Shown here: piece after piece, positions 1 to 25,039 of the stretch
Numbering within the stretch: position 1 is the stretch's first letter
Layout: each line of letters opens with the position of its first letter
DNA from: Chthonomonadales bacterium
GTDB lineage: Bacteria; Armatimonadota; Chthonomonadetes; Chthonomonadales; Chthonomonadaceae
Assembly: GCA_038217285.1 (NCBI GenBank)
Contig: JBBQPO010000056.1
Span: 1 to 25,039, forward strand
DNA: 25,039 nucleotides
Direction of reading: 5' to 3'
Notes under the pieces: generated by a model
What the model was told of the DNA's origin: nothing
Database searches by the model: none
The model's input: the letters and a program-made list of their open reading frames with translations, nothing else
Made by a program: the position numbers and the translations under genes

Positions 1-1
1 C

Positions 2-1203
<1,202 letters not shown>

Positions 1204-1236
1204 ACGCACCGCGGGATGCCGGAGAGGGGAAGAACG

Positions 1237-1944
1237 ATGCAGCGCAGGGGTTTTAACGTAGCGAAGATCCTGACCTGGGGCTGCCTGACATTGTCTACAG
1301 GCACCTCGGCCCAATCGCTTCCGCCGGATGTCCGTGCCGGGCACTGGGCCGCCACACCGGTCCAGATCGCTCTCCGCAACCATATTCTGACCGTCGAGGC
1401 CGACAAGGGCTTTCATGGCGATACAAAGGTGACGCATCTGCAGGCCGTGATCGCCCTGGCAGGTCTGGCCCGGGCGCTGGAAGCCGGCACATGGAAGGGC
1501 AGCGCCCCTGTCCCGGTCACCGTCGCCAAGACAGGTGTCGCCCCTAAGAAGGGGGCCTGGGAGGGCCAGGCCGTCAGTCGGTACGTGTTCGCCACGGTGC
1601 TGACACGCATGGGCGACTATGCGCAGGCCGGTCTGATCCGCGCCACACCGACTGAGAAAGCCCTGGGCAAATCTACTGTGATCCCTCCCCCGGTGGCCGT
1701 TACCGCTCCTAAAACGAGTCCCGCCTATGCGGCACTGAGTTACCTGGCGAGTCACCGCATGATCGGCCTCGGTTCGCTACTGCTCTCCGCGGACGACAAA
1801 CCGTTGCAAGCCGCCGAGATGAGCCGCGCCTTGCGAGAACTCGTTACCGGTCTGAACGATCGCCTGACCGACCTGGGGCAGGACGAGGACGGCAACACCA
1901 ACGACCAGGCGTTTCATCCCAAACCGGCCACGAAAAAGGGCTGA
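1237..1944 (+). CDS. Secreted S-layer homology (SLH)-like domain protein
   Basis: Signal-peptide-like N-terminus, then PDVRAGHWAATPVQIALRNHILTVEADKGFHGDTKVTHLQAVIAL, matching the SLH pattern (DV..HWA...F.G...VT). Start at ATG 1237 after GGAGAGGGG; ORF track starts at 1216. Confidence 0.65.
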   Translation: MQRRGFNVAKILTWGCLTLSTGTSAQSLPPDVRAGHWAATPVQIALRNHILTVEADKGFHGDTKVTHLQAVIALAGLARALEAGTWKGSAPVPVTVAKTGVAPKKGAWEGQAVSRYVFATVLTRMGDYAQAGLIRATPTEKALGKSTVIPPPVAVTAPKTSPAYAALSYLASHRMIGLGSLLLSADDKPLQAAEMSRALRELVTGLNDRLTDLGQDEDGNTNDQAFHPKPATKKG

Positions 1945-1970
1945 TTGACCGTTTGATTTGCCAAAATGTT

Positions 1971-2492
1971 ATGTCTACCAGTTTTCCTCTTCGCTGCCAA
2001 TGCCGCCGTCAGGCGGAGACGAGTCTGCGCTGTTCACGGTGCAGCGTTGCTATCTGCCCGGACTGTTCCGTCGTCGTTCCTGTAGGAATGATCTGCCGCA
2101 ACTGCGCCCGTGGCGGCAAGAACCTCCTGCATCAGGTCAGCCCGGGCAGTTTCGCGCTGGCCACTGCCGCCTGTCTGGCCGCCTCCCTCTTCGGCGGCTG
2201 GCTCATCGTCGCGCATGCCCTCGGCTTCGGGTTCATGGGGCTCTGGGCCGGTTTTCTCTTCGGCATCGGTATCGGTGAGATCGCGCTGCGAATCACCGGA
2301 CGCAAACGCGGTCTTGCGATAGAGGTTCTGGCTGGAGGCAGCGTGGCCCTCGGCATCGCGGGCGGAATCGGGATCGATGTCCTGCTGCATCCCGAAACGG
2401 CGAGCCTCCTGTTCCACCTTACCAATCCCCTCACCTACGTCATGCTGGTTCTCGCGACGGTTTCGGCCGTCGGGCGCATTCGTAATATCTGA
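1971..2492 (+). CDS. B-box-like zinc-finger membrane protein
   Basis: N-terminal C..ET.LRCSRC...ICPDC...VG..C..C cysteine cluster followed by about four hydrophobic helices. Start ATG 1971 inferred (track start 1953). Confidence 0.65.
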   Translation: MSTSFPLRCQCRRQAETSLRCSRCSVAICPDCSVVVPVGMICRNCARGGKNLLHQVSPGSFALATAACLAASLFGGWLIVAHALGFGFMGLWAGFLFGIGIGEIALRITGRKRGLAIEVLAGGSVALGIAGGIGIDVLLHPETASLLFHLTNPLTYVMLVLATVSAVGRIRNI

Positions 2493-2531
2493 ACGTTTCC
2501 CTCCCACGTTGTTTTGGAAAGGGTTTCTCTC

Positions 2532-4133
2532 ATGTCTATTCGTCTCTTTCATCCGACGCTGGCTCGCGCCTTTGTGGTGTCGGCGCTCGCCTTTTGGTGC
2601 GCGGTGCCTGCCTCGGCGCAGGGCGGTCCCGGTGACAGCTTGTTTGCGCTCAACAAATTCGATCAGGCTCGCGCCGCATATATGGCGACCGTCAAGGCAG
2701 GTCCGAAGCTGGCGCCGCCGCGCCTCGGCCTTATCCGGGATCTCATCCGGCTGGATGCATGGTCGGATGCCATCGCCGAGAGTCGCGCTGCCGTCACCCT
2801 CTTCCCCCTCAATGCCGATGCCCATGGGATACTGGCGCTGACTCTGCTGCGCGGCGGACAGCCGGAAGCCGCTCAAAAAGAGTCGGACAAGGCGTTGAAA
2901 CTGGACCCGGCGAGCTACTGGGCTCTGGTGGCGGGCGGACGACTGGCCCTGTGGGAGAACGGCAAAGAAGAGGCCAACGCCCTGCTGCATCACGCGACCG
3001 AACTGCATCCCGACTGGCCGGAAGCCTGGTACTACCTGATGGAGTCGTTCGATTCGCACCGTCACAAAGAGGCGCGGCTGGCCTTCGACAGTTATCGCAA
3101 ACTGAATCCGAAAGGCCATCCGCACGATATGGCGCTGGAAGGCGTCGATGGACAGATCGCATTCTCGAAGAGCTTCGAGAAAGATCCGGCAATGCGTTCT
3201 ACCGGCCCGCTGGATGAGAAGGCCCTCCAGGCCGCAGACGAGGGCAAGACCAGGATGATCTCGACGACGTTTCCCATCGAGCGCGACGACAGTAATTTCA
3301 TCATCGTCCCGGTGAAGATCAACGGCAGGCCGTTTCGCCTGCTCTACGATACCGGTGCGGGGGACGGCCTCTCTCTCGGTGAGCGCCATGCCGACCATCT
3401 CGGCCTCCCGATAATCGCGACGTCGATCGCGCGCGGCGTCAACGGCAAAGAGAGCTCGAAACTGTTCAAAGCCGATACGCTCGAGGTGGGCGATCTGCAG
3501 ATGCACTCCATTCCGCTGGAAGGGTCGGACAACAAGGTCGGCCCAGCGGACGGACTGTTCGGCGGAGCCATCTTCCGGGATTTCGTCGTGACCGTCGATT
3601 TCGAGAAGAACGAGATGACGCTGACGCGGGGGAAGAAAGCGGTTGCGCCGGAGACGCCGCCCGGTTTCCGCGTCCTCACCGTTCCCTTCCGCCTTCAGGA
3701 CGACTATATCTTTGTGCCGACCAGTATCGCGGATCGGTCAACCTGGTGCATTCTGGATACGGGCGCCAGCGGGGTCAGCTTCATCTCTCTGAGTCTGGCG
3801 AAGCAGATCGCCGCAGAGCGTGGCAAGGCGACGTACCTGGAGACGACGATGGAGGGCCGATTCGGCGTCGGCATCTCGAACACGAAGATCAAACTGCTGG
3901 TCTTTCGCATGAGCGTGCCTATCGGCCTACTGAAAGACGGGCGCGCGGCATACCACATCGAGGCCGATCCGACGATCGCGGCTTCGGTCATGGATACCGA
4001 AGTGAGCCGTTCCTTCAACTTCCAGCTCGGCGCGCTGGTGGGCATCGACTACCTGACCTCGGCGAAACGTATCTCGATAGACTATCCCCACCATCTCCTG
4101 ACGATGGAGTTCCCGGACAGCACGGTGCAGTAA
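2532..4133 (+). CDS. Secreted TPR-repeat protein with two retropepsin-like aspartyl protease domains
   Basis: Signal peptide (..AVPASA|Q), helical TPR-like repeats, two catalytic motifs LLYDTGAG and ILDTGASG, each followed by a flap-side motif (DGLFG, ALVGIDYL). Confidence 0.8.
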   Translation: MSIRLFHPTLARAFVVSALAFWCAVPASAQGGPGDSLFALNKFDQARAAYMATVKAGPKLAPPRLGLIRDLIRLDAWSDAIAESRAAVTLFPLNADAHGILALTLLRGGQPEAAQKESDKALKLDPASYWALVAGGRLALWENGKEEANALLHHATELHPDWPEAWYYLMESFDSHRHKEARLAFDSYRKLNPKGHPHDMALEGVDGQIAFSKSFEKDPAMRSTGPLDEKALQAADEGKTRMISTTFPIERDDSNFIIVPVKINGRPFRLLYDTGAGDGLSLGERHADHLGLPIIATSIARGVNGKESSKLFKADTLEVGDLQMHSIPLEGSDNKVGPADGLFGGAIFRDFVVTVDFEKNEMTLTRGKKAVAPETPPGFRVLTVPFRLQDDYIFVPTSIADRSTWCILDTGASGVSFISLSLAKQIAAERGKATYLETTMEGRFGVGISNTKIKLLVFRMSVPIGLLKDGRAAYHIEADPTIAASVMDTEVSRSFNFQLGALVGIDYLTSAKRISIDYPHHLLTMEFPDSTVQ

Positions 4134-4166
4134 CCAGCCCAGCGCCCCTTCCATCCGGTTCCAGAC

Positions 4167-4203
4167 AGAGGAGTAGCGACGCAGAGCGCGTCGCTACTCC
4201 TCT
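4167..4203. terminator. Perfect 16-bp inverted repeat between convergent genes; probable bidirectional terminator-like hairpin
   Basis: AGAGGAGTAGCGACGC (4167-4182), loop AGAGC, GCGTCGCTACTCCTCT (4188-4203). Overlaps the cas6 stop codon; no strong U-tract on either side. Confidence 0.6.
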
Positions 4204-5006
4204 TCGAACTCCGACGGCATCAGGCGAACCGTCTGTCCCAGCCCCATCGCTGTCTTGCGTCCTGTGCCTGCGTAAAAGGCGAAATCGGCCAAAAGCGCGA
4301 ACGTCCGCTGATCTTCCGTAGAGAGCGCCTGCAAGCCGTAGAGCCACGTCCCTACAAAGCCTTCTATCCTGCCTCCCGCCAACACGACCGAACAGGTCTC
4401 CAACTCGGTGTCTTCGACCGTCACCCGGTTTTCCGCAAGTTCCACAACGCGTGTCTCGTCCAGCAGCCTCTTTGGTCCGCAATGAGCGTTCCAGGTTCGC
4501 ACCCAGGACTGCCAGACATAGCGCGGTGTGGGCTGAAAAACATCTTTGCCCTGCGACTTGAAGAGCGTCGGCGCATCGAACCGAACCGCGATAAGTTCCG
4601 CCGGTCGGGCTTGCTCCCAGAGTTCGGCATACGTCGCCGGCCCTACCAACGGATGGCCCGCAGCGGTCAGCAGGCCGCTAAGCCCATATTCCGCCTCTCC
4701 AATACGCACCCCGGCCTTCACGCAGCCGTGCAGCAGGGCTCCGGCGAAGGGCGGCCAGAGATCATCGTCCAGGAAAGTAATACGCAGACCGGCGCTCCCT
4801 CCTGTATGCGCCTGCTCACACTCCTCCTCCTGGACTGCGCTCAGAGTGAAAGGCTTGCGTTCCGGATTGTCGTGCAGATGATCTGCCAATGCCGGGTCCG
4901 CCTGTTTCAGCAAATAGAAAAACGCTCCATGCGTACACTCCCCCACCGCTGCCGGGAGTCGGCGCTCATTCATCCGCTGCAACAACAACACAATGGCATT
5001 GGGCAC
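4194..5006 (-). CDS. cas6: CRISPR pre-crRNA processing endoribonuclease Cas6
   Basis: C-terminal G-rich loop YAGTGRKTAMGLGQT; N-terminal HG.F...LH...KPFTLS pattern. Start probably GTG 5006 (GGAGG 6 nt upstream); track start 5024. Confidence 0.92.
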   Translation of the reverse strand: MPNAIVLLLQRMNERRLPAAVGECTHGAFFYLLKQADPALADHLHDNPERKPFTLSAVQEEECEQAHTGGSAGLRITFLDDDLWPPFAGALLHGCVKAGVRIGEAEYGLSGLLTAAGHPLVGPATYAELWEQARPAELIAVRFDAPTLFKSQGKDVFQPTPRYVWQSWVRTWNAHCGPKRLLDETRVVELAENRVTVEDTELETCSVVLAGGRIEGFVGTWLYGLQALSTEDQRTFALLADFAFYAGTGRKTAMGLGQTVRLMPSEFEEE

Positions 5007-5064
5007 TCTCATCCTCCAGGACATTTTTCAGGCCACAATTTCTGTCCTATTCGAGGTCGCCTCG

Positions 5065-6195
5065 TTAATGAAGCGCTTTGGCCAGGCGGTCTACAATAAA
5101 AGTGAAAGACGAGGAGGCATTGGGGTCGAAATGACCGAACAGACGGCGGGCATCCTGATCGTGCCACGCATCCAGTTCATGCGTCGAAGGCGGACGCGGG
5201 TTGCCATGCAGTTTCTTGAAATCCAGCGAACCCAAATTGTACTTTTCGTTTCGTCCAGTTTCCAGGTAGCGTGCCAGTTCATCCAACTGCTGGTTGACGT
5301 TGTAGCATCGATCCGGTGAGAGATGCCCTACGCTCTCCATAAACGCTTCTCCATAGACAACACACTCACTGGGTGAATCCCAAACCTTCTCCCGGTACAT
5401 CGTGCGCTTCGCCTGCTCCCAGGCTAATAGTCCCCATACTGAAAGCTCTGTCTCTCCGCCGTACTGAAACAGCAGCGTCTCCGGGATCGCGGAAATATCT
5501 TCTGCCGGCAAGCGGAGATGAAGGCGACGGAATGACCGCAAATTCGCCCGCACTATCTCTTCCGTTGCCAGTTTGGCAGGCAGGCGTGGGATACGCAGCA
5601 GATCGGCGCCGGTCTCGAATATATAGACCGTCTCATCTGCATAGAACATGCCAAGCGACTGCAAAAAGCCCTGGACGCTCTTGAATCCCCCCGTGAGGTT
5701 GAAGACGATTCTGTATCCGCTCTCCCGATAAGCGCTCAAGGTCGTTTCCGCCCACTGTACCAGTTCGGAGAGGGCCATCTGGAAGGCGCTCAGATCCTTT
5801 GTCTGGAGATCCCTCTGCCGTTTTACCTCAACCGTTACCTGCCGCTGACGCAGCCACTCCGCCGCCAGAAGCGCCGACTGTTCCCCCAGCCAGGTATCCG
5901 TGCAGAGCAGCAGATGATAGTCTTGTCCCGCCTCCACCGTCCCACCATAGAGTTTGATGATCCCATTCAGTTCCGCCGATTTTTTCGCCGCCTCCGTCTC
6001 CTTCGCCCCCAACATCAACGCGCGTACCACAGCAAGACGGGCCTCCAACAGCCCCCGATCCGTTGCGGGAATCTCTTCAGGCGTGGTTGTGTTGGCATAA
6101 GCTATCAGCAGTTTGCGCTCTGCGTCACTCGCCCCATTCGTCCACAAACTCGTCCCACAAGGCGACAGAATAAATCGCGGTGATTTCATGGTCAT
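5065..6195 (-). CDS. cami1: CARF (APE2256-like) effector with C-terminal RelE-like domain; Cami1-like mRNA interferase
   Basis: PCGTSL, SAELNG, TDT..G and FNLTGGFKS motifs of APE2256-type CARF. The last ~95 aa (VVYGEAFMESV...DFKKLHG...HELDAW..DARRLFGHF) follow a RelE-like pattern. Confidence 0.75.
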   Translation of the reverse strand: MTMKSPRFILSPCGTSLWTNGASDAERKLLIAYANTTTPEEIPATDRGLLEARLAVVRALMLGAKETEAAKKSAELNGIIKLYGGTVEAGQDYHLLLCTDTWLGEQSALLAAEWLRQRQVTVEVKRQRDLQTKDLSAFQMALSELVQWAETTLSAYRESGYRIVFNLTGGFKSVQGFLQSLGMFYADETVYIFETGADLLRIPRLPAKLATEEIVRANLRSFRRLHLRLPAEDISAIPETLLFQYGGETELSVWGLLAWEQAKRTMYREKVWDSPSECVVYGEAFMESVGHLSPDRCYNVNQQLDELARYLETGRNEKYNLGSLDFKKLHGNPRPPSTHELDAWHDQDARRLFGHFDPNASSSFTFIVDRLAKALH

Positions 6196-6259
6196 CTATT
6201 TCCTGCGCGCATCCGACAACCGACTGGTAACGAACCGAGATGGCAGTTATCGCACCAGT

Positions 6260-8830
6260 TCAGGACCATCCCTTGAACTTTCCGCCCACTGCTTTGCCTT
6301 TTTGATAAGTAACGTCGCACCGACAGCGATCTCCCATCTTGTATGAGATTTCGATGGTGAACTCCTCGATTTCGCCTTCAACGGTGACTACATACTTGCC
6401 AGCTTTGCCACTGCGTACAATGTTGACCCACAGACCCTTAACCATACCTTCGCGATGCTGCACCGGTTCGTCTTCTACGTAGTTGTCTTGTTGTATCGGA
6501 GGATCTTTCTGGACAACGGCGGCTGCACCAGTAGAGGTAGGCTCAACCAATTCAGGGAATCGATTGGTTTGTCGCGCAGCCACCGCCTTTGAGGCATCTG
6601 TCAAGGGACTAAGGCTGCGGACTTCCAATACATTGCCGGAGAGATGATCATACTCGGCAGGGTTTGGCAGAACCGGACGCCGTTTAAAGTCGTCAAGAGA
6701 CATCGCATCGGCAAAACCCGAGTTATCTGTGAACTCCATCAATCGCAGGAACATTCCGATGCGTTTCATGTCAGAAAGATGCTTACAGTCCCTCTGCGGG
6801 TGAATTTCATCGAGAATGTGTCTTTCAAAAGCCTTTATAGCGTCAGCTTCGGTGATTGTCTCCTTCGACCCGACATCCCAACGATCACCGGAGAATAGAC
6901 TGGAATACCTCGCTGTTCGATCTGTTAGAGTGAGTTCCGACGACAGTTTGACGGAACCCATCCCTAAGGGCTTCCCCATCCCCAATTTGTGACAGTAGTC
7001 TTTTTTTGTTTCTGGTGCCGGATTCATGGCCCAACAGAGGGCTCCTAGTTCTCTGCAACTTAAATTCTCGAAATAGACCCGGAATTTGAAGGTAACATCA
7101 GGCTTAACAGGGTTAAGCCTGGTATGCTGAGTATCCCCTTCCCCTATGTCGTCTGATGTCTCACGGATCGTCTCAAACCAGTCCTGATCCGTCTTCGCAA
7201 AACCCGTTTGTTGCCAACCCTGATGCCAGTATATCTTATGTCCTCTTAATTGGGTTTTAACGTGTCCTCCTTGGTTGCTGTCGTAGTGAAAAAGTGTTCT
7301 GCCGTAGCCCATATGGTATGACGAAGCATTTTGCGTCAAGTAGTGTTGATAGGATGTCGGCTTAGGAGAGCTTAGAATTCTGGGCGTAATCGTTCTTGGA
7401 GTCTGCGGTGTAGACGACAGCCAGATATCCCTTTGGTTCTCGATGAGACGGGCCTCAGTCACGCATACTCTTCCCGCAAAGGCACGCTCAGGCTCGCCTG
7501 CCTCTGCCACCTGCTCTGTTTTTTTGTCTCGAACGTACCCGAAAAGAGCGTCAGCATAATCGACGACTTGATCATCGACCATGGTCAAGGGAATTAGGTC
7601 GATTGGGCGCGTCTTGTAAGGCAGGCGAAACAAAGAGGCGCGTCCGAAAAAGCTCAGGTTTTCGATACCACCGATGCTTTCGGTCAAATAAAATACAGGA
7701 TCACCGTCACAGAGATAGCCTTTGTTCGTTGGATTATTGATGCCGTTTCTGTTCGCCGGGAACGCTCCCTCTTGCCATTGTGTCAATTGATCTTCGTGGA
7801 ACCGCTCCCACAGTTGTCCATTCGGGTCACCGGAACTAAGAGAATCGGGGATGCCGATAGACGTGAGACCGGATGTATTTATAAAGCCAGCCAGATCAAG
7901 ATCTTCCTTCCGAAAGAAAACGAAAGCGAGATGCTGATTTTGCATAGGGCCGGTCAAAACGAGCGTTCCTTTCGTTTTTCCGGCGACGGCTGTGAGTGAC
8001 GGATTTCGTGCCATTCTCATCTTAAGATATAAGGCATGATGTCTAGGAGGACTTCCGGCATAATTGCCGGGCTGTTCTTGAAAGAAATAATCCATTTCTG
8101 TGGAGTCCAAATCGACCCAGATATCGCGATACTGGACCCTCTCGGGGCCAGAGGCTAAGGTTACCTCCCAGAACGGCCTTATTTTATTGGCACCCTGCCG
8201 CTCATAAAGGTTGACTCCCAACAGTGGCGTTAAGGTTGGCATGTCAATCCGACCGACGATCCCCTGCTCGATGTTATATTGTCGGCCTACAGCAACGATG
8301 AAGCCCACTTTCGTTCTTGAAGAATAGACCTTCGCCGCCTTACCAGAATAAGCAGCGCCAGTTATCCAGTTAAACCCCGAAGAAACGGTTCCGCTTGACT
8401 CCTGAACGAAGTTAGACGTATAGAGTTCCCTATTTCTTATATCCCGATAGAAAAGGCGACGATCAGTGACACGGTTGAATTTACCGTAGCTAGCAATCTC
8501 GACGATGCTTCGCAGCATGCCACGAAGGCTGCTGCCTGGTATCACCGGGACATTCCCTGAACGTTTATGAAAGAACTTTGCCTTTTCTTCGTTGGAACCC
8601 TGTGCGTCCCGCCCCAAAGCGCAGCGGACGTAAAGAGGTGACCTTGTCGTAAGCATTGCATCGAAATAGCCCGTATGACGTGACGCGTCATATTTATCGT
8701 GGGGAGGTAATTTACGCGGTGTATCAGCCGCTTTTACGACGACATCATTTGCCGCGAGCGGTACAAAGTTATAAGGCGCAGACGCAACCGGATCGTTATC
8801 ATGTGAGGGATTTTCGTGTTGGATGCTCAT
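6260..8830 (-). CDS. cas7: Type III-D large Cas7-family RAMP with insertion (TIGR03986-like, Cas7-insertion)
   Basis: APYNFVPL, T.SPLYV, PVIPGSSLRGMLRS, LRGHKIYWH and the G-loop HKLGMGKPLGMGSV; 856 aa with a large internal insertion. Confidence 0.9.
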   Translation of the reverse strand: MSIQHENPSHDNDPVASAPYNFVPLAANDVVVKAADTPRKLPPHDKYDASRHTGYFDAMLTTRSPLYVRCALGRDAQGSNEEKAKFFHKRSGNVPVIPGSSLRGMLRSIVEIASYGKFNRVTDRRLFYRDIRNRELYTSNFVQESSGTVSSGFNWITGAAYSGKAAKVYSSRTKVGFIVAVGRQYNIEQGIVGRIDMPTLTPLLGVNLYERQGANKIRPFWEVTLASGPERVQYRDIWVDLDSTEMDYFFQEQPGNYAGSPPRHHALYLKMRMARNPSLTAVAGKTKGTLVLTGPMQNQHLAFVFFRKEDLDLAGFINTSGLTSIGIPDSLSSGDPNGQLWERFHEDQLTQWQEGAFPANRNGINNPTNKGYLCDGDPVFYLTESIGGIENLSFFGRASLFRLPYKTRPIDLIPLTMVDDQVVDYADALFGYVRDKKTEQVAEAGEPERAFAGRVCVTEARLIENQRDIWLSSTPQTPRTITPRILSSPKPTSYQHYLTQNASSYHMGYGRTLFHYDSNQGGHVKTQLRGHKIYWHQGWQQTGFAKTDQDWFETIRETSDDIGEGDTQHTRLNPVKPDVTFKFRVYFENLSCRELGALCWAMNPAPETKKDYCHKLGMGKPLGMGSVKLSSELTLTDRTARYSSLFSGDRWDVGSKETITEADAIKAFERHILDEIHPQRDCKHLSDMKRIGMFLRLMEFTDNSGFADAMSLDDFKRRPVLPNPAEYDHLSGNVLEVRSLSPLTDASKAVAARQTNRFPELVEPTSTGAAAVVQKDPPIQQDNYVEDEPVQHREGMVKGLWVNIVRSGKAGKYVVTVEGEIEEFTIEISYKMGDRCRCDVTYQKGKAVGGKFKGWS

Positions 8831-8835
8831 GGCTT

Positions 8836-9414
8836 TTACTCCGCATGTTTCGCTTTCAGAGGTTTTAGTTCGACGAGGCGACTTACAGTGATTGTGGCAG
8901 TTGGTTCTGAGTTCAGATAGTGCCTGATAACAAGGCGAGCCGATTCTATCGCTGATCCTGCGTTAGTATTGGTCGGCATTGATAGTGGCGGCGTATGGCG
9001 CATCCCCTGGGCTCCCTCTCTGAGGAGAGTGAACCCGTCAAGATGGTCTTCAATGTGCGTACCCCAAAGTAGTGTATCCTCATCGAAATATTCTGCGGAC
9101 TCACCTGGTACGTCGGTCGTCTTGCGCCATCCGAACTGCGCACTGTTCTTACGCCAGAGGAAAAGTTCCGATTGGGAGTTGAACACGCGTAGTTGTTGCA
9201 GGGCGGTCATGATGAAGACAGGTTGTTTGTGATCCGGGAAGTCAGGAGCGAGAACAAGTTTCCCCTCCTTGCAACTTCCCCACCGTACGCCACTATCGAG
9301 ATGAGCCAGCAAGGTAAACTCGCCCTTCGTTATAAAAGACGTCAGTTCCTTCATTGGGTCGTCTGTAACTCCAGGTTCGTGTTTAACATCACTGTATTTA
9401 AGTATTCTGCTCAT
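8836..9414 (-). CDS. csx19: Type III-D subunit Csx19
   Basis: LAHLDSGVRWG, LQQLRVFN..SELFLWR, LLWGT and L.IRHYL...SRLV motifs; canonical position between Cas7-Cas7 and Cas7-insertion. Confidence 0.85.
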   Translation of the reverse strand: MSRILKYSDVKHEPGVTDDPMKELTSFITKGEFTLLAHLDSGVRWGSCKEGKLVLAPDFPDHKQPVFIMTALQQLRVFNSQSELFLWRKNSAQFGWRKTTDVPGESAEYFDEDTLLWGTHIEDHLDGFTLLREGAQGMRHTPPLSMPTNTNAGSAIESARLVIRHYLNSEPTATITVSRLVELKPLKAKHAE

Positions 9415-10805
9415 TTTTTAGCGCTCCATGCCCCAACCGCACTCTCAAGCATTACTCTGGCTTCCTCTGATATTTGCAGTGTTCCGTCCGCCTTCTCCGT
9501 GATTGCGTAATCAACGCCATTGTATTTCACGTCTGCACGCTTGCCGTGAAGCCGTCCTCTTCCAACACTGCTTTCTCCACCTAACGGGAGGTCACCCGTC
9601 CACAGATCCTTGAGGAGGAGCAACAGGAGTCCTATTTCGCTGTCCCTACCTGCGGCACTCTCGTCTTTAGATGGCTTTAGTTCGAAGTGAAGATGGACAA
9701 TGGTGGCATTATCTCCAAAAACTGGCTGTTGATTGAACAGAAACTGGTCGCGGGCTCCTCCAGTAAAACGGTCGATGCTGACGCGGGACTGTACCAGATG
9801 GTCGATCCCCTCTTTGATTTCATGTTCCCAGACCAGAAGACGGCTTGCTTTTAGCGGCTTGCCCGAGGCTCCCAATGGCCCGAAGAGCGCATCGATGATA
9901 TCGCCTGCGTCTTGTTTATTAAGCGTATTGGCAATCTTGAGGGCACGGGCGCGCATGGCACCGGCCACAGACGTTCCGGAGAGTATCGGCACATCTGGTT
10001 TCCCAGTACGCTTAGCCTTGAGATGAACCATATCCGGAGCATTCTCGCCTCGATCCACCGAGCGTATCAAGAGAGAACCGTCGAGCCAGAACTTGGCATC
10101 CAGTACAAACCTGTTGCGCCCATCCGGTAGCGGCGTCACTTTCAGTCCGGATTTCATCGACACGCGCTGCGAGATGCCTCGTGCATAGATCCAATCCGCT
10201 AAGCCTCGTGGAGTCGTCAGGTCGTATTCTCGAACCTCCCAGATCTCCACTTTCGCCCGTCCATAGCCCCTGGTCTTGCGGCCACCTACCGGAATCTGTT
10301 CCGATTCGAAGCCCAAGAGCGCTGTTGCCAATGCCGTTCTCAGCATCGTCTCGTCGTCGTCATGGCAGATCAGCAGTTCGAAAAGGAGGGGAAAGATCGT
10401 GCCTGCCGCCCAGCATTCCCGGTTGTAAAGCGCGTCCTTTACCGCTGTTCTGGATTTGGAATCCAAACGCACACCGTCGCGGACTTCGACTTCATTACCT
10501 TCACCTAGCGAATCCTCGACGATCAACGGGCTCTGGGGCTCGGCCGCATTTGTTCCGAACAGTAACTCTGCATGCCTCGCATCGATCTCCCGAAGGTATG
10601 CTCGAACGGCTCCTGCAATAGACGATCCTGTGAGAAGGGGCTTTCCTTCCAGGGCATCTGTTAGAAGCGGCAAGTCCACCTGATCGTCGTTGTCTCCATT
10701 GCTCAGGGATGCAAGGGTTTGAAGAACAAGGCTACCTTGTACAACGATTCGTTTCTTGATTTTGCGGGAGTTCTCGGGTTGCCAACTTGCGTCCGGGAGT
10801 GTCAC
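9411..10805 (-). CDS. cas7: Tandem Cas7-Cas7 (Csm3-like x2) RAMP
   Basis: Two RAMP units: PLLTGSSIAGAVRA...VGGRKTRGYG and PILSGTSVAGAMRA...VSIDRFTGGA...LGGESSVGRG. Confidence 0.9.
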   Translation of the reverse strand: MTLPDASWQPENSRKIKKRIVVQGSLVLQTLASLSNGDNDDQVDLPLLTDALEGKPLLTGSSIAGAVRAYLREIDARHAELLFGTNAAEPQSPLIVEDSLGEGNEVEVRDGVRLDSKSRTAVKDALYNRECWAAGTIFPLLFELLICHDDDETMLRTALATALLGFESEQIPVGGRKTRGYGRAKVEIWEVREYDLTTPRGLADWIYARGISQRVSMKSGLKVTPLPDGRNRFVLDAKFWLDGSLLIRSVDRGENAPDMVHLKAKRTGKPDVPILSGTSVAGAMRARALKIANTLNKQDAGDIIDALFGPLGASGKPLKASRLLVWEHEIKEGIDHLVQSRVSIDRFTGGARDQFLFNQQPVFGDNATIVHLHFELKPSKDESAAGRDSEIGLLLLLLKDLWTGDLPLGGESSVGRGRLHGKRADVKYNGVDYAITEKADGTLQISEEARVMLESAVGAWSAKK

Positions 10806-12307
10806 GGTCGCTCCTCCTTCTCTTTCTGCATTCTTGCCAGAACCGAGTCGAGGAACCGGAGCTGCCTCTTCACCTGTTCAGCCTCTGACTCGATGTGGCG
10901 CTTGCCGCCGATTTCGGGGGGCTTAGCCCGAAACTCGGCCTTCAGCGCCTTGTAACCATCCAGCCAGGAAAGGAGATCTTCTCCTCTTGTTCCCACTCTG
11001 GCCTTCCTCCACTGCAGCGCTGTTTTCGCGGTAAGATCATTGCAGAAACGCTCGATGCACGAGAGCTTCGGACTGTCCAGGAGTGTCTCATGCAGAATGA
11101 CTTCTCGCAGTCTGGCAATCTGGCTGCTATTCAACTCTTTGCGCTGCGTTCTCGTATCCGTCAACATCCTCAATACTTTCCTCGCCTGTTGCGCTTCGTT
11201 GACCCTGCGAGAGATCAAGGTTGCTACCTCGATCTCGTCCGGATCCGAAAGTGCGATGTCGGCAGCATCGCGTTTGCCATCATCCCTGGTAAGACTCCAG
11301 TGTGACGGAGGAGAAAATACCGCTAAGCGTCCAAAACCCTCTGACCGGCGCTCTCCGATCCCGTTGATTTCGAGAGCATCAATTTCGGACTCACTCAGCG
11401 ACCTGGCAGGCAGCACGAGAACGGTGCCTTGCTTGTAGGCCAGGGCCTGTGGAAGCGGAAGGCCCCAGGTTCTATTGAATGCTCCTACCGGTGTTGTTTC
11501 GATAAAGGCGTTCTCAACGCTGATTCCGTTCTTGATTGCCTGGATCAGGGTGTCCGGGGAGACCGCAAACTGACCGAGTTCATCTCTTACCAGTGCATCA
11601 CTCAATAGAAGCACGATTTGACACATGTCATGATCTTCTTCTAAGCAAAAGGGGTGTTCTTTCCAACCTTGTTCTTCTGTCCCCGACAACGTGACATTGA
11701 CTTTGCCATAACCTGCGCGCGCGGCACCGCCCAGTCTGTCGATCTCTGTCACAAGAGCACAGATCAGGTTTGCCTCCTCGGTCCTCTCGCAAAGCGCTAC
11801 AGCCTCGAACACTTGGGATGCTGCGAGCGCATCGTATCTATATACGGTGCCGCTGTCCGGCCTGGCGGTCCCGAGCCGACGGTCTCTTGTCGTATGGATC
11901 GCAAGTTGCCGCTTTATCTCTGCAGCAATCCCCTTTCCGCTCTCATCGACGGAGGCAAAGCTAGCGCCAGGGGTTTTCCATTGCAGGTCTGAACGCAGTT
12001 GCTCAACACTTCCGTCATAGATCTCATCGTCGATTGAGAGGGTATCTTTTTGTTGCCGAAGCGAAAGTGGCAGTGGCAGCGCACGGCTATCGTCCGCGAC
12101 AATATATCCGTTCAGAAAGCGCACTTGCTCCGAAAGGAAAGAACCTAAATCGGCACACGGGTCATGTCGCAACAGGGTTGAGATGAAGGCACCGCGCAGT
12201 GCACTTCCAGGAAGGTACTCGATCGAGACCGCGCTGTTTGGATCCCCATCCAATCCCGTCAGCAATGCAGGTTCCTGTAGTTCAAGCCTATACCTGATGA
12301 CAATCAT
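10802..12307 (-). CDS. csx10: Csx10-like Cas5 RAMP with C-terminal helical small-subunit (Cas11-like) domain
   Basis: YLPGSALRGA, LGGAARAGYG, LLSDALV, GAFNRTWGLP and GIGERRSEGFG motifs; helical C-terminus with LNSSQIARLRE (the Cas11 call is an inference). Confidence 0.8.
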   Translation of the reverse strand: MIVIRYRLELQEPALLTGLDGDPNSAVSIEYLPGSALRGAFISTLLRHDPCADLGSFLSEQVRFLNGYIVADDSRALPLPLSLRQQKDTLSIDDEIYDGSVEQLRSDLQWKTPGASFASVDESGKGIAAEIKRQLAIHTTRDRRLGTARPDSGTVYRYDALAASQVFEAVALCERTEEANLICALVTEIDRLGGAARAGYGKVNVTLSGTEEQGWKEHPFCLEEDHDMCQIVLLLSDALVRDELGQFAVSPDTLIQAIKNGISVENAFIETTPVGAFNRTWGLPLPQALAYKQGTVLVLPARSLSESEIDALEINGIGERRSEGFGRLAVFSPPSHWSLTRDDGKRDAADIALSDPDEIEVATLISRRVNEAQQARKVLRMLTDTRTQRKELNSSQIARLREVILHETLLDSPKLSCIERFCNDLTAKTALQWRKARVGTRGEDLLSWLDGYKALKAEFRAKPPEIGGKRHIESEAEQVKRQLRFLDSVLARMQKEKEERP

Positions 12308-12960
12308 ATCGCCCCCTCCGGAAAAAGCAACGTAGGCTTGATCACCGCGCCTGAACCCATAAGCTCCGTTGCAAGTTTGCCTCGCCCGCGGTTTCTGCCG
12401 AGCCCGCCACGCCTCAAGCAGAGCGCACAGGCCGCCAGAAGTTGCTCGTCCATCCCCTTAGGCTCCTCGGAAAGTTTCAGTTCAGCGGTGAAGGTGAGGC
12501 TGCGTAAGACTGCCCGCTCCGTACGGAGGGAGTTCTTCACCGGCACGCCGTCTTGACCAATGGCTGTCTGACGGCGAACAGTGGTCAGGGACTCCAGAAA
12601 TTCAGCCGGGCTGATCTTGTTTCCTGTTACTTGGGCGATCACCGCCTGCTGTAAATTTCCAGGCAGGGTCGCCTGCCCGACAAACAGTAGGCCCGCGTCC
12701 TCGGTTCTGCTGCCCGGAACGCCGAAGAGCCGTTTCGCCGAGAGACGTGCTGCGTCGAGGTGAGCAGAATGGGACTCTCGGAGGCCATACAGCAGGTTGG
12801 CGCACTCTTCTACCAGTAGTCCTCGCAATGTACGCCCGCGCACAGATGGCAAGCCCGAGTGCGTGTCATACTCGACTTCGGTATCAATGAGGCCGGCTAC
12901 CCCTTCTCCCGATCCAAAAGTAGTGTCGCTTAGCAGCGTTATTTTGAGTTGATAGATCAT
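12304..12960 (-). CDS. cas7: Stand-alone Cas7-family RAMP (Csm3-like)
   Basis: LKITLLSD..FGSG.G.AGLID, GLP.VRGRTLRGLL, LFG.PG, RRQTAI and GGLGRNRGRG motifs. Confidence 0.88.
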   Translation of the reverse strand: MIYQLKITLLSDTTFGSGEGVAGLIDTEVEYDTHSGLPSVRGRTLRGLLVEECANLLYGLRESHSAHLDAARLSAKRLFGVPGSRTEDAGLLFVGQATLPGNLQQAVIAQVTGNKISPAEFLESLTTVRRQTAIGQDGVPVKNSLRTERAVLRSLTFTAELKLSEEPKGMDEQLLAACALCLRRGGLGRNRGRGKLATELMGSGAVIKPTLLFPEGAI

Positions 12961-14519
12961 GGCAGTGGCACCTGGATAAAAATATCGGCCAGTTCAATGG
13001 CGTCAAACAGAGTACATTGGGCTTTGTCCCAACCATCCTGAGGATTATCAGGCGCAAGTTCCTTCTTCAGTTGGTAGAGGATTCTGAATTTCGCTACGGC
13101 CTCGGCACCGCCGCGTAACTCTTCCCGCAGAGCCTTCATCTTATTGCGCTTTTCCGACCAATCGACATCCATCTGAAAATGGCGCGTCGTCGCCTCAACT
13201 TCCTTCCAGGAGCGATAACGTTGGGTTGAGGGTACCAGGGAGACCGGACGTTGATGCAGGCTGCCTGCCGATACTGTATATTCCGTATCTCGAATCTCTT
13301 TGATGGCGGATGACAGACCGGAGAGACCAAAATGCCAATCGAGGCAGGAACCTAAAGGTCGATCTGTCTTTTTGCGGAACTCTTTGGCGCTTTTACAGAG
13401 TTCCCCCGCCATAGCATACGCGCGGGCAAAGGGATGGTGCGATTTTACGATAGCTATTCCTGCGCAGGCTGTCAATTGATCTCCAATCAGGGCTTTTCGT
13501 TCCGGTTGGTTCGTCTCCTCTTCAAAGTACTTGAGATAGAGAGTTGCCAGAGAAATCCCGACTCTGCCATCACACACAAACGTTATGTCGTCTCCGCCAT
13601 AGACCAAGGGACGGAGAGGAAGGTACTCTCTGTGCTGAGCGCCATGACCCTCCCTGACAAGCTTTATTTGAAGACGTTCAGAGTAGTAGATTCCTGCGCA
13701 ACCCCCTTCCGGAGTAGTTACAGCATCTACTAAATCAGAGATCGTCCGCTTCATTGCCGCAATCCCCGCGTCGTTCACTGCATCTGAGAATTTCTTGAGA
13801 GCGTCGAGATAAGCGTCGTTCTGGTCTGGCTTTGGGTAGTGGTCTGCGATCTTTTGAAGCTGTTTGCCCATAGCGTTTCCGTCGGCGTGAACAATAGCAA
13901 TATAGCTCTGTTCCTCGATTGTCCGTCCGAGTTTGTCCAGGTCCTTGGGAAACGAGTACTCGCGAGCCACAAACTTGTCTTTAAGATCGTCGTCGGCATT
14001 GTCCGCAGCGTTTTCCTTCGCCAACACTTCTGCAGAAGCCTCGATAAGACGCTTGCTTCCTGGCTCCGGGCGAAATCCGACGGCAGCCAGACCAGTAGAC
14101 CGACACGCGCGGGTGATACCATATCCCAGAGCCGGACTGGTTCTTACTCGGGTGCGCTTCATGCCGTCGATCCGTTTCTGTATGGCAGGGAAGACGGTCT
14201 TTGCCATGCTGTCTGCGGCGAAATCGAATGGCTCGTGTGCCACAATCAGGTTTAGACCAGGAGCTTCCAATATCGCCTTCCGGGTCAACTCCCGTTCAAA
14301 TGCATCGGCCTCGGGTTGCGTATCAAAACATACCGCGAAGTTGCCGCCGCCTGCGTAGAGAGTTCTGGCCTTCCCATGGGATGCCGTCACCGCCGCCGTT
14401 TCCGCCCAGGGTCCTGTAGCGCACTTCACCAGATACGACGCTCCAATGTTTTCGCGCAGTCGGTTCGATCCGAATATGTAGGACTGAACCCCTGATGTGT
14501 CAACAAATGTGAGTATCAT
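12957..14519 (-). CDS. cas10: Type III-D Cas10 (Palm cyclase/polymerase, no HD domain)
   Basis: Begins MILTFVDTSGVQSYIFGSNRLRENIGAS; YAGGGN, IVHADGNAMG and LVYGGDDITFV (GGDD), AGIAIVKSHHPF motifs. Start ATG 14519 overlaps the upstream stop (ATGA); the track extension to 14681 lies inside the upstream gene. Confidence 0.93.
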   Translation of the reverse strand: MILTFVDTSGVQSYIFGSNRLRENIGASYLVKCATGPWAETAAVTASHGKARTLYAGGGNFAVCFDTQPEADAFERELTRKAILEAPGLNLIVAHEPFDFAADSMAKTVFPAIQKRIDGMKRTRVRTSPALGYGITRACRSTGLAAVGFRPEPGSKRLIEASAEVLAKENAADNADDDLKDKFVAREYSFPKDLDKLGRTIEEQSYIAIVHADGNAMGKQLQKIADHYPKPDQNDAYLDALKKFSDAVNDAGIAAMKRTISDLVDAVTTPEGGCAGIYYSERLQIKLVREGHGAQHREYLPLRPLVYGGDDITFVCDGRVGISLATLYLKYFEEETNQPERKALIGDQLTACAGIAIVKSHHPFARAYAMAGELCKSAKEFRKKTDRPLGSCLDWHFGLSGLSSAIKEIRDTEYTVSAGSLHQRPVSLVPSTQRYRSWKEVEATTRHFQMDVDWSEKRNKMKALREELRGGAEAVAKFRILYQLKKELAPDNPQDGWDKAQCTLFDAIELADIFIQVPLP

Positions 14520-15907
14520 GCGGTCTTTCCCTCCTCTTCCACAGTCTTGATCCAGTTCTTGATGTGGTCGTGCAAACCCAGCAGGTGGTCGATCCCAAAA
14601 ACCCGAATCTTCGACTTCTCGCTTAGAATGTTGCTTGCTTCCTTTTCGAGGTTCAGACAATCTGCCCTTCTGAGGAGACACACGAAGGCAACTCGTGCCT
14701 CATCGCCGCCAATCTGACGGGCCCGCATGATTGCTTCGAAGAGTTTCCACTTCGCGCGTCCCTCACCCTCATTGATTTCCCGTTCGATAGCACATGAGAA
14801 ACCGAAGAGTTGGTAGCCTCTGATTCCGAGTACATCCAGTTCAAATTTTATATCTTTGAAATTCGGGTAGGTAGGTTCGATGTTAATGCACATGTCGTGC
14901 ATTCCGAATCCGCCGTTTTTGTTCGCCTGCTTCAAACAGTGCAGAGTGTAGTGTTCCAGCCATTTTCCGCAGATCCATTCATAAAAGGTATTGATGAAAC
15001 CGACGGAGCCCACCGGCTTGCTTGCAACAAGATCCAAGTGGTTTACATTGAACGGAAGTTCGGTTCTCAGCACGTCGCGGAGGTCTACAGACAGGCCAGA
15101 AAGATCAACCGGTTGATAGGCAGCAAGATTCGCCTCCAGTTCCGATAAATACCGGGGATCATCGGACCTTAATCCTGGTTTTGCCGCTTTAAGGTGGTCT
15201 GCTATCCCTTTACTATTTTTTTCACTTTTGAATCTTTGACCGGCATATCGTCCGTCTTTAAAGTCTAGCCAGGCATGGAGTTGTGGCCCGCCAGCCTTGC
15301 TGATTCTCGCAAGTTCGACAGCGGTTTTGGGTAAGAATACCGTCTCTTGAGGCCGGCCGTTCTTGAATTTGCCCCCGTGTAGACCTAGCATTCCGGCCAG
15401 AGAGACCTGATCAGCCTGCATATCGATGTAATCTTCTTCATTGCCGGACGATGGATCTTCCATATCAAAATAGAGCCGCAGATTACGCGCACTCAGGTAG
15501 CTGAGGAGCGGCTTCCCCTTGTTGGGTGCCCAATTGGAGACAACACGATGTGCGTGAACGGCCATCGCTTTCGTCCCGGTGGTGTAGTGAAGTCCAGCAC
15601 GTTTCCCAGGGTGCAGGGCAAGCGCATTTGAAACTACCGTGCAGATACTCGACTGTCGCGATTCATCCATCAGTTCCTGGAACACTCCCACACGAACCCC
15701 TTGTCCAGCCAGTTTTTGCTCCAGGTACGGTAGAAGATAGTCAGCGCCTATCTCTTTCGTGCCTTCCGTGCATAACATTGTCACCACGCCGCCAGCCTTG
15801 ACAAGGCGTGACGCAGTGACGGCATTTGGTAGAGTATTGCCTCCAATCAGCAGAAGTAGATGCTCCGCTTTGTAATGTTCCAGGTCGTTGATGTCGATTT
15901 CGGGCAC
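14516..15907 (-). CDS. CARF + PD-(D/E)xK-type nuclease effector, Can2/Card1 (DUF1887)-like
   Basis: CARF motifs HLLLLIGGNTLPN and GLHYTTGTKAMAV; nuclease motifs GKWLEHY, FELDVLG...LFGFSC and RARQIGGDEA. Start GTG 15907 with AAGGAGG upstream (track start 16033). Confidence 0.8.
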   Translation of the reverse strand: MPEIDINDLEHYKAEHLLLLIGGNTLPNAVTASRLVKAGGVVTMLCTEGTKEIGADYLLPYLEQKLAGQGVRVGVFQELMDESRQSSICTVVSNALALHPGKRAGLHYTTGTKAMAVHAHRVVSNWAPNKGKPLLSYLSARNLRLYFDMEDPSSGNEEDYIDMQADQVSLAGMLGLHGGKFKNGRPQETVFLPKTAVELARISKAGGPQLHAWLDFKDGRYAGQRFKSEKNSKGIADHLKAAKPGLRSDDPRYLSELEANLAAYQPVDLSGLSVDLRDVLRTELPFNVNHLDLVASKPVGSVGFINTFYEWICGKWLEHYTLHCLKQANKNGGFGMHDMCINIEPTYPNFKDIKFELDVLGIRGYQLFGFSCAIEREINEGEGRAKWKLFEAIMRARQIGGDEARVAFVCLLRRADCLNLEKEASNILSEKSKIRVFGIDHLLGLHDHIKNWIKTVEEEGKTA

Positions 15908-16152
15908 GAGTGCCTCCTTCTTCTCTCTGAATGCCCAGATGTTCAAATGTGTGACGTGGGATGGAACTTTTCCTGAATTGGATTCCGGCGAGAGGAACAG
16001 TATTGCCTGGTAGATTTGCCGGACTATCTGCATTTACCTGCGTGGTAATCCGGAAAAGCGGTCAAATTATCCAAAATATTTAAGGAGGCTGGCATTTTAA
16101 TTGTTTTTGTGAGGGATGAAACTTTTCTGGGCGCGTTGCTGTCAGTGGTTGT

Positions 16153-16433
16153 GCGGATGGGCATACGCTGTTTGCTCATTCGCGGTGCGCACCTCCGTGC
16201 GCTGATTCGAAAGCGGGTTCTCAAAAACCCGCGCCTTTAGAAACGGTCTGTGTCTTCGCTCGATGAGACAGGCCGACCTGTCAGATCTCTCCGCACATGC
16301 GGTGAGGTTTGTAAGCCTCGTGTTTGAGTTAGCTTTACGAAGCACTCAATCGCAGGCTGAACACAACCTGAAACACCGGCCTTACATCGCCCCGCGAATT
16401 CCCTCGCTTTGGGGTGCTGACGGCTCACAGGTT
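16153..16433 (+). ncRNA. Candidate structured non-coding RNA / 5' leader of unknown family
   Basis: Four consecutive hairpins (16153-16183, 16187-16202, 16213-16232, 16244-16275) followed by a multi-branched domain closed by 16278-16284/16417-16423. Several non-Watson-Crick positions read as G-U on the + strand. Folded by eye only. Confidence 0.5.
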
Positions 16434-16469
16434 GCTAACAGGAAGTTCATTCTAAAGGGGAACCGAATC

Positions 16470-17186
16470 ATGCGCCGCAATCTCACTCTCAATCCGCTCG
16501 CCGATCAGATCCGATGCCATCTGCATCTCAACGTCACACCCCGCGTTTCCGGATACTGGAATCGCATGGCGAAGGCGTGTTCACGTCGCCCTGATCGCTA
16601 TCGCTTTTATCACCCAGACTTCGATCAGTTCGATATCCATATGGTGGACGAAGTCATGGAGTATCTCGCTGCCTGCGGCTACGACCCGCTTCTGCCTCTT
16701 GCGAATCATCTCAAGCGGGCGGAACGCCTTCTGTGGAGCTTCTGGAAGAAAAACGTTCATCTGGAGCGTTGGGCCTGCCGGATCACTCCGCTCTCTCTGG
16801 ATCAACAGTTAGAAGAGCACGGCGACACTGCGCTGGAAGGCGCACTCGATCTTCTGGATCGTCCTCTGGCAGACATGGACCGCTACTTCGACTCAAACTG
16901 TGAACAACGCACTTTTATGGCGTTGCGGGAGGAAGGGTGGCCGAAGATAAAAGCAGAAGTGGTCGTGATGAAGGTCTTCGAGGGATATGACTACAAGACG
17001 CTTGCGGAATACCTTCAGATCGTGGAGGCTCAGGCCGTTCTCCCCGCCACTATCCGACAGTGGGTCAGCCGCGATTTCAAACAGGTAGGGCGTAGAATTC
17101 TGCCCAGAGTTCTGGAGTGGGAGCCGCCGCCAGAGGATCTTCGCCCCGACCGCCGTCACAAACCCAGGCGTTCCAGGCATTCTTAA
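16470..17186 (+). CDS. Divergent sigma70-family-like protein (region 4-type HTH)
   Basis: PLSLDQQLEEHGD resembles the sigma 'SLD' linker; KAEVVVMKVFEGYDYKTLAEYL...ATIRQWVSR resembles a sigma region-4 HTH. Start ATG 16470 after AAAGGGG (track start 16263). Region 2 not clearly recognised. Confidence 0.55.
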   Translation: MRRNLTLNPLADQIRCHLHLNVTPRVSGYWNRMAKACSRRPDRYRFYHPDFDQFDIHMVDEVMEYLAACGYDPLLPLANHLKRAERLLWSFWKKNVHLERWACRITPLSLDQQLEEHGDTALEGALDLLDRPLADMDRYFDSNCEQRTFMALREEGWPKIKAEVVVMKVFEGYDYKTLAEYLQIVEAQAVLPATIRQWVSRDFKQVGRRILPRVLEWEPPPEDLRPDRRHKPRRSRHS

Positions 17187-17269
17187 TCAATAGCGGAGAC
17201 AACCAGCCGATGGAAAGGCTCCGAGATCATCCTACGAATCAGACTCGACCGTTTAGAAAGGACATCGTT

Positions 17270-18844
17270 ATGAACACCGAAACCCGCAATGGCAACTATA
17301 GTAACGGCATCACTTCACTTCCTGCTCGTCCGGATTCTGACGATGTCACGGTCGTCGTTGCGCCTTCCGAGGTTCGCTCCAACATGCCTGTTGTTGCACA
17401 GACAGTGGAGGCGCGCAATACCAACAGTCTTCTGACCCGGCTACGCGATAAGTGGGGCAACCGTCTTCCCGAATCGTTCGCCGCCTCTGTACCCTTTCTG
17501 CCCAACAAGCCTCTGGAGGAGTCGCCGCTGGCCTCTACTTTTGCCGTCATTGCAGCGGAGCGGCCTGGGCAGGCAGGCCGTTTGGCTGCGCTCTATGAGC
17601 GCCTTATGCAGGCGCTGGACCGCCTGATCGCCGTTCGCGCCGAGGAAGAGGCCCAGATAGAAGCCTGCAATGGGCGCGTGATGAGTCGAAAGGCCGCCAT
17701 CTCCGGCGAACAGGCCCGCCTCGAAGCGGCGCGCGACGCGGTGCAGCCCGAAGTCCGAAGCGACCTGAAGGACATCGAACCCGTGCTGGCTGCCGCGCAT
17801 GAGGAGGCGACGCATAAAGTCGCGGCAACGGGCGGAACCTACGATCCCGATATGCCTTCCGATGCGTGCGTGCTGCGCCATGCCCACAAACCCCAGGAGG
17901 TCGCCGCCGCTCATCTGCGCCTGCCCTGGATACCGGGAGATGCCGTGTATGCCTGGGTGCATCGGCTGAGCTGGGCGCTGACCCTTTTGGTCGGCGCATG
18001 GATCGGCCTCTCCATCGGCTTCGTCACGGGTATCGTACATCCGGGCAGTCTCGACCGTGAATGGCCCCAGGCCGTGCTGCTGTTCGTGCTGGGGCAGGTC
18101 GTCTCGGTGCCGGCCTACCTGGGAATCTTCCATACCTTCCGCATCGCCACCCAGCGCTACTATTTGGACCATAAGCCCCTGAGTTGGGCGCCCTTCGCCG
18201 CTCTGGGTGTCGCGGCTTCTCTCGCCATCGTCTGCCTTTGCGCCAACACCGACCGCCTGGGTCTGGTCCATTTGATCCAACTCAACGATGCCACCGCTGC
18301 GCTGGACGGTCAGCAGCATACGTCCGCCAACGATATGGGCTACTGGCTTGTCGCCCTGCTCGTCTCCGTTCCCTTTGCCATCGCCACCGCTGCCGAGGCT
18401 TATCTCAGCGGCCGCAGAACGGCCGTCCCCAACCGGATCGAGGCAGAGCGACACGACCACTTCCAGCAGACCGACACCGCCAGACGCGCCGAACCGGTCG
18501 TGCAGGAGGCGCTTCGTGTTATCGCCTATGTGAACGAGATCCTGCGCCGCCAGTCGGCACTCCGGACCCAACTGGACGCAGGCGAAGCGCCTTTCACCCG
18601 CAAACTCGACGCGCTTACCGCCGAATCCGGAAGCCTGCAAGAGACGCATGCGCTGGACGACGCAGCCCTGCGCCGCATTCAGGACGCCCATGACAACGCC
18701 CAGTGGGCGCAACTCTGGCTAGATTTCGAGATCGAATGGGCGCTGGATGAATGCGAACCCTCCCACAGTTTTTGGCGGCGGCTGAGACGCGCCCTGTTCC
18801 GCCCGCGCGCCCCTCGTCGCTTTTCGCGCTCCAAGCGCCGCTAA
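17270..18844 (+). CDS. Uncharacterised membrane protein: coiled coil, ~4 TM helices, coiled coil
   Basis: Heptad-rich segments flank hydrophobic helices (LSWALTLLVGAWIGLSIGFVTG; AVLLFVLGQVVSVPAYLG; PFAALGVAASLAIVCLCA; YWLVALLVSVPFAIATAA). Start ATG 17270 after AGAAAGGA. Confidence 0.7.
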   Translation: MNTETRNGNYSNGITSLPARPDSDDVTVVVAPSEVRSNMPVVAQTVEARNTNSLLTRLRDKWGNRLPESFAASVPFLPNKPLEESPLASTFAVIAAERPGQAGRLAALYERLMQALDRLIAVRAEEEAQIEACNGRVMSRKAAISGEQARLEAARDAVQPEVRSDLKDIEPVLAAAHEEATHKVAATGGTYDPDMPSDACVLRHAHKPQEVAAAHLRLPWIPGDAVYAWVHRLSWALTLLVGAWIGLSIGFVTGIVHPGSLDREWPQAVLLFVLGQVVSVPAYLGIFHTFRIATQRYYLDHKPLSWAPFAALGVAASLAIVCLCANTDRLGLVHLIQLNDATAALDGQQHTSANDMGYWLVALLVSVPFAIATAAEAYLSGRRTAVPNRIEAERHDHFQQTDTARRAEPVVQEALRVIAYVNEILRRQSALRTQLDAGEAPFTRKLDALTAESGSLQETHALDDAALRRIQDAHDNAQWAQLWLDFEIEWALDECEPSHSFWRRLRRALFRPRAPRRFSRSKRR

Positions 18845-18881
18845 AACGAACCTAGATTTTTGAGGAAAGGAAACAACTCCC

Positions 18882-19541
18882 ATGAAAACCAGAACTCTTA
18901 CCACTCGAACCCGCCGCATACTCGCACCGTTGTGTTGCCTCTTCTGTCTGGCGCTTCTGGACGGCTGTGGCTCGCGTCAGCGGCTGACTCCAGTGGCGTC
19001 GTTCGTGGGGGTCGATGCTTCCGTCAGTACGCGCCACTGCCAGCCTGCGTATGTCGCCCTGATTTCCGGCTACACCGGTCGCCTGGAGCCCGACTGCGAT
19101 CATCTCACCATCTACCGCGTCGAGAGGCAGACCTTCGAGATATTCGATGACCGCGCCCCTGGCAATCAGGAAGCGATGCAGGCACGCATGGTCGCTCAAC
19201 TGCGCAAACATCCACGCGAGGACGGAACGTATCCTGCGCTCTTCTGGAAAACCGTTGCAGAACGTGCGGAACACGCTTCCGGGAAAGTCCTGGTCACGCT
19301 CTACTCGGATGGAGATAACGACGACCAGACCGAAACCGCCCGTGAGACCATCCGGGCCGCAGCGCGCCGCCTCGCCGCCAATCCCCATGTCGTCGCGGTA
19401 GCCATCTGTGGCGTCAATCCCGACAACCGGGCGGCGCTCCGCAGACTCTTCCAGCCGTGCGGTGATCGTCTCCTGCTCTTCGGCCCGGATCAACTCGATC
19501 AAAACACGCTCCATCGTCTGCACGCACTCGTTCAGCGCTGA
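18882..19541 (+). CDS. Predicted lipoprotein with vWA-like (MIDAS) domain
   Basis: Basic N-terminus, hydrophobic stretch and lipobox-like LLDG|C; MIDAS-like VGVDASVS (DxSxS), DGT and LYSDG motifs. Confidence 0.7.
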   Translation: MKTRTLTTRTRRILAPLCCLFCLALLDGCGSRQRLTPVASFVGVDASVSTRHCQPAYVALISGYTGRLEPDCDHLTIYRVERQTFEIFDDRAPGNQEAMQARMVAQLRKHPREDGTYPALFWKTVAERAEHASGKVLVTLYSDGDNDDQTETARETIRAAARRLAANPHVVAVAICGVNPDNRAALRRLFQPCGDRLLLFGPDQLDQNTLHRLHALVQR

Positions 19542-19607
19542 CTTCTCAAATAGAATGATCCCGCAAATTTCGCGCTTGTTCGTGCGCGAAATGGAAAGGA
19601 TCAGGTT

Positions 19608-20900
19608 TTGCGGGAAAGGTTAAGAAAATCGATGAATCCACCGACCTATGGCGCTGTAGAGGAGATAACATCCGTCTGGTATGGCGGCGCGGCCGCAGCT
19701 ACCGCTGTCGTGAAGCGCGGACCTGTCGTGCCGCCCTTACCCAGCCTCGGCGCATCAACGCTCCTGCCGGGAACGCTGCTGGCAGGGCGCTATCGGCTGG
19801 AACAGTCGCTGGGCGAAGGTGCCTTCGCCCGCGTCTATGCCGCCTGGGACAGTGCGCTCCACCGCTGGGTGGCTGCGAAAATCTCCCCTTCGGCAACCGG
19901 CGGACAGCTCTCGGCGGGCGAAGCCCAACTCCAGGCCGCCTGTCAGCATCCGAACCTCATGCCCCTCTATGATGCAGGGAGCGACCCGCTGCTCGGCGTC
20001 GCCTACATCATCATGCCCCTCTATCCCGGCTCCGATCTGGCCGCCACTCTCAACCGCTATGGCCCCATGCCCTTCCGCACGGCCCTCCTCTGCACCGATC
20101 AGGTCTGCAGCGCCCTGGAGTTTCTCCAACAGCGGCGCAATGCCGTGCATGGCGACATTAAACCGGCCAACATCTGGCTCACCAACAGCGGCGCAGCCCT
20201 CCTCATGGATTTCAACCTCTATGGCCTGCTCACACAGGGTGACTGTCTCCGGGCCGGCACACCGGGCTATACCGCTCCCGAGGCCTTGATGGGACGGATG
20301 GACGCCCGTTCCGACGTTTTCTCCCTTGCCTGCGTCCTCTACCAGTGCCTTGCCGGAAGCCCTCCCTTCACCGACGATGCTGCGGTTCAGGCCGGACAGT
20401 TCACTCCGCTAAGACGCCTCCGCCCTGACCTGCGCCCGGAACTCGAAGCCGTCATTCATCGCGCCCTGGCCCGGCAGCCCGAGCAACGTTTCCAATCCGC
20501 ACGAGAGTTTCAGACCGCCCTACGCCGTCCCGACACTGCGGGTCTGGAGGGACGTATCGCTCTCAACACCATCTTTCGCACATTGATGAGAATCGCCCGA
20601 CAGCTCGGCCGCATGCTCGCCGCCGTCTATCGCCTTACCTGGCGGATGCTCACAAAGTTTCTGCGTCATGCCGTCCATCGCCCCCTCCCTGCCCTTATCG
20701 AAGCCGTCGTTTTCTGCATTCTCAGCCGCGCTGCGCTCGACATGGCGCGCCAAGCCGGCCTCTACTGGTGGAGGCTTCATCAAGGCGACGTAAAGACGGT
20801 CGCTTGGGGTGCACTCTCCCTTGGCGTCGTATCCCTCGTCGGCACGATAGCAAAACCATTTCTGACCCGTCGTAACGCGCAGAGGAGAGCAAAACAGTGA
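19608..20900 (+). CDS. Hanks-type Ser/Thr protein kinase with C-terminal membrane helices
   Basis: LGEGAFARVY, VAAK, HPNL, HGDIKPANI, MDFN, GTPGYTAPE, SDVFSLAC and PEQRF subdomain motifs; two hydrophobic C-terminal segments. Start TTG 19608 or ATG 19632. Confidence 0.92.
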   Translation: MRERLRKSMNPPTYGAVEEITSVWYGGAAAATAVVKRGPVVPPLPSLGASTLLPGTLLAGRYRLEQSLGEGAFARVYAAWDSALHRWVAAKISPSATGGQLSAGEAQLQAACQHPNLMPLYDAGSDPLLGVAYIIMPLYPGSDLAATLNRYGPMPFRTALLCTDQVCSALEFLQQRRNAVHGDIKPANIWLTNSGAALLMDFNLYGLLTQGDCLRAGTPGYTAPEALMGRMDARSDVFSLACVLYQCLAGSPPFTDDAAVQAGQFTPLRRLRPDLRPELEAVIHRALARQPEQRFQSAREFQTALRRPDTAGLEGRIALNTIFRTLMRIARQLGRMLAAVYRLTWRMLTKFLRHAVHRPLPALIEAVVFCILSRAALDMARQAGLYWWRLHQGDVKTVAWGALSLGVVSLVGTIAKPFLTRRNAQRRAKQ

Positions 20901-23770
20901 ACATCAACCGTCCCAAAAACGCCGTCAGCCCCGCCGACAACCGCGCCACTGTGGTCGTTGCCGCGGCCCAGGGCGTTCAGCTGCGTATCCTGAACGGACC
21001 GGAAGCCGGTCGCCTGATCCCCGCCACAGAATTTCCCTGCCGTCTCGGAAGAGGAGACAACTGTCGCGTCGTTCTTGCTGATCCCGACGACCCACCCGCC
21101 CTCTCTCGTGAACACGCCACCCTCTCCCGACCCCGGCGTCACGCGGGCGAAATTGTCGTCACCGATCACAGCCGCAACGGCACCTGCGTCGGCGGCCAAT
21201 GGCTCGCCTCCGGCGAGGCCGAACTGCTGATGCCAGGCGAAACGCTCCAACTCGGTCCTACCCTGCGCCTCCTTCGAGAACATGCGTCCGGCCCAACCTA
21301 TCCCGCGACGGTCATGGTCCCGGAGCAAAAAGCGCAGGATCTCCCGCCGCCTGTCCCTGCAGACCTCCGGGCATTTCTGACGATGCCCGAAACATTACAG
21401 GCAGCCTGGCGGCGAGTCGCCCTGAACCGGGGCGCAGCCGGGCCCGACAACGTCACCCTCCAGGAGTTCGCCCAGACCGCCGACCGCCGACTGACCGTCC
21501 TGCGCAGCGATCTGATGCGCGGACGCTACCAACCCCTGCCGCCCCGCCTGTTCGCCGCCCCCAAACGCAGCGGAGGCGTCCGCGCCATCGCCATCCTCTC
21601 CATCCAAGATCGCATTGTCCAGCAGGCCCTGCACTCCGCCCTCCAACCTCATCTGGAGCGCTTCTTTCCGCCGTGCAGCTATGCCTACCGCCCCGGCGTC
21701 TGTGCCCACCATGCGCTGCGCCGCGTCGATACTCTCTTGAGGGAAGGCCAGACCTGGGTCGCGGAAACCGACATCGCCGGCTTTTTCGACACGATCCAGC
21801 ACACGCTCCTGCTCGAAAAGCTCACGGCCCGTATTCCCGATCCTTTCCTCCTCTCCCTCGTTGCCCGCTGCCTGGCGGTCGGTGCCAGGGCTCCCGGCAT
21901 CGGTATCGCGCAGGGCGCAGCCACCTCTCCCCTCTTCAGCAACCTCTATCTCGCGGAGTTCGATGCCGCCATGCTCGCCGGGGGCTGGAACCCCGTCCGA
22001 TACGGCGACGATCTCCTGTTCCCCGTGCGCGAACGCCATCGCGCCAGGGCTGCGCTCGCCGAAGCCGAAGGCTTCCTGCGTTCTCGCCTGCATCTGACCG
22101 TCAAACCCGAGAAGACAGGTGTCGTCTGCCTCGCCCAGGGATTTACCTTCCTCGGCTTTCACTTCACCGAAGCCGGACGGCAGGCCGCGCCCCAGGCCGT
22201 CGCCCAACTCACCGAACGCCTGCAAGCGGCCACGCCCGAAGCGGCTCCTGCCATCGTTCGCGGCTGGAAAAACTATTTTGGAGCCGAGCCTGACTCCGTC
22301 ATGCCGCAGACTATAATAGAGGAACACATCCCTCCTACACCGCAGGCTGCCTCGGACTATGACGACCAGCCGCCTCGACCGGACGCCATCCCCCTGGTCT
22401 CATCCGCCTTCGCCGCGCTGGACGCCGCCGACATTGCGCGGTTCCTGGCCCTCTTCGGCGGACGCGAAGACCTCATCGCTCGGCAAAGTGGCCAGGGTAG
22501 CCGACCCCGCTTCACAGCGAGCCACGAAAGCCTGTCCCCTGAAAGTGTTCGCCGCCACCTCGCCGGCCTGGAGACCCTGGCCACCTACCTCGTTCGCCTC
22601 GATGGAACGGTTCGTCATCTTGTCTTCGACATGGATATTGCCCAACCACCTGGACGCCCTGCCGCGCAGGAGACCGAAGACCGGGAAGGCATTCAAGACG
22701 TGAAGGCCTTTGCCGAGGACATCTACCGTGTCTGTCGCTCCCTCGGTCTCCCTGCTTGCCTCGAAGACAGCGGTCGGCGCGGGCGGCATCTCTGGATCTT
22801 CTTCTCCGAAGGAGTTGCGCCGGAACGGGCACGGCGTTTGGCGCGCTTGCTATCGTTGCGCGCGGGCTTTCCCCGTGACGGCGTTCGGCTCGAAATCTTT
22901 CCTCGCCATACCGACTGGCCCGGCCCTGAACTGGGTGACGCCGTCAAACTCCCGTTCGGTGTCCATCCCGCCACGGGACGCCGCTGCTTCTTCCTGGATG
23001 CCTCCGGCGAGCCGATCCCGGATCCCGCCGCAGCGCTGGAGCGCATTCGAACCGTCTCCCCCGCAGAAGTGGAAGGACTCATTACCGTCCTCTCCCAGCT
23101 CGAAACCGCCGGAGCAACAGAGCAAAACCTGCCGCCACGAAAAGACACTGTCCCTCCAAGCGCCGTCGATAAACTGGTCTCCGGATGTTCCGTCATCCGG
23201 ACGCTGGTCCAGCGCGCCCAGCAGACCGGCCATCTGCGCCATACCCACCAGCTCATTCTTCTCTATACGGCCGGACGCCTCGGCCCCGAAGGCGCGGCCT
23301 TTCTGCATCGAACCATTGCCAACTGCCGCAACTACGACGCCGGCATCTGTCAGGGCTACATTGATCGCCTGGAACAGAATCATCCCCCACTCGGTTGCCG
23401 CCGTATCCGCGAATGGCTGGAGGAAGAGGGCGAATCCGCGCTCTGTACTTGCCCTGCCGCACGTCGAACGCCCCTCGAACTCACCACCACGGAAACCGTA
23501 GAGGACGCCCTCGCAGCAAAGCTGAAAAAGCCGCGTTCGCCCCGCGCCCAGGCCTGCCAGACACCGCTGCCCACCGAGGTCCACTCGGCTCTGTGGCAGG
23601 AAGTCGCCGACGATCTCTTCGCCGAGGAGACCGTCGAGACTGTCCTCCCTTCCCCAGATCCAGACGAGGCCTGTCTTTCACATGCGCAGGACGACGGTCT
23701 TTTTCTGCCGGATGATTTTAACGCCCAGGCGACGGAGGCGACGGAGCCTCAGAAGGAATTGGACCTATGA
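20897..23770 (+). CDS. FHA - group II-like reverse transcriptase - AEP primase-polymerase (CAPP) - Cys-rich PriL-like CTD fusion
   Basis: FHA: LGRG..C, LSREHA, SRNGT. RT: AWRRV..NRGAAGPD, PKRSG..R, DRIVQQA, SYAYRPG, DIAGFFD, GIAQG..SPLFSNLYL, RYGDD (22001-22012), FLGF, RGWKNYF. AEP: F.GRED, VFDMD (DMD at 22628-22636), EDSGRRGRHLWIFF, EIFP, VKLPFGVH. CTD: CSVI...CRNYD...C.RI...CTC. Confidence 0.88.
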   Translation: MNINRPKNAVSPADNRATVVVAAAQGVQLRILNGPEAGRLIPATEFPCRLGRGDNCRVVLADPDDPPALSREHATLSRPRRHAGEIVVTDHSRNGTCVGGQWLASGEAELLMPGETLQLGPTLRLLREHASGPTYPATVMVPEQKAQDLPPPVPADLRAFLTMPETLQAAWRRVALNRGAAGPDNVTLQEFAQTADRRLTVLRSDLMRGRYQPLPPRLFAAPKRSGGVRAIAILSIQDRIVQQALHSALQPHLERFFPPCSYAYRPGVCAHHALRRVDTLLREGQTWVAETDIAGFFDTIQHTLLLEKLTARIPDPFLLSLVARCLAVGARAPGIGIAQGAATSPLFSNLYLAEFDAAMLAGGWNPVRYGDDLLFPVRERHRARAALAEAEGFLRSRLHLTVKPEKTGVVCLAQGFTFLGFHFTEAGRQAAPQAVAQLTERLQAATPEAAPAIVRGWKNYFGAEPDSVMPQTIIEEHIPPTPQAASDYDDQPPRPDAIPLVSSAFAALDAADIARFLALFGGREDLIARQSGQGSRPRFTASHESLSPESVRRHLAGLETLATYLVRLDGTVRHLVFDMDIAQPPGRPAAQETEDREGIQDVKAFAEDIYRVCRSLGLPACLEDSGRRGRHLWIFFSEGVAPERARRLARLLSLRAGFPRDGVRLEIFPRHTDWPGPELGDAVKLPFGVHPATGRRCFFLDASGEPIPDPAAALERIRTVSPAEVEGLITVLSQLETAGATEQNLPPRKDTVPPSAVDKLVSGCSVIRTLVQRAQQTGHLRHTHQLILLYTAGRLGPEGAAFLHRTIANCRNYDAGICQGYIDRLEQNHPPLGCRRIREWLEEEGESALCTCPAARRTPLELTTTETVEDALAAKLKKPRSPRAQACQTPLPTEVHSALWQEVADDLFAEETVETVLPSPDPDEACLSHAQDDGLFLPDDFNAQATEATEPQKELDL

Positions 23771-24762
23771 TTACCCTCTATGTCAAGGAACAGGGAGCGG
23801 GCATCCGCCGATCAGGCCAGCGTCTTATCGTCTACAAAGGTGAGAGCATACTGCAAACCGTTCGCCTCCGGGAGGTAGAGCGCGTTGTCCTTATAGGAAG
23901 CATTGATGTGTCTGCATCGTCTCAGTTAGCGTTGCTGGAAGCAGGCGTCGAAACGGTGCTCCTTTCCTACGGCGGACGATTTCGTGGCAGACTCTGTCCG
24001 GCAGAAGGCCGCAACGTGTTTCTCCGGCAGACCCAGTTTCACCGCTACGACGACACCGCCTTTCGGCTCCGAATCGCGCAGACGCTCGTAGACGCCAAGA
24101 TTCGCAACGGGCGATTCGTATTGCAGCGTTATTATCAAAACCATGCGGAACCCGCGTTAGCGGCGGCTATAGAACGGATGCAGCGCAGCCGATTGCAAGT
24201 CCAAAAGCAGGCAAACATCGAAGCCCTCCTGGGCGTAGAAGGGGACGCCGCGCGGGTCTATTTCGCCGCATTCGGGGCCATGATGCGTGCAGAATTCGTT
24301 TTTACCCTTCGCTCTCGGCGTCCGCCCCGTGACCCGGTCAACGCCCTTCTGAGCTTCGGCTACACCCTTCTCACTACGGAACTCACGGGATCTGTGGCCG
24401 CGCAGGGCCTCGATCCCTATGTCGGAGTGCTCCATGATCTCGACTACGGTCGCCCCTCTCTGGCGCTCGACCTGCTGGAAGAGTTTCGGCAGCCGGTCAT
24501 AGATCGCCTGGTCCTGAGTCTGATCAATCGGGGCGTTATGAAACAGGCAGACTTCGACGATCGGGGTGAGGCAGGGGTTTGGATGTGCGACGAAGGGCGT
24601 ACCCGTTTTCTGGACTACTACCACCGTGCACTGGAGACGCCCTTCGAGGACAGAACAGTGGGCGGCAAAACGACATTTCGCGATCTTCTGATGCGGCAGG
24701 CCCAACGAATGCGAGCCGCGCTACAAGGCGAGAGTGAATACGAGCCTTATACTCCGCGATAA
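23767..24762 (+). CDS. cas1: CRISPR-associated integrase Cas1
   Basis: LLGVEGDAARVYF, RRPPRDPVNALLSFGY, GLDPYVGVLH and SLALDLLEEFRQPVID motifs; ATGA overlap with the upstream fusion gene. Confidence 0.96.
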   Translation: MITLYVKEQGAGIRRSGQRLIVYKGESILQTVRLREVERVVLIGSIDVSASSQLALLEAGVETVLLSYGGRFRGRLCPAEGRNVFLRQTQFHRYDDTAFRLRIAQTLVDAKIRNGRFVLQRYYQNHAEPALAAAIERMQRSRLQVQKQANIEALLGVEGDAARVYFAAFGAMMRAEFVFTLRSRRPPRDPVNALLSFGYTLLTTELTGSVAAQGLDPYVGVLHDLDYGRPSLALDLLEEFRQPVIDRLVLSLINRGVMKQADFDDRGEAGVWMCDEGRTRFLDYYHRALETPFEDRTVGGKTTFRDLLMRQAQRMRAALQGESEYEPYTPR

Positions 24763-24791
24763 TCTCCATAAGGAGACAAGAGGATCTGCCC

Positions 24792-25039
24792 ATGCCTCAG
24801 ACAACAAAAACGCGCTATGTCCTTTCCTACGATGTGACCGACGACAGCAACCGGACGAAATTGTCGAGGCTACTATTGGACTACGGCGAACGTATTCAAA
24901 AAAGTGTGTTCGAAGCCGATTTAAGCGCCGGAGAAATGCAGGAGATTCTGATAAAGGCGGCGAAATACCTTTCTGACAGCGACAGTTTGCGATTCTATCC
25001 CCTCTGTCGCACCTGCGCAGGGAAGGTAGTTTCCTTAGG
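24792..25039 (+). CDS. cas2: CRISPR-associated Cas2 (3' truncated by window)
   Basis: Hand translation: MPQTTKTRYVLSYDVTDDSNRTKLSRLLLDYGERIQKSVFEADL...DSLRFYPLCRTC; YDV, R.QKSVFE and DSLR.Y are Cas2 signatures. Not in the ORF track. Confidence 0.93.
   Translation, partial: MPQTTKTRYVLSYDVTDDSNRTKLSRLLLDYGERIQKSVFEADLSAGEMQEILIKAAKYLSDSDSLRFYPLCRTCAGKVVSL

Follow-up and report, generated by a model that had tools for sequence, protein, structure and literature searches.

A folded RNA element ahead of an orphan gene in a type III-D CRISPR locus: a candidate 5' leader predicted to pair with the ribosome site

The 25,039-nucleotide stretch of Chthonomonadales DNA analyzed here (the ‘window’) contains a type III-D CRISPR locus, and the intergenic region that separates its effector operon from its adaptation operon holds an element whose + strand folds far more strongly than its composition would predict. 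With confidence that we would place about midway between doubt and assurance, the element is regarded as the structured, untranslated 5' leader at the head of the + operon's mRNA, folded over the ribosome site of an orphan, regulator-like gene; its span is most likely about 320 nt (roughly 16153 to 16469). A cis-regulatory leader was among the roles suggested when the element was first noticed, and it fits the results obtained since: the fold abuts the ribosome site and is predicted to pair with it, no terminator-like site is found between fold and gene (16322-16470), and the segment 16263-16469 is not conserved as protein.

The first-pass annotation had described positions 16153-16433 as densely base-paired, from inspection of the letters, and comparison with dinucleotide shuffles upholds that description: the + strand reaches a minimum free energy (MFE) of -123.6 kcal/mol (z = -6.63), which none of 200 shuffles equaled. 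Its MFE structure contains 94 pairs, so that 188 of the 281 nt are paired. The 3' border at 16433 was wrong; the fold runs on to the start codon, and the longer interval 16153-16480 scores better still (-146.1 kcal/mol, z = -7.32, 0 of 100 shuffles as good). Either half is well folded when taken alone (16153-16275, z = -5.24; 16276-16447, z = -5.39; 0 of 200 shuffles as good in each case). When the contig was scanned with 413 segments of 281 nt on both strands (826 in all), the top GC-corrected folding energy was that of the element, and the three best segments all overlapped it on the + strand. The folding potential is thus real and far beyond chance, and is seen in one lineage only.

Ten helices had been drawn by hand, and seven of them were recovered in place with pairing probabilities of at least 0.73 (Table 1); the other three are unsupported. 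The ensemble probability is about 0 for the helix that had been drawn as closing a multi-way junction (16278-84/16417-23), and equally for the long arm TGTAAG/CTTACA (16310-15/16381-86); a CAGG/CCTG helix is missing from the MFE structure. If the junction-closing helix and the long arm are forced to form, the energy is -117.8 kcal/mol, a loss of 5.8 kcal/mol relative to the MFE; the preferred closure runs instead through 16277-81/16438-42 and 16364-70/16428-34. A reading of the element as a terminator or attenuator was rejected, the sole terminator-like site (16302-16321) being in competition with helices of probability 0.99.

Table 1. Coordinates of the predicted leader, its gene and their surroundings (positions of the window; PA to PD are the long-range helices)
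Feature	Position	Strand	Remarks
Divergent intergenic part, A+T-richer, not folded	16034..16152	.	fold z = +0.74, GC 0.46
H1, hairpin, 11-bp stem with two G-U	16153..16183	+	probabilities 0.96-1.0; in every prefix fold
H2, hairpin, 6-bp perfect stem GCGCAC/GTGCGC	16187..16202	+	probabilities 0.81-0.86
Linker A, 5' strand of PA	16203..16209	+	seven perfect pairs; partner 16464-16470, reaching the A of AUG
H3, hairpin, 7-bp perfect stem GCGGGTT/AACCCGC	16213..16232	+	probabilities 0.83-1.0
Linker B, 5' strand of PB	16234..16242	+	nine perfect pairs; partner 16450-16458, over the 5' part of the Shine-Dalgarno
H4, hairpin, 8-bp stem with inner extension	16244..16275	+	probabilities 0.84-1.0
PC 5' strand (16277-81), then H5 (16282-16311)	16277..16311	+	PC partner 16438-42; inner helices of H5 (ATCTC/CCGC hairpin, 16285-16308), probability 0.99-1.0
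H6, hairpin with UACG tetraloop cap	16314..16358	+	probabilities 0.73-1.0; TGAGT-GCTT[UACG] hairpin at about 16324-16349
PD 5' strand	16364..16370	+	seven perfect pairs; partner 16428-16434
H7, hairpin, CGCCCC/GCGA core with imperfect outer stem	16378..16425	+	core probabilities 0.92-1.0; GCCCC-GCGA hairpin at 16388-16416
Tail: 3' strands of PD, PC, PB and PA, Shine-Dalgarno, AUG	16428..16472	+	
Shine-Dalgarno AAGGGG	16455-16460	+	AUG at 16470-16472
CDS of orphan 238-aa protein	16470..17186	+	probable C-terminal helix-turn-helix (HTH)
+ operon, in order		+	orphan HTH protein, membrane protein, lipoprotein, Ser/Thr kinase, FHA-RT-PrimPol, Cas1, Cas2

In the predicted fold, the 43-nt segment 16428-16470 is joined to four linkers lying further 5', the 28 perfect pairs being arranged as a nested chain (PD, PC, PB and PA). 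When the upstream part was shuffled, a four-helix chain of 28 bp arose by chance in 7 of 1000 cases; when the tail was shuffled, in 5 of 1000. A 9-mer complementary to the segment that contains the ribosome site appeared in 16 of 2000 shuffles. These statistics on complementarity were chosen post hoc, and for single measures p is about 0.005-0.008. The helices PA and PB have probabilities of about 0.9 or more when folded in a 527-nt context. As the transcript is lengthened in silico (‘prefix folding’), the long-range helices appear in the order PD, PC, PB, PA, with no rearrangement needed, and linker A is unpaired in folds that lack the tail. With the 5' end set at any of seven positions from 16034 to 16203, mean pairing between -20 and +3 stays at 0.70-0.75; it drops to 0.49-0.57 when the 5' end is moved to 16213 or 16233 and linker A is thereby removed (deletions folded with either 10 or 30 coding nt), and to 0.39-0.45 when it is moved to 16244 or 16276 and both linkers A and B are gone.

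Generic measures of occlusion at the 16470 start are not exceptional. Its mean pairing over the same positions is 0.71, a value that 6 of 19 other starts equal or exceed, and the energy required to open its ribosome site (13.9 kcal/mol) ranks third among the 20 starts. Among alternative folds, no near-isoenergetic one was found that frees the ribosome site, the cost of doing so being 14 kcal/mol. These points favor a rival account, as does the strong hairpin (H1) that opens the structured block: the element may be a leader, or a free cluster of hairpins, that does no switching and that stabilizes the 5' end of the mRNA or insulates the divergent promoters, its pairing with the ribosome site being incidental. 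Against it stand the perfect 9+7 bp match, in nested order, between leader and ribosome site, found in 0 of 2000 shuffles, and the extent of the structure, since seven hairpins in 320 nt far exceed the need of a 5' stabilizer. We regard this account as unlikely.

In another account the RNA has no function, the helices being DNA palindromes (operators, or REP- or MITE-like repeats) or a chance product of local composition. Every Watson-Crick helix is necessarily present on both strands, and the - strand of the element is itself mildly folded (z = -2.18; 3 of 200 shuffles as good). It had been proposed that the G-U pairs reveal selection on a + strand RNA; there are indeed nine of them, but the argument for strand-specific selection is weak, given that the energies of the two strands (+ minus -) differ by at least 19 kcal/mol in 83 of the 413 contig segments. 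Such differences between strands are thus common along the contig, and a reading of strand selection from energies was dropped for that reason. What opposes the palindrome account is the far stronger z of the + strand (-6.63 against -2.18), together with the nine G-U pairs and the composition of the seven 1x1 mismatches, of which none is A-C. A repeat element is further opposed by the failure to find a second copy of the element, either in the 25-kb contig or in eight loci used for comparison, or terminal inverted repeats at its ends, and chance composition by the two halves that each outscore all 200 of their shuffles. A reading without RNA function is accordingly judged improbable.

Searches for relatives of the RNA returned the element alone. 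Rfam 15 gave no match at gathering thresholds anywhere in the window, and relaxation to E-values up to 10 over 15950-16550 (4227 families) gave two sub-threshold matches only, both on the - strand (Flavi_CRE, 24.3 bits against 42; CPEB3, 10.9 bits against 35). Rfam gave no match in the related loci L001-L004 either, and tRNA scans of these loci and of the window were likewise negative. Searches of the intergenic region with blastn gave no match among plasmids and nothing better than E = 1.6 among the eight loci. A covariance model of the 3' domain (16276-16447), which consists of a single sequence entered twice, was run against 129,308 bases that included the eight loci, and recovered only itself and two sub-significant echoes on the - strand. 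The equivalent intergenic region in L003 is not folded (z = -0.39).

The position of the element between the effector and adaptation operons invites the suggestion of a trans-acting or CRISPR-linked RNA. It might be a cr-like regulatory RNA that descends from a degenerate repeat, or a binding partner of Cas6 or of the effector complex; cr-like RNAs are reported from such places (10.1101/2023.03.03.530964). A local alignment of the L001 CRISPR repeat does place a 10-nt match on linker A, but a score as good is reached by 17 of 500 shuffles, which makes it non-significant, and a search of the window with this repeat gave no hit even when 3 mismatches were allowed. No CRISPR array, and hence none belonging to the contig itself, is present within the 25-kb window; the organism's array would be expected on the far side of cas2, outside the contig. 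No terminator ends the RNA ahead of the gene. The probability that we attach to such an RNA is small.

The gene behind the putative leader is itself nearly without relatives. The sole homologue of its 238-aa product (P0032, 54% identity) begins at the residue that corresponds to ATG 16470, and the family amounts to two members among 5.8 billion proteins. A HMMER search that covered 1.84 billion representatives returned P0032 and P0033, a profile search again returned only these two, a word-index search with the protein returned only itself, and tblastn found nothing in plasmids and phages. P0033, a repetitive protein of 704 aa, was set aside as spurious, with 40 residues matched in 12 stretches. 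The homologue is encoded on a contig of 1273 nt, and matches to the 238-aa protein in the Atlas serve as leads only. No match to the protein was obtained with NCBIfam, PADLOC, PHROGs or a PDB profile search.

The gene had been labeled ‘sigma’, a designation that is unproven: the hit to the Pfam model Sigma70_r4_2 (E = 0.027) reaches 14.6 bits where the cut-off is 25.7, there is no match to sigma region 2, and the AF2 model has a pLDDT of 49.7. The homologue P0032 gave no match. A further suggestion, that the element is a sigma-binding RNA, finds no support, there being neither a 6S-like match in Rfam nor a sigma match above cut-off in the downstream protein. An RNA of the 6S type was also rejected on account of the element's predicted multi-branched fold and the lack of a terminator ahead of the gene.

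An automatic gene caller starts the same reading frame at 16263, and so produces a 307-aa protein (P0001) in which 16263-16469 would be an N-terminal extension and the fold partly coding sequence. The first-pass annotation had named translation of this segment as an observation that would tell against a leader, and it was looked at in sequence: the homologue begins at the position of M70, and residues 1-69 are without alignment. The AAGGGG motif stands 9 nt upstream of the 16470 AUG, and similar AAAGG motifs precede the starts at 17270, 18882 and 19608; no Shine-Dalgarno is seen ahead of ATG 16263. In favor of the extension, no stop codon interrupts the 69 codons ahead of 16470 in this frame, and GC1/2/3 values of 0.58/0.435/0.565 are mildly coding-like; a rough estimate from base composition, counted against the extension, puts the chance of an open stretch of that length at about 7%. 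The codon score of the segment (-0.044) lies under the 5th percentile of in-frame coding sequence (0.053; mean 0.215, sd 0.094) and above the off-frame 95th percentile (-0.081). Because of the latter, coding is called unlikely rather than impossible, and the longer protein as a whole very improbable.

The weakest proposal, that the RNA is a template or partner of the FHA-RT-PrimPol in the manner of retrons or DRT systems, is scarcely credible: the RT is encoded in the same operon, but 4.4 kb and four genes downstream of the RNA, it adjoins Cas1-Cas2 and passes a CRISPR-associated primase-polymerase model (227.5 bits against a cut-off of 200), its best RT model scores are of the group II intron or CRISPR-adaptation type, and the kinase-RT-Cas1 arrangement is kept in L001, L002 and L003 while an RNA match is found in 0 of 8 loci. 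In the related loci that hold a full-length FHA-RT-PrimPol (3 of 3), this protein is paired with the Ser/Thr kinase. Relatives of the RT thus keep the kinase but occur without the RNA and without the three orphan genes, which argues against a role as RT template.

To return to the preferred reading, a translational leader, its transcription would begin at a promoter upstream of 16153. The promoters of both divergent operons presumably lie in the A+T-richer part (16034-16152), where a consensus scan found one sigma-70-like site on the - strand (16095-16066) and no promoter on the + strand. A sigma-W-like reading by the sigma-W consensus (TGAAAC at 16117 and CGTT at 16134) was rejected, the spacer of 11 nt being judged too short. 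No terminator-like sites were found in the gaps between the + operon genes. The 238-aa, membrane-protein and lipoprotein genes of the window have no family match. Card1-like and CARF proteins are encoded in the divergent operon.

From the predicted pairing, a mechanism can be outlined in which translation would be controlled by occlusion of the ribosome site. The hairpins H1-H7 would fold at once upon transcription and keep the four short linkers single-stranded; as the last 43 nt (16428-16470) emerge, they would zip onto these linkers to form PD, PC, PB and PA (28 bp), and the ribosome-binding site would be buried in the default state. Translation of the HTH protein would then require that the ‘clamp’ be opened or cut. 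The trigger may be of several kinds: a protein or a small RNA might bind, a ligand might act, an RNase might cut, or a ribosome might complete the translation of a short frame further 5', candidates for which lie at 16116-16205 and 16109-16240. Genes further downstream may also respond, through coupling or through mRNA stability.

A more ambitious version, which we consider a long shot, makes the leader a sensor that is opened by infection and joins the type III CRISPR response to adaptation by way of the orphan transcription regulator. Opening would result from a signal or from cleavage, for example by a cyclic-oligoadenylate-activated nuclease (Card1-like/CARF) or through a directly bound second messenger, and the freed regulator would switch on the operon for spacer acquisition (kinase, FHA-RT-PrimPol and Cas1-Cas2). 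To our knowledge, an RNA gate between interference and adaptation is a class that has not yet been described.

If translation is indeed gated, the element would be one of few known cis-RNA controls inside a CRISPR-Cas locus, and the orphan cassette (HTH protein, four-helix membrane protein and lipoprotein) would stand out as an input, itself under regulation, to an adaptation module of unusual make-up. For the present, the folding statistics of the RNA are strong but come from a single lineage, and it does not yet amount to a new RNA class. A more general lead may be the locus around it, with its pairing of a kinase and an FHA-tagged RT-PrimPol.

Several known systems offer points of comparison. 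The non-coding RNAs of retrons, DRT2 and DRT9 lie immediately beside the RT gene and share its conservation. The element resembles them as a structured RNA in an RT locus (theirs measure 150-300 nt) but is separated from the RT by four genes and is absent from 3 of 3 loci with a full-length FHA-RT-PrimPol. With riboswitches and T-box leaders it shares the form of a structured cis-acting 5' leader in which the fold sets access to the ribosome site (predicted, in the present case). It differs from them in matching none of 4227 Rfam families at E up to 10 and in having no alternative fold of similar energy among those found, and a single sequence defines no conserved aptamer. The cr-like (CreA/CreR) RNAs are likewise reported to be intergenic and inside a cas locus (10.1101/2023.03.03.530964; PMC9458426), whereas the element contains no repeat-like unit that could be found and is ten times longer.

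Two further comparisons concern the control of regulator genes. A known type III CRISPR-Cas regulator and anti-sigma system likewise combines a regulator and a membrane protein at the locus, a combination that would help to explain why a regulator of this sort should be tightly controlled; there the control is transcriptional, through the anti-sigma factor, and the abstract describing it speaks of no leader RNA. In the Escherichia coli rpoS leader, an upstream segment pairs over a long range with the ribosome site, and an opening factor is needed. The element is without sequence or Rfam similarity to that leader, has no known small RNA or Hfq partner, and precedes a protein that is only putatively sigma-like. 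The two have in common a leader of several hundred nucleotides ahead of a regulator gene, with long-range pairing to the ribosome site (here predicted); where rpoS uses one inhibitory stem, the clamp proposed here would consist of four nested helices set between hairpins.

The first-pass annotation had proposed a densely folded RNA on the + strand between 16153 and 16433, and its core proved real: the predicted MFE is -123.6 kcal/mol, set against a mean of -92.1 kcal/mol (sd 4.75) for shuffled sequences (z = -6.63; none of 200 as good), and the - strand of the same segment gives z = -2.18, with 3/200 shuffles equally good. In a contig-wide survey of 281-nt windows at 60-nt steps (413 windows on both strands, 826 folds, with energy regressed on GC), the three most negative GC-corrected residuals all belonged to + strand windows that overlap the element. 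Its two halves are each significant separately (z = -5.24 and -5.39). The rest of the intergenic region, 16034-16152, is unstructured (z = +0.74), and therefore the 5' border originally placed at 16153 stands.

The hand-drawn topology survived in part. Seven of its ten helices pair with probabilities of 0.73-1.0, but the helix thought to close a multi-way junction (16278-84/16417-23) and the TGTAAG/CTTACA arm (16310-15/16381-86) have probabilities of about 0, with a cost of 5.8 kcal/mol if they are forced (-117.8 vs -123.6), and the CAGG/CCTG helix is absent from the MFE; neither topology goes beyond prediction. The G-U pairs had been taken as a sign of selection on the + strand. The MFE does hold 9 G-U among 94 pairs, and its seven 1x1 mismatches include no A-C, but the argument is weaker than claimed, because the fold was predicted on that same strand (biasing the count) and because MFE differences between strands of at least 19.1 kcal/mol occur in 83/413 contig windows. 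No Rfam family matches this genuine and strongly folded + strand element, whose family, as first reported, is not recognised.

Folds of 16034-16560 or 16153-16480 extend the element to the start codon of the gene at 16470. Two linkers that the hand-folded model left single-stranded between the 5' hairpins are predicted, with probability about 0.9 or more, to pair with the ribosome-binding site: linker B (16234-16242) forms a perfect 9-bp helix with 16450-16458, over the first Shine-Dalgarno bases, and linker A (16203-16209) a perfect 7-bp helix with 16464-16470, up to the A of the AUG. Two more perfect helices (16277-81/16438-42 and 16364-70/16428-34) close the clamp; in total, the 43-nt tail (16428-16470) pairs over 28 bp with four dispersed upstream segments that have stable hairpins between them. 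With the tail included, the z-score is -7.32 (0/100 shuffles as good). A 9-mer perfectly complementary to the ribosome-site segment arose in 16/2000 shuffles, a nested 9+7 complement in 0/2000, and a co-linear chain totalling 28 bp or more in 7/1000 shuffles of the upstream part and 5/1000 of the tail, values that are post hoc, as the pairing was noticed before testing.

Upon 5' truncation in silico, mean pairing of positions -20 to +3 stays at 0.70-0.75 for all seven ends from 16034 to 16203, drops to 0.49-0.57 for ends at 16213 or 16233 (folded with 10 or 30 coding nt), and to 0.39-0.45 for ends at 16244 or 16276. Prefix folding predicts that every hairpin forms once made, and that the four closing helices then follow in order as the tail emerges, with no refolding. 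A cis-acting translational leader, one of the roles originally suggested, is the best reading of the element: a 5' leader that would occlude the ribosome site of an orphan regulator-like gene, held on these models at roughly even confidence. By generic measures, however, this ribosome site is not unusually buried: its mean pairing of 0.71 is also reached by 6/19 other gene starts in the window, and its opening energy (13.9 kcal/mol) is the third highest of 20, after those at 19608 (21.7) and 14681 (17.4). The first of these, the predicted kinase TTG start (19588-19610, +), may be mis-assigned, or the kinase ribosome site may be likewise structured.

The element lies in a 436-nt divergent intergenic region (16034-16469) of a type III-D CRISPR-Cas locus, from which a + strand operon, beginning at 16470, diverges from the - strand effector operon. 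A sigma-70 consensus scan found no + strand promoter. No CRISPR array lies within the window, and its own array must be located past the window end; the related locus L001 carries one at 14123-14744 (no fewer than nine identical 37-nt units, each with GAAAC at its end), downstream of cas1/cas2. The TPR/protease-like protein beside cas6 is reminiscent of the TPR-protease proteins that partner type III-E systems.

Features of the window and of related loci (L001-L003)
Feature	Coordinates	Strand	Remarks
TPR-repeat protein, 539 aa	2514-4133	+	adjoins cas6 at far end of effector operon; weak clan AA aspartic-protease match (TIGR02281, 29.1 bits vs cut-off 57.95); no PADLOC match
Effector operon	4194-16033	-	cas6, CARF protein, fused RAMP, csx19, further RAMPs, short Cas10, Card1-like
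Large fused RAMP protein		-	TIGR03986, E = 8e-106
csx19		-	TIGR03984 (named type III-D), E = 2e-27
Cas10 homologue	12957-14681	-	short, 574 aa; second palm domain only matched, modest scores
Card1-like CARF nuclease		-	first gene of operon
Orphan protein, 238 aa	start 16470	+	first gene of + operon
Membrane protein	start most likely 17270	+	four predicted helices, read from translation
Lipoprotein-like protein, 219 aa		+	third gene of + operon
Ser/Thr kinase	19608-20900	+
FHA-RT-PrimPol fusion, 957 aa	20897-23770	+
Cas1, then start of Cas2		+	end of + operon, downstream of FHA-RT-PrimPol
Kinase + FHA-RT-PrimPol pair	19608-23770		window
Kinase + FHA-RT-PrimPol pair	8656-12649		L001
Kinase + FHA-RT-PrimPol pair	about 266-4122		L002
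Kinase + FHA-RT-PrimPol pair	1815-5727		L003

An alternative raised at the outset is that 16263-16469 encodes a protein N-terminus, as in the 307-aa gene-caller version of the first protein (P0001), which begins at 16263. With P0001 as query, a full HMMER search of 1.84 billion representatives returned one real relative, P0032 (54% identity over 211 residues, aligned to P0001 residues 70-283), and its N-terminus, MRRN, coincides exactly with the ATG at 16470; a profile search found no family member beyond it. AAGGGG stands 9 nt upstream of the 16470 AUG, with similar AAAGG-type motifs before 17270, 18882 and 19608, and no such Shine-Dalgarno motif precedes the ATG at 16263. For the 69 codons before 16470, the codon score (-0.044) lies below the in-frame 5th percentile (0.053; 290 windows) and above the off-frame 95th percentile (-0.081). 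Because of the start of P0032, the lack of a Shine-Dalgarno motif and the low codon score, translation from 16263 is unlikely.

The sigma-like label given to the 238-aa protein retains a Pfam Sigma70_r4_2 match at residues 161-184, but at 14.6 bits (cut-off 25.7) and with no region-2 match, and P0032 has no Pfam match at all. Searches of NCBIfam, PADLOC, PHROGs and PDB profiles were empty or insignificant, an AF2 model from two sequences reached a pLDDT of 49.7, and an Atlas feature search offered, as leads only, clusters with GerE, HTH_23, Sigma70_r4_2 and Sigma70_r2 (score 0.96). That it is a sigma factor is unproven; it is described here as an orphan helical protein whose C-terminal helix-turn-helix is probable. 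For the three-gene cassette that it heads (16470-19541), Pfam, NCBIfam, PADLOC and PHROGs all lack a matching family, and 5.8 billion proteins include just one homologue of the cassette's first gene.

A template or partner RNA for the downstream RT had also been proposed. An alignment of 23/28 FHA-RT-PrimPol relatives (short or partial P0020, P0024, P0025, P0028 and P0029 dropped) was used to scan one genome per species, and the 31 candidate stretches yielded eight confirmed loci: four true relatives (L001-L004), found in genome bins of Chthonomonadales and Armatimonadaceae, and four with different RTs (29-31% identity). The order kinase, FHA-RT-PrimPol, Cas1 is kept in L001, L002 and L003; L004 holds the PrimPol C-terminal piece only. 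Genes for the 238-aa, membrane and lipoprotein products are missing from all eight, and so is any match to the intergenic region. L003 reads Card1-like gene (- strand), intergenic region (unstructured, z = -0.39), cas6, kinase, RT, and, judged against this order, the cassette looks like an insertion separating the Card1-like gene from the kinase. As RNA and cassette are both absent where kinase, RT and Cas1 are kept, the RNA goes with this lineage-specific cassette and not with the RT, which counts against its being a template or partner. The element as a repeat was rejected: the contig holds no second copy, and a covariance model built on the single sequence of its 3' domain located none in the window and the eight loci.

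Enzymes of the RT-PrimPol type are known to serve in CRISPR adaptation, as CART-CAPP fusions (PMC10415136, PMC8211822). A Ser/Thr kinase lies directly upstream of FHA-RT-PrimPol in the window and in 3/3 related loci with the full-length protein, and most relatives carry the FHA domain, which suggests an adaptation enzyme under phospho-control, the kinase being paired with a phospho-threonine-binding FHA domain. Neither FHA nor kinase is mentioned in the main texts of the same two CAPP/CART papers, and a full-text literature search was also unproductive. Upstream of the L002 kinase, about 200-275 by eye resembles part of a tRNA or tmRNA (T-arm and acceptor end), with no call by ARAGORN or Rfam.

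If the element is a cis-acting leader, it would hold the ribosome site of the first gene shut until something opens it, and the modelled cost of freeing that site (about 14 kcal/mol) points to an active trigger and away from a thermal or equilibrium switch. Two short upstream + strand frames, 16116-16205 (29 codons) and 16109-16240 (43 codons), stop within linkers A and B, respectively, and a ribosome terminating there would release the tail, much as in leader-peptide attenuation of the ermC type. Little weight is placed on such opening, because the frames lack good Shine-Dalgarno spacing and A/U-rich linkers are expected to hold stops; the positions of both stops may be chance. As a ribosome-site-occluding leader, the element would be a fresh example, in a single lineage only, of an already known type of control. 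For a regulator and membrane protein beside a type III system there is a precedent in Myxococcus xanthus, where the ECF sigma/anti-sigma pair DdvS/DdvA controls a type III-B system (PMC6061681).

Follow-up and report, generated by a model that had tools for sequence, protein, structure and literature searches.

A co-inherited kinase and FHA-RT-PrimPol fusion as a candidate phosphorylation-controlled variant of a type III CRISPR adaptation module

In the stretch of DNA analysed here (25,039 nt, hereafter the window), a Hanks-type Ser/Thr kinase gene is coupled to the genes of an FHA-RT-PrimPol fusion and Cas1, and comparison with relatives supports the conclusion that these genes form a conserved, co-inherited unit. 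We lean towards the view that the kinase, the fusion and Cas1 (with Cas2) also work as one, being a kinase-gated variant of the CART-CAPP type III acquisition module. If so, the acquisition of immune memory would be under phosphorylation control.

Organization of the locus

The preliminary description listed seven same-strand genes, diverging from a type III-D operon and partly chained by 4-nt overlaps, and this layout holds. All seven are located on the plus strand: ORF-A (16470-17186), ORF-B (start at 17210 or 17270, end at 18844), ORF-C (18882-19541), the kinase (19632-20900, 422 aa), the fusion (20897-23770, 957 aa), cas1 (23767-24762) and cas2 (24792-25039, cut by the window end). The overlaps were read directly: GTGA at 20897-20900 joins the kinase stop to the fusion start, and ATGA at 23767-23770 joins the fusion stop codon to the cas1 start, while the remaining intergenic gaps are 23 or 83, 37, 90 and 29 nt. 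The frame of ORF-A is open from 16263, and its start was set at ATG 16470, as this codon is preceded by the ribosome site AAGGGGA. The kinase frame is open from TTG 19608; the database form (P0067) begins at ATG. The assignments of cas1 and cas2 agree with profile matches (Cas_Cas1, 5.2e-93; CRISPR_Cas2, 5.5e-19).

The divergent interference and signalling operon (4194..16033, minus strand) is typed as III-D by profile matches. Its genes are cas6, CARF-RelE, TIGR03986 RAMP, csx19, RAMP, csx10, RAMP, cas10-like and a Card1-like CARF nuclease. Csx19 scores above the cut-off, the TIGR03986 RAMP matches at 8e-106, and Csx10 at 8e-33, below the cut-off; the operon also encodes a Cas10 palm2 domain, Cas6 and two CARF effectors.

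No terminator-like sites were found in the spacers of the seven-gene run. Between ORF-C and the kinase, the 90-nt spacer carries a hairpin (19556..19603, plus strand; inverted repeat I11, MFE -29.2 kcal/mol, z -2.35, 2 of 200 shuffles equally good), possibly an attenuator or a processing site, without a clean U-tract. The same-strand arrangement by itself proves nothing; the weight rests on the kinase-fusion pair conserved elsewhere.

The kinase and the fusion

The kinase (Pkinase, 1.9e-31) was correctly recognized as a Ser/Thr kinase. It is of the non-RD type (HGD, DFN), has no extracytoplasmic domain, and contains two C-terminal hydrophobic segments (residues 351-372 and 389-407); a hydrophobic segment C-terminal to the kinase domain is found in 48 of the 55 family members. 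It has 54 orthologues at E<=1e-67, after which the next score falls to 162 bits. Residues G61xG63, K83, E97, H173-G174-D175, N180, D193-F194-N195 and E217 are invariant in all 35 aligned rows. An N-terminal T-x-W-Y motif is also conserved; the window kinase has Ser at this position and Thr one residue earlier, a point against phospho-controlled adaptation.

The fusion likewise has the predicted composition, with FHA (residues 49-120, 1.9e-9), RVT_1 (222-423, 5.1e-27) and AEP-TOTE (542-726, 1.5e-29) all matched in one protein. The FHA domain covers approximately residues 27-127 (20975..21277, plus strand; Yop-YscD_cpl also matches, 1.4e-7). The RT region (21389..22234, plus strand) matches TIGR04416 (3.2e-69, residues 165-442) and, among PDB structures, the group II intron RT 6ar1 (6e-38, residues 165-446) and the Cas6-RT-Cas1 7kft (5e-30); chains 7nqd/7nqf match the fusion at 3e-23. 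The PrimPol (archaeo-eukaryotic primase) and the cysteine-rich C-terminal domain (22418..23479, plus strand; residues 508-861) match the NCBIfam family 'CRISPR-associated primase-polymerase type A1' (NF040561) at 2.7e-67, with 227.5 bits against the cut-off of 200. PADLOC assigns RT (3e-77) and PrimPol 'adaptation polymerase' (4e-51) to the same protein. The closest relatives are P0002-P0006 (60-61% identity).

The pThr-binding set of the FHA domain (G51, R52, S70, R71, H73, N94, G95) is invariant in all FHA-bearing rows (25/25). In the alignment of 29 rows, Y369 and D371 of the RT are invariant and D372 nearly so, and D578, D580 and H631 of the AEP domain and the C-terminal cysteines C764, C810, C834, C850 and C852 are invariant. 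Directly ahead of the FHA domain, the N-terminal tail carries the motif D14-x-R16-x-T18 (20936..20950, plus strand). Of the 25 FHA-bearing rows, 20 retain its D, 19 its R and 19 its T, and the DxRxT pattern is present in 21 of 29 FHA-bearing proteins. Judging from the sequence, T18 might be a candidate phospho-acceptor.

Coupling of the kinase to the fusion

Among the 78 related loci fetched, only L001 and L002 contain the full FHA-bearing fusion, and in both the kinase is situated directly upstream of it and cas1 follows; cas1 is 3' of the fusion in L001-L008. When a kinase-family HMM was run against the 9,114 ORFs of these loci (E<=0.01), matches were obtained in L001 and L002 only. In Capsulimonas corticalis, the locus tags of the kinase and the fusion are consecutive (CCAX7_35680 and CCAX7_35690). 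Overall, 17 fusion/kinase pairs (the window and 16 further ones) are located on contigs of exactly equal size; direct adjacency is seen in the window, L001, L002 and the consecutive-tag pair, and the 13 other pairs are assigned by equal contig size alone. Of 65 generic kinases that the same search recovered, none is on a contig equal in size to a fusion contig. The pairwise identities of the 17 fusions are correlated with those of their 17 kinases (r 0.77), and none of 2000 partner shuffles produced a value as high.

In the tree of the RT-PrimPol core, 27 FHA-bearing rows and three N-terminally cut ones make up a single clade (SH-aLRT 96), and its sister clade contains eight rows without FHA (support 100). 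In the sister clade, hydrophobic segments are present at the N-terminus of seven of the nine members examined, and for no member was the kinase found nearby or on an equal-sized contig; thus, an N-terminal hydrophobic anchor takes the position that FHA has in the other clade. Every named member of the kinase, FHA-RT-PrimPol and Cas1 (+Cas2) unit comes from Armatimonadota.

The pairing is not complete in either direction, and this counts against the unit. For 13 of the 28 FHA-bearing homologues there is no kinase on an equal-sized contig, although most of these contigs are shorter than 9 kb (the exceptions are P0032, 14,633 bp; P0011, 14,682 bp; and P0022, 19,200 bp). Conversely, no fusion could be matched to 38 of the 54 kinase orthologues, and six of these (P0103, P0106, P0108, P0109, P0113, P0119) are on contigs of 11-77 kb; hence the kinase family may also act elsewhere.

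Possible mechanism

FHA domains bind phosphothreonine written by Hanks kinases. As the unit is conserved and the functional residues of both FHA and kinase are invariant, phospho-control of adaptation is a reasonable inference, and phospho-gating or membrane recruitment of the adaptation machinery is likely. The membrane-anchored kinase would phosphorylate a threonine, either one of its own or that of the fusion's D-x-R-x-T tail, and the FHA domain of the fusion would read the mark. The RT-PrimPol/Cas1-Cas2 machinery would then be held at the membrane-bound kinase, or switched on or off, or both, so that spacer making and integration would be conditional on kinase activity. T18, however, precedes the FHA fold by only about eight residues, a short distance for intramolecular binding. 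Of the earlier proposal of phosphorylation-gated acquisition, the part concerning the kinase and the FHA fusion is supported, and the envelope-sensor part is not.

Alternative explanations

That part would make ORF-C (vWA lipoprotein) and ORF-B (TM/coiled-coil protein) the detectors of an envelope event that activate the kinase and through it gate FHA-RT-PrimPol/Cas1-Cas2, with ORF-A as a dedicated sigma factor. As the kinase itself lacks an extracytoplasmic domain, a separate sensor would make sense, and the genes are on the same strand with short gaps and terminator-free spacers. Two of the three assignments proved sound. ORF-B is a membrane protein with four hydrophobic segments by hydropathy and with coiled-coil-like ends. 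ORF-C begins with a signal-like hydrophobic stretch that closes with ...DGC, and it has a true vWA fold (AF2 model pLDDT 93.2; best Foldseek matches to vWA domains, E 2e-9, probability 1.0), with MIDAS-like DxSxS...T...D residues conserved across 56 relatives. The T6SS kinase PpkA, too, bears a periplasmic vWA domain. CRISPR-linked associations of vWA, kinase and transmembrane proteins have been catalogued, as the entry names indicate (PMC10910872).

Nevertheless, we consider the full relay unlikely. Searches of the 78 related loci, L001 and L002 included, gave no homologue of ORF-A, ORF-B or ORF-C even at E<=10: the homologous loci keep the kinase and not these three genes, contrary to the expected synteny, and in L002 it is cas6 that lies between the kinase and the divergent Card1-like gene. 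ORF-B has no family match in profile searches and a single homologue among 5.8 billion proteins (P0188; 36% identity, full length), the contig of which equals in size no fusion or kinase contig. The hairpin and the 90-nt gap lie between ORF-C and the kinase, PADLOC gives no TerY-P matches, and ORF-A could not be confirmed as a sigma factor, its match to Sigma70_r4_2 (E 0.027, 14.6 bits) being below the cut-off of 25.7. We read these three ORFs as lineage-specific genes inserted between the divergent promoter region and the kinase unit, outside the conserved mechanism.

It is similarly improbable that ORF-A (238 aa, all-helical), possibly with ORF-B, is a CRISPR-cas transcription regulator unrelated to the kinase, like DdvS/DdvA, the ECF sigma/anti-sigma pair described for the Myxococcus xanthus type III-B system (PMC6061681), or like the 'Sigma_factor + Csx1' and 'CARF_Sigma' entries named in the catalogue (PMC10910872). 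ORF-A adjoins the divergent promoter region and the Card1/Csx1-like CARF gene, its GC3 (0.63) is closer to that of the III-D genes than to that of ORF-B through the fusion (0.68-0.73), and, besides the faint Sigma70_r4_2 match, among its look-alikes in a language-model Atlas are clusters with Sigma70_r2, Sigma70_r4_2, GerE or HTH_23, which serve as leads only. Against this, there is no significant family match, the single-sequence fold prediction failed (pLDDT 34.7), and a sigma-like ORF near the RT-PrimPol of L004 has no similarity to ORF-A. ORF-B has four membrane segments, and no HxxxCxxC zinc motif was seen in its sequence, whereas DdvA is described as single-pass (PMC6061681). This reading of ORF-A is compatible with phospho-controlled adaptation.

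Finally, the kinase could be a stand-alone anti-phage or stress kinase, like the single-gene kinase defences, that only accompanies the CRISPR locus, while the FHA domain would read the phosphoprotein of another kinase or serve for oligomerisation independently of phosphorylation; the best PADLOC matches are indeed generic defence-kinase models (PD-T4-6, 1e-57; mad6, 5e-46) and the fusion-unmatched orthologues fit, but the stop/start overlap, the co-inheritance with the fusion, the invariant pThr-binding residues and the occurrence of the kinase only where the fusion has FHA (78 loci and the core tree) make this quite improbable.

Comparison with known systems

Hanks kinase/FHA pairs include PpkA-Fha1 of the Pseudomonas H1-T6SS and PknB-GarA of mycobacteria. 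As in these pairs, the window has a membrane kinase gene beside that of an FHA protein with the full pThr-binding residue set, and the conserved threonine in a short N-terminal tail beside FHA is GarA-like. Where those pairs act on a secretion apparatus or a metabolic enzyme, the output here would be a spacer-acquisition polymerase/integrase. Scanning of the window ORFs revealed no PP2C phosphatase, a further point against phospho-controlled adaptation, and the kinase differs in being non-RD (HGD) and in lacking an extracytoplasmic part. In contrast to the H1-T6SS relay, no TagQRST-like partners are conserved with the unit.

DdvS/DdvA, as presented in the text cited (PMC6061681), also has a membrane-linked regulator beside a type III locus and proposed sensing of an external signal, but it controls transcription; ORF-A is no demonstrable sigma factor, and ORF-B is no single-pass ZAS anti-sigma. 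The catalogue of Altae-Tran et al. 2023 (PMC10910872, section 14, Table S3) has CRISPR-linked 'vWA + kinase', 'vWA + FHA + PP2C' and 'Sigma_factor + Csx1', as well as an adaptation entry 'RVT + group II intron PrimPol'. In common with the window, it places vWA, kinase, FHA, transmembrane and sigma factor genes beside CRISPR loci; its entries come without mechanism and, compared by entry names only, none is an FHA-RT-PrimPol fusion with a kinase.

RT-PrimPol (CART-CAPP) adaptation proteins are described in Zabrady et al. 2021 (PMC8211822) and Zabrady et al. 2023 (PMC10415136), and RT clade 12 with AEP in a review (PMC8632793). Neither 'FHA' nor 'kinase' occurs in the main text of any of the three, and the literature search yielded no paper describing FHA/kinase coupling to an RT-PrimPol adaptation module. 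For this coupling the claim of novelty largely holds, with the qualifications that the RT-PrimPol module is published (PMC8211822, PMC10415136) and that vWA/kinase, vWA/FHA/PP2C and sigma factor associations are catalogued (PMC10910872). Also to be counted against phospho-controlled adaptation, the PrimPol domain of two fusions is reported as inactive (PMC10415136). Going by the cited accounts, CART-CAPP and the window fusion share the group II intron-like RT at the N-terminus, the AEP PrimPol, the cysteine-rich C-terminal domain, the cas1-cas2 neighbours and the type III context, whereas the window fusion has an FHA domain of approximately 130 residues and the conserved D-x-R-x-T tail ahead of the RT, and it is coupled to an upstream gene for a dedicated, membrane-anchored kinase. 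RT-PrimPol/Cas1/Cas2 is the published CART-CAPP module, and the new features are the FHA domain at the N-terminus and the coupling to a Hanks kinase that has membrane segments at its C-terminal end.

Organization of the locus

Seven co-oriented ORFs occupy the + strand from position 16470 to the end of the window. The gene of the 422-aa Hanks-type Ser/Thr kinase (19632–20900, +), whose ATG start is the same as in the database form P0067, overlaps by 4 nt (GTGA, 20897–20900) the gene of the 957-aa FHA-RT-PrimPol protein, hereafter the fusion (20897–23770, +); the latter in turn overlaps cas1 (23767–24762, +), also by 4 nt (ATGA, 23767–23770). The last gene, cas2 (from 24792 onward, +), is incomplete at the window end. 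Upstream of the kinase are ORF-A (16470–17186, +; ATG start, ribosome site AAGGGGA), ORF-B (17210 or 17270 to 18844, +, with plausible ribosome sites at both ATGs), and ORF-C (18882–19541, +). The opposite strand carries a type III-D operon (4194–16033, −) comprising cas6, the gene of a CARF-RelE effector (5065–6195, −), a TIGR03986 RAMP, csx19, other RAMPs, csx10, a short Cas10-like gene, and the gene of a Card1/Csx1-like CARF nuclease (14516–16033, −). The Cas10-like protein has 574 residues only and is encoded by an ORF that shares 166 nt with the Card1-like one. Hence the arrangement reported in the preliminary description, that is, seven co-oriented genes with two 4-nt overlaps, diverging from a type III-D operon, is reproduced by direct reading of the sequence, and clear family matches uphold both the cas1 and the cas2 assignments.

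The GC3 values of the row (ORF-A, 0.63; ORF-B, 0.73; ORF-C, 0.68; kinase, 0.70; fusion, 0.71; cas1, 0.63) do not yield a clean gene-by-gene separation. In the III-D genes GC3 is 0.51–0.64, that is, much below that of the flanking mreB (0.79), which suggests a horizontal origin of these genes.

Terminator-like sites were absent from the spacers among the seven genes, and simple promoter and terminator scans performed no better than on shuffled sequence. The window contains no CRISPR array and had no match in the Rfam search. The 90 nt that separate ORF-C from the kinase gene harbor a nested hairpin (19556–19603), formed by a 9-bp GC-rich stem within a 6-bp stem (z = −2.35 relative to shuffles).

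Domains and conserved residues of the fusion and the kinase

Both the FHA-RT-primase fusion and the Ser/Thr kinase proposed earlier were recovered by family models. In the fusion, Pfam places an FHA domain at residues 49–120 (1.9e-9; PF00498, 38.2 bits against the cut-off of 20.7), RVT_1 at residues 222–423 (5.1e-27), and AEP-TOTE at residues 542–726. The protein also matches TIGR04416 (3.2e-69) and NF040561, 'CRISPR-associated primase-polymerase type A1', the latter with 227.5 bits, above the curated cut-off of 200. Its nearest solved relatives in PDB are group II intron RTs, Cas6-RT-Cas1, and chains 7nqd/7nqf, the alignment with these chains covering the PrimPol part.

Among 29 aligned rows, invariance was observed for Y369 and D371 of the RT (with D372 nearly invariant), for D578, D580, and H631 of the PrimPol, and for five C-terminal cysteines (C764, C810, C834, C850, C852). 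We take D578/D580 to be the acidic DxD motif, and H631, the His motif of AEP PrimPols. The Gly-Arg, Ser-x-x-His, and Asn-Gly loops of the FHA domain are all present, G51, R52, S70, R71, H73, N94, and G95 being invariant in 25 of 25 FHA-bearing rows. Directly ahead of this domain there is a D-x-R-x-T tail; its threonine, T18 in the window's fusion, occurs in 19 of 25 rows, and 21 of 29 proteins show the whole pattern.

The kinase matches Pkinase (1.9e-31; 109.9 bits against the cut-off of 31.7) and retains the full set of Hanks features: the Gly-rich loop, catalytic Lys, alpha-C Glu, catalytic-loop Asp and Asn, metal-binding Asp, and APE. The family edge is sharp, as 54 orthologues at E ≤ 1e-67 are followed by generic kinases from 162 bits down. 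In an alignment of orthologues, the glycine loop, K83, E97, H173-G174-D175, N180, D193-F194-N195, and E217 are invariant (35 of 35 rows), so that HGD replaces HRD, and DFN replaces DFG, throughout. Since the catalytic residues are invariant in the 35 orthologues, the kinase is likely an active non-RD enzyme. The activation loop is short in this family, a conserved threonine being absent except in the GT of the P+1 loop. Hydrophobic segments follow the kinase domain in 48 of the 55 family members subjected to a hydropathy scan; the window kinase has just two, both C-terminal and approximately 17 residues apart. At the N-terminus there is a T-x-W-Y-G motif with the threonine in 30 of 35 rows, the window kinase having Ser at this position and Thr one residue earlier.

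Co-occurrence of the kinase and the fusion

The search with the fusion yielded 31 homologues (P0002–P0032; coverage at least 58%, identity 36–61%), followed by FHA-less RT-PrimPol proteins and then by RT-Cas1 fusions. Of the first 32 proteins, among them that of the window, 29 bear the FHA signature; the remaining three (P0020, P0024, P0025) start within or just ahead of the RT and look N-terminally cut. All named members of the family belong to Armatimonadota.

Among the 78 related loci from the genome scan, only L001 and L002 contain the full FHA-bearing fusion. In both, the kinase (53% and 62% identity, respectively) is encoded directly upstream of the fusion, and cas1, directly downstream, and a profile of 35 kinase orthologues had matches in these two loci only, among 9,114 ORFs of the 78 loci. 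The neighborhood was read directly for these two of the 28 FHA-bearing homologues; elsewhere, pairing was scored by exact equality of the longest-contig size (in bp) given in the fusion and kinase searches. By this measure we observed 17 fusion/kinase pairs, the window counted, whereas the 65 generic kinases returned by the kinase search gave no pair. One pair comes from the Capsulimonas corticalis chromosome, where the locus tags of the fusion and the kinase are adjacent. Thus the kinase stays next to the FHA-bearing fusion wherever the order could be seen.

The pairwise identities of the 17 fusions are correlated with those of their 17 kinases (r = 0.77), and none of 2000 partner shuffles reaches this value. 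Hence, judging by the compared sequences, the pairs are real and inherited together. No size-matched kinase was found for 13 of the 28 FHA-bearing homologues, ten of them on contigs shorter than 9 kb and three on contigs of 14.6–19.2 kb; likewise, 38 of the 54 kinase orthologues have no size-matched fusion, six of these residing on 11–77 kb contigs.

Several loci contain parts of the unit or other gene combinations. One of them is a type III-B (cmr) locus of Chthonomonadales (L003:8997–11328), in which the gene after cas6 encodes no more than the C-terminal ~270 residues of the fusion, and cas1 comes next, with no kinase, FHA, or RT in the locus; this partial unit is apparently what is left of a decayed module. 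In a Myxococcales locus (L012:3668–5979), genes for a JAB-domain protein and a ThiF-family protein are directly upstream of an RT-PrimPol/cas1/cas2 unit; ThiF is named in the legend of an adaptation-association figure in PMC10910872. In two further loci (L030:9881–13876 and L054:207–5390), the same parts are unfused, separate PrimPol-like and RT-like stretches flanking cas1-cas2.

A sister clade with an N-terminal hydrophobic region

The RT-PrimPol core tree comprises 42 rows, without P0029 and P0030, which are too short, the split L004, and the cut L008. In this tree, 27 FHA-bearing rows group with three N-terminally cut ones in a single clade (SH-aLRT 96). Its sister consists of eight rows without FHA (support 100), and three TPR-bearing proteins are outside both clades. 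The sister-clade RT-PrimPols (L004:4548–7210, L005:463–3078, L006:963–3614, L007:320–2923; proteins P0033 and P0035–P0037) come from Armatimonadota, a Desulfovirgula MAG, and an 'uncultured archaeon' bin. Where the other clade has the FHA domain, they have a hydrophobic region of ~100 residues with a conserved Trp/Tyr-rich motif. We rejected a degenerate FHA domain at this position, since the domain is hydrophobic by both alignment and hydropathy. The hydropathy scan flagged N-terminal segments in seven of nine sister-clade members, the exceptions being P0033 and the N-terminally short P0034; the region is probably membrane-spanning. These proteins have no kinase nearby and no contig size in common with the kinase family.

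So, by these predictions, the RT-PrimPol itself would be membrane-anchored in the sister clade, whereas the FHA clade would combine an FHA reader with a membrane-anchored kinase. As two clades would arrive at the membrane, one by a direct anchor and the other by FHA and a membrane kinase, we favor recruitment to the membrane as a part of the mechanism. The available text of the CART-CAPP papers (PMC8211822, PMC10415136, PMC8632793) contains no mention of membrane-anchored proteins of this class.

Near the FHA-less RT-PrimPol/cas1/cas2 unit of L004 and a Csm6-HEPN-like gene, a 313-aa ORF (L004:1362–2303, −) has a weak match to Sigma70_r2 (E = 4e-5).

Genes upstream of the kinase

The preliminary description assigned the three upstream genes to a sigma-like protein, a membrane protein, and a vWA lipoprotein, and proposed that the last two form an envelope sensor. 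The membrane and vWA assignments stand. ORF-C has no Pfam match of its own, and its family (288 representative relatives at E ≤ 0.001, P0189–P0338 among them) consists of vWA lipoprotein-like proteins of ~200–240 aa without a Pfam family of their own; the Pfam VWA model matches 4 of 56 relatives, the window protein not among them. In the alignment of these 56 relatives, the Gly-Cys lipobox position and the DxSxS...T...SDGDND residues are conserved, with T116 and D143 of the MIDAS invariant and D45 and S47 at 90% or more. The model of ORF-C is confident (pLDDT 93.2), and in Foldseek it is structurally closest to vWA domains (E = 2e-9, TM up to 0.75). Taken together, the conserved residues, the model, and the structural matches confirm ORF-C as a vWA lipoprotein.

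ORF-B, a protein with four hydrophobic segments, has one homologue over its full length (36% identity); it had no family match, and the protein Atlas gave unnamed clusters only, with low recognition. DdvA-type anti-sigma factors are described as single-pass proteins with an N-terminal zinc-binding ZAS domain in the available text of PMC6061681; with four segments and no HxxxCxxC seen by eye, ORF-B was rejected as a ZAS anti-sigma factor.

For ORF-A, the sigma assignment was not confirmed. The match to Sigma70_r4_2 (E = 0.027) is below the cut-off, there is no match to region 2, and the single-sequence fold, with pLDDT of 34.7, is too poor to be informative. The language-model look-alikes are mostly unnamed clusters with some sigma/HTH clusters, and serve as leads only; the PDB matches, all to the ClpB coiled coil (E = 0.003), were taken as spurious. 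ORF-A has no similarity to the Sigma70_r2-like ORF of L004.

None of the three ORFs has a homologue at E ≤ 10 in the 78 loci, although the family profile of ORF-C gave two marginal matches there (E = 0.004 and 0.0096), and PADLOC gave no system-level match for any of them, TerY-P included. L002 has, at the divergent position, a homologue of the Card1-like gene (35% identity to that of the window, E = 3e-50), with cas6 standing between this homologue and the kinase gene; thus, the slot taken by ORF-A, ORF-B, and ORF-C in the window is variable. The L001 sequence ends 280 bp upstream of its kinase, and there is an unrelated opposite-strand ORF in this interval. Given the lack of homologues and the variable slot, the envelope-sensor idea has no comparative support, and the sigma/membrane/vWA 'front end' does not belong in the core claim, except in case its genes also prove to be present in the closest relatives. 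In the window's genome, the vWA lipoprotein and the membrane protein with four segments could, with rather low probability, act as additional sensors.

Proposed control of adaptation

How cells time spacer acquisition is poorly understood, and we found no kinase-based control of adaptation in the literature searched. As far as can be judged from sequence comparison, the coupling of a kinase and an FHA domain to the RT-PrimPol/Cas1-Cas2 machinery is conserved and co-inherited. The best-supported reading is that adaptation would be controlled by phosphothreonine, which the kinase would write and the FHA domain would read, thereby setting the localization and/or activity of this machinery. The D-x-R-x-T tail of the fusion or the T-x-W-Y-G motif of the kinase could be the site written and read.

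A more specific scenario, which we consider possible but rather unlikely, is acquisition sited at the membrane and gated by phosphothreonine: the non-RD membrane kinase, responding to an infection- or envelope-linked cue, would dock the RT-PrimPol/Cas1-Cas2 machinery via FHA and activate it where foreign nucleic acid enters, while the sister clade would reach the same location by its built-in anchor. If this is true, the kinase and FHA would make up the first signalling switch to act post-translationally on CRISPR adaptation. The two clades, FHA plus membrane kinase versus direct anchor, also lead to the idea that RNA- or DNA-derived spacers are captured at the cell membrane. In any case, the module offers a compact testable system, with one kinase, one reader domain fused directly to the predicted acquisition polymerase, invariant residues to be mutated, and a cultured carrier, Capsulimonas corticalis.

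Comparison with known systems

In the TagQRST-PpkA-Fha1 pathway, the kinase has a periplasmic sensor domain and acts with a PP2C phosphatase and conserved lipoprotein and membrane partners. Unlike it, the window kinase has two C-terminal hydrophobic segments only, its partners are not conserved in the relatives, and no phosphatase was found in the window. For the same lack of a phosphatase, and of a PADLOC match for ORF-C, the locus differs from the TerY-P triad (vWA, PP2C, and kinase). Membrane-linked control of a type III locus has been described before for DdvS/DdvA (PMC6061681), although there it acts on transcription.

The closest likeness is to CART-CAPP, the published RT and CRISPR-associated primase-polymerase adaptation proteins. 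As in class A of these, the fusion has an AEP PrimPol domain with the DxD and His residues and a cysteine-rich C-terminal domain; a group II intron-like RT is N-terminal to the PrimPol, and the gene is beside cas1-cas2 in a type III locus. Signalling-coupled adaptation had been presented as new, and for the kinase/FHA coupling this largely holds. RT-PrimPol fusions adjoining cas1-cas2 are the CART-CAPP class already described in PMC8211822 and PMC10415136 and reviewed in PMC8632793, whereas the words 'FHA' and 'kinase' do not occur in the main text of these three papers. Our full-text literature search found no paper in which CRISPR adaptation is linked with a Hanks kinase or an FHA domain, and it counts 0 instances of 'protein kinase' and of 'FHA' for the type III accessory-gene survey PMC6546367. 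Table S3 of PMC10910872 lists, among others, the entries 'vWA + FHA + PP2C', 'wWA + kinase' (the table's spelling), 'Kinase', 'RVT + group II intron PrimPol', and 'Sigma_factor + Csx1'. We conclude that the finding is real and that, at its core, it is a known adaptation module in an apparently new form, with a kinase/FHA coupling.

Follow-up and report, generated by a model that had tools for sequence, protein, structure and literature searches.

Adaptation linked to a reverse transcriptase (RT) can draw CRISPR spacers from the cell's own RNA and, because of this, needs restraint. Two systems built on FHA domains, whose GR, SxxH and NG motifs supply the phosphothreonine-binding residues, offer points of comparison: the H1-T6SS TagQRST-PpkA-Fha1 system, with a membrane kinase and an FHA protein, and eukaryotic TIFA-ALPK1, with an alpha-kinase, where a Thr just before the FHA domain is read by that domain once phosphorylated.

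The protein described here is closest to the CART-CAPP, or CAPP_A "CAPP-RT", proteins (Caloramator australicus CCJ33120; PMC8211822, PMC10415136), which likewise join an RT, a Prim-Pol and a cysteine-rich C-terminal domain (CTD) in one polypeptide; CAPPs bind Cas1-Cas2 (PMC8211822). The words "FHA" and "kinase" are absent from the main texts of both papers, two "FHA domain-containing protein" rows appearing in a supplementary hit list only. For the kinase, the nearest parallel comes from Actinobacteria, where autophosphorylated N-terminal Thr residues of PknG recruit the FHA domain of GarA or OdhI, which in turn undergoes phosphorylation at an N-terminal Thr of its own (PMC8546545). Known controls, as far as the available parts of the two sources go, act on transcription: DdvS/DdvA, through which an ECF sigma factor governs a type III-B system (PMC6061681), and CASK, Csx33-Csx34, of type VI-A, in which a kinase-TPR protein activated by CCA RNA from Cas13 phosphorylates a neighbouring HTH transcription activator on Thr (bioRxiv 10.64898/2026.08.25.746378). 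The available part of the CASK account contains neither an FHA domain nor an adaptation enzyme, and literature searches found no published description of a kinase-FHA switch on a CRISPR adaptation enzyme.

The best reading of the present locus, taking the analyses together, is that the kinase, the FHA-RT-CAPP fusion, cas1 and cas2 form one type III adaptation module of four genes, whose DNA-synthesis subunit would be under a dedicated Ser/Thr phosphorylation switch; if true, this is post-translational control of CRISPR memory formation.

Layout of the locus and the FHA-RT-primase protein

The window, meaning the whole 25,039-nt stretch analysed, is an entire contig (G000:C56). From position 16470 to the contig end it carries seven stop-free ORFs, all in the same orientation on the + strand. 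The kinase and fusion genes share a 4-nt start/stop overlap (GTGA, 20897-20900), as do the fusion and cas1 (ATGA, 23767-23770), and the remaining junctions of the set have gaps of, in order, 83, 37, 90 and 29 nt. It closes with cas1 (23767-24762, + strand; Pfam Cas_Cas1, E 5e-93) and cas2 (24792-25039, + strand; Pfam CRISPR_Cas2, E 5.5e-19), the latter cut by the contig end. Diverging from these genes is a type III-D interference operon (4194-16033, - strand), detected by profile matches (Pfam, NCBIfam, PADLOC) and containing CARF-PD-D/ExK, cas10 (GGDD), RAMPs, csx10, csx19, TIGR03986, CARF-RelE and cas6. Its GC content (49-56% in the 5-16 kb bins) is below the 61-67% of the kinase-fusion region. 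The co-orientation, both overlaps and the divergence from the type III-D operon are as a preliminary description of this DNA had given them.

The fusion gene (20897-23770, + strand) encodes a 957 aa protein which, by its profile and motif matches, is a CART-CAPP (RT-primase) carrying an added N-terminal FHA domain. It belongs to a family of about 30 proteins, 27 full-length members of which were aligned (36-62% identical to the window protein). The FHA domain (20975-21271, + strand; Pfam FHA, residues 49-120, E 1.9e-9) also matched the Dun1 FHA in the PDB (E 0.005), and its G51-R52, S70-R71-x-H73 and N94-G95 residues, as well as D90, are invariant in 27/27 proteins. The group II-like RT domain (21374-22276, + strand; RVT_1, residues 222-423, E 5.1e-27) contains D292 and the RYGDD motif at 368-372, with D292 and D371 kept in 27/27 and D372 in 26/27. 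It is not that of a group II intron: the maturase profile TIGR04416 scored 233.7 bits, below its cutoff of 300, and Rfam gave no match to group II intron RNA in the window, L115 or L116. The AEP primase-polymerase domain and cysteine-rich CTD follow (22418-23479, + strand; AEP-TOTE, E 1.5e-29). Among the 27 aligned fusions D578 and D580 of the DxD motif, H631 and all five CTD cysteines (C764, C810, C834, C850 and C852) are invariant and D681 is found in 25, while residues 508-861 match NF040561 (CRISPR-associated primase-polymerase A1) at 227.5 bits, above the cutoff of 200. Like the CART-CAPPs, the fusion adjoins cas1-cas2 in a type III locus; it differs from them in its extra N-terminal FHA domain and Thr motif and its dedicated upstream kinase.

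The AEP motifs (DxD, SGxxGxH, D681) thus appear to be retained, in contrast to two tested CART-CAPP primase domains that were inactive (PMC10415136), though such motifs do not by themselves establish activity. This, a weak match of PADLOC RT_UG10 profiles to the AEP part (E 6e-19), and the existence of RT-plus-primase proteins with abortive-infection activity, as stated in the available part of their description, would suit a fusion gated by the kinase but acting in defence as an effector that synthesises DNA, comparable to the primase-RT hybrids DRT7/UG10, and not in spacer acquisition. Such a role is very unlikely: the domain order (RT, AEP, cysteine-rich CTD) is that of CART-CAPP, the best profiles are those of a CRISPR RT and an adaptation PrimPol, and cas1 lies directly after the fusion in each of the 8 homologous FHA loci with sequence beyond that gene, a ninth being seen via the overlapping contig L038.

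Ahead of the FHA domain is a [DEN]xRxT motif (DNRAT, residues 14-18; 20936-20950, + strand), whose Thr18 is a candidate phosphorylation site. The strict motif occurs in 20/27 fusions, position 5 always being Thr, and a looser RxT in 21/27, with Thr in 21/21; three of the seven proteins missing the strict form have truncated N-termini. As controls, two other linkers had it in 0/27, and shuffled sequences gave a mean of 0.70 and a maximum of 5 in 5000. Across 10 loci the Thr is encoded by all four Thr codons, and the adjoining linker has just 13% mean identity.

A sister clade carries an N-terminal membrane anchor in place of the FHA domain, and in the tree a single branch (94/91) separates all FHA members from the rest, so that the 10 loci represent one inherited coupling, not independent events. 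This single origin, and the decayed or deleted versions in L118, L120 and L038, could be accommodated if a single event had brought in kinase and FHA from a signalling locus and linkage had then kept them, with no functional coupling. That is exceedingly improbable, as the invariance of the phosphothreonine-binding residues and the protein-level conservation of the Thr motif, beside so divergent a linker, argue against it.

The kinase and its linkage to the fusion

The gene at 19632-20900 (+ strand) encodes a 422 aa, membrane-anchored Hanks-type Ser/Thr kinase (Pfam Pkinase, E 1.8e-31). An alignment of 11 kinases places the Gly loop, VAIK Lys, alphaC Glu, catalytic Asp-Lys-Asn, DFx and APE at 60, 80-83, 97, 173-180, 193 and 215, respectively, with DFN in place of DFG. 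The kinase is of the non-RD type, HGD being invariant in an 8-row alignment and HSD found in two other kinases. Its C-terminus has an amphipathic stretch and two TM helices (351-369 and 389-407); TM and domain scans showed no extracellular sensor or periplasmic domain, and Pfam gave no TPR match. The disordered N-terminal extension bears a Thr..WYG-type motif, found by pattern in 10 of the 12 kinases with an N-terminus, that of L118 being added by eye. Membership of the CASK group was rejected, the locus being type III-D with no Cas13 or kinase TPR match; the likeness, from the available part of that account, is a CRISPR-locus Ser/Thr kinase phosphorylating its neighbour on Thr. The TagQRST-PpkA-Fha1 relay, to which the preliminary description had compared the locus, fits less well than PknG-GarA: the 20 window proteins scanned include no T6SS component, ABC transporter or phosphatase, and the kinase has no periplasmic domain.

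This kinase is linked to the FHA-bearing form of the RT-primase. Genomic context was covered for 10 loci, and an orthologous two-TM kinase lies directly upstream of the fusion in 9/9 homologous loci with upstream sequence (six genome families and three metagenome contigs), one kinase, in L118, being broken. The 4-nt overlap recurs in 6/9 intact-kinase loci including the window, and the other three have gaps of 30 nt or less. No FHA or kinase match was found in the FHA-less relatives L121, L091, L020, L122 and L028, and four genomes of such relatives have no orthologue of the kinase (best E 2.7e-51 vs 7e-201 for a true orthologue). In the L038/L119 allele pair, kinase, FHA and RT have been lost together. 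A structure model of kinase residues 1-305 with fusion residues 1-130 weakly supports an interaction (score 0.51 vs 0.00 for the best control), with at least 79% of contacts common to the runs and partner pLDDT of at least 83. In the benchmark the mark was reached by 116/157 solved and 2/215 mismatched pairs, only 18 of those solved pairs, and both mismatches, scoring 0.60 or below; the score may also be due to likeness to solved kinase-FHA pairs.

Orthologues of the kinase were found in 9 of 401 genomes of the phylum, all at CRISPR loci and seven beside the fusion or its remnant. In the other two, G316 and G298 (completeness 93% and 87%, each in about 800 contigs), an intact kinase was present and the fusion was not found, one kinase following cas6 immediately within a III-D operon and the other immediately preceding an array; the kinase may therefore have other targets. 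These two loci, the PD-T4-6 kinases as its best PADLOC rows (E 1e-57, a generic kinase-domain match), and the retention of FHA beside a broken kinase in L118 would be expected of a kinase with an accessory defence or regulatory part at the type III locus, either abortive-infection-like or directed at effector/CARF proteins, with the FHA domain reading a different phosphoprotein, of host or phage, and the adjacency simply inherited. The translational coupling with the fusion, the missing kinase orthologue in FHA-less relatives, the Thr-only motif on the fusion itself and the joint loss in L038/L119 all speak against this, and it is considered unlikely.

The sigma-like, TM and vWA genes

Upstream of the kinase lie three further genes. 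The first (16470-17186, + strand; 238 aa) probably encodes a divergent ECF-sigma-like regulator of the other two, although the basis is weak: Pfam Sigma70_r4_2 matches at only E 0.043, sigma region 2 has no Pfam match, and the top 5 Foldseek rows, all ECF SigH (E 0.04-0.25), come from a model with a pLDDT of only 59.5. Its homologues lie 5' of vWA in L115, L037 and L154. The TM protein (17270-18844, + strand; 524 aa), the constant partner of vWA, has helical N- and C-terminal regions and four hydrophobic segments within residues 238-374; it has no Pfam, NCBIfam or PADLOC match and no family name. The vWA protein (18882-19541, + strand; 219 aa) has no Pfam match, but its AF2 model (pLDDT 96.5) matches Rossmann-like vWA domains (E 8e-9), and the MIDAS residues DxSxS..T..D are kept (of 100 rows, D in 96, S in 97 and 87, T in 98 and D in 100), so that its earlier identification holds; 288 clusters at 50% identity were recorded for it. 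It is membrane-anchored and probably, as had been proposed, a lipoprotein, with an atypical lipobox (LDGC, Cys29).

The preliminary description had joined the vWA and TM genes to the kinase as an envelope sensor gating adaptation. In its full form, the vWA lipoprotein with its MIDAS and the four-TM protein would sense a surface signal such as phage attachment or mating contact and pass it, as GlnH and GlnX do for PknG, to the non-RD membrane kinase and so to the FHA-RT-primase, the sigma-like protein driving the operon; RNA-to-DNA spacer writing would then occur only on infection, at the membrane, where the sister lineage would be held by its fused anchor. Lipoprotein, TM protein, kinase and FHA substrate make up the GlnH-GlnX-PknG-GarA layout, the kinase itself lacks a sensor domain, and cassette parts adjoin it in the window and in three of the 8 informative homologues: L115 (sigma and vWA, TM), L026 (TM tail) and L037 (sigma and vWA). 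The available part of PMC6061681 offers a precedent in which an ECF-type sigma factor and membrane proteins are tied to a type III locus, though there the control is transcriptional, and here the sigma call is weak, with no anti-sigma identified.

Such a relay is nevertheless fairly unlikely. In 5/8 informative loci, the close relative L036 among them, the kinase is preceded by a cas6 or CARF gene, and lipoprotein/TM genes of the GlnH-GlnX kind are missing from its operon; order and orientation of the cassette vary, TM-vWA in the window vs vWA-TM elsewhere, with that of L037 divergent from the kinase. The TM family is present in 3/9 kinase-positive genomes, and a search of five such genomes found no vWA orthologue in G042, G069 and G317 and weak partial matches only in G065 and G398. 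The lipoprotein, moreover, has a vWA fold and is not a solute-binding protein like GlnH. Conversely, the vWA-TM pair occurs without this kinase in 10/10 other loci fetched, usually mobile defence islands, with a TrwB-type ATPase and Replic_Relax directly after the pair in four and the ATPase nearby in two more. Five of these ten lie near CRISPR genes or arrays, a point in favour of the relay, as is the absence of coupling ATPase and relaxase from the window genome, L115 and L116, which could mean co-option. From these sequences, the three genes look like a separate regulator-vWA-TM cassette from mobile defence islands carrying these CRISPR loci, and not the kinase's obligatory sensor. Thus, of the earlier interpretation, the coupling of kinase and FHA to RT-primase/Cas1-Cas2 has been strengthened (adjacency in all nine homologous loci with upstream sequence, invariant binding residues, a conserved candidate Thr), while the envelope sensor fails as a general rule: in most lineages the kinase stays beside the fusion and the vWA/TM neighbours are missing.

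A candidate switch on spacer acquisition

A role for the kinase in phosphorylating or docking the FHA-RT-primase, and so in gating spacer acquisition at the membrane, is reasonably probable. By analogy with PknG-GarA/OdhI, the membrane kinase would autophosphorylate a Thr in its own N-terminal extension, and the FHA domain would dock on that phospho-Thr, bringing the RT-primase to the membrane. The kinase would then phosphorylate Thr18 of the fusion, which would occupy an FHA pocket, either that of its own protein (in cis, giving release or closure) or that of another copy (in trans, giving an oligomer, for which alone TIFA-ALPK1 is a model), and the state of Thr18 and the FHA domain would change whether Cas1-Cas2 receive prespacer DNA from the RT. 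The favoured version is activation, in response to envelope or infection stress. The likeness to PknG lies in a predicted Thr both in the disordered kinase N-terminus and in the FHA protein's N-terminal extension, and, in some loci, in lipoprotein and TM genes adjoining the kinase; the differences are that the FHA domain here forms one protein with a DNA polymerase, and that the kinase is held in the membrane by TM helices and lacks TPR and rubredoxin domains. Taken with the TM-anchored sister form, the FHA-kinase form suggests that the adaptation enzyme works at the membrane.

The residues singled out by this reading are K83 and D175 of the kinase, R52 and S70 of the FHA domain and T18 of the fusion, and a possible use would be as a signal-gated RNA recorder. 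One member of the fusion family, P0010, comes from a cultured species, Capsulimonas corticalis (CCAX7_35690; NCBI name).

Layout of the locus and of the FHA-RT-CAPP fusion

The locus is a real, recurrent variant of the CART-CAPP module, the RT-primase of CRISPR adaptation, equipped with a dedicated kinase-FHA pair. RT-CAPP fusions as such are already known (PMC8211822; PMC10415136), and it is the dedicated pair on such a module that is apparently new and undescribed. Full-text literature searches, with most subscription papers outside their scope, returned no FHA- or kinase-linked adaptation module. Term searches found neither "FHA" nor "kinase" in the main texts of those two papers and of the 2025 classification (PMC12669027). 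The supplementary hit list of PMC8211822 has at least two rows named "FHA domain-containing protein", from Capsulimonas corticalis and Candidatus Poribacteria; the supplement of PMC10415136 has none.

The window is an entire contig, and its parent genome comprises 6.2 Mb in 459 contigs. The seven co-oriented plus-strand ORFs of the preliminary description were borne out, lengths included, as were the 4-nt overlaps GTGA (20897-20900) and ATGA (23767-23770); cas2 is cut off by the contig end. The divergent minus-strand operon is indeed type III-D, with cas10 (GGDD), csx10, csx19, TIGR03986, two CARF effectors and cas6, and is lower in GC than the kinase-fusion region. In the relatives, effector genes lie upstream or downstream of the adaptation module and on either strand, so the module moves as a unit. 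Promoter (2 vs 1.8) and terminator (7 vs 7.7) scans of the window were at the level of chance, and the window has no match to an Rfam family. Contigs from a second study match parts of the region that runs from the kinase to cas2, whereas none reaches 16005-19689, a gap that is not evidence of absence. Flanking genes at 181-4133 (+) are mreB, one for a secreted-looking protein without a name, one for a small membrane protein whose N-terminus has a Cys-rich stretch, and one for a TPR-aspartyl protease.

The 957 AA fusion (20897-23770, +) is composed of an FHA domain (AA 49-120), an RT, an AEP primase-polymerase and a cysteine-rich C-terminal domain, and exceeds the cutoff of CRISPR-associated primase-polymerase A1. 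With residues 1-500 as the query, 66 matches were retrieved, about 30 with an FHA-RT(-AEP) layout, one of them (CCAX7_35690 of Capsulimonas corticalis) from a cultured species; RT-only matches, and locus L039, which begins within the RT, were left out of the locus counts. Across the 27 members of full length, whose identity to the window protein is 36-62%, the phosphothreonine-binding FHA residues G51, R52, S70, R71, H73, D90, N94 and G95 are invariant, as are RT D292 and D371, AEP D578, D580 and H631, and five cysteines.

The kinase and the threonine motif of the fusion

The kinase (19632-20900, +) has a full set of catalytic motifs, being non-RD (HGD) with a DFN. An amphipathic stretch and then two TM helices form its C-terminus, and it lacks an extracellular domain. 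There is a WYG-type motif in its disordered N-terminus; pattern matching finds a Thr 1-3 residues ahead of this motif in 10 of 12 kinases, and inspection by eye adds that of L118, in varying register. The kinase stays syntenic with the fusion, lying directly upstream in 9/9 homologous loci that have upstream sequence. These nine are L016, L026, L035, L036, L037, L115, L117, L118 and L119; L035 begins within the kinase and was left out of the count of genes upstream of it, and duplicates were collapsed before counting (L027 into L117, L018 into L026, L019 into L028). The 4-nt overlap recurs in 6/9 loci with an intact kinase, the window included. A kinase orthologue occurs in only 9 of 401 genomes of the phylum, always at a CRISPR locus, seven beside a fusion or fusion remnant and two without a fusion. 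In the sequence covered, no kinase accompanies the FHA-less relatives (L121, L091, L020, L122 and L028; for L091 only about 460 nt upstream), and an orthologue is missing from four of their genomes. Since the FHA group forms one side of one branch of the tree, the sequences indicate that the coupling was inherited once.

Besides this single inheritance and the two genomes that keep only the kinase, two loci weigh against the linkage. In L118 the activation segment of the kinase is gone and a stop interrupts the tail. L120 is a decayed locus: one frame with two TGA stops (661-3735) runs through the kinase, the membrane tail and the latter half of RT-CAPP, while the FHA is missing, as is half of the RT. 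L119 and L038 have both flanks 100% identical in two assemblies, L038 lacking about 2.87 kb that hold most of the kinase, the FHA and the RT, either a deletion allele or an assembly artefact. In genome G011, an unrelated kinase-vWA-FHA cluster (L021, 2570-7995) lies about 2.3 kb from an RT gene.

Immediately N-terminal to the FHA, where 24 of the 27 fusions have an extension of at least 10 residues, [DEN]xRxT, a motif that the preliminary description did not mention, is found in 20/27; 5000 shuffles average 0.70 and never exceed 5, the counts covering related, non-independent sequences. RxT occurs in 21/27, with Thr in all 21. The strict motif appears elsewhere in 0/27 FHA-RT linkers, 0/27 RT-AEP linkers and 1/27 tails. 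Because all four Thr codons encode the motif Thr (ten loci) and the next linker has a mean identity of just 13%, the constraint acts at the protein level.

A model of kinase residues 1-305 with fusion residues 1-130 scored 0.51 vs 0.00 for the best control, with at least 79% of contacts shared and partner pLDDT of at least 83. The mark used was attained by 116/157 solved and 2/215 mismatched pairs, and at 0.60 or below by 18 solved pairs and both mismatched ones. The model gives only weak backing to the pairing, and part of its score may stem from resemblance to kinase-FHA pairs already solved.

Comparisons with T6SS, TIFA and non-RD kinases provide general background. CASK, the Csx33-Csx34 kinase of type VI-A, is a CRISPR kinase too but of a different kind. 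The actinobacterial PknG-GarA/OdhI switch, in which the FHA protein closes intramolecularly, is the closest working model; both Thr-bearing extensions are likewise conserved in the kinase and the fusion here. According to PMC8546545, the kinase autophosphorylates threonines near its N-terminus, these hold the FHA, and a Thr in the N-terminus of the FHA protein itself is the next to be phosphorylated. By this analogy, in the reading we somewhat favour, the fusion would dock on the kinase at the membrane and be phosphorylated on Thr18, the Thr of its motif, which would alter the supply of prespacers by the RT-primase to Cas1-Cas2.

In a sister clade (P0033, P0035-P0037, L091 and L121), an N-terminal membrane anchor replaces the FHA in RT-CAPP; the five anchored proteins that the tree includes group together (100/100), and those of L121 (4548-7210) and L091 (463-3078) lie ahead of cas1. 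Homology between this anchor and the kinase tail was considered and rejected (hhalign probability 0.84%; score 15.1, the highest of 60 column shuffles being 13.5), so the anchor serves only as an analogy for a membrane location. In another clade (P0038-P0040), TPRs separate the RT from the AEP, and in L020 (9064-13871) and L122 two divergent RT genes, one of them preceding cas1, are joined directly to the CAPP C-terminal domain, the AEP missing.

The sigma-like, TM and vWA genes

The preliminary description had placed three genes ahead of the kinase, all on the plus strand: a sigma-like gene (16470-17186) and, as a supposed envelope sensor, a TM gene (17270-18844) and a vWA lipoprotein gene (18882-19541). 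The vWA fold and MIDAS were confirmed. The sigma-like call drew weak support. A search for homologues of this protein found none besides the query. DdvS is an ECF sigma that controls a type III-B system (PMC6061681). No family name for the TM protein came from Pfam, NCBIfam or PADLOC; one faint PHROG of unknown function was seen, and its Atlas clusters are unnamed.

Synteny of these genes with the kinase did not hold as a general rule: parts of the cassette adjoin it in just 3 of 8 informative homologues, as sigma and vWA in one frame and then TM (L115), a TM tail at a contig edge (L026), or a divergent sigma and vWA in one frame (L037), its neighbour in the other five being a cas6 or CARF gene. 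The TM family occurs in 31/401 genomes and in only 3/9 kinase-positive ones; 20 genomes with weak partial matches were left out of the locus counts. A vWA orthologue was found in 0/5 kinase-positive genomes tested (87-96% complete), with two weak partial matches, and the vWA family, at 288 clusters at 50% identity, far exceeds the fusion family. In G316, the vWA-TM and kinase contigs share no overlap. At ten further TM loci, vWA lies upstream of TM in 10/10 and an orthologous kinase is present in 0/10; four have a TrwB-type ATPase and Replic_Relax immediately downstream and two more have the ATPase nearby, with CRISPR genes or arrays at five and type I restriction genes and recombinases at others. 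The envelope front end is optional at best; we read the cassette as belonging to mobile defence islands, possibly as a surface or transfer component. A tblastn search of the window's genome found no TrwB-type ATPase or relaxase, so the cassette may have been co-opted as a sensor here. The same kinase gating with the cassette as its sensor is an unlikely variant. Kinase gating in some form is rather probable, since gating without the cassette and gating with it both count towards it.

The sigma-like protein and vWA lipoprotein share one open frame at L115 (12375-13808) and L037 (3-1370, -), as a membrane-tethered sigma fusion or as in-frame neighbours; in the window and L154 the genes are separate. 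L154 and L158-L162 carry a recurrent unnamed module of vWA, a four-TM protein, TrwB-type ATPase, Replic_Relax and zinc ribbon, with recombinases present and genes of type III CRISPR or of type I restriction systems adjoining; it looks like an integrative mobile element family.

Arrays and spacers

No CRISPR array or notable repeat lies inside the window, no overlap was found between its end and other contigs, and two DNA runs did not connect it to any array. An orphan array on contig C73 (1-1450) of the same genome, beginning at the contig edge, has a 37-nt repeat ending in ATTGAAAC and 19 spacers of 32-45 nt, none with a self-match longer than 19 nt. As an array follows cas2 in L016, L035, L038, L116 and L118, this one is probably that of the window's locus. 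A type I-E system on C74 is distinct from it and has an array to itself.

Spacers antisense to a Shine-Dalgarno plus ATG were first noticed in C73 (6/19). Over the arrays of C73, L016, L035, L038, L116, L118 and L128 they number 12/58, vs 2/58 on the same strand, with 0/51 in the type I-E array; outside C73 there are 6/39, vs a dinucleotide-shuffle mean of 2.1 (p 0.009). It may be that mRNA start regions are targeted, or that spacers are acquired from them.

Follow-up and report, generated by a model that had tools for sequence, protein, structure and literature searches.

A CRISPR-associated reverse transcriptase-primase-polymerase with an N-terminal FHA domain and a coupled Ser/Thr kinase gene in a type III-D locus

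The window, meaning the whole stretch of DNA that was analysed (25,039 nucleotides of contig JBBQPO010000056.1 from a Chthonomonadales bacterium), carries a type III-D effector block and, divergently oriented from it, genes for a protein kinase, a multidomain polymerase, Cas1 and Cas2.

4194..16033, minus strand: type III-D effector and accessory block, with Cas6, CARF-RelE, TIGR03986 RAMP, Csx19, Csx7-like, Csx10, RAMP, Cas10 and CARF-PDDEXK
19632..20900, plus strand: Hanks-type Ser/Thr protein kinase (Pfam Pkinase, 109.9 bits), with an N-terminal TxWY and C-terminal hydrophobic (membrane) segments
20897..23770, plus strand: FHA-RT-CAPP gene, 957 aa, with FHA, reverse transcriptase (RT), AEP primase-polymerase, C-terminal domain (CTD) and acidic tail
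20936..20950, plus strand: N-terminal DxRxT motif, residues 14-18; Thr18 is a candidate phospho-acceptor ahead of the FHA core
20984..21277, plus strand: FHA domain, residues about 30-127 (Pfam FHA, 1.9e-9; Yop-YscD_cpl at 30-127)
21389..22234, plus strand: RT domain, group-II-intron-like, residues 165-446; YGDD at 369-372 (RVT_1, 5e-27)
22418..23077, plus strand: AEP primase-polymerase catalytic domain, residues 508-727; DMD at 578-580, SGRRGRH at 625-631, E666 (AEP-TOTE, 1.5e-29)
23159..23479, plus strand: Cys/His-rich CTD, residues 755-861, within the NF040561 match
23594..23620, plus strand: conserved tail motif WQEVADDLF, residues 900-908, inside the acidic tail
23767..24762, plus strand: cas1, unfused (Cas_Cas1, 5e-93; TIGR00287, 272 bits); its ATG overlaps the FHA-RT-CAPP stop (ATGA)
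24792..25039, plus strand: cas2 (CRISPR_Cas2, 5.5e-19), incomplete at the window end

Gene context was read directly at six loci, namely, the window and five related genome loci (L001 to L005). The order kinase, FHA-RT-CAPP, cas1 recurs across all five related loci; the Pkinase gene lies directly upstream of FHA-RT-CAPP in 5/5 (6/6 with the window), and cas1 lies directly downstream in each of the four that have downstream sequence. The gene upstream of the kinase varies among the loci (Cas6, CARF or others). Type III-D genes were found in the window and in L004, whose Cas1 is 56% identical to that of the window, and both L004 and L005 have a CRISPR array (37-nt repeats) after cas1-cas2. A preliminary description of this DNA had called cas1 stand-alone. 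It is indeed not fused to an RT, but it has company, with cas2 behind it and the type III-D block upstream.

The FHA-RT-CAPP gene is a single uninterrupted ORF with a GTG start codon. Every Pfam match on it exceeds its curated cutoff: FHA scores 38.2 bits over residues 49-120 (cutoff 20.7), RVT_1 scores 95.4 bits over 222-423, and AEP-TOTE scores 103.7 bits over 542-726. The NCBIfam model NF040561, "CRISPR-associated primase-polymerase type A1," spans residues 508-861 and scores 227.5 bits, above its cutoff of 200; PADLOC labels the ORF "RT" (3e-77) and "PrimPol, adaptation polymerase." These matches bear out the four-domain layout of the preliminary description, whose domain coordinates agree with the profile boundaries to within a few tens of bases; the YGDD, DMD and SGRRGRH motifs are intact, and the Cys-rich CTD and acidic tail are both present. 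All domains are collinear in an alignment with 23 independent full-length relatives (36 to 62% identical), and the identical architecture occurs on five separate genome contigs. Thus, the gene is neither a chance ORF nor an assembly chimera, and the misassembled domain junction considered earlier was rejected.

By its sequence, the ORF is a CRISPR-associated reverse transcriptase fused to a CRISPR-associated primase-polymerase (CART-CAPP); the kinship to such enzymes recognized earlier holds on the NF040561 match and on a match to the solved Marinitoga CAPP domain. We propose that it forms the polymerase arm of a type III-D adaptation module. The enzyme class is already known, and what is new is the version with FHA and a kinase, which was found in no main text searched; likewise, FHA combined with CAPP or RT-Cas1 was mentioned in none of them.

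When 194 RT-bearing relatives were classified by architecture, 35 carried FHA and 113 were RT-first, in agreement with the earlier view that an N-terminal FHA is unusual. Over the family, the N-terminal module may be FHA, a hydrophobic domain or none, or a TPR may lie between RT and AEP. A sister RT-CAPP lineage shares the RT, AEP, CTD and WxxVxxDLF tail (34/34) of the window protein, but a hydrophobic N-terminal domain with a conserved RLLYWSVRxYGW motif replaces FHA; a hydrophobic segment was present in this domain in 10 of 11 proteins. NCBI names members of this lineage "CRISPR-associated primase-polymerase type A1" (e.g., in Fervidibacter sacchari, Thermocrinis sp. and Heliophilum fasciatum). 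In the RT tree, the FHA and hydrophobic-N-terminus lineages form one branch (SH-aLRT 97), separate from the sampled RT-first RT-AEP proteins, with the Caloramator protein lying outside this sample.

The RT domain scores 233.7 bits against TIGR04416, under that model's cutoff of 300, and its nearest solved structure is the GsI-IIC RT 6ar1 (6e-38). The AEP domain matches the Marinitoga CAPP structures 7nqd and 7nqf (3e-24), with its DMD aligned to their DID. This DID probably represents D177 and D179, the residues altered in the inactive AxA enzyme (PMC8211822); the PDB chain numbering differs from that of the full-length protein. In the 24-sequence alignment, Y369 and D371 of the RT and C764, H782, C810, C834, C850 and C852 of the CTD are invariant; a sequence-based search for a solved structure of the CTD gave no match. 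The tail pattern Wxx[VIMLA]xxx[LMIV]F is present in 30/31 FHA-lineage proteins and 34/34 of the hydrophobic-N-terminus lineage, but in only 4/108 RT-first proteins.

The RT half may be the only working polymerase, priming and extending as in the Caloramator and Geobacillus CART-CAPP, with the AEP, CTD and tail serving as a non-catalytic scaffold to keep the RT on Cas1-Cas2. In the assays of two CART-CAPP fusions described in PMC10415136, the RT accounted for all synthesis; neither the isolated Prim-Pol domain nor full-length protein with a dead RT was active, and the authors propose that such inactivity is common in these fusions. Thus, a catalytic role of the AEP half is not assured here, and the primer-free synthesis assigned to the primase in the preliminary description leaves these assays out of account, in which the RT domain itself primes. 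A scaffold would also be consistent with MpCAPP, which is reported to touch Cas1 via its non-CTD part (PMC8211822). However, D578, D580, G626, G629, H631 and E666 of the AEP domain are invariant among 24 sequences that are only 36 to 62% identical. The DxD and sGxxGxH pair is kept in 32/35 proteins of the FHA lineage (the remaining 3 are C-terminally short), in 39/40 of the hydrophobic-N-terminus lineage and in 113/113 RT-first proteins, whereas YxDD is missing from 27/113 RT-first proteins, which indicates that selection on the AEP site is no less strict than that on the RT site. Moreover, DRT7 is described as using both domains in a relay, with an RT-to-Prim-Pol hand-off within a single protein (10.64898/2026.04.18.719102). 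Synthesis by the RT half alone is therefore possible but rather doubtful, and it could still coexist with kinase control.

The kinase gene begins at ATG 19632 in its database form, with an alternative TTG at 19608, and its TGA stop overlaps the GTG start of FHA-RT-CAPP, with GAGGAG upstream. Across 32 orthologues, the catalytic Lys, HGDxKPxN, DFN and GTPG..PE do not vary. Hydrophobic segments occupy residues 359-380 and 397-415 of the window kinase (P0003), and such a segment lies beyond residue 330 in 18 of 19 kinases; the L005 copy is short (314 aa), without the activation segment and C-terminus. The kinases form their own orthologous family, with 55 clusters at E<=1e-67 and then a gap to E>=6e-42. 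In Capsulimonas corticalis, the kinase and enzyme genes have adjacent locus tags (CCAX7_35680 and CCAX7_35690). Among 31 close relatives (P0007-P0037), 16 have a kinase-family match on an equal-sized longest contig, which is a proxy for co-location and not proof of it. For 15 pairs (14 of these 16 contig matches and the window's own), kinase and enzyme distances were correlated (Mantel r = 0.90; 0/2000 permutations as high), a correlation that would also follow from shared descent of linked genes without physical interaction. The preliminary description did not include this coupled upstream gene, in our view the most informative feature of the locus.

Alternatively, the kinase could act independently in defence or stress signalling (abortive infection or interference control), with FHA-RT-CAPP as merely one docking partner or substrate and adaptation not specifically gated. 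Its best PADLOC matches are defence kinases, first the generic PD-T4-6 (1e-57) and also Mad6. The type III accessory genes tabulated in PMC6546367 already include a kinase cluster, C3a189, and PMC10910872 notes kinases alongside vWA and transmembrane proteins in the vicinity of CRISPR loci. However, the resemblance to C3a189 goes no further than the generic kinase domain (2e-22 versus 1e-57), and the kinase family is no broader than that of FHA-RT-CAPP. In all six loci, the gene directly precedes FHA-RT-CAPP, away from the effector genes and despite the varying upstream gene, and in the window its stop overlaps the enzyme's start codon. An independent kinase is improbable on these grounds.

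A profile built from the FHA domains of the six loci matches 37 solved FHA domains, including RNF8, Rad53, FhaA, GarA and OdhI. Residues G51, R52, S70, R71, H73, N94 and G95 are invariant in the 24-sequence alignment, and G51, R52, S70, H73 and N94 are those that we take to hold phosphothreonine in known FHA domains. Ahead of the core, D14 and T18 are invariant in 6/6 loci, and of 29 relatives with FHA, 21 have the exact D.R.T pattern and 8 lack it. The TxWY of the kinase is present in 28 of 40 kinases with a long enough N-terminus and absent from 12, so that neither candidate phospho-site is universal. The FHA domain might instead be a phospho-independent interaction or oligomerisation module, standing in for the TPR of other CAPPs and functionally unrelated to the kinase. 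That TPR is reported to mediate self-association (PMC8211822), and the N-terminal module does vary over the family. This explanation is nevertheless most unlikely in view of the five invariant presumed binding residues, the dedicated kinase in every locus read and the co-divergence of the two proteins.

Least credible is a stand-alone antiphage RT-primase of the DRT7/UG10 kind, making toxic or signalling DNA and not prespacers: DRT7 too joins an RT with an AEP Prim-Pol, whose primase domain is described as structurally nearest Marinitoga CAPP (10.64898/2026.02.16.706125), and PADLOC RT_UG10_large matches residues 527-851 (6e-19), but this match is limited to the AEP-CTD part, the domain order is reversed, the window RT is nearest RT-Cas1 and CRISPR RTs, and the gene overlaps cas1, with cas2 and an array downstream in relatives.

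The dedicated coupled kinase provides a rationale for the FHA domain, and an FHA domain with a constant kinase partner suggests a phosphorylation switch on spacer capture. On balance, we lean towards FHA-RT-CAPP being a prespacer polymerase, with the partner kinase gating its activity, assembly or membrane location via FHA-phosphothreonine binding. Judging from relatives, the RT would copy invader RNA or DNA into DNA and start chains itself; CART domains are reported to prime on both RNA and DNA (PMC10415136). The AEP-CTD half would make the second strand, or fill gaps and displace strands at the integration site; MpCAPP is reported to bind Cas1, prime, polymerise and displace strands (PMC8211822). 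Cas1-Cas2 would then insert the product into the array. The membrane-anchored kinase would make phosphothreonine, to be read by the FHA domain of the enzyme. One candidate site is Thr18 of the enzyme's DxRxT, whose phosphorylation could set a GarA/OdhI-like cis switch or cause phospho-dependent dimerisation, with FHA in the position of Marinitoga CAPP's dimerising TPR. The other is the kinase's own N-terminal TxWY, which could dock the enzyme at the membrane. With either site, the signal presumably sensed by the kinase would license spacer capture in time or place. Neither the window nor L001 to L005 showed a phosphatase gene, which leaves the switch without an evident means of reversal and counts against kinase gating.

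As reported previously, CART-CAPP fusions (CAPP_A type 2) occur in Caloramator australicus (CCJ33120) and Geobacillus lituanicus (Zabrady et al. 2021, 2023; PMC8211822, PMC10415136). Like the window protein, they combine RT, AEP Prim-Pol and CTD beside type III cas1-cas2 and presumably make prespacers, but they are RT-first, and neither FHA nor a kinase is described for them in the parts of these papers covered here. The N-terminal TPR previously attributed to the Caloramator protein belongs to Marinitoga-type CAPP, the Caloramator protein having an N-terminal RT (PMC8211822). RT-first relatives mostly have a TPR between RT and AEP, and a Mu Gam/Gp157-TOTE C-terminus where the window protein has its WxxVxxDLF tail. 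In DRT7/UG10, too, a single chain contains an RT and a CAPP-like Prim-Pol, with the hand-off demonstrated there, but this enzyme is described as having an Abi/UG-class RT, primase-CTD-RT order and protein priming, without cas genes (10.64898/2026.04.18.719102, 10.64898/2026.02.16.706125).

Marinitoga CAPP (CAPP_A type 1; NF040561, "type A1") has a homologous AEP and Cys-rich CTD, with DxD and sGxxGxH aligned, and likewise adjoins cas1-cas2; it has an N-terminal TPR and no RT, whereas the window protein has FHA and RT in that position. RT-Cas1 and Cas6-RT-Cas1 (Marinomonas mediterranea; Thiomicrospira, 7kft) also pair a group-II-intron-like CRISPR RT with Cas1 in type III systems, and the window RT domain matches 7kft at 5e-30 and RT-Cas1 proteins at 28 to 44% identity. 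Their RT is fused to Cas1, whereas the window has its RT joined to a primase-polymerase and encodes Cas1 separately. Bacterial kinase-FHA switches include GarA/OdhI with PknB/PknG and PpkA-Fha1 of type VI secretion; in GarA and OdhI, an N-terminal Thr motif before the FHA domain folds back once phosphorylated. These switches regulate metabolism, cell-wall synthesis or secretion, and we know of none with a fused polymerase or a CRISPR link. Like them, the window pairs a Hanks-type membrane kinase with an FHA protein, whose FHA profile matches the solved domains of GarA, OdhI and FhaA.

The preliminary description had reported one open reading frame with an FHA domain, a reverse transcriptase (RT), an archaeo-eukaryotic primase (AEP) and a Cys-rich C-terminal domain (CTD). 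This was accurate: FHA, RVT_1 and AEP-TOTE scored above their Pfam cutoffs, and the motifs it named were present. In this protein, here called FHA-RT-CAPP (CAPP, CRISPR-associated primase-polymerase), Pro-rich linkers connect the domains, and the C-terminus is an acidic tail. Its features are given below, with residue numbers of the 957-aa protein.

20897-23770, + strand: FHA-RT-CAPP gene; GTG start, 957 codons, uninterrupted
Residues 49-120: FHA domain (PF00498); Pfam, 38.2 bits against a cutoff of 20.7
Residues 222-423: RVT_1; Pfam, 95.4 bits, above the curated cutoff
Residues 542-726: AEP-TOTE (archaeo-eukaryotic primase model); Pfam, 103.7 bits, above the curated cutoff
Residues 508-861: NF040561, "CRISPR-associated primase-polymerase type A1"; NCBIfam, 227.5 bits against a cutoff of 200, the span taking in the Cys-rich CTD
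Residues 369-372, 578-580 and 625-631: YGDD, D-M-D and SGRRGRH, the motifs named in the preliminary description
23594-23620, + strand: tail motif, WxxVxxDLF

As in CART-CAPP (a CRISPR-associated RT fused to CAPP), an RT with YxDD precedes the AEP and CTD in a single chain, and genes of a type III system (Csx19, Csx10, a TIGR03986 RAMP and Cas10) were found in the window. The RT does not occupy the N-terminus expected of a CART-CAPP, as about 160 residues (FHA and linker) lie ahead of it. Nor was the type 1 CAPP architecture found, with its N-terminal TPR: FHA and RT take that place, no Pfam TPR match was obtained in the protein, and the first ~120 positions of the NF040561 model were unmatched. 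The N-terminal TPR earlier assigned to the Caloramator CART-CAPP had been misattributed and belongs to the Marinitoga CAPP (MpCAPP). The group II intron RT/maturase model TIGR04416 gave 233.7 bits, below its cutoff of 300, with only positions 2-295 of 353 matched, and an Rfam search of the window returned no intron RNA. We are highly confident that the enzyme is a CART-CAPP.

Conservation is strong at the two polymerase sites and in the FHA pocket. Across 24 sequences, invariant residues were found in the FHA domain (G51, R52, S70, R71, H73, N94, and G95), the RT (Y369 and D371, with D372 in at least 90%), the AEP (D578, D580, G626, G629, H631, and E666), the CTD (C764, H782, C810, C834, C850, and C852), and the tail (W900 and F908). 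The phosphothreonine pocket of FHA domains is one that we take to consist of the conserved Gly-Arg, Ser-x-x-His, and Asn-Gly, here G51, R52, S70, H73, N94, and G95. A profile of the FHA region built from six loci matched 37 solved FHA domains, including those of RNF8, Rad53, mycobacterial FhaA, GarA, and OdhI. A short motif, DxRxT, precedes the FHA core, and its D14 and T18 are invariant in 6/6 loci. In the AEP, D-M-D aligned with D-I-D of the solved Marinitoga Prim-Pol domain (3e-24). As described in PMC8211822, mutating D177 and D179 abolished MpCAPP activity, and the aligned Asp pair would correspond to these two residues. For the CTD and tail, a sequence search found no solved structures.

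The genes surrounding FHA-RT-CAPP are as follows.

19632-20900, + strand (alternative TTG start at 19608): Hanks-type Ser/Thr kinase gene, directly upstream of FHA-RT-CAPP; Pkinase, 109.9 bits against a cutoff of 31.7
23767-24762, + strand: unfused cas1; its ATG overlaps the FHA-RT-CAPP stop
From 24792, + strand: cas2, incomplete at the window end
4194-16033, - strand (opposite to FHA-RT-CAPP): type III-D effector/accessory block comprising Cas6, CARF-RelE, TIGR03986 RAMP, Csx19, Csx7-like RAMP, Csx10, another RAMP, Cas10, and a CARF-PDDEXK (Card1-like) nuclease

FHA-RT-CAPP is encoded in the adaptation operon of a type III-D system and, as in class A CAPPs, adjoins cas1-cas2. The adjacent unfused cas1 had been recognized in the preliminary description, which missed the upstream kinase, cas2, and the type III-D context. 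Among five related genome loci with the same gene architecture (L001-L005), L004 carries Csx19, TIGR03986 RAMP, and Csx15; thus, type III-D association was found in 2/2 loci showing effector genes, the other being the window. Neither a CRISPR array nor a tRNA gene nor any Rfam family was found in the window; as the longest contig on record for this protein has the window's length, 25039 bases, any array would lie past its end. Arrays of 37-nt repeats ending in TTGAAAC follow cas1-cas2 in L004 and L005. A promoter/terminator scan of the window gave background level only.

Several side observations concern the rest of the contig. The effector genes have on either side an accessory effector of the cyclic-oligoadenylate type: the CARF-RelE protein (5065-6195, - strand; 2.7e-118 to the PADLOC CARF7 model) and the Card1-like nuclease (14516-16033, - strand). 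GC content is 0.49-0.56 in the effector block (positions 5000-17000), compared with 0.60-0.67 in the kinase/FHA-RT-CAPP/cas1 block (17000-24000) and among the host-like genes (1-5000); the two modules, effector and adaptation, may differ in history. Between a divergent promoter region and the kinase lie three open reading frames without family assignment (16263-19541, + strand): one of 307 aa whose C-terminus is weakly sigma-70 region 4-like (E 0.043), one of 575 aa with four hydrophobic segments, and a lipoprotein-like one of 219 aa (18882-19541) with DxSxS and SDGDND motifs that recall the vWA MIDAS site. A vWA identity is a weak idea only, since searches of Pfam, NCBIfam, and PADLOC gave nothing in its favour, even with E relaxed to 10. 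None of the three precedes the kinase in L001, L004, or L005. At the left end of the window are a host-type mreB (181-1203, + strand; 4.9e-146) and a protein with TPR and a clan AA aspartyl protease (2514-4133, + strand); the 521-aa and 490-aa minus-strand reading frames overlapping these host genes had no family match and are probably high-GC artefacts.

A misassembled chimera was excluded, as 23 other full-length proteins (36-62% identical) are collinear over every domain and the architecture occurs on five separate genome contigs. A word-indexed search yielded 66 relatives, of which 25 (the window protein included) had precomputed FHA, RVT_1, and AEP-TOTE matches and two more had FHA and RVT_1 only. 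Two relatives, P0007 and P0016, had no listed FHA match and yet showed the GR, SRxH, and NG motifs, so that 29/66 are FHA-bearing; the exact DxRxT pattern was present in 21 of these 29. When 1.84 billion representatives were searched exhaustively, 26,323 matched at E ≤ 1e-3, most of them other RTs; 1,473 reached E ≤ 1e-30. Within the best 150 matches, the FHA domain was included in 14 (alignment beginning within the first 36 query residues). With the whole protein as query, a plasmid search found group II intron RTs only, and 0 of the best 5000 records covered at least 80% of the query. Further loci from the genome scan (L006-L013) were rejected as family loci, being other RTs that are 25-40% identical over the RT only.

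Named FHA-family members come from Capsulimonas corticalis (phylum Armatimonadota), from Armatimonadota, Armatimonadaceae, and Chthonomonadales MAGs, and from one Candidatus Poribacteria MAG. In databases they are called "hypothetical protein," "FHA domain-containing protein," or "group II intron reverse transcriptase/maturase." This inconsistency may arise because some members score below the NF040561 cutoff of 200: L004 (227.4) and L001 (203.5) pass, and L002 (179.3) and L005 (154) fail. The classes found in a sample of fetched relatives are listed below.

Classes among 194 fetched proteins with a near-complete RT domain
RT-first (RT-AEP proteins beginning with RT): 113/194
FHA class: 35/194
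RT-Cas1 or plain RT: 25/194
Hydrophobic N-terminal domain: 11/194
Other: 10/194

An N-terminal FHA domain is therefore as unusual as had been supposed (35 of the 194, against 113 RT-first). RT-first forms tend to carry TPR between RT and AEP and a Mu Gam/Gp157-TOTE C-terminus. The nearest FHA-less relatives form a sister lineage in which FHA is replaced by an N-terminal domain that is hydrophobic and contains the conserved motif RLLYWSVRxYGW. Eleven members were found at first and 40 by pattern after further search; a Kyte-Doolittle segment lies in the first 150 residues of 10/11. Members from Fervidibacter sacchari, Thermocrinis sp., and Heliophilum fasciatum bear the NCBI name "CRISPR-associated primase-polymerase type A1"; records from Desulfofundulus and Armatimonadota were also seen. 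Under our numbering of fetched relatives, the members are the following.

Sister-lineage proteins: P0038, P0040-P0042, P0084, P0090, P0095, P0108, P0116, P0120, P0168, P0302-P0345

A quick maximum likelihood tree of RT domains (93 rows) covered every FHA, hydrophobic-N-terminus, and odd form, together with samples of the RT-first class (27 of 113) and of the RT-Cas1/RT proteins (10 of 25); the latter served as an outgroup, which was not cleanly monophyletic (2 rows misplaced). FHA and hydrophobic-N-terminus forms shared one branch of 54 rows (SH-aLRT 97), separate from the sampled RT-first forms, and 34/35 FHA rows fell on one side of a branch with a support of 80. Three rows without FHA (P0025, P0029, and P0030) were nested next to FHA rows nearly identical to them and probably represent truncated gene calls. 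A signature of the joint clade is the tail motif Wxx[VIMLA]xxx[LMIV]F: it was found in 30/31 FHA forms, 34/34 hydrophobic-N-terminus forms, and only 4/108 RT-first forms. We take its DLF end to resemble short acidic docking peptides, such as clamp-binding or SSB-tail motifs.

Whether both halves of the enzyme work has to be weighed against the published record. In the preliminary description, RT plus primase were suggested to turn RNA into dsDNA prespacers with no external primer, the primase supplying it. Published assays of related fusions show priming by the RT instead, with the Prim-Pol domain inactive in both CART-CAPP fusions assayed, which the authors suggest to be common (PMC10415136). 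The earlier interpretation is supported in part: the unusual FHA position is real, the TPR attribution was wrong, and the primer logic does not agree with published assays of related fusions. The AEP half may accordingly be a scaffold only. However, DxD and sGxxGxH are present in 32/35 FHA forms (the other 3 being C-terminally short), 39/40 hydrophobic-N-terminus forms, and 113/113 RT-first forms; YxDD is missing in 27 of these 113 (e.g., YSDN), all of which keep the AEP motifs; and a relay of RT and CAPP-like Prim-Pol exists in DRT7 (10.64898/2026.04.18.719102). In part of the RT-first lineage, it is thus the RT site that looks degenerate and not that of the primase, the reverse of the published idea of an inactive Prim-Pol. 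The cassette bears on the published puzzle of why RT-CAPP fusions retain a Prim-Pol that seemed inactive when assayed in vitro: given its invariant active site, the Prim-Pol may need activation, e.g., by phosphorylation or a partner.

The TGA of the upstream kinase gene overlaps the GTG start of the FHA-RT-CAPP gene, with GAGGAG just before it. A Pkinase gene lies directly upstream of FHA-RT-CAPP in 5/5 related loci, and cas1 directly downstream in the 4/4 with downstream sequence; the gene 5' of the kinase differs among loci (Cas6, a CARF protein, or unrelated reading frames). The kinase family is distinct: 55 clusters match at E ≤ 1e-67 (43-73% identical), and the next matches, generic kinases, begin only at E ≥ 6e-42. 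For 16 of 31 close relatives (P0007-P0037), a kinase-family match lay on a longest contig of equal size, which is a proxy for one contig and not proof; in Capsulimonas corticalis, the kinase and enzyme are CCAX7_35680 and CCAX7_35690. Pairwise distances of kinase and enzyme were correlated (Mantel r = 0.90; 0/2000 permutations as high) over 15 pairs, namely the window pair and those of the 16 contig matches that remained (14) once two with a partial or FHA-less RT-CAPP had been left out; this correlation shows co-inheritance, not contact.

The catalytic Lys, αC Glu, HGDxKPxN, DFN, and GTPG..PE are invariant in 32 kinases; the kinase is of the non-RD type (HGD), with DFN replacing DFG. On these invariant catalytic motifs, it is predicted to be active. 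A hydrophobic segment lies beyond residue 330 in 18/19 kinases examined, and 28 of the 40 with a long enough N-terminus carry a T-x(1-2)-W-Y/V/I motif. The kinase is thus dedicated, co-inherited with the enzyme, membrane-bound, and apparently active. Homology of its C-terminal membrane region to the sister N-terminal domain was rejected (hhalign E 0.05, 0.02, and 0.08 with growing alignments; reversed-sequence control, 0.036), despite two short motifs that align between them. One copy, in L005 (L005 1915-2859), has only 314 aa and lacks the activation segment and C-terminal hydrophobic region; either gene decay or misassembly may account for this.

The kinase could instead serve defence or interference, with the enzyme as one client among several, as its best PADLOC match is PD-T4-6 and kinase cluster C3a189 is among type III accessory genes (PMC6546367); yet it always lies beside the FHA gene, not the effector genes. 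A stand-alone role like that of DRT7/UG10 fits poorly, since the UG10 model covers residues 527-851 only, the RT is best matched by CRISPR/group II RT models, the domain order is wrong (UG10 has an N-terminal primase), and cas1 overlaps the gene with cas2 nearby, which DRT7/UG10 lacks.

As reported previously, Marinitoga and Dysgonamonadaceae CAPPs perform priming, polymerisation, and strand displacement, and MpCAPP binds Cas1 (PMC8211822); CRISPR RTs, including the RT domains of the Caloramator and Geobacillus CART-CAPPs, initiate DNA synthesis de novo on RNA as well as DNA (PMC10415136); and RT-Cas1 systems acquire spacers from RNA (10.1101/2023.09.01.555893). In FHA-RT-CAPP, the RT would copy invader RNA or DNA into a first DNA strand, the AEP-CTD half would produce the complement or repair the integration intermediate, and Cas1-Cas2 would integrate the product. 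We consider it probable that the functional coupling of kinase and FHA is real. Prespacer synthesis and integration would be gated by the kinase-FHA pair, in one of two ways. In the first, phospho-Thr18 would be bound by FHA, either in cis as a GarA/OdhI-like switch or in trans as a dimeriser occupying the position of the self-associating TPR of MpCAPP. In the second, FHA would dock on the phosphorylated TxWY of the kinase and thereby draw the enzyme to the membrane, apparently the permanent location of the sister lineage. Neither candidate phospho-site is universal (DxRxT in 21/29 relatives, the TxWY type in 28/40 kinases), and no phosphatase gene was seen in the window or L001-L005.

The full picture, adaptation licensed by infection and sited at the membrane under a threonine-phosphorylation switch, is put forward tentatively. 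The membrane-embedded non-RD kinase would sense envelope disturbance or genome entry and phosphorylate itself (TxWY) or Thr18 of the enzyme, upon which FHA would recruit, dimerise, or un-inhibit the RT-primase. Prespacers would then be made only during infection, beside the site of nucleic-acid entry, and a membrane anchor of its own would give the sister lineage the same placement constitutively. If this holds, it would be the first case of spacer acquisition controlled by a dedicated kinase-FHA pair.

How cells choose the time and source of spacer acquisition matters because uncontrolled acquisition risks autoimmunity. The locus is a compact natural cassette of kinase, FHA-RT-primase, Cas1, and Cas2, with an array in relatives, and one family member belongs to a named species, Capsulimonas corticalis. 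Since a standard signalling pair appears hard-wired to an adaptation polymerase, the control question is directly testable with point mutants. In addition, a phospho-switchable RT-primase could serve RNA-recording tools.

CRISPR-linked RT-AEP fusions are in print as CRISPR-RT "clade 12" (PMC8632793) and as CAPP_A type 2 or CART-CAPP (PMC8211822 and PMC10415136). This class of enzyme is established; none of the main texts searched describes the N-terminal FHA, a kinase as its obligatory partner, or a membrane-linked form in the sister lineage. Among those texts, none combined FHA with CAPP, Cas1, or RT-Cas1, or with CRISPR and primase, though the supplementary PDF of PMC8211822 may show such architectures; "FHA" and "kinase" have 0 occurrences each in the main texts of PMC8211822 and PMC10415136. 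Supplementary file 2 of PMC8211822 lists an "FHA domain-containing protein" of Capsulimonas corticalis (WP_165864649) and of Ca. Poribacteria (HID55197), so FHA-family sequences were swept into that 2021 survey without discussion. In the portions of the CAPP literature consulted, no mention of a membrane-anchored adaptation polymerase was found, and kinases near CRISPR loci receive only general mention, in section 14 of PMC10910872 and a table of PMC6546367.

In comparison with known systems, FHA-RT-CAPP shares with CAPP type A1 the AEP motifs, the NF040561 score, and adjacency to cas1-cas2, but the N-terminal TPR of type 1 is missing here. With CART-CAPP, it has in common an RT upstream of the AEP and CTD and the type III link, whereas the type example of CART-CAPP begins with RT and FHA-RT-CAPP begins with FHA.
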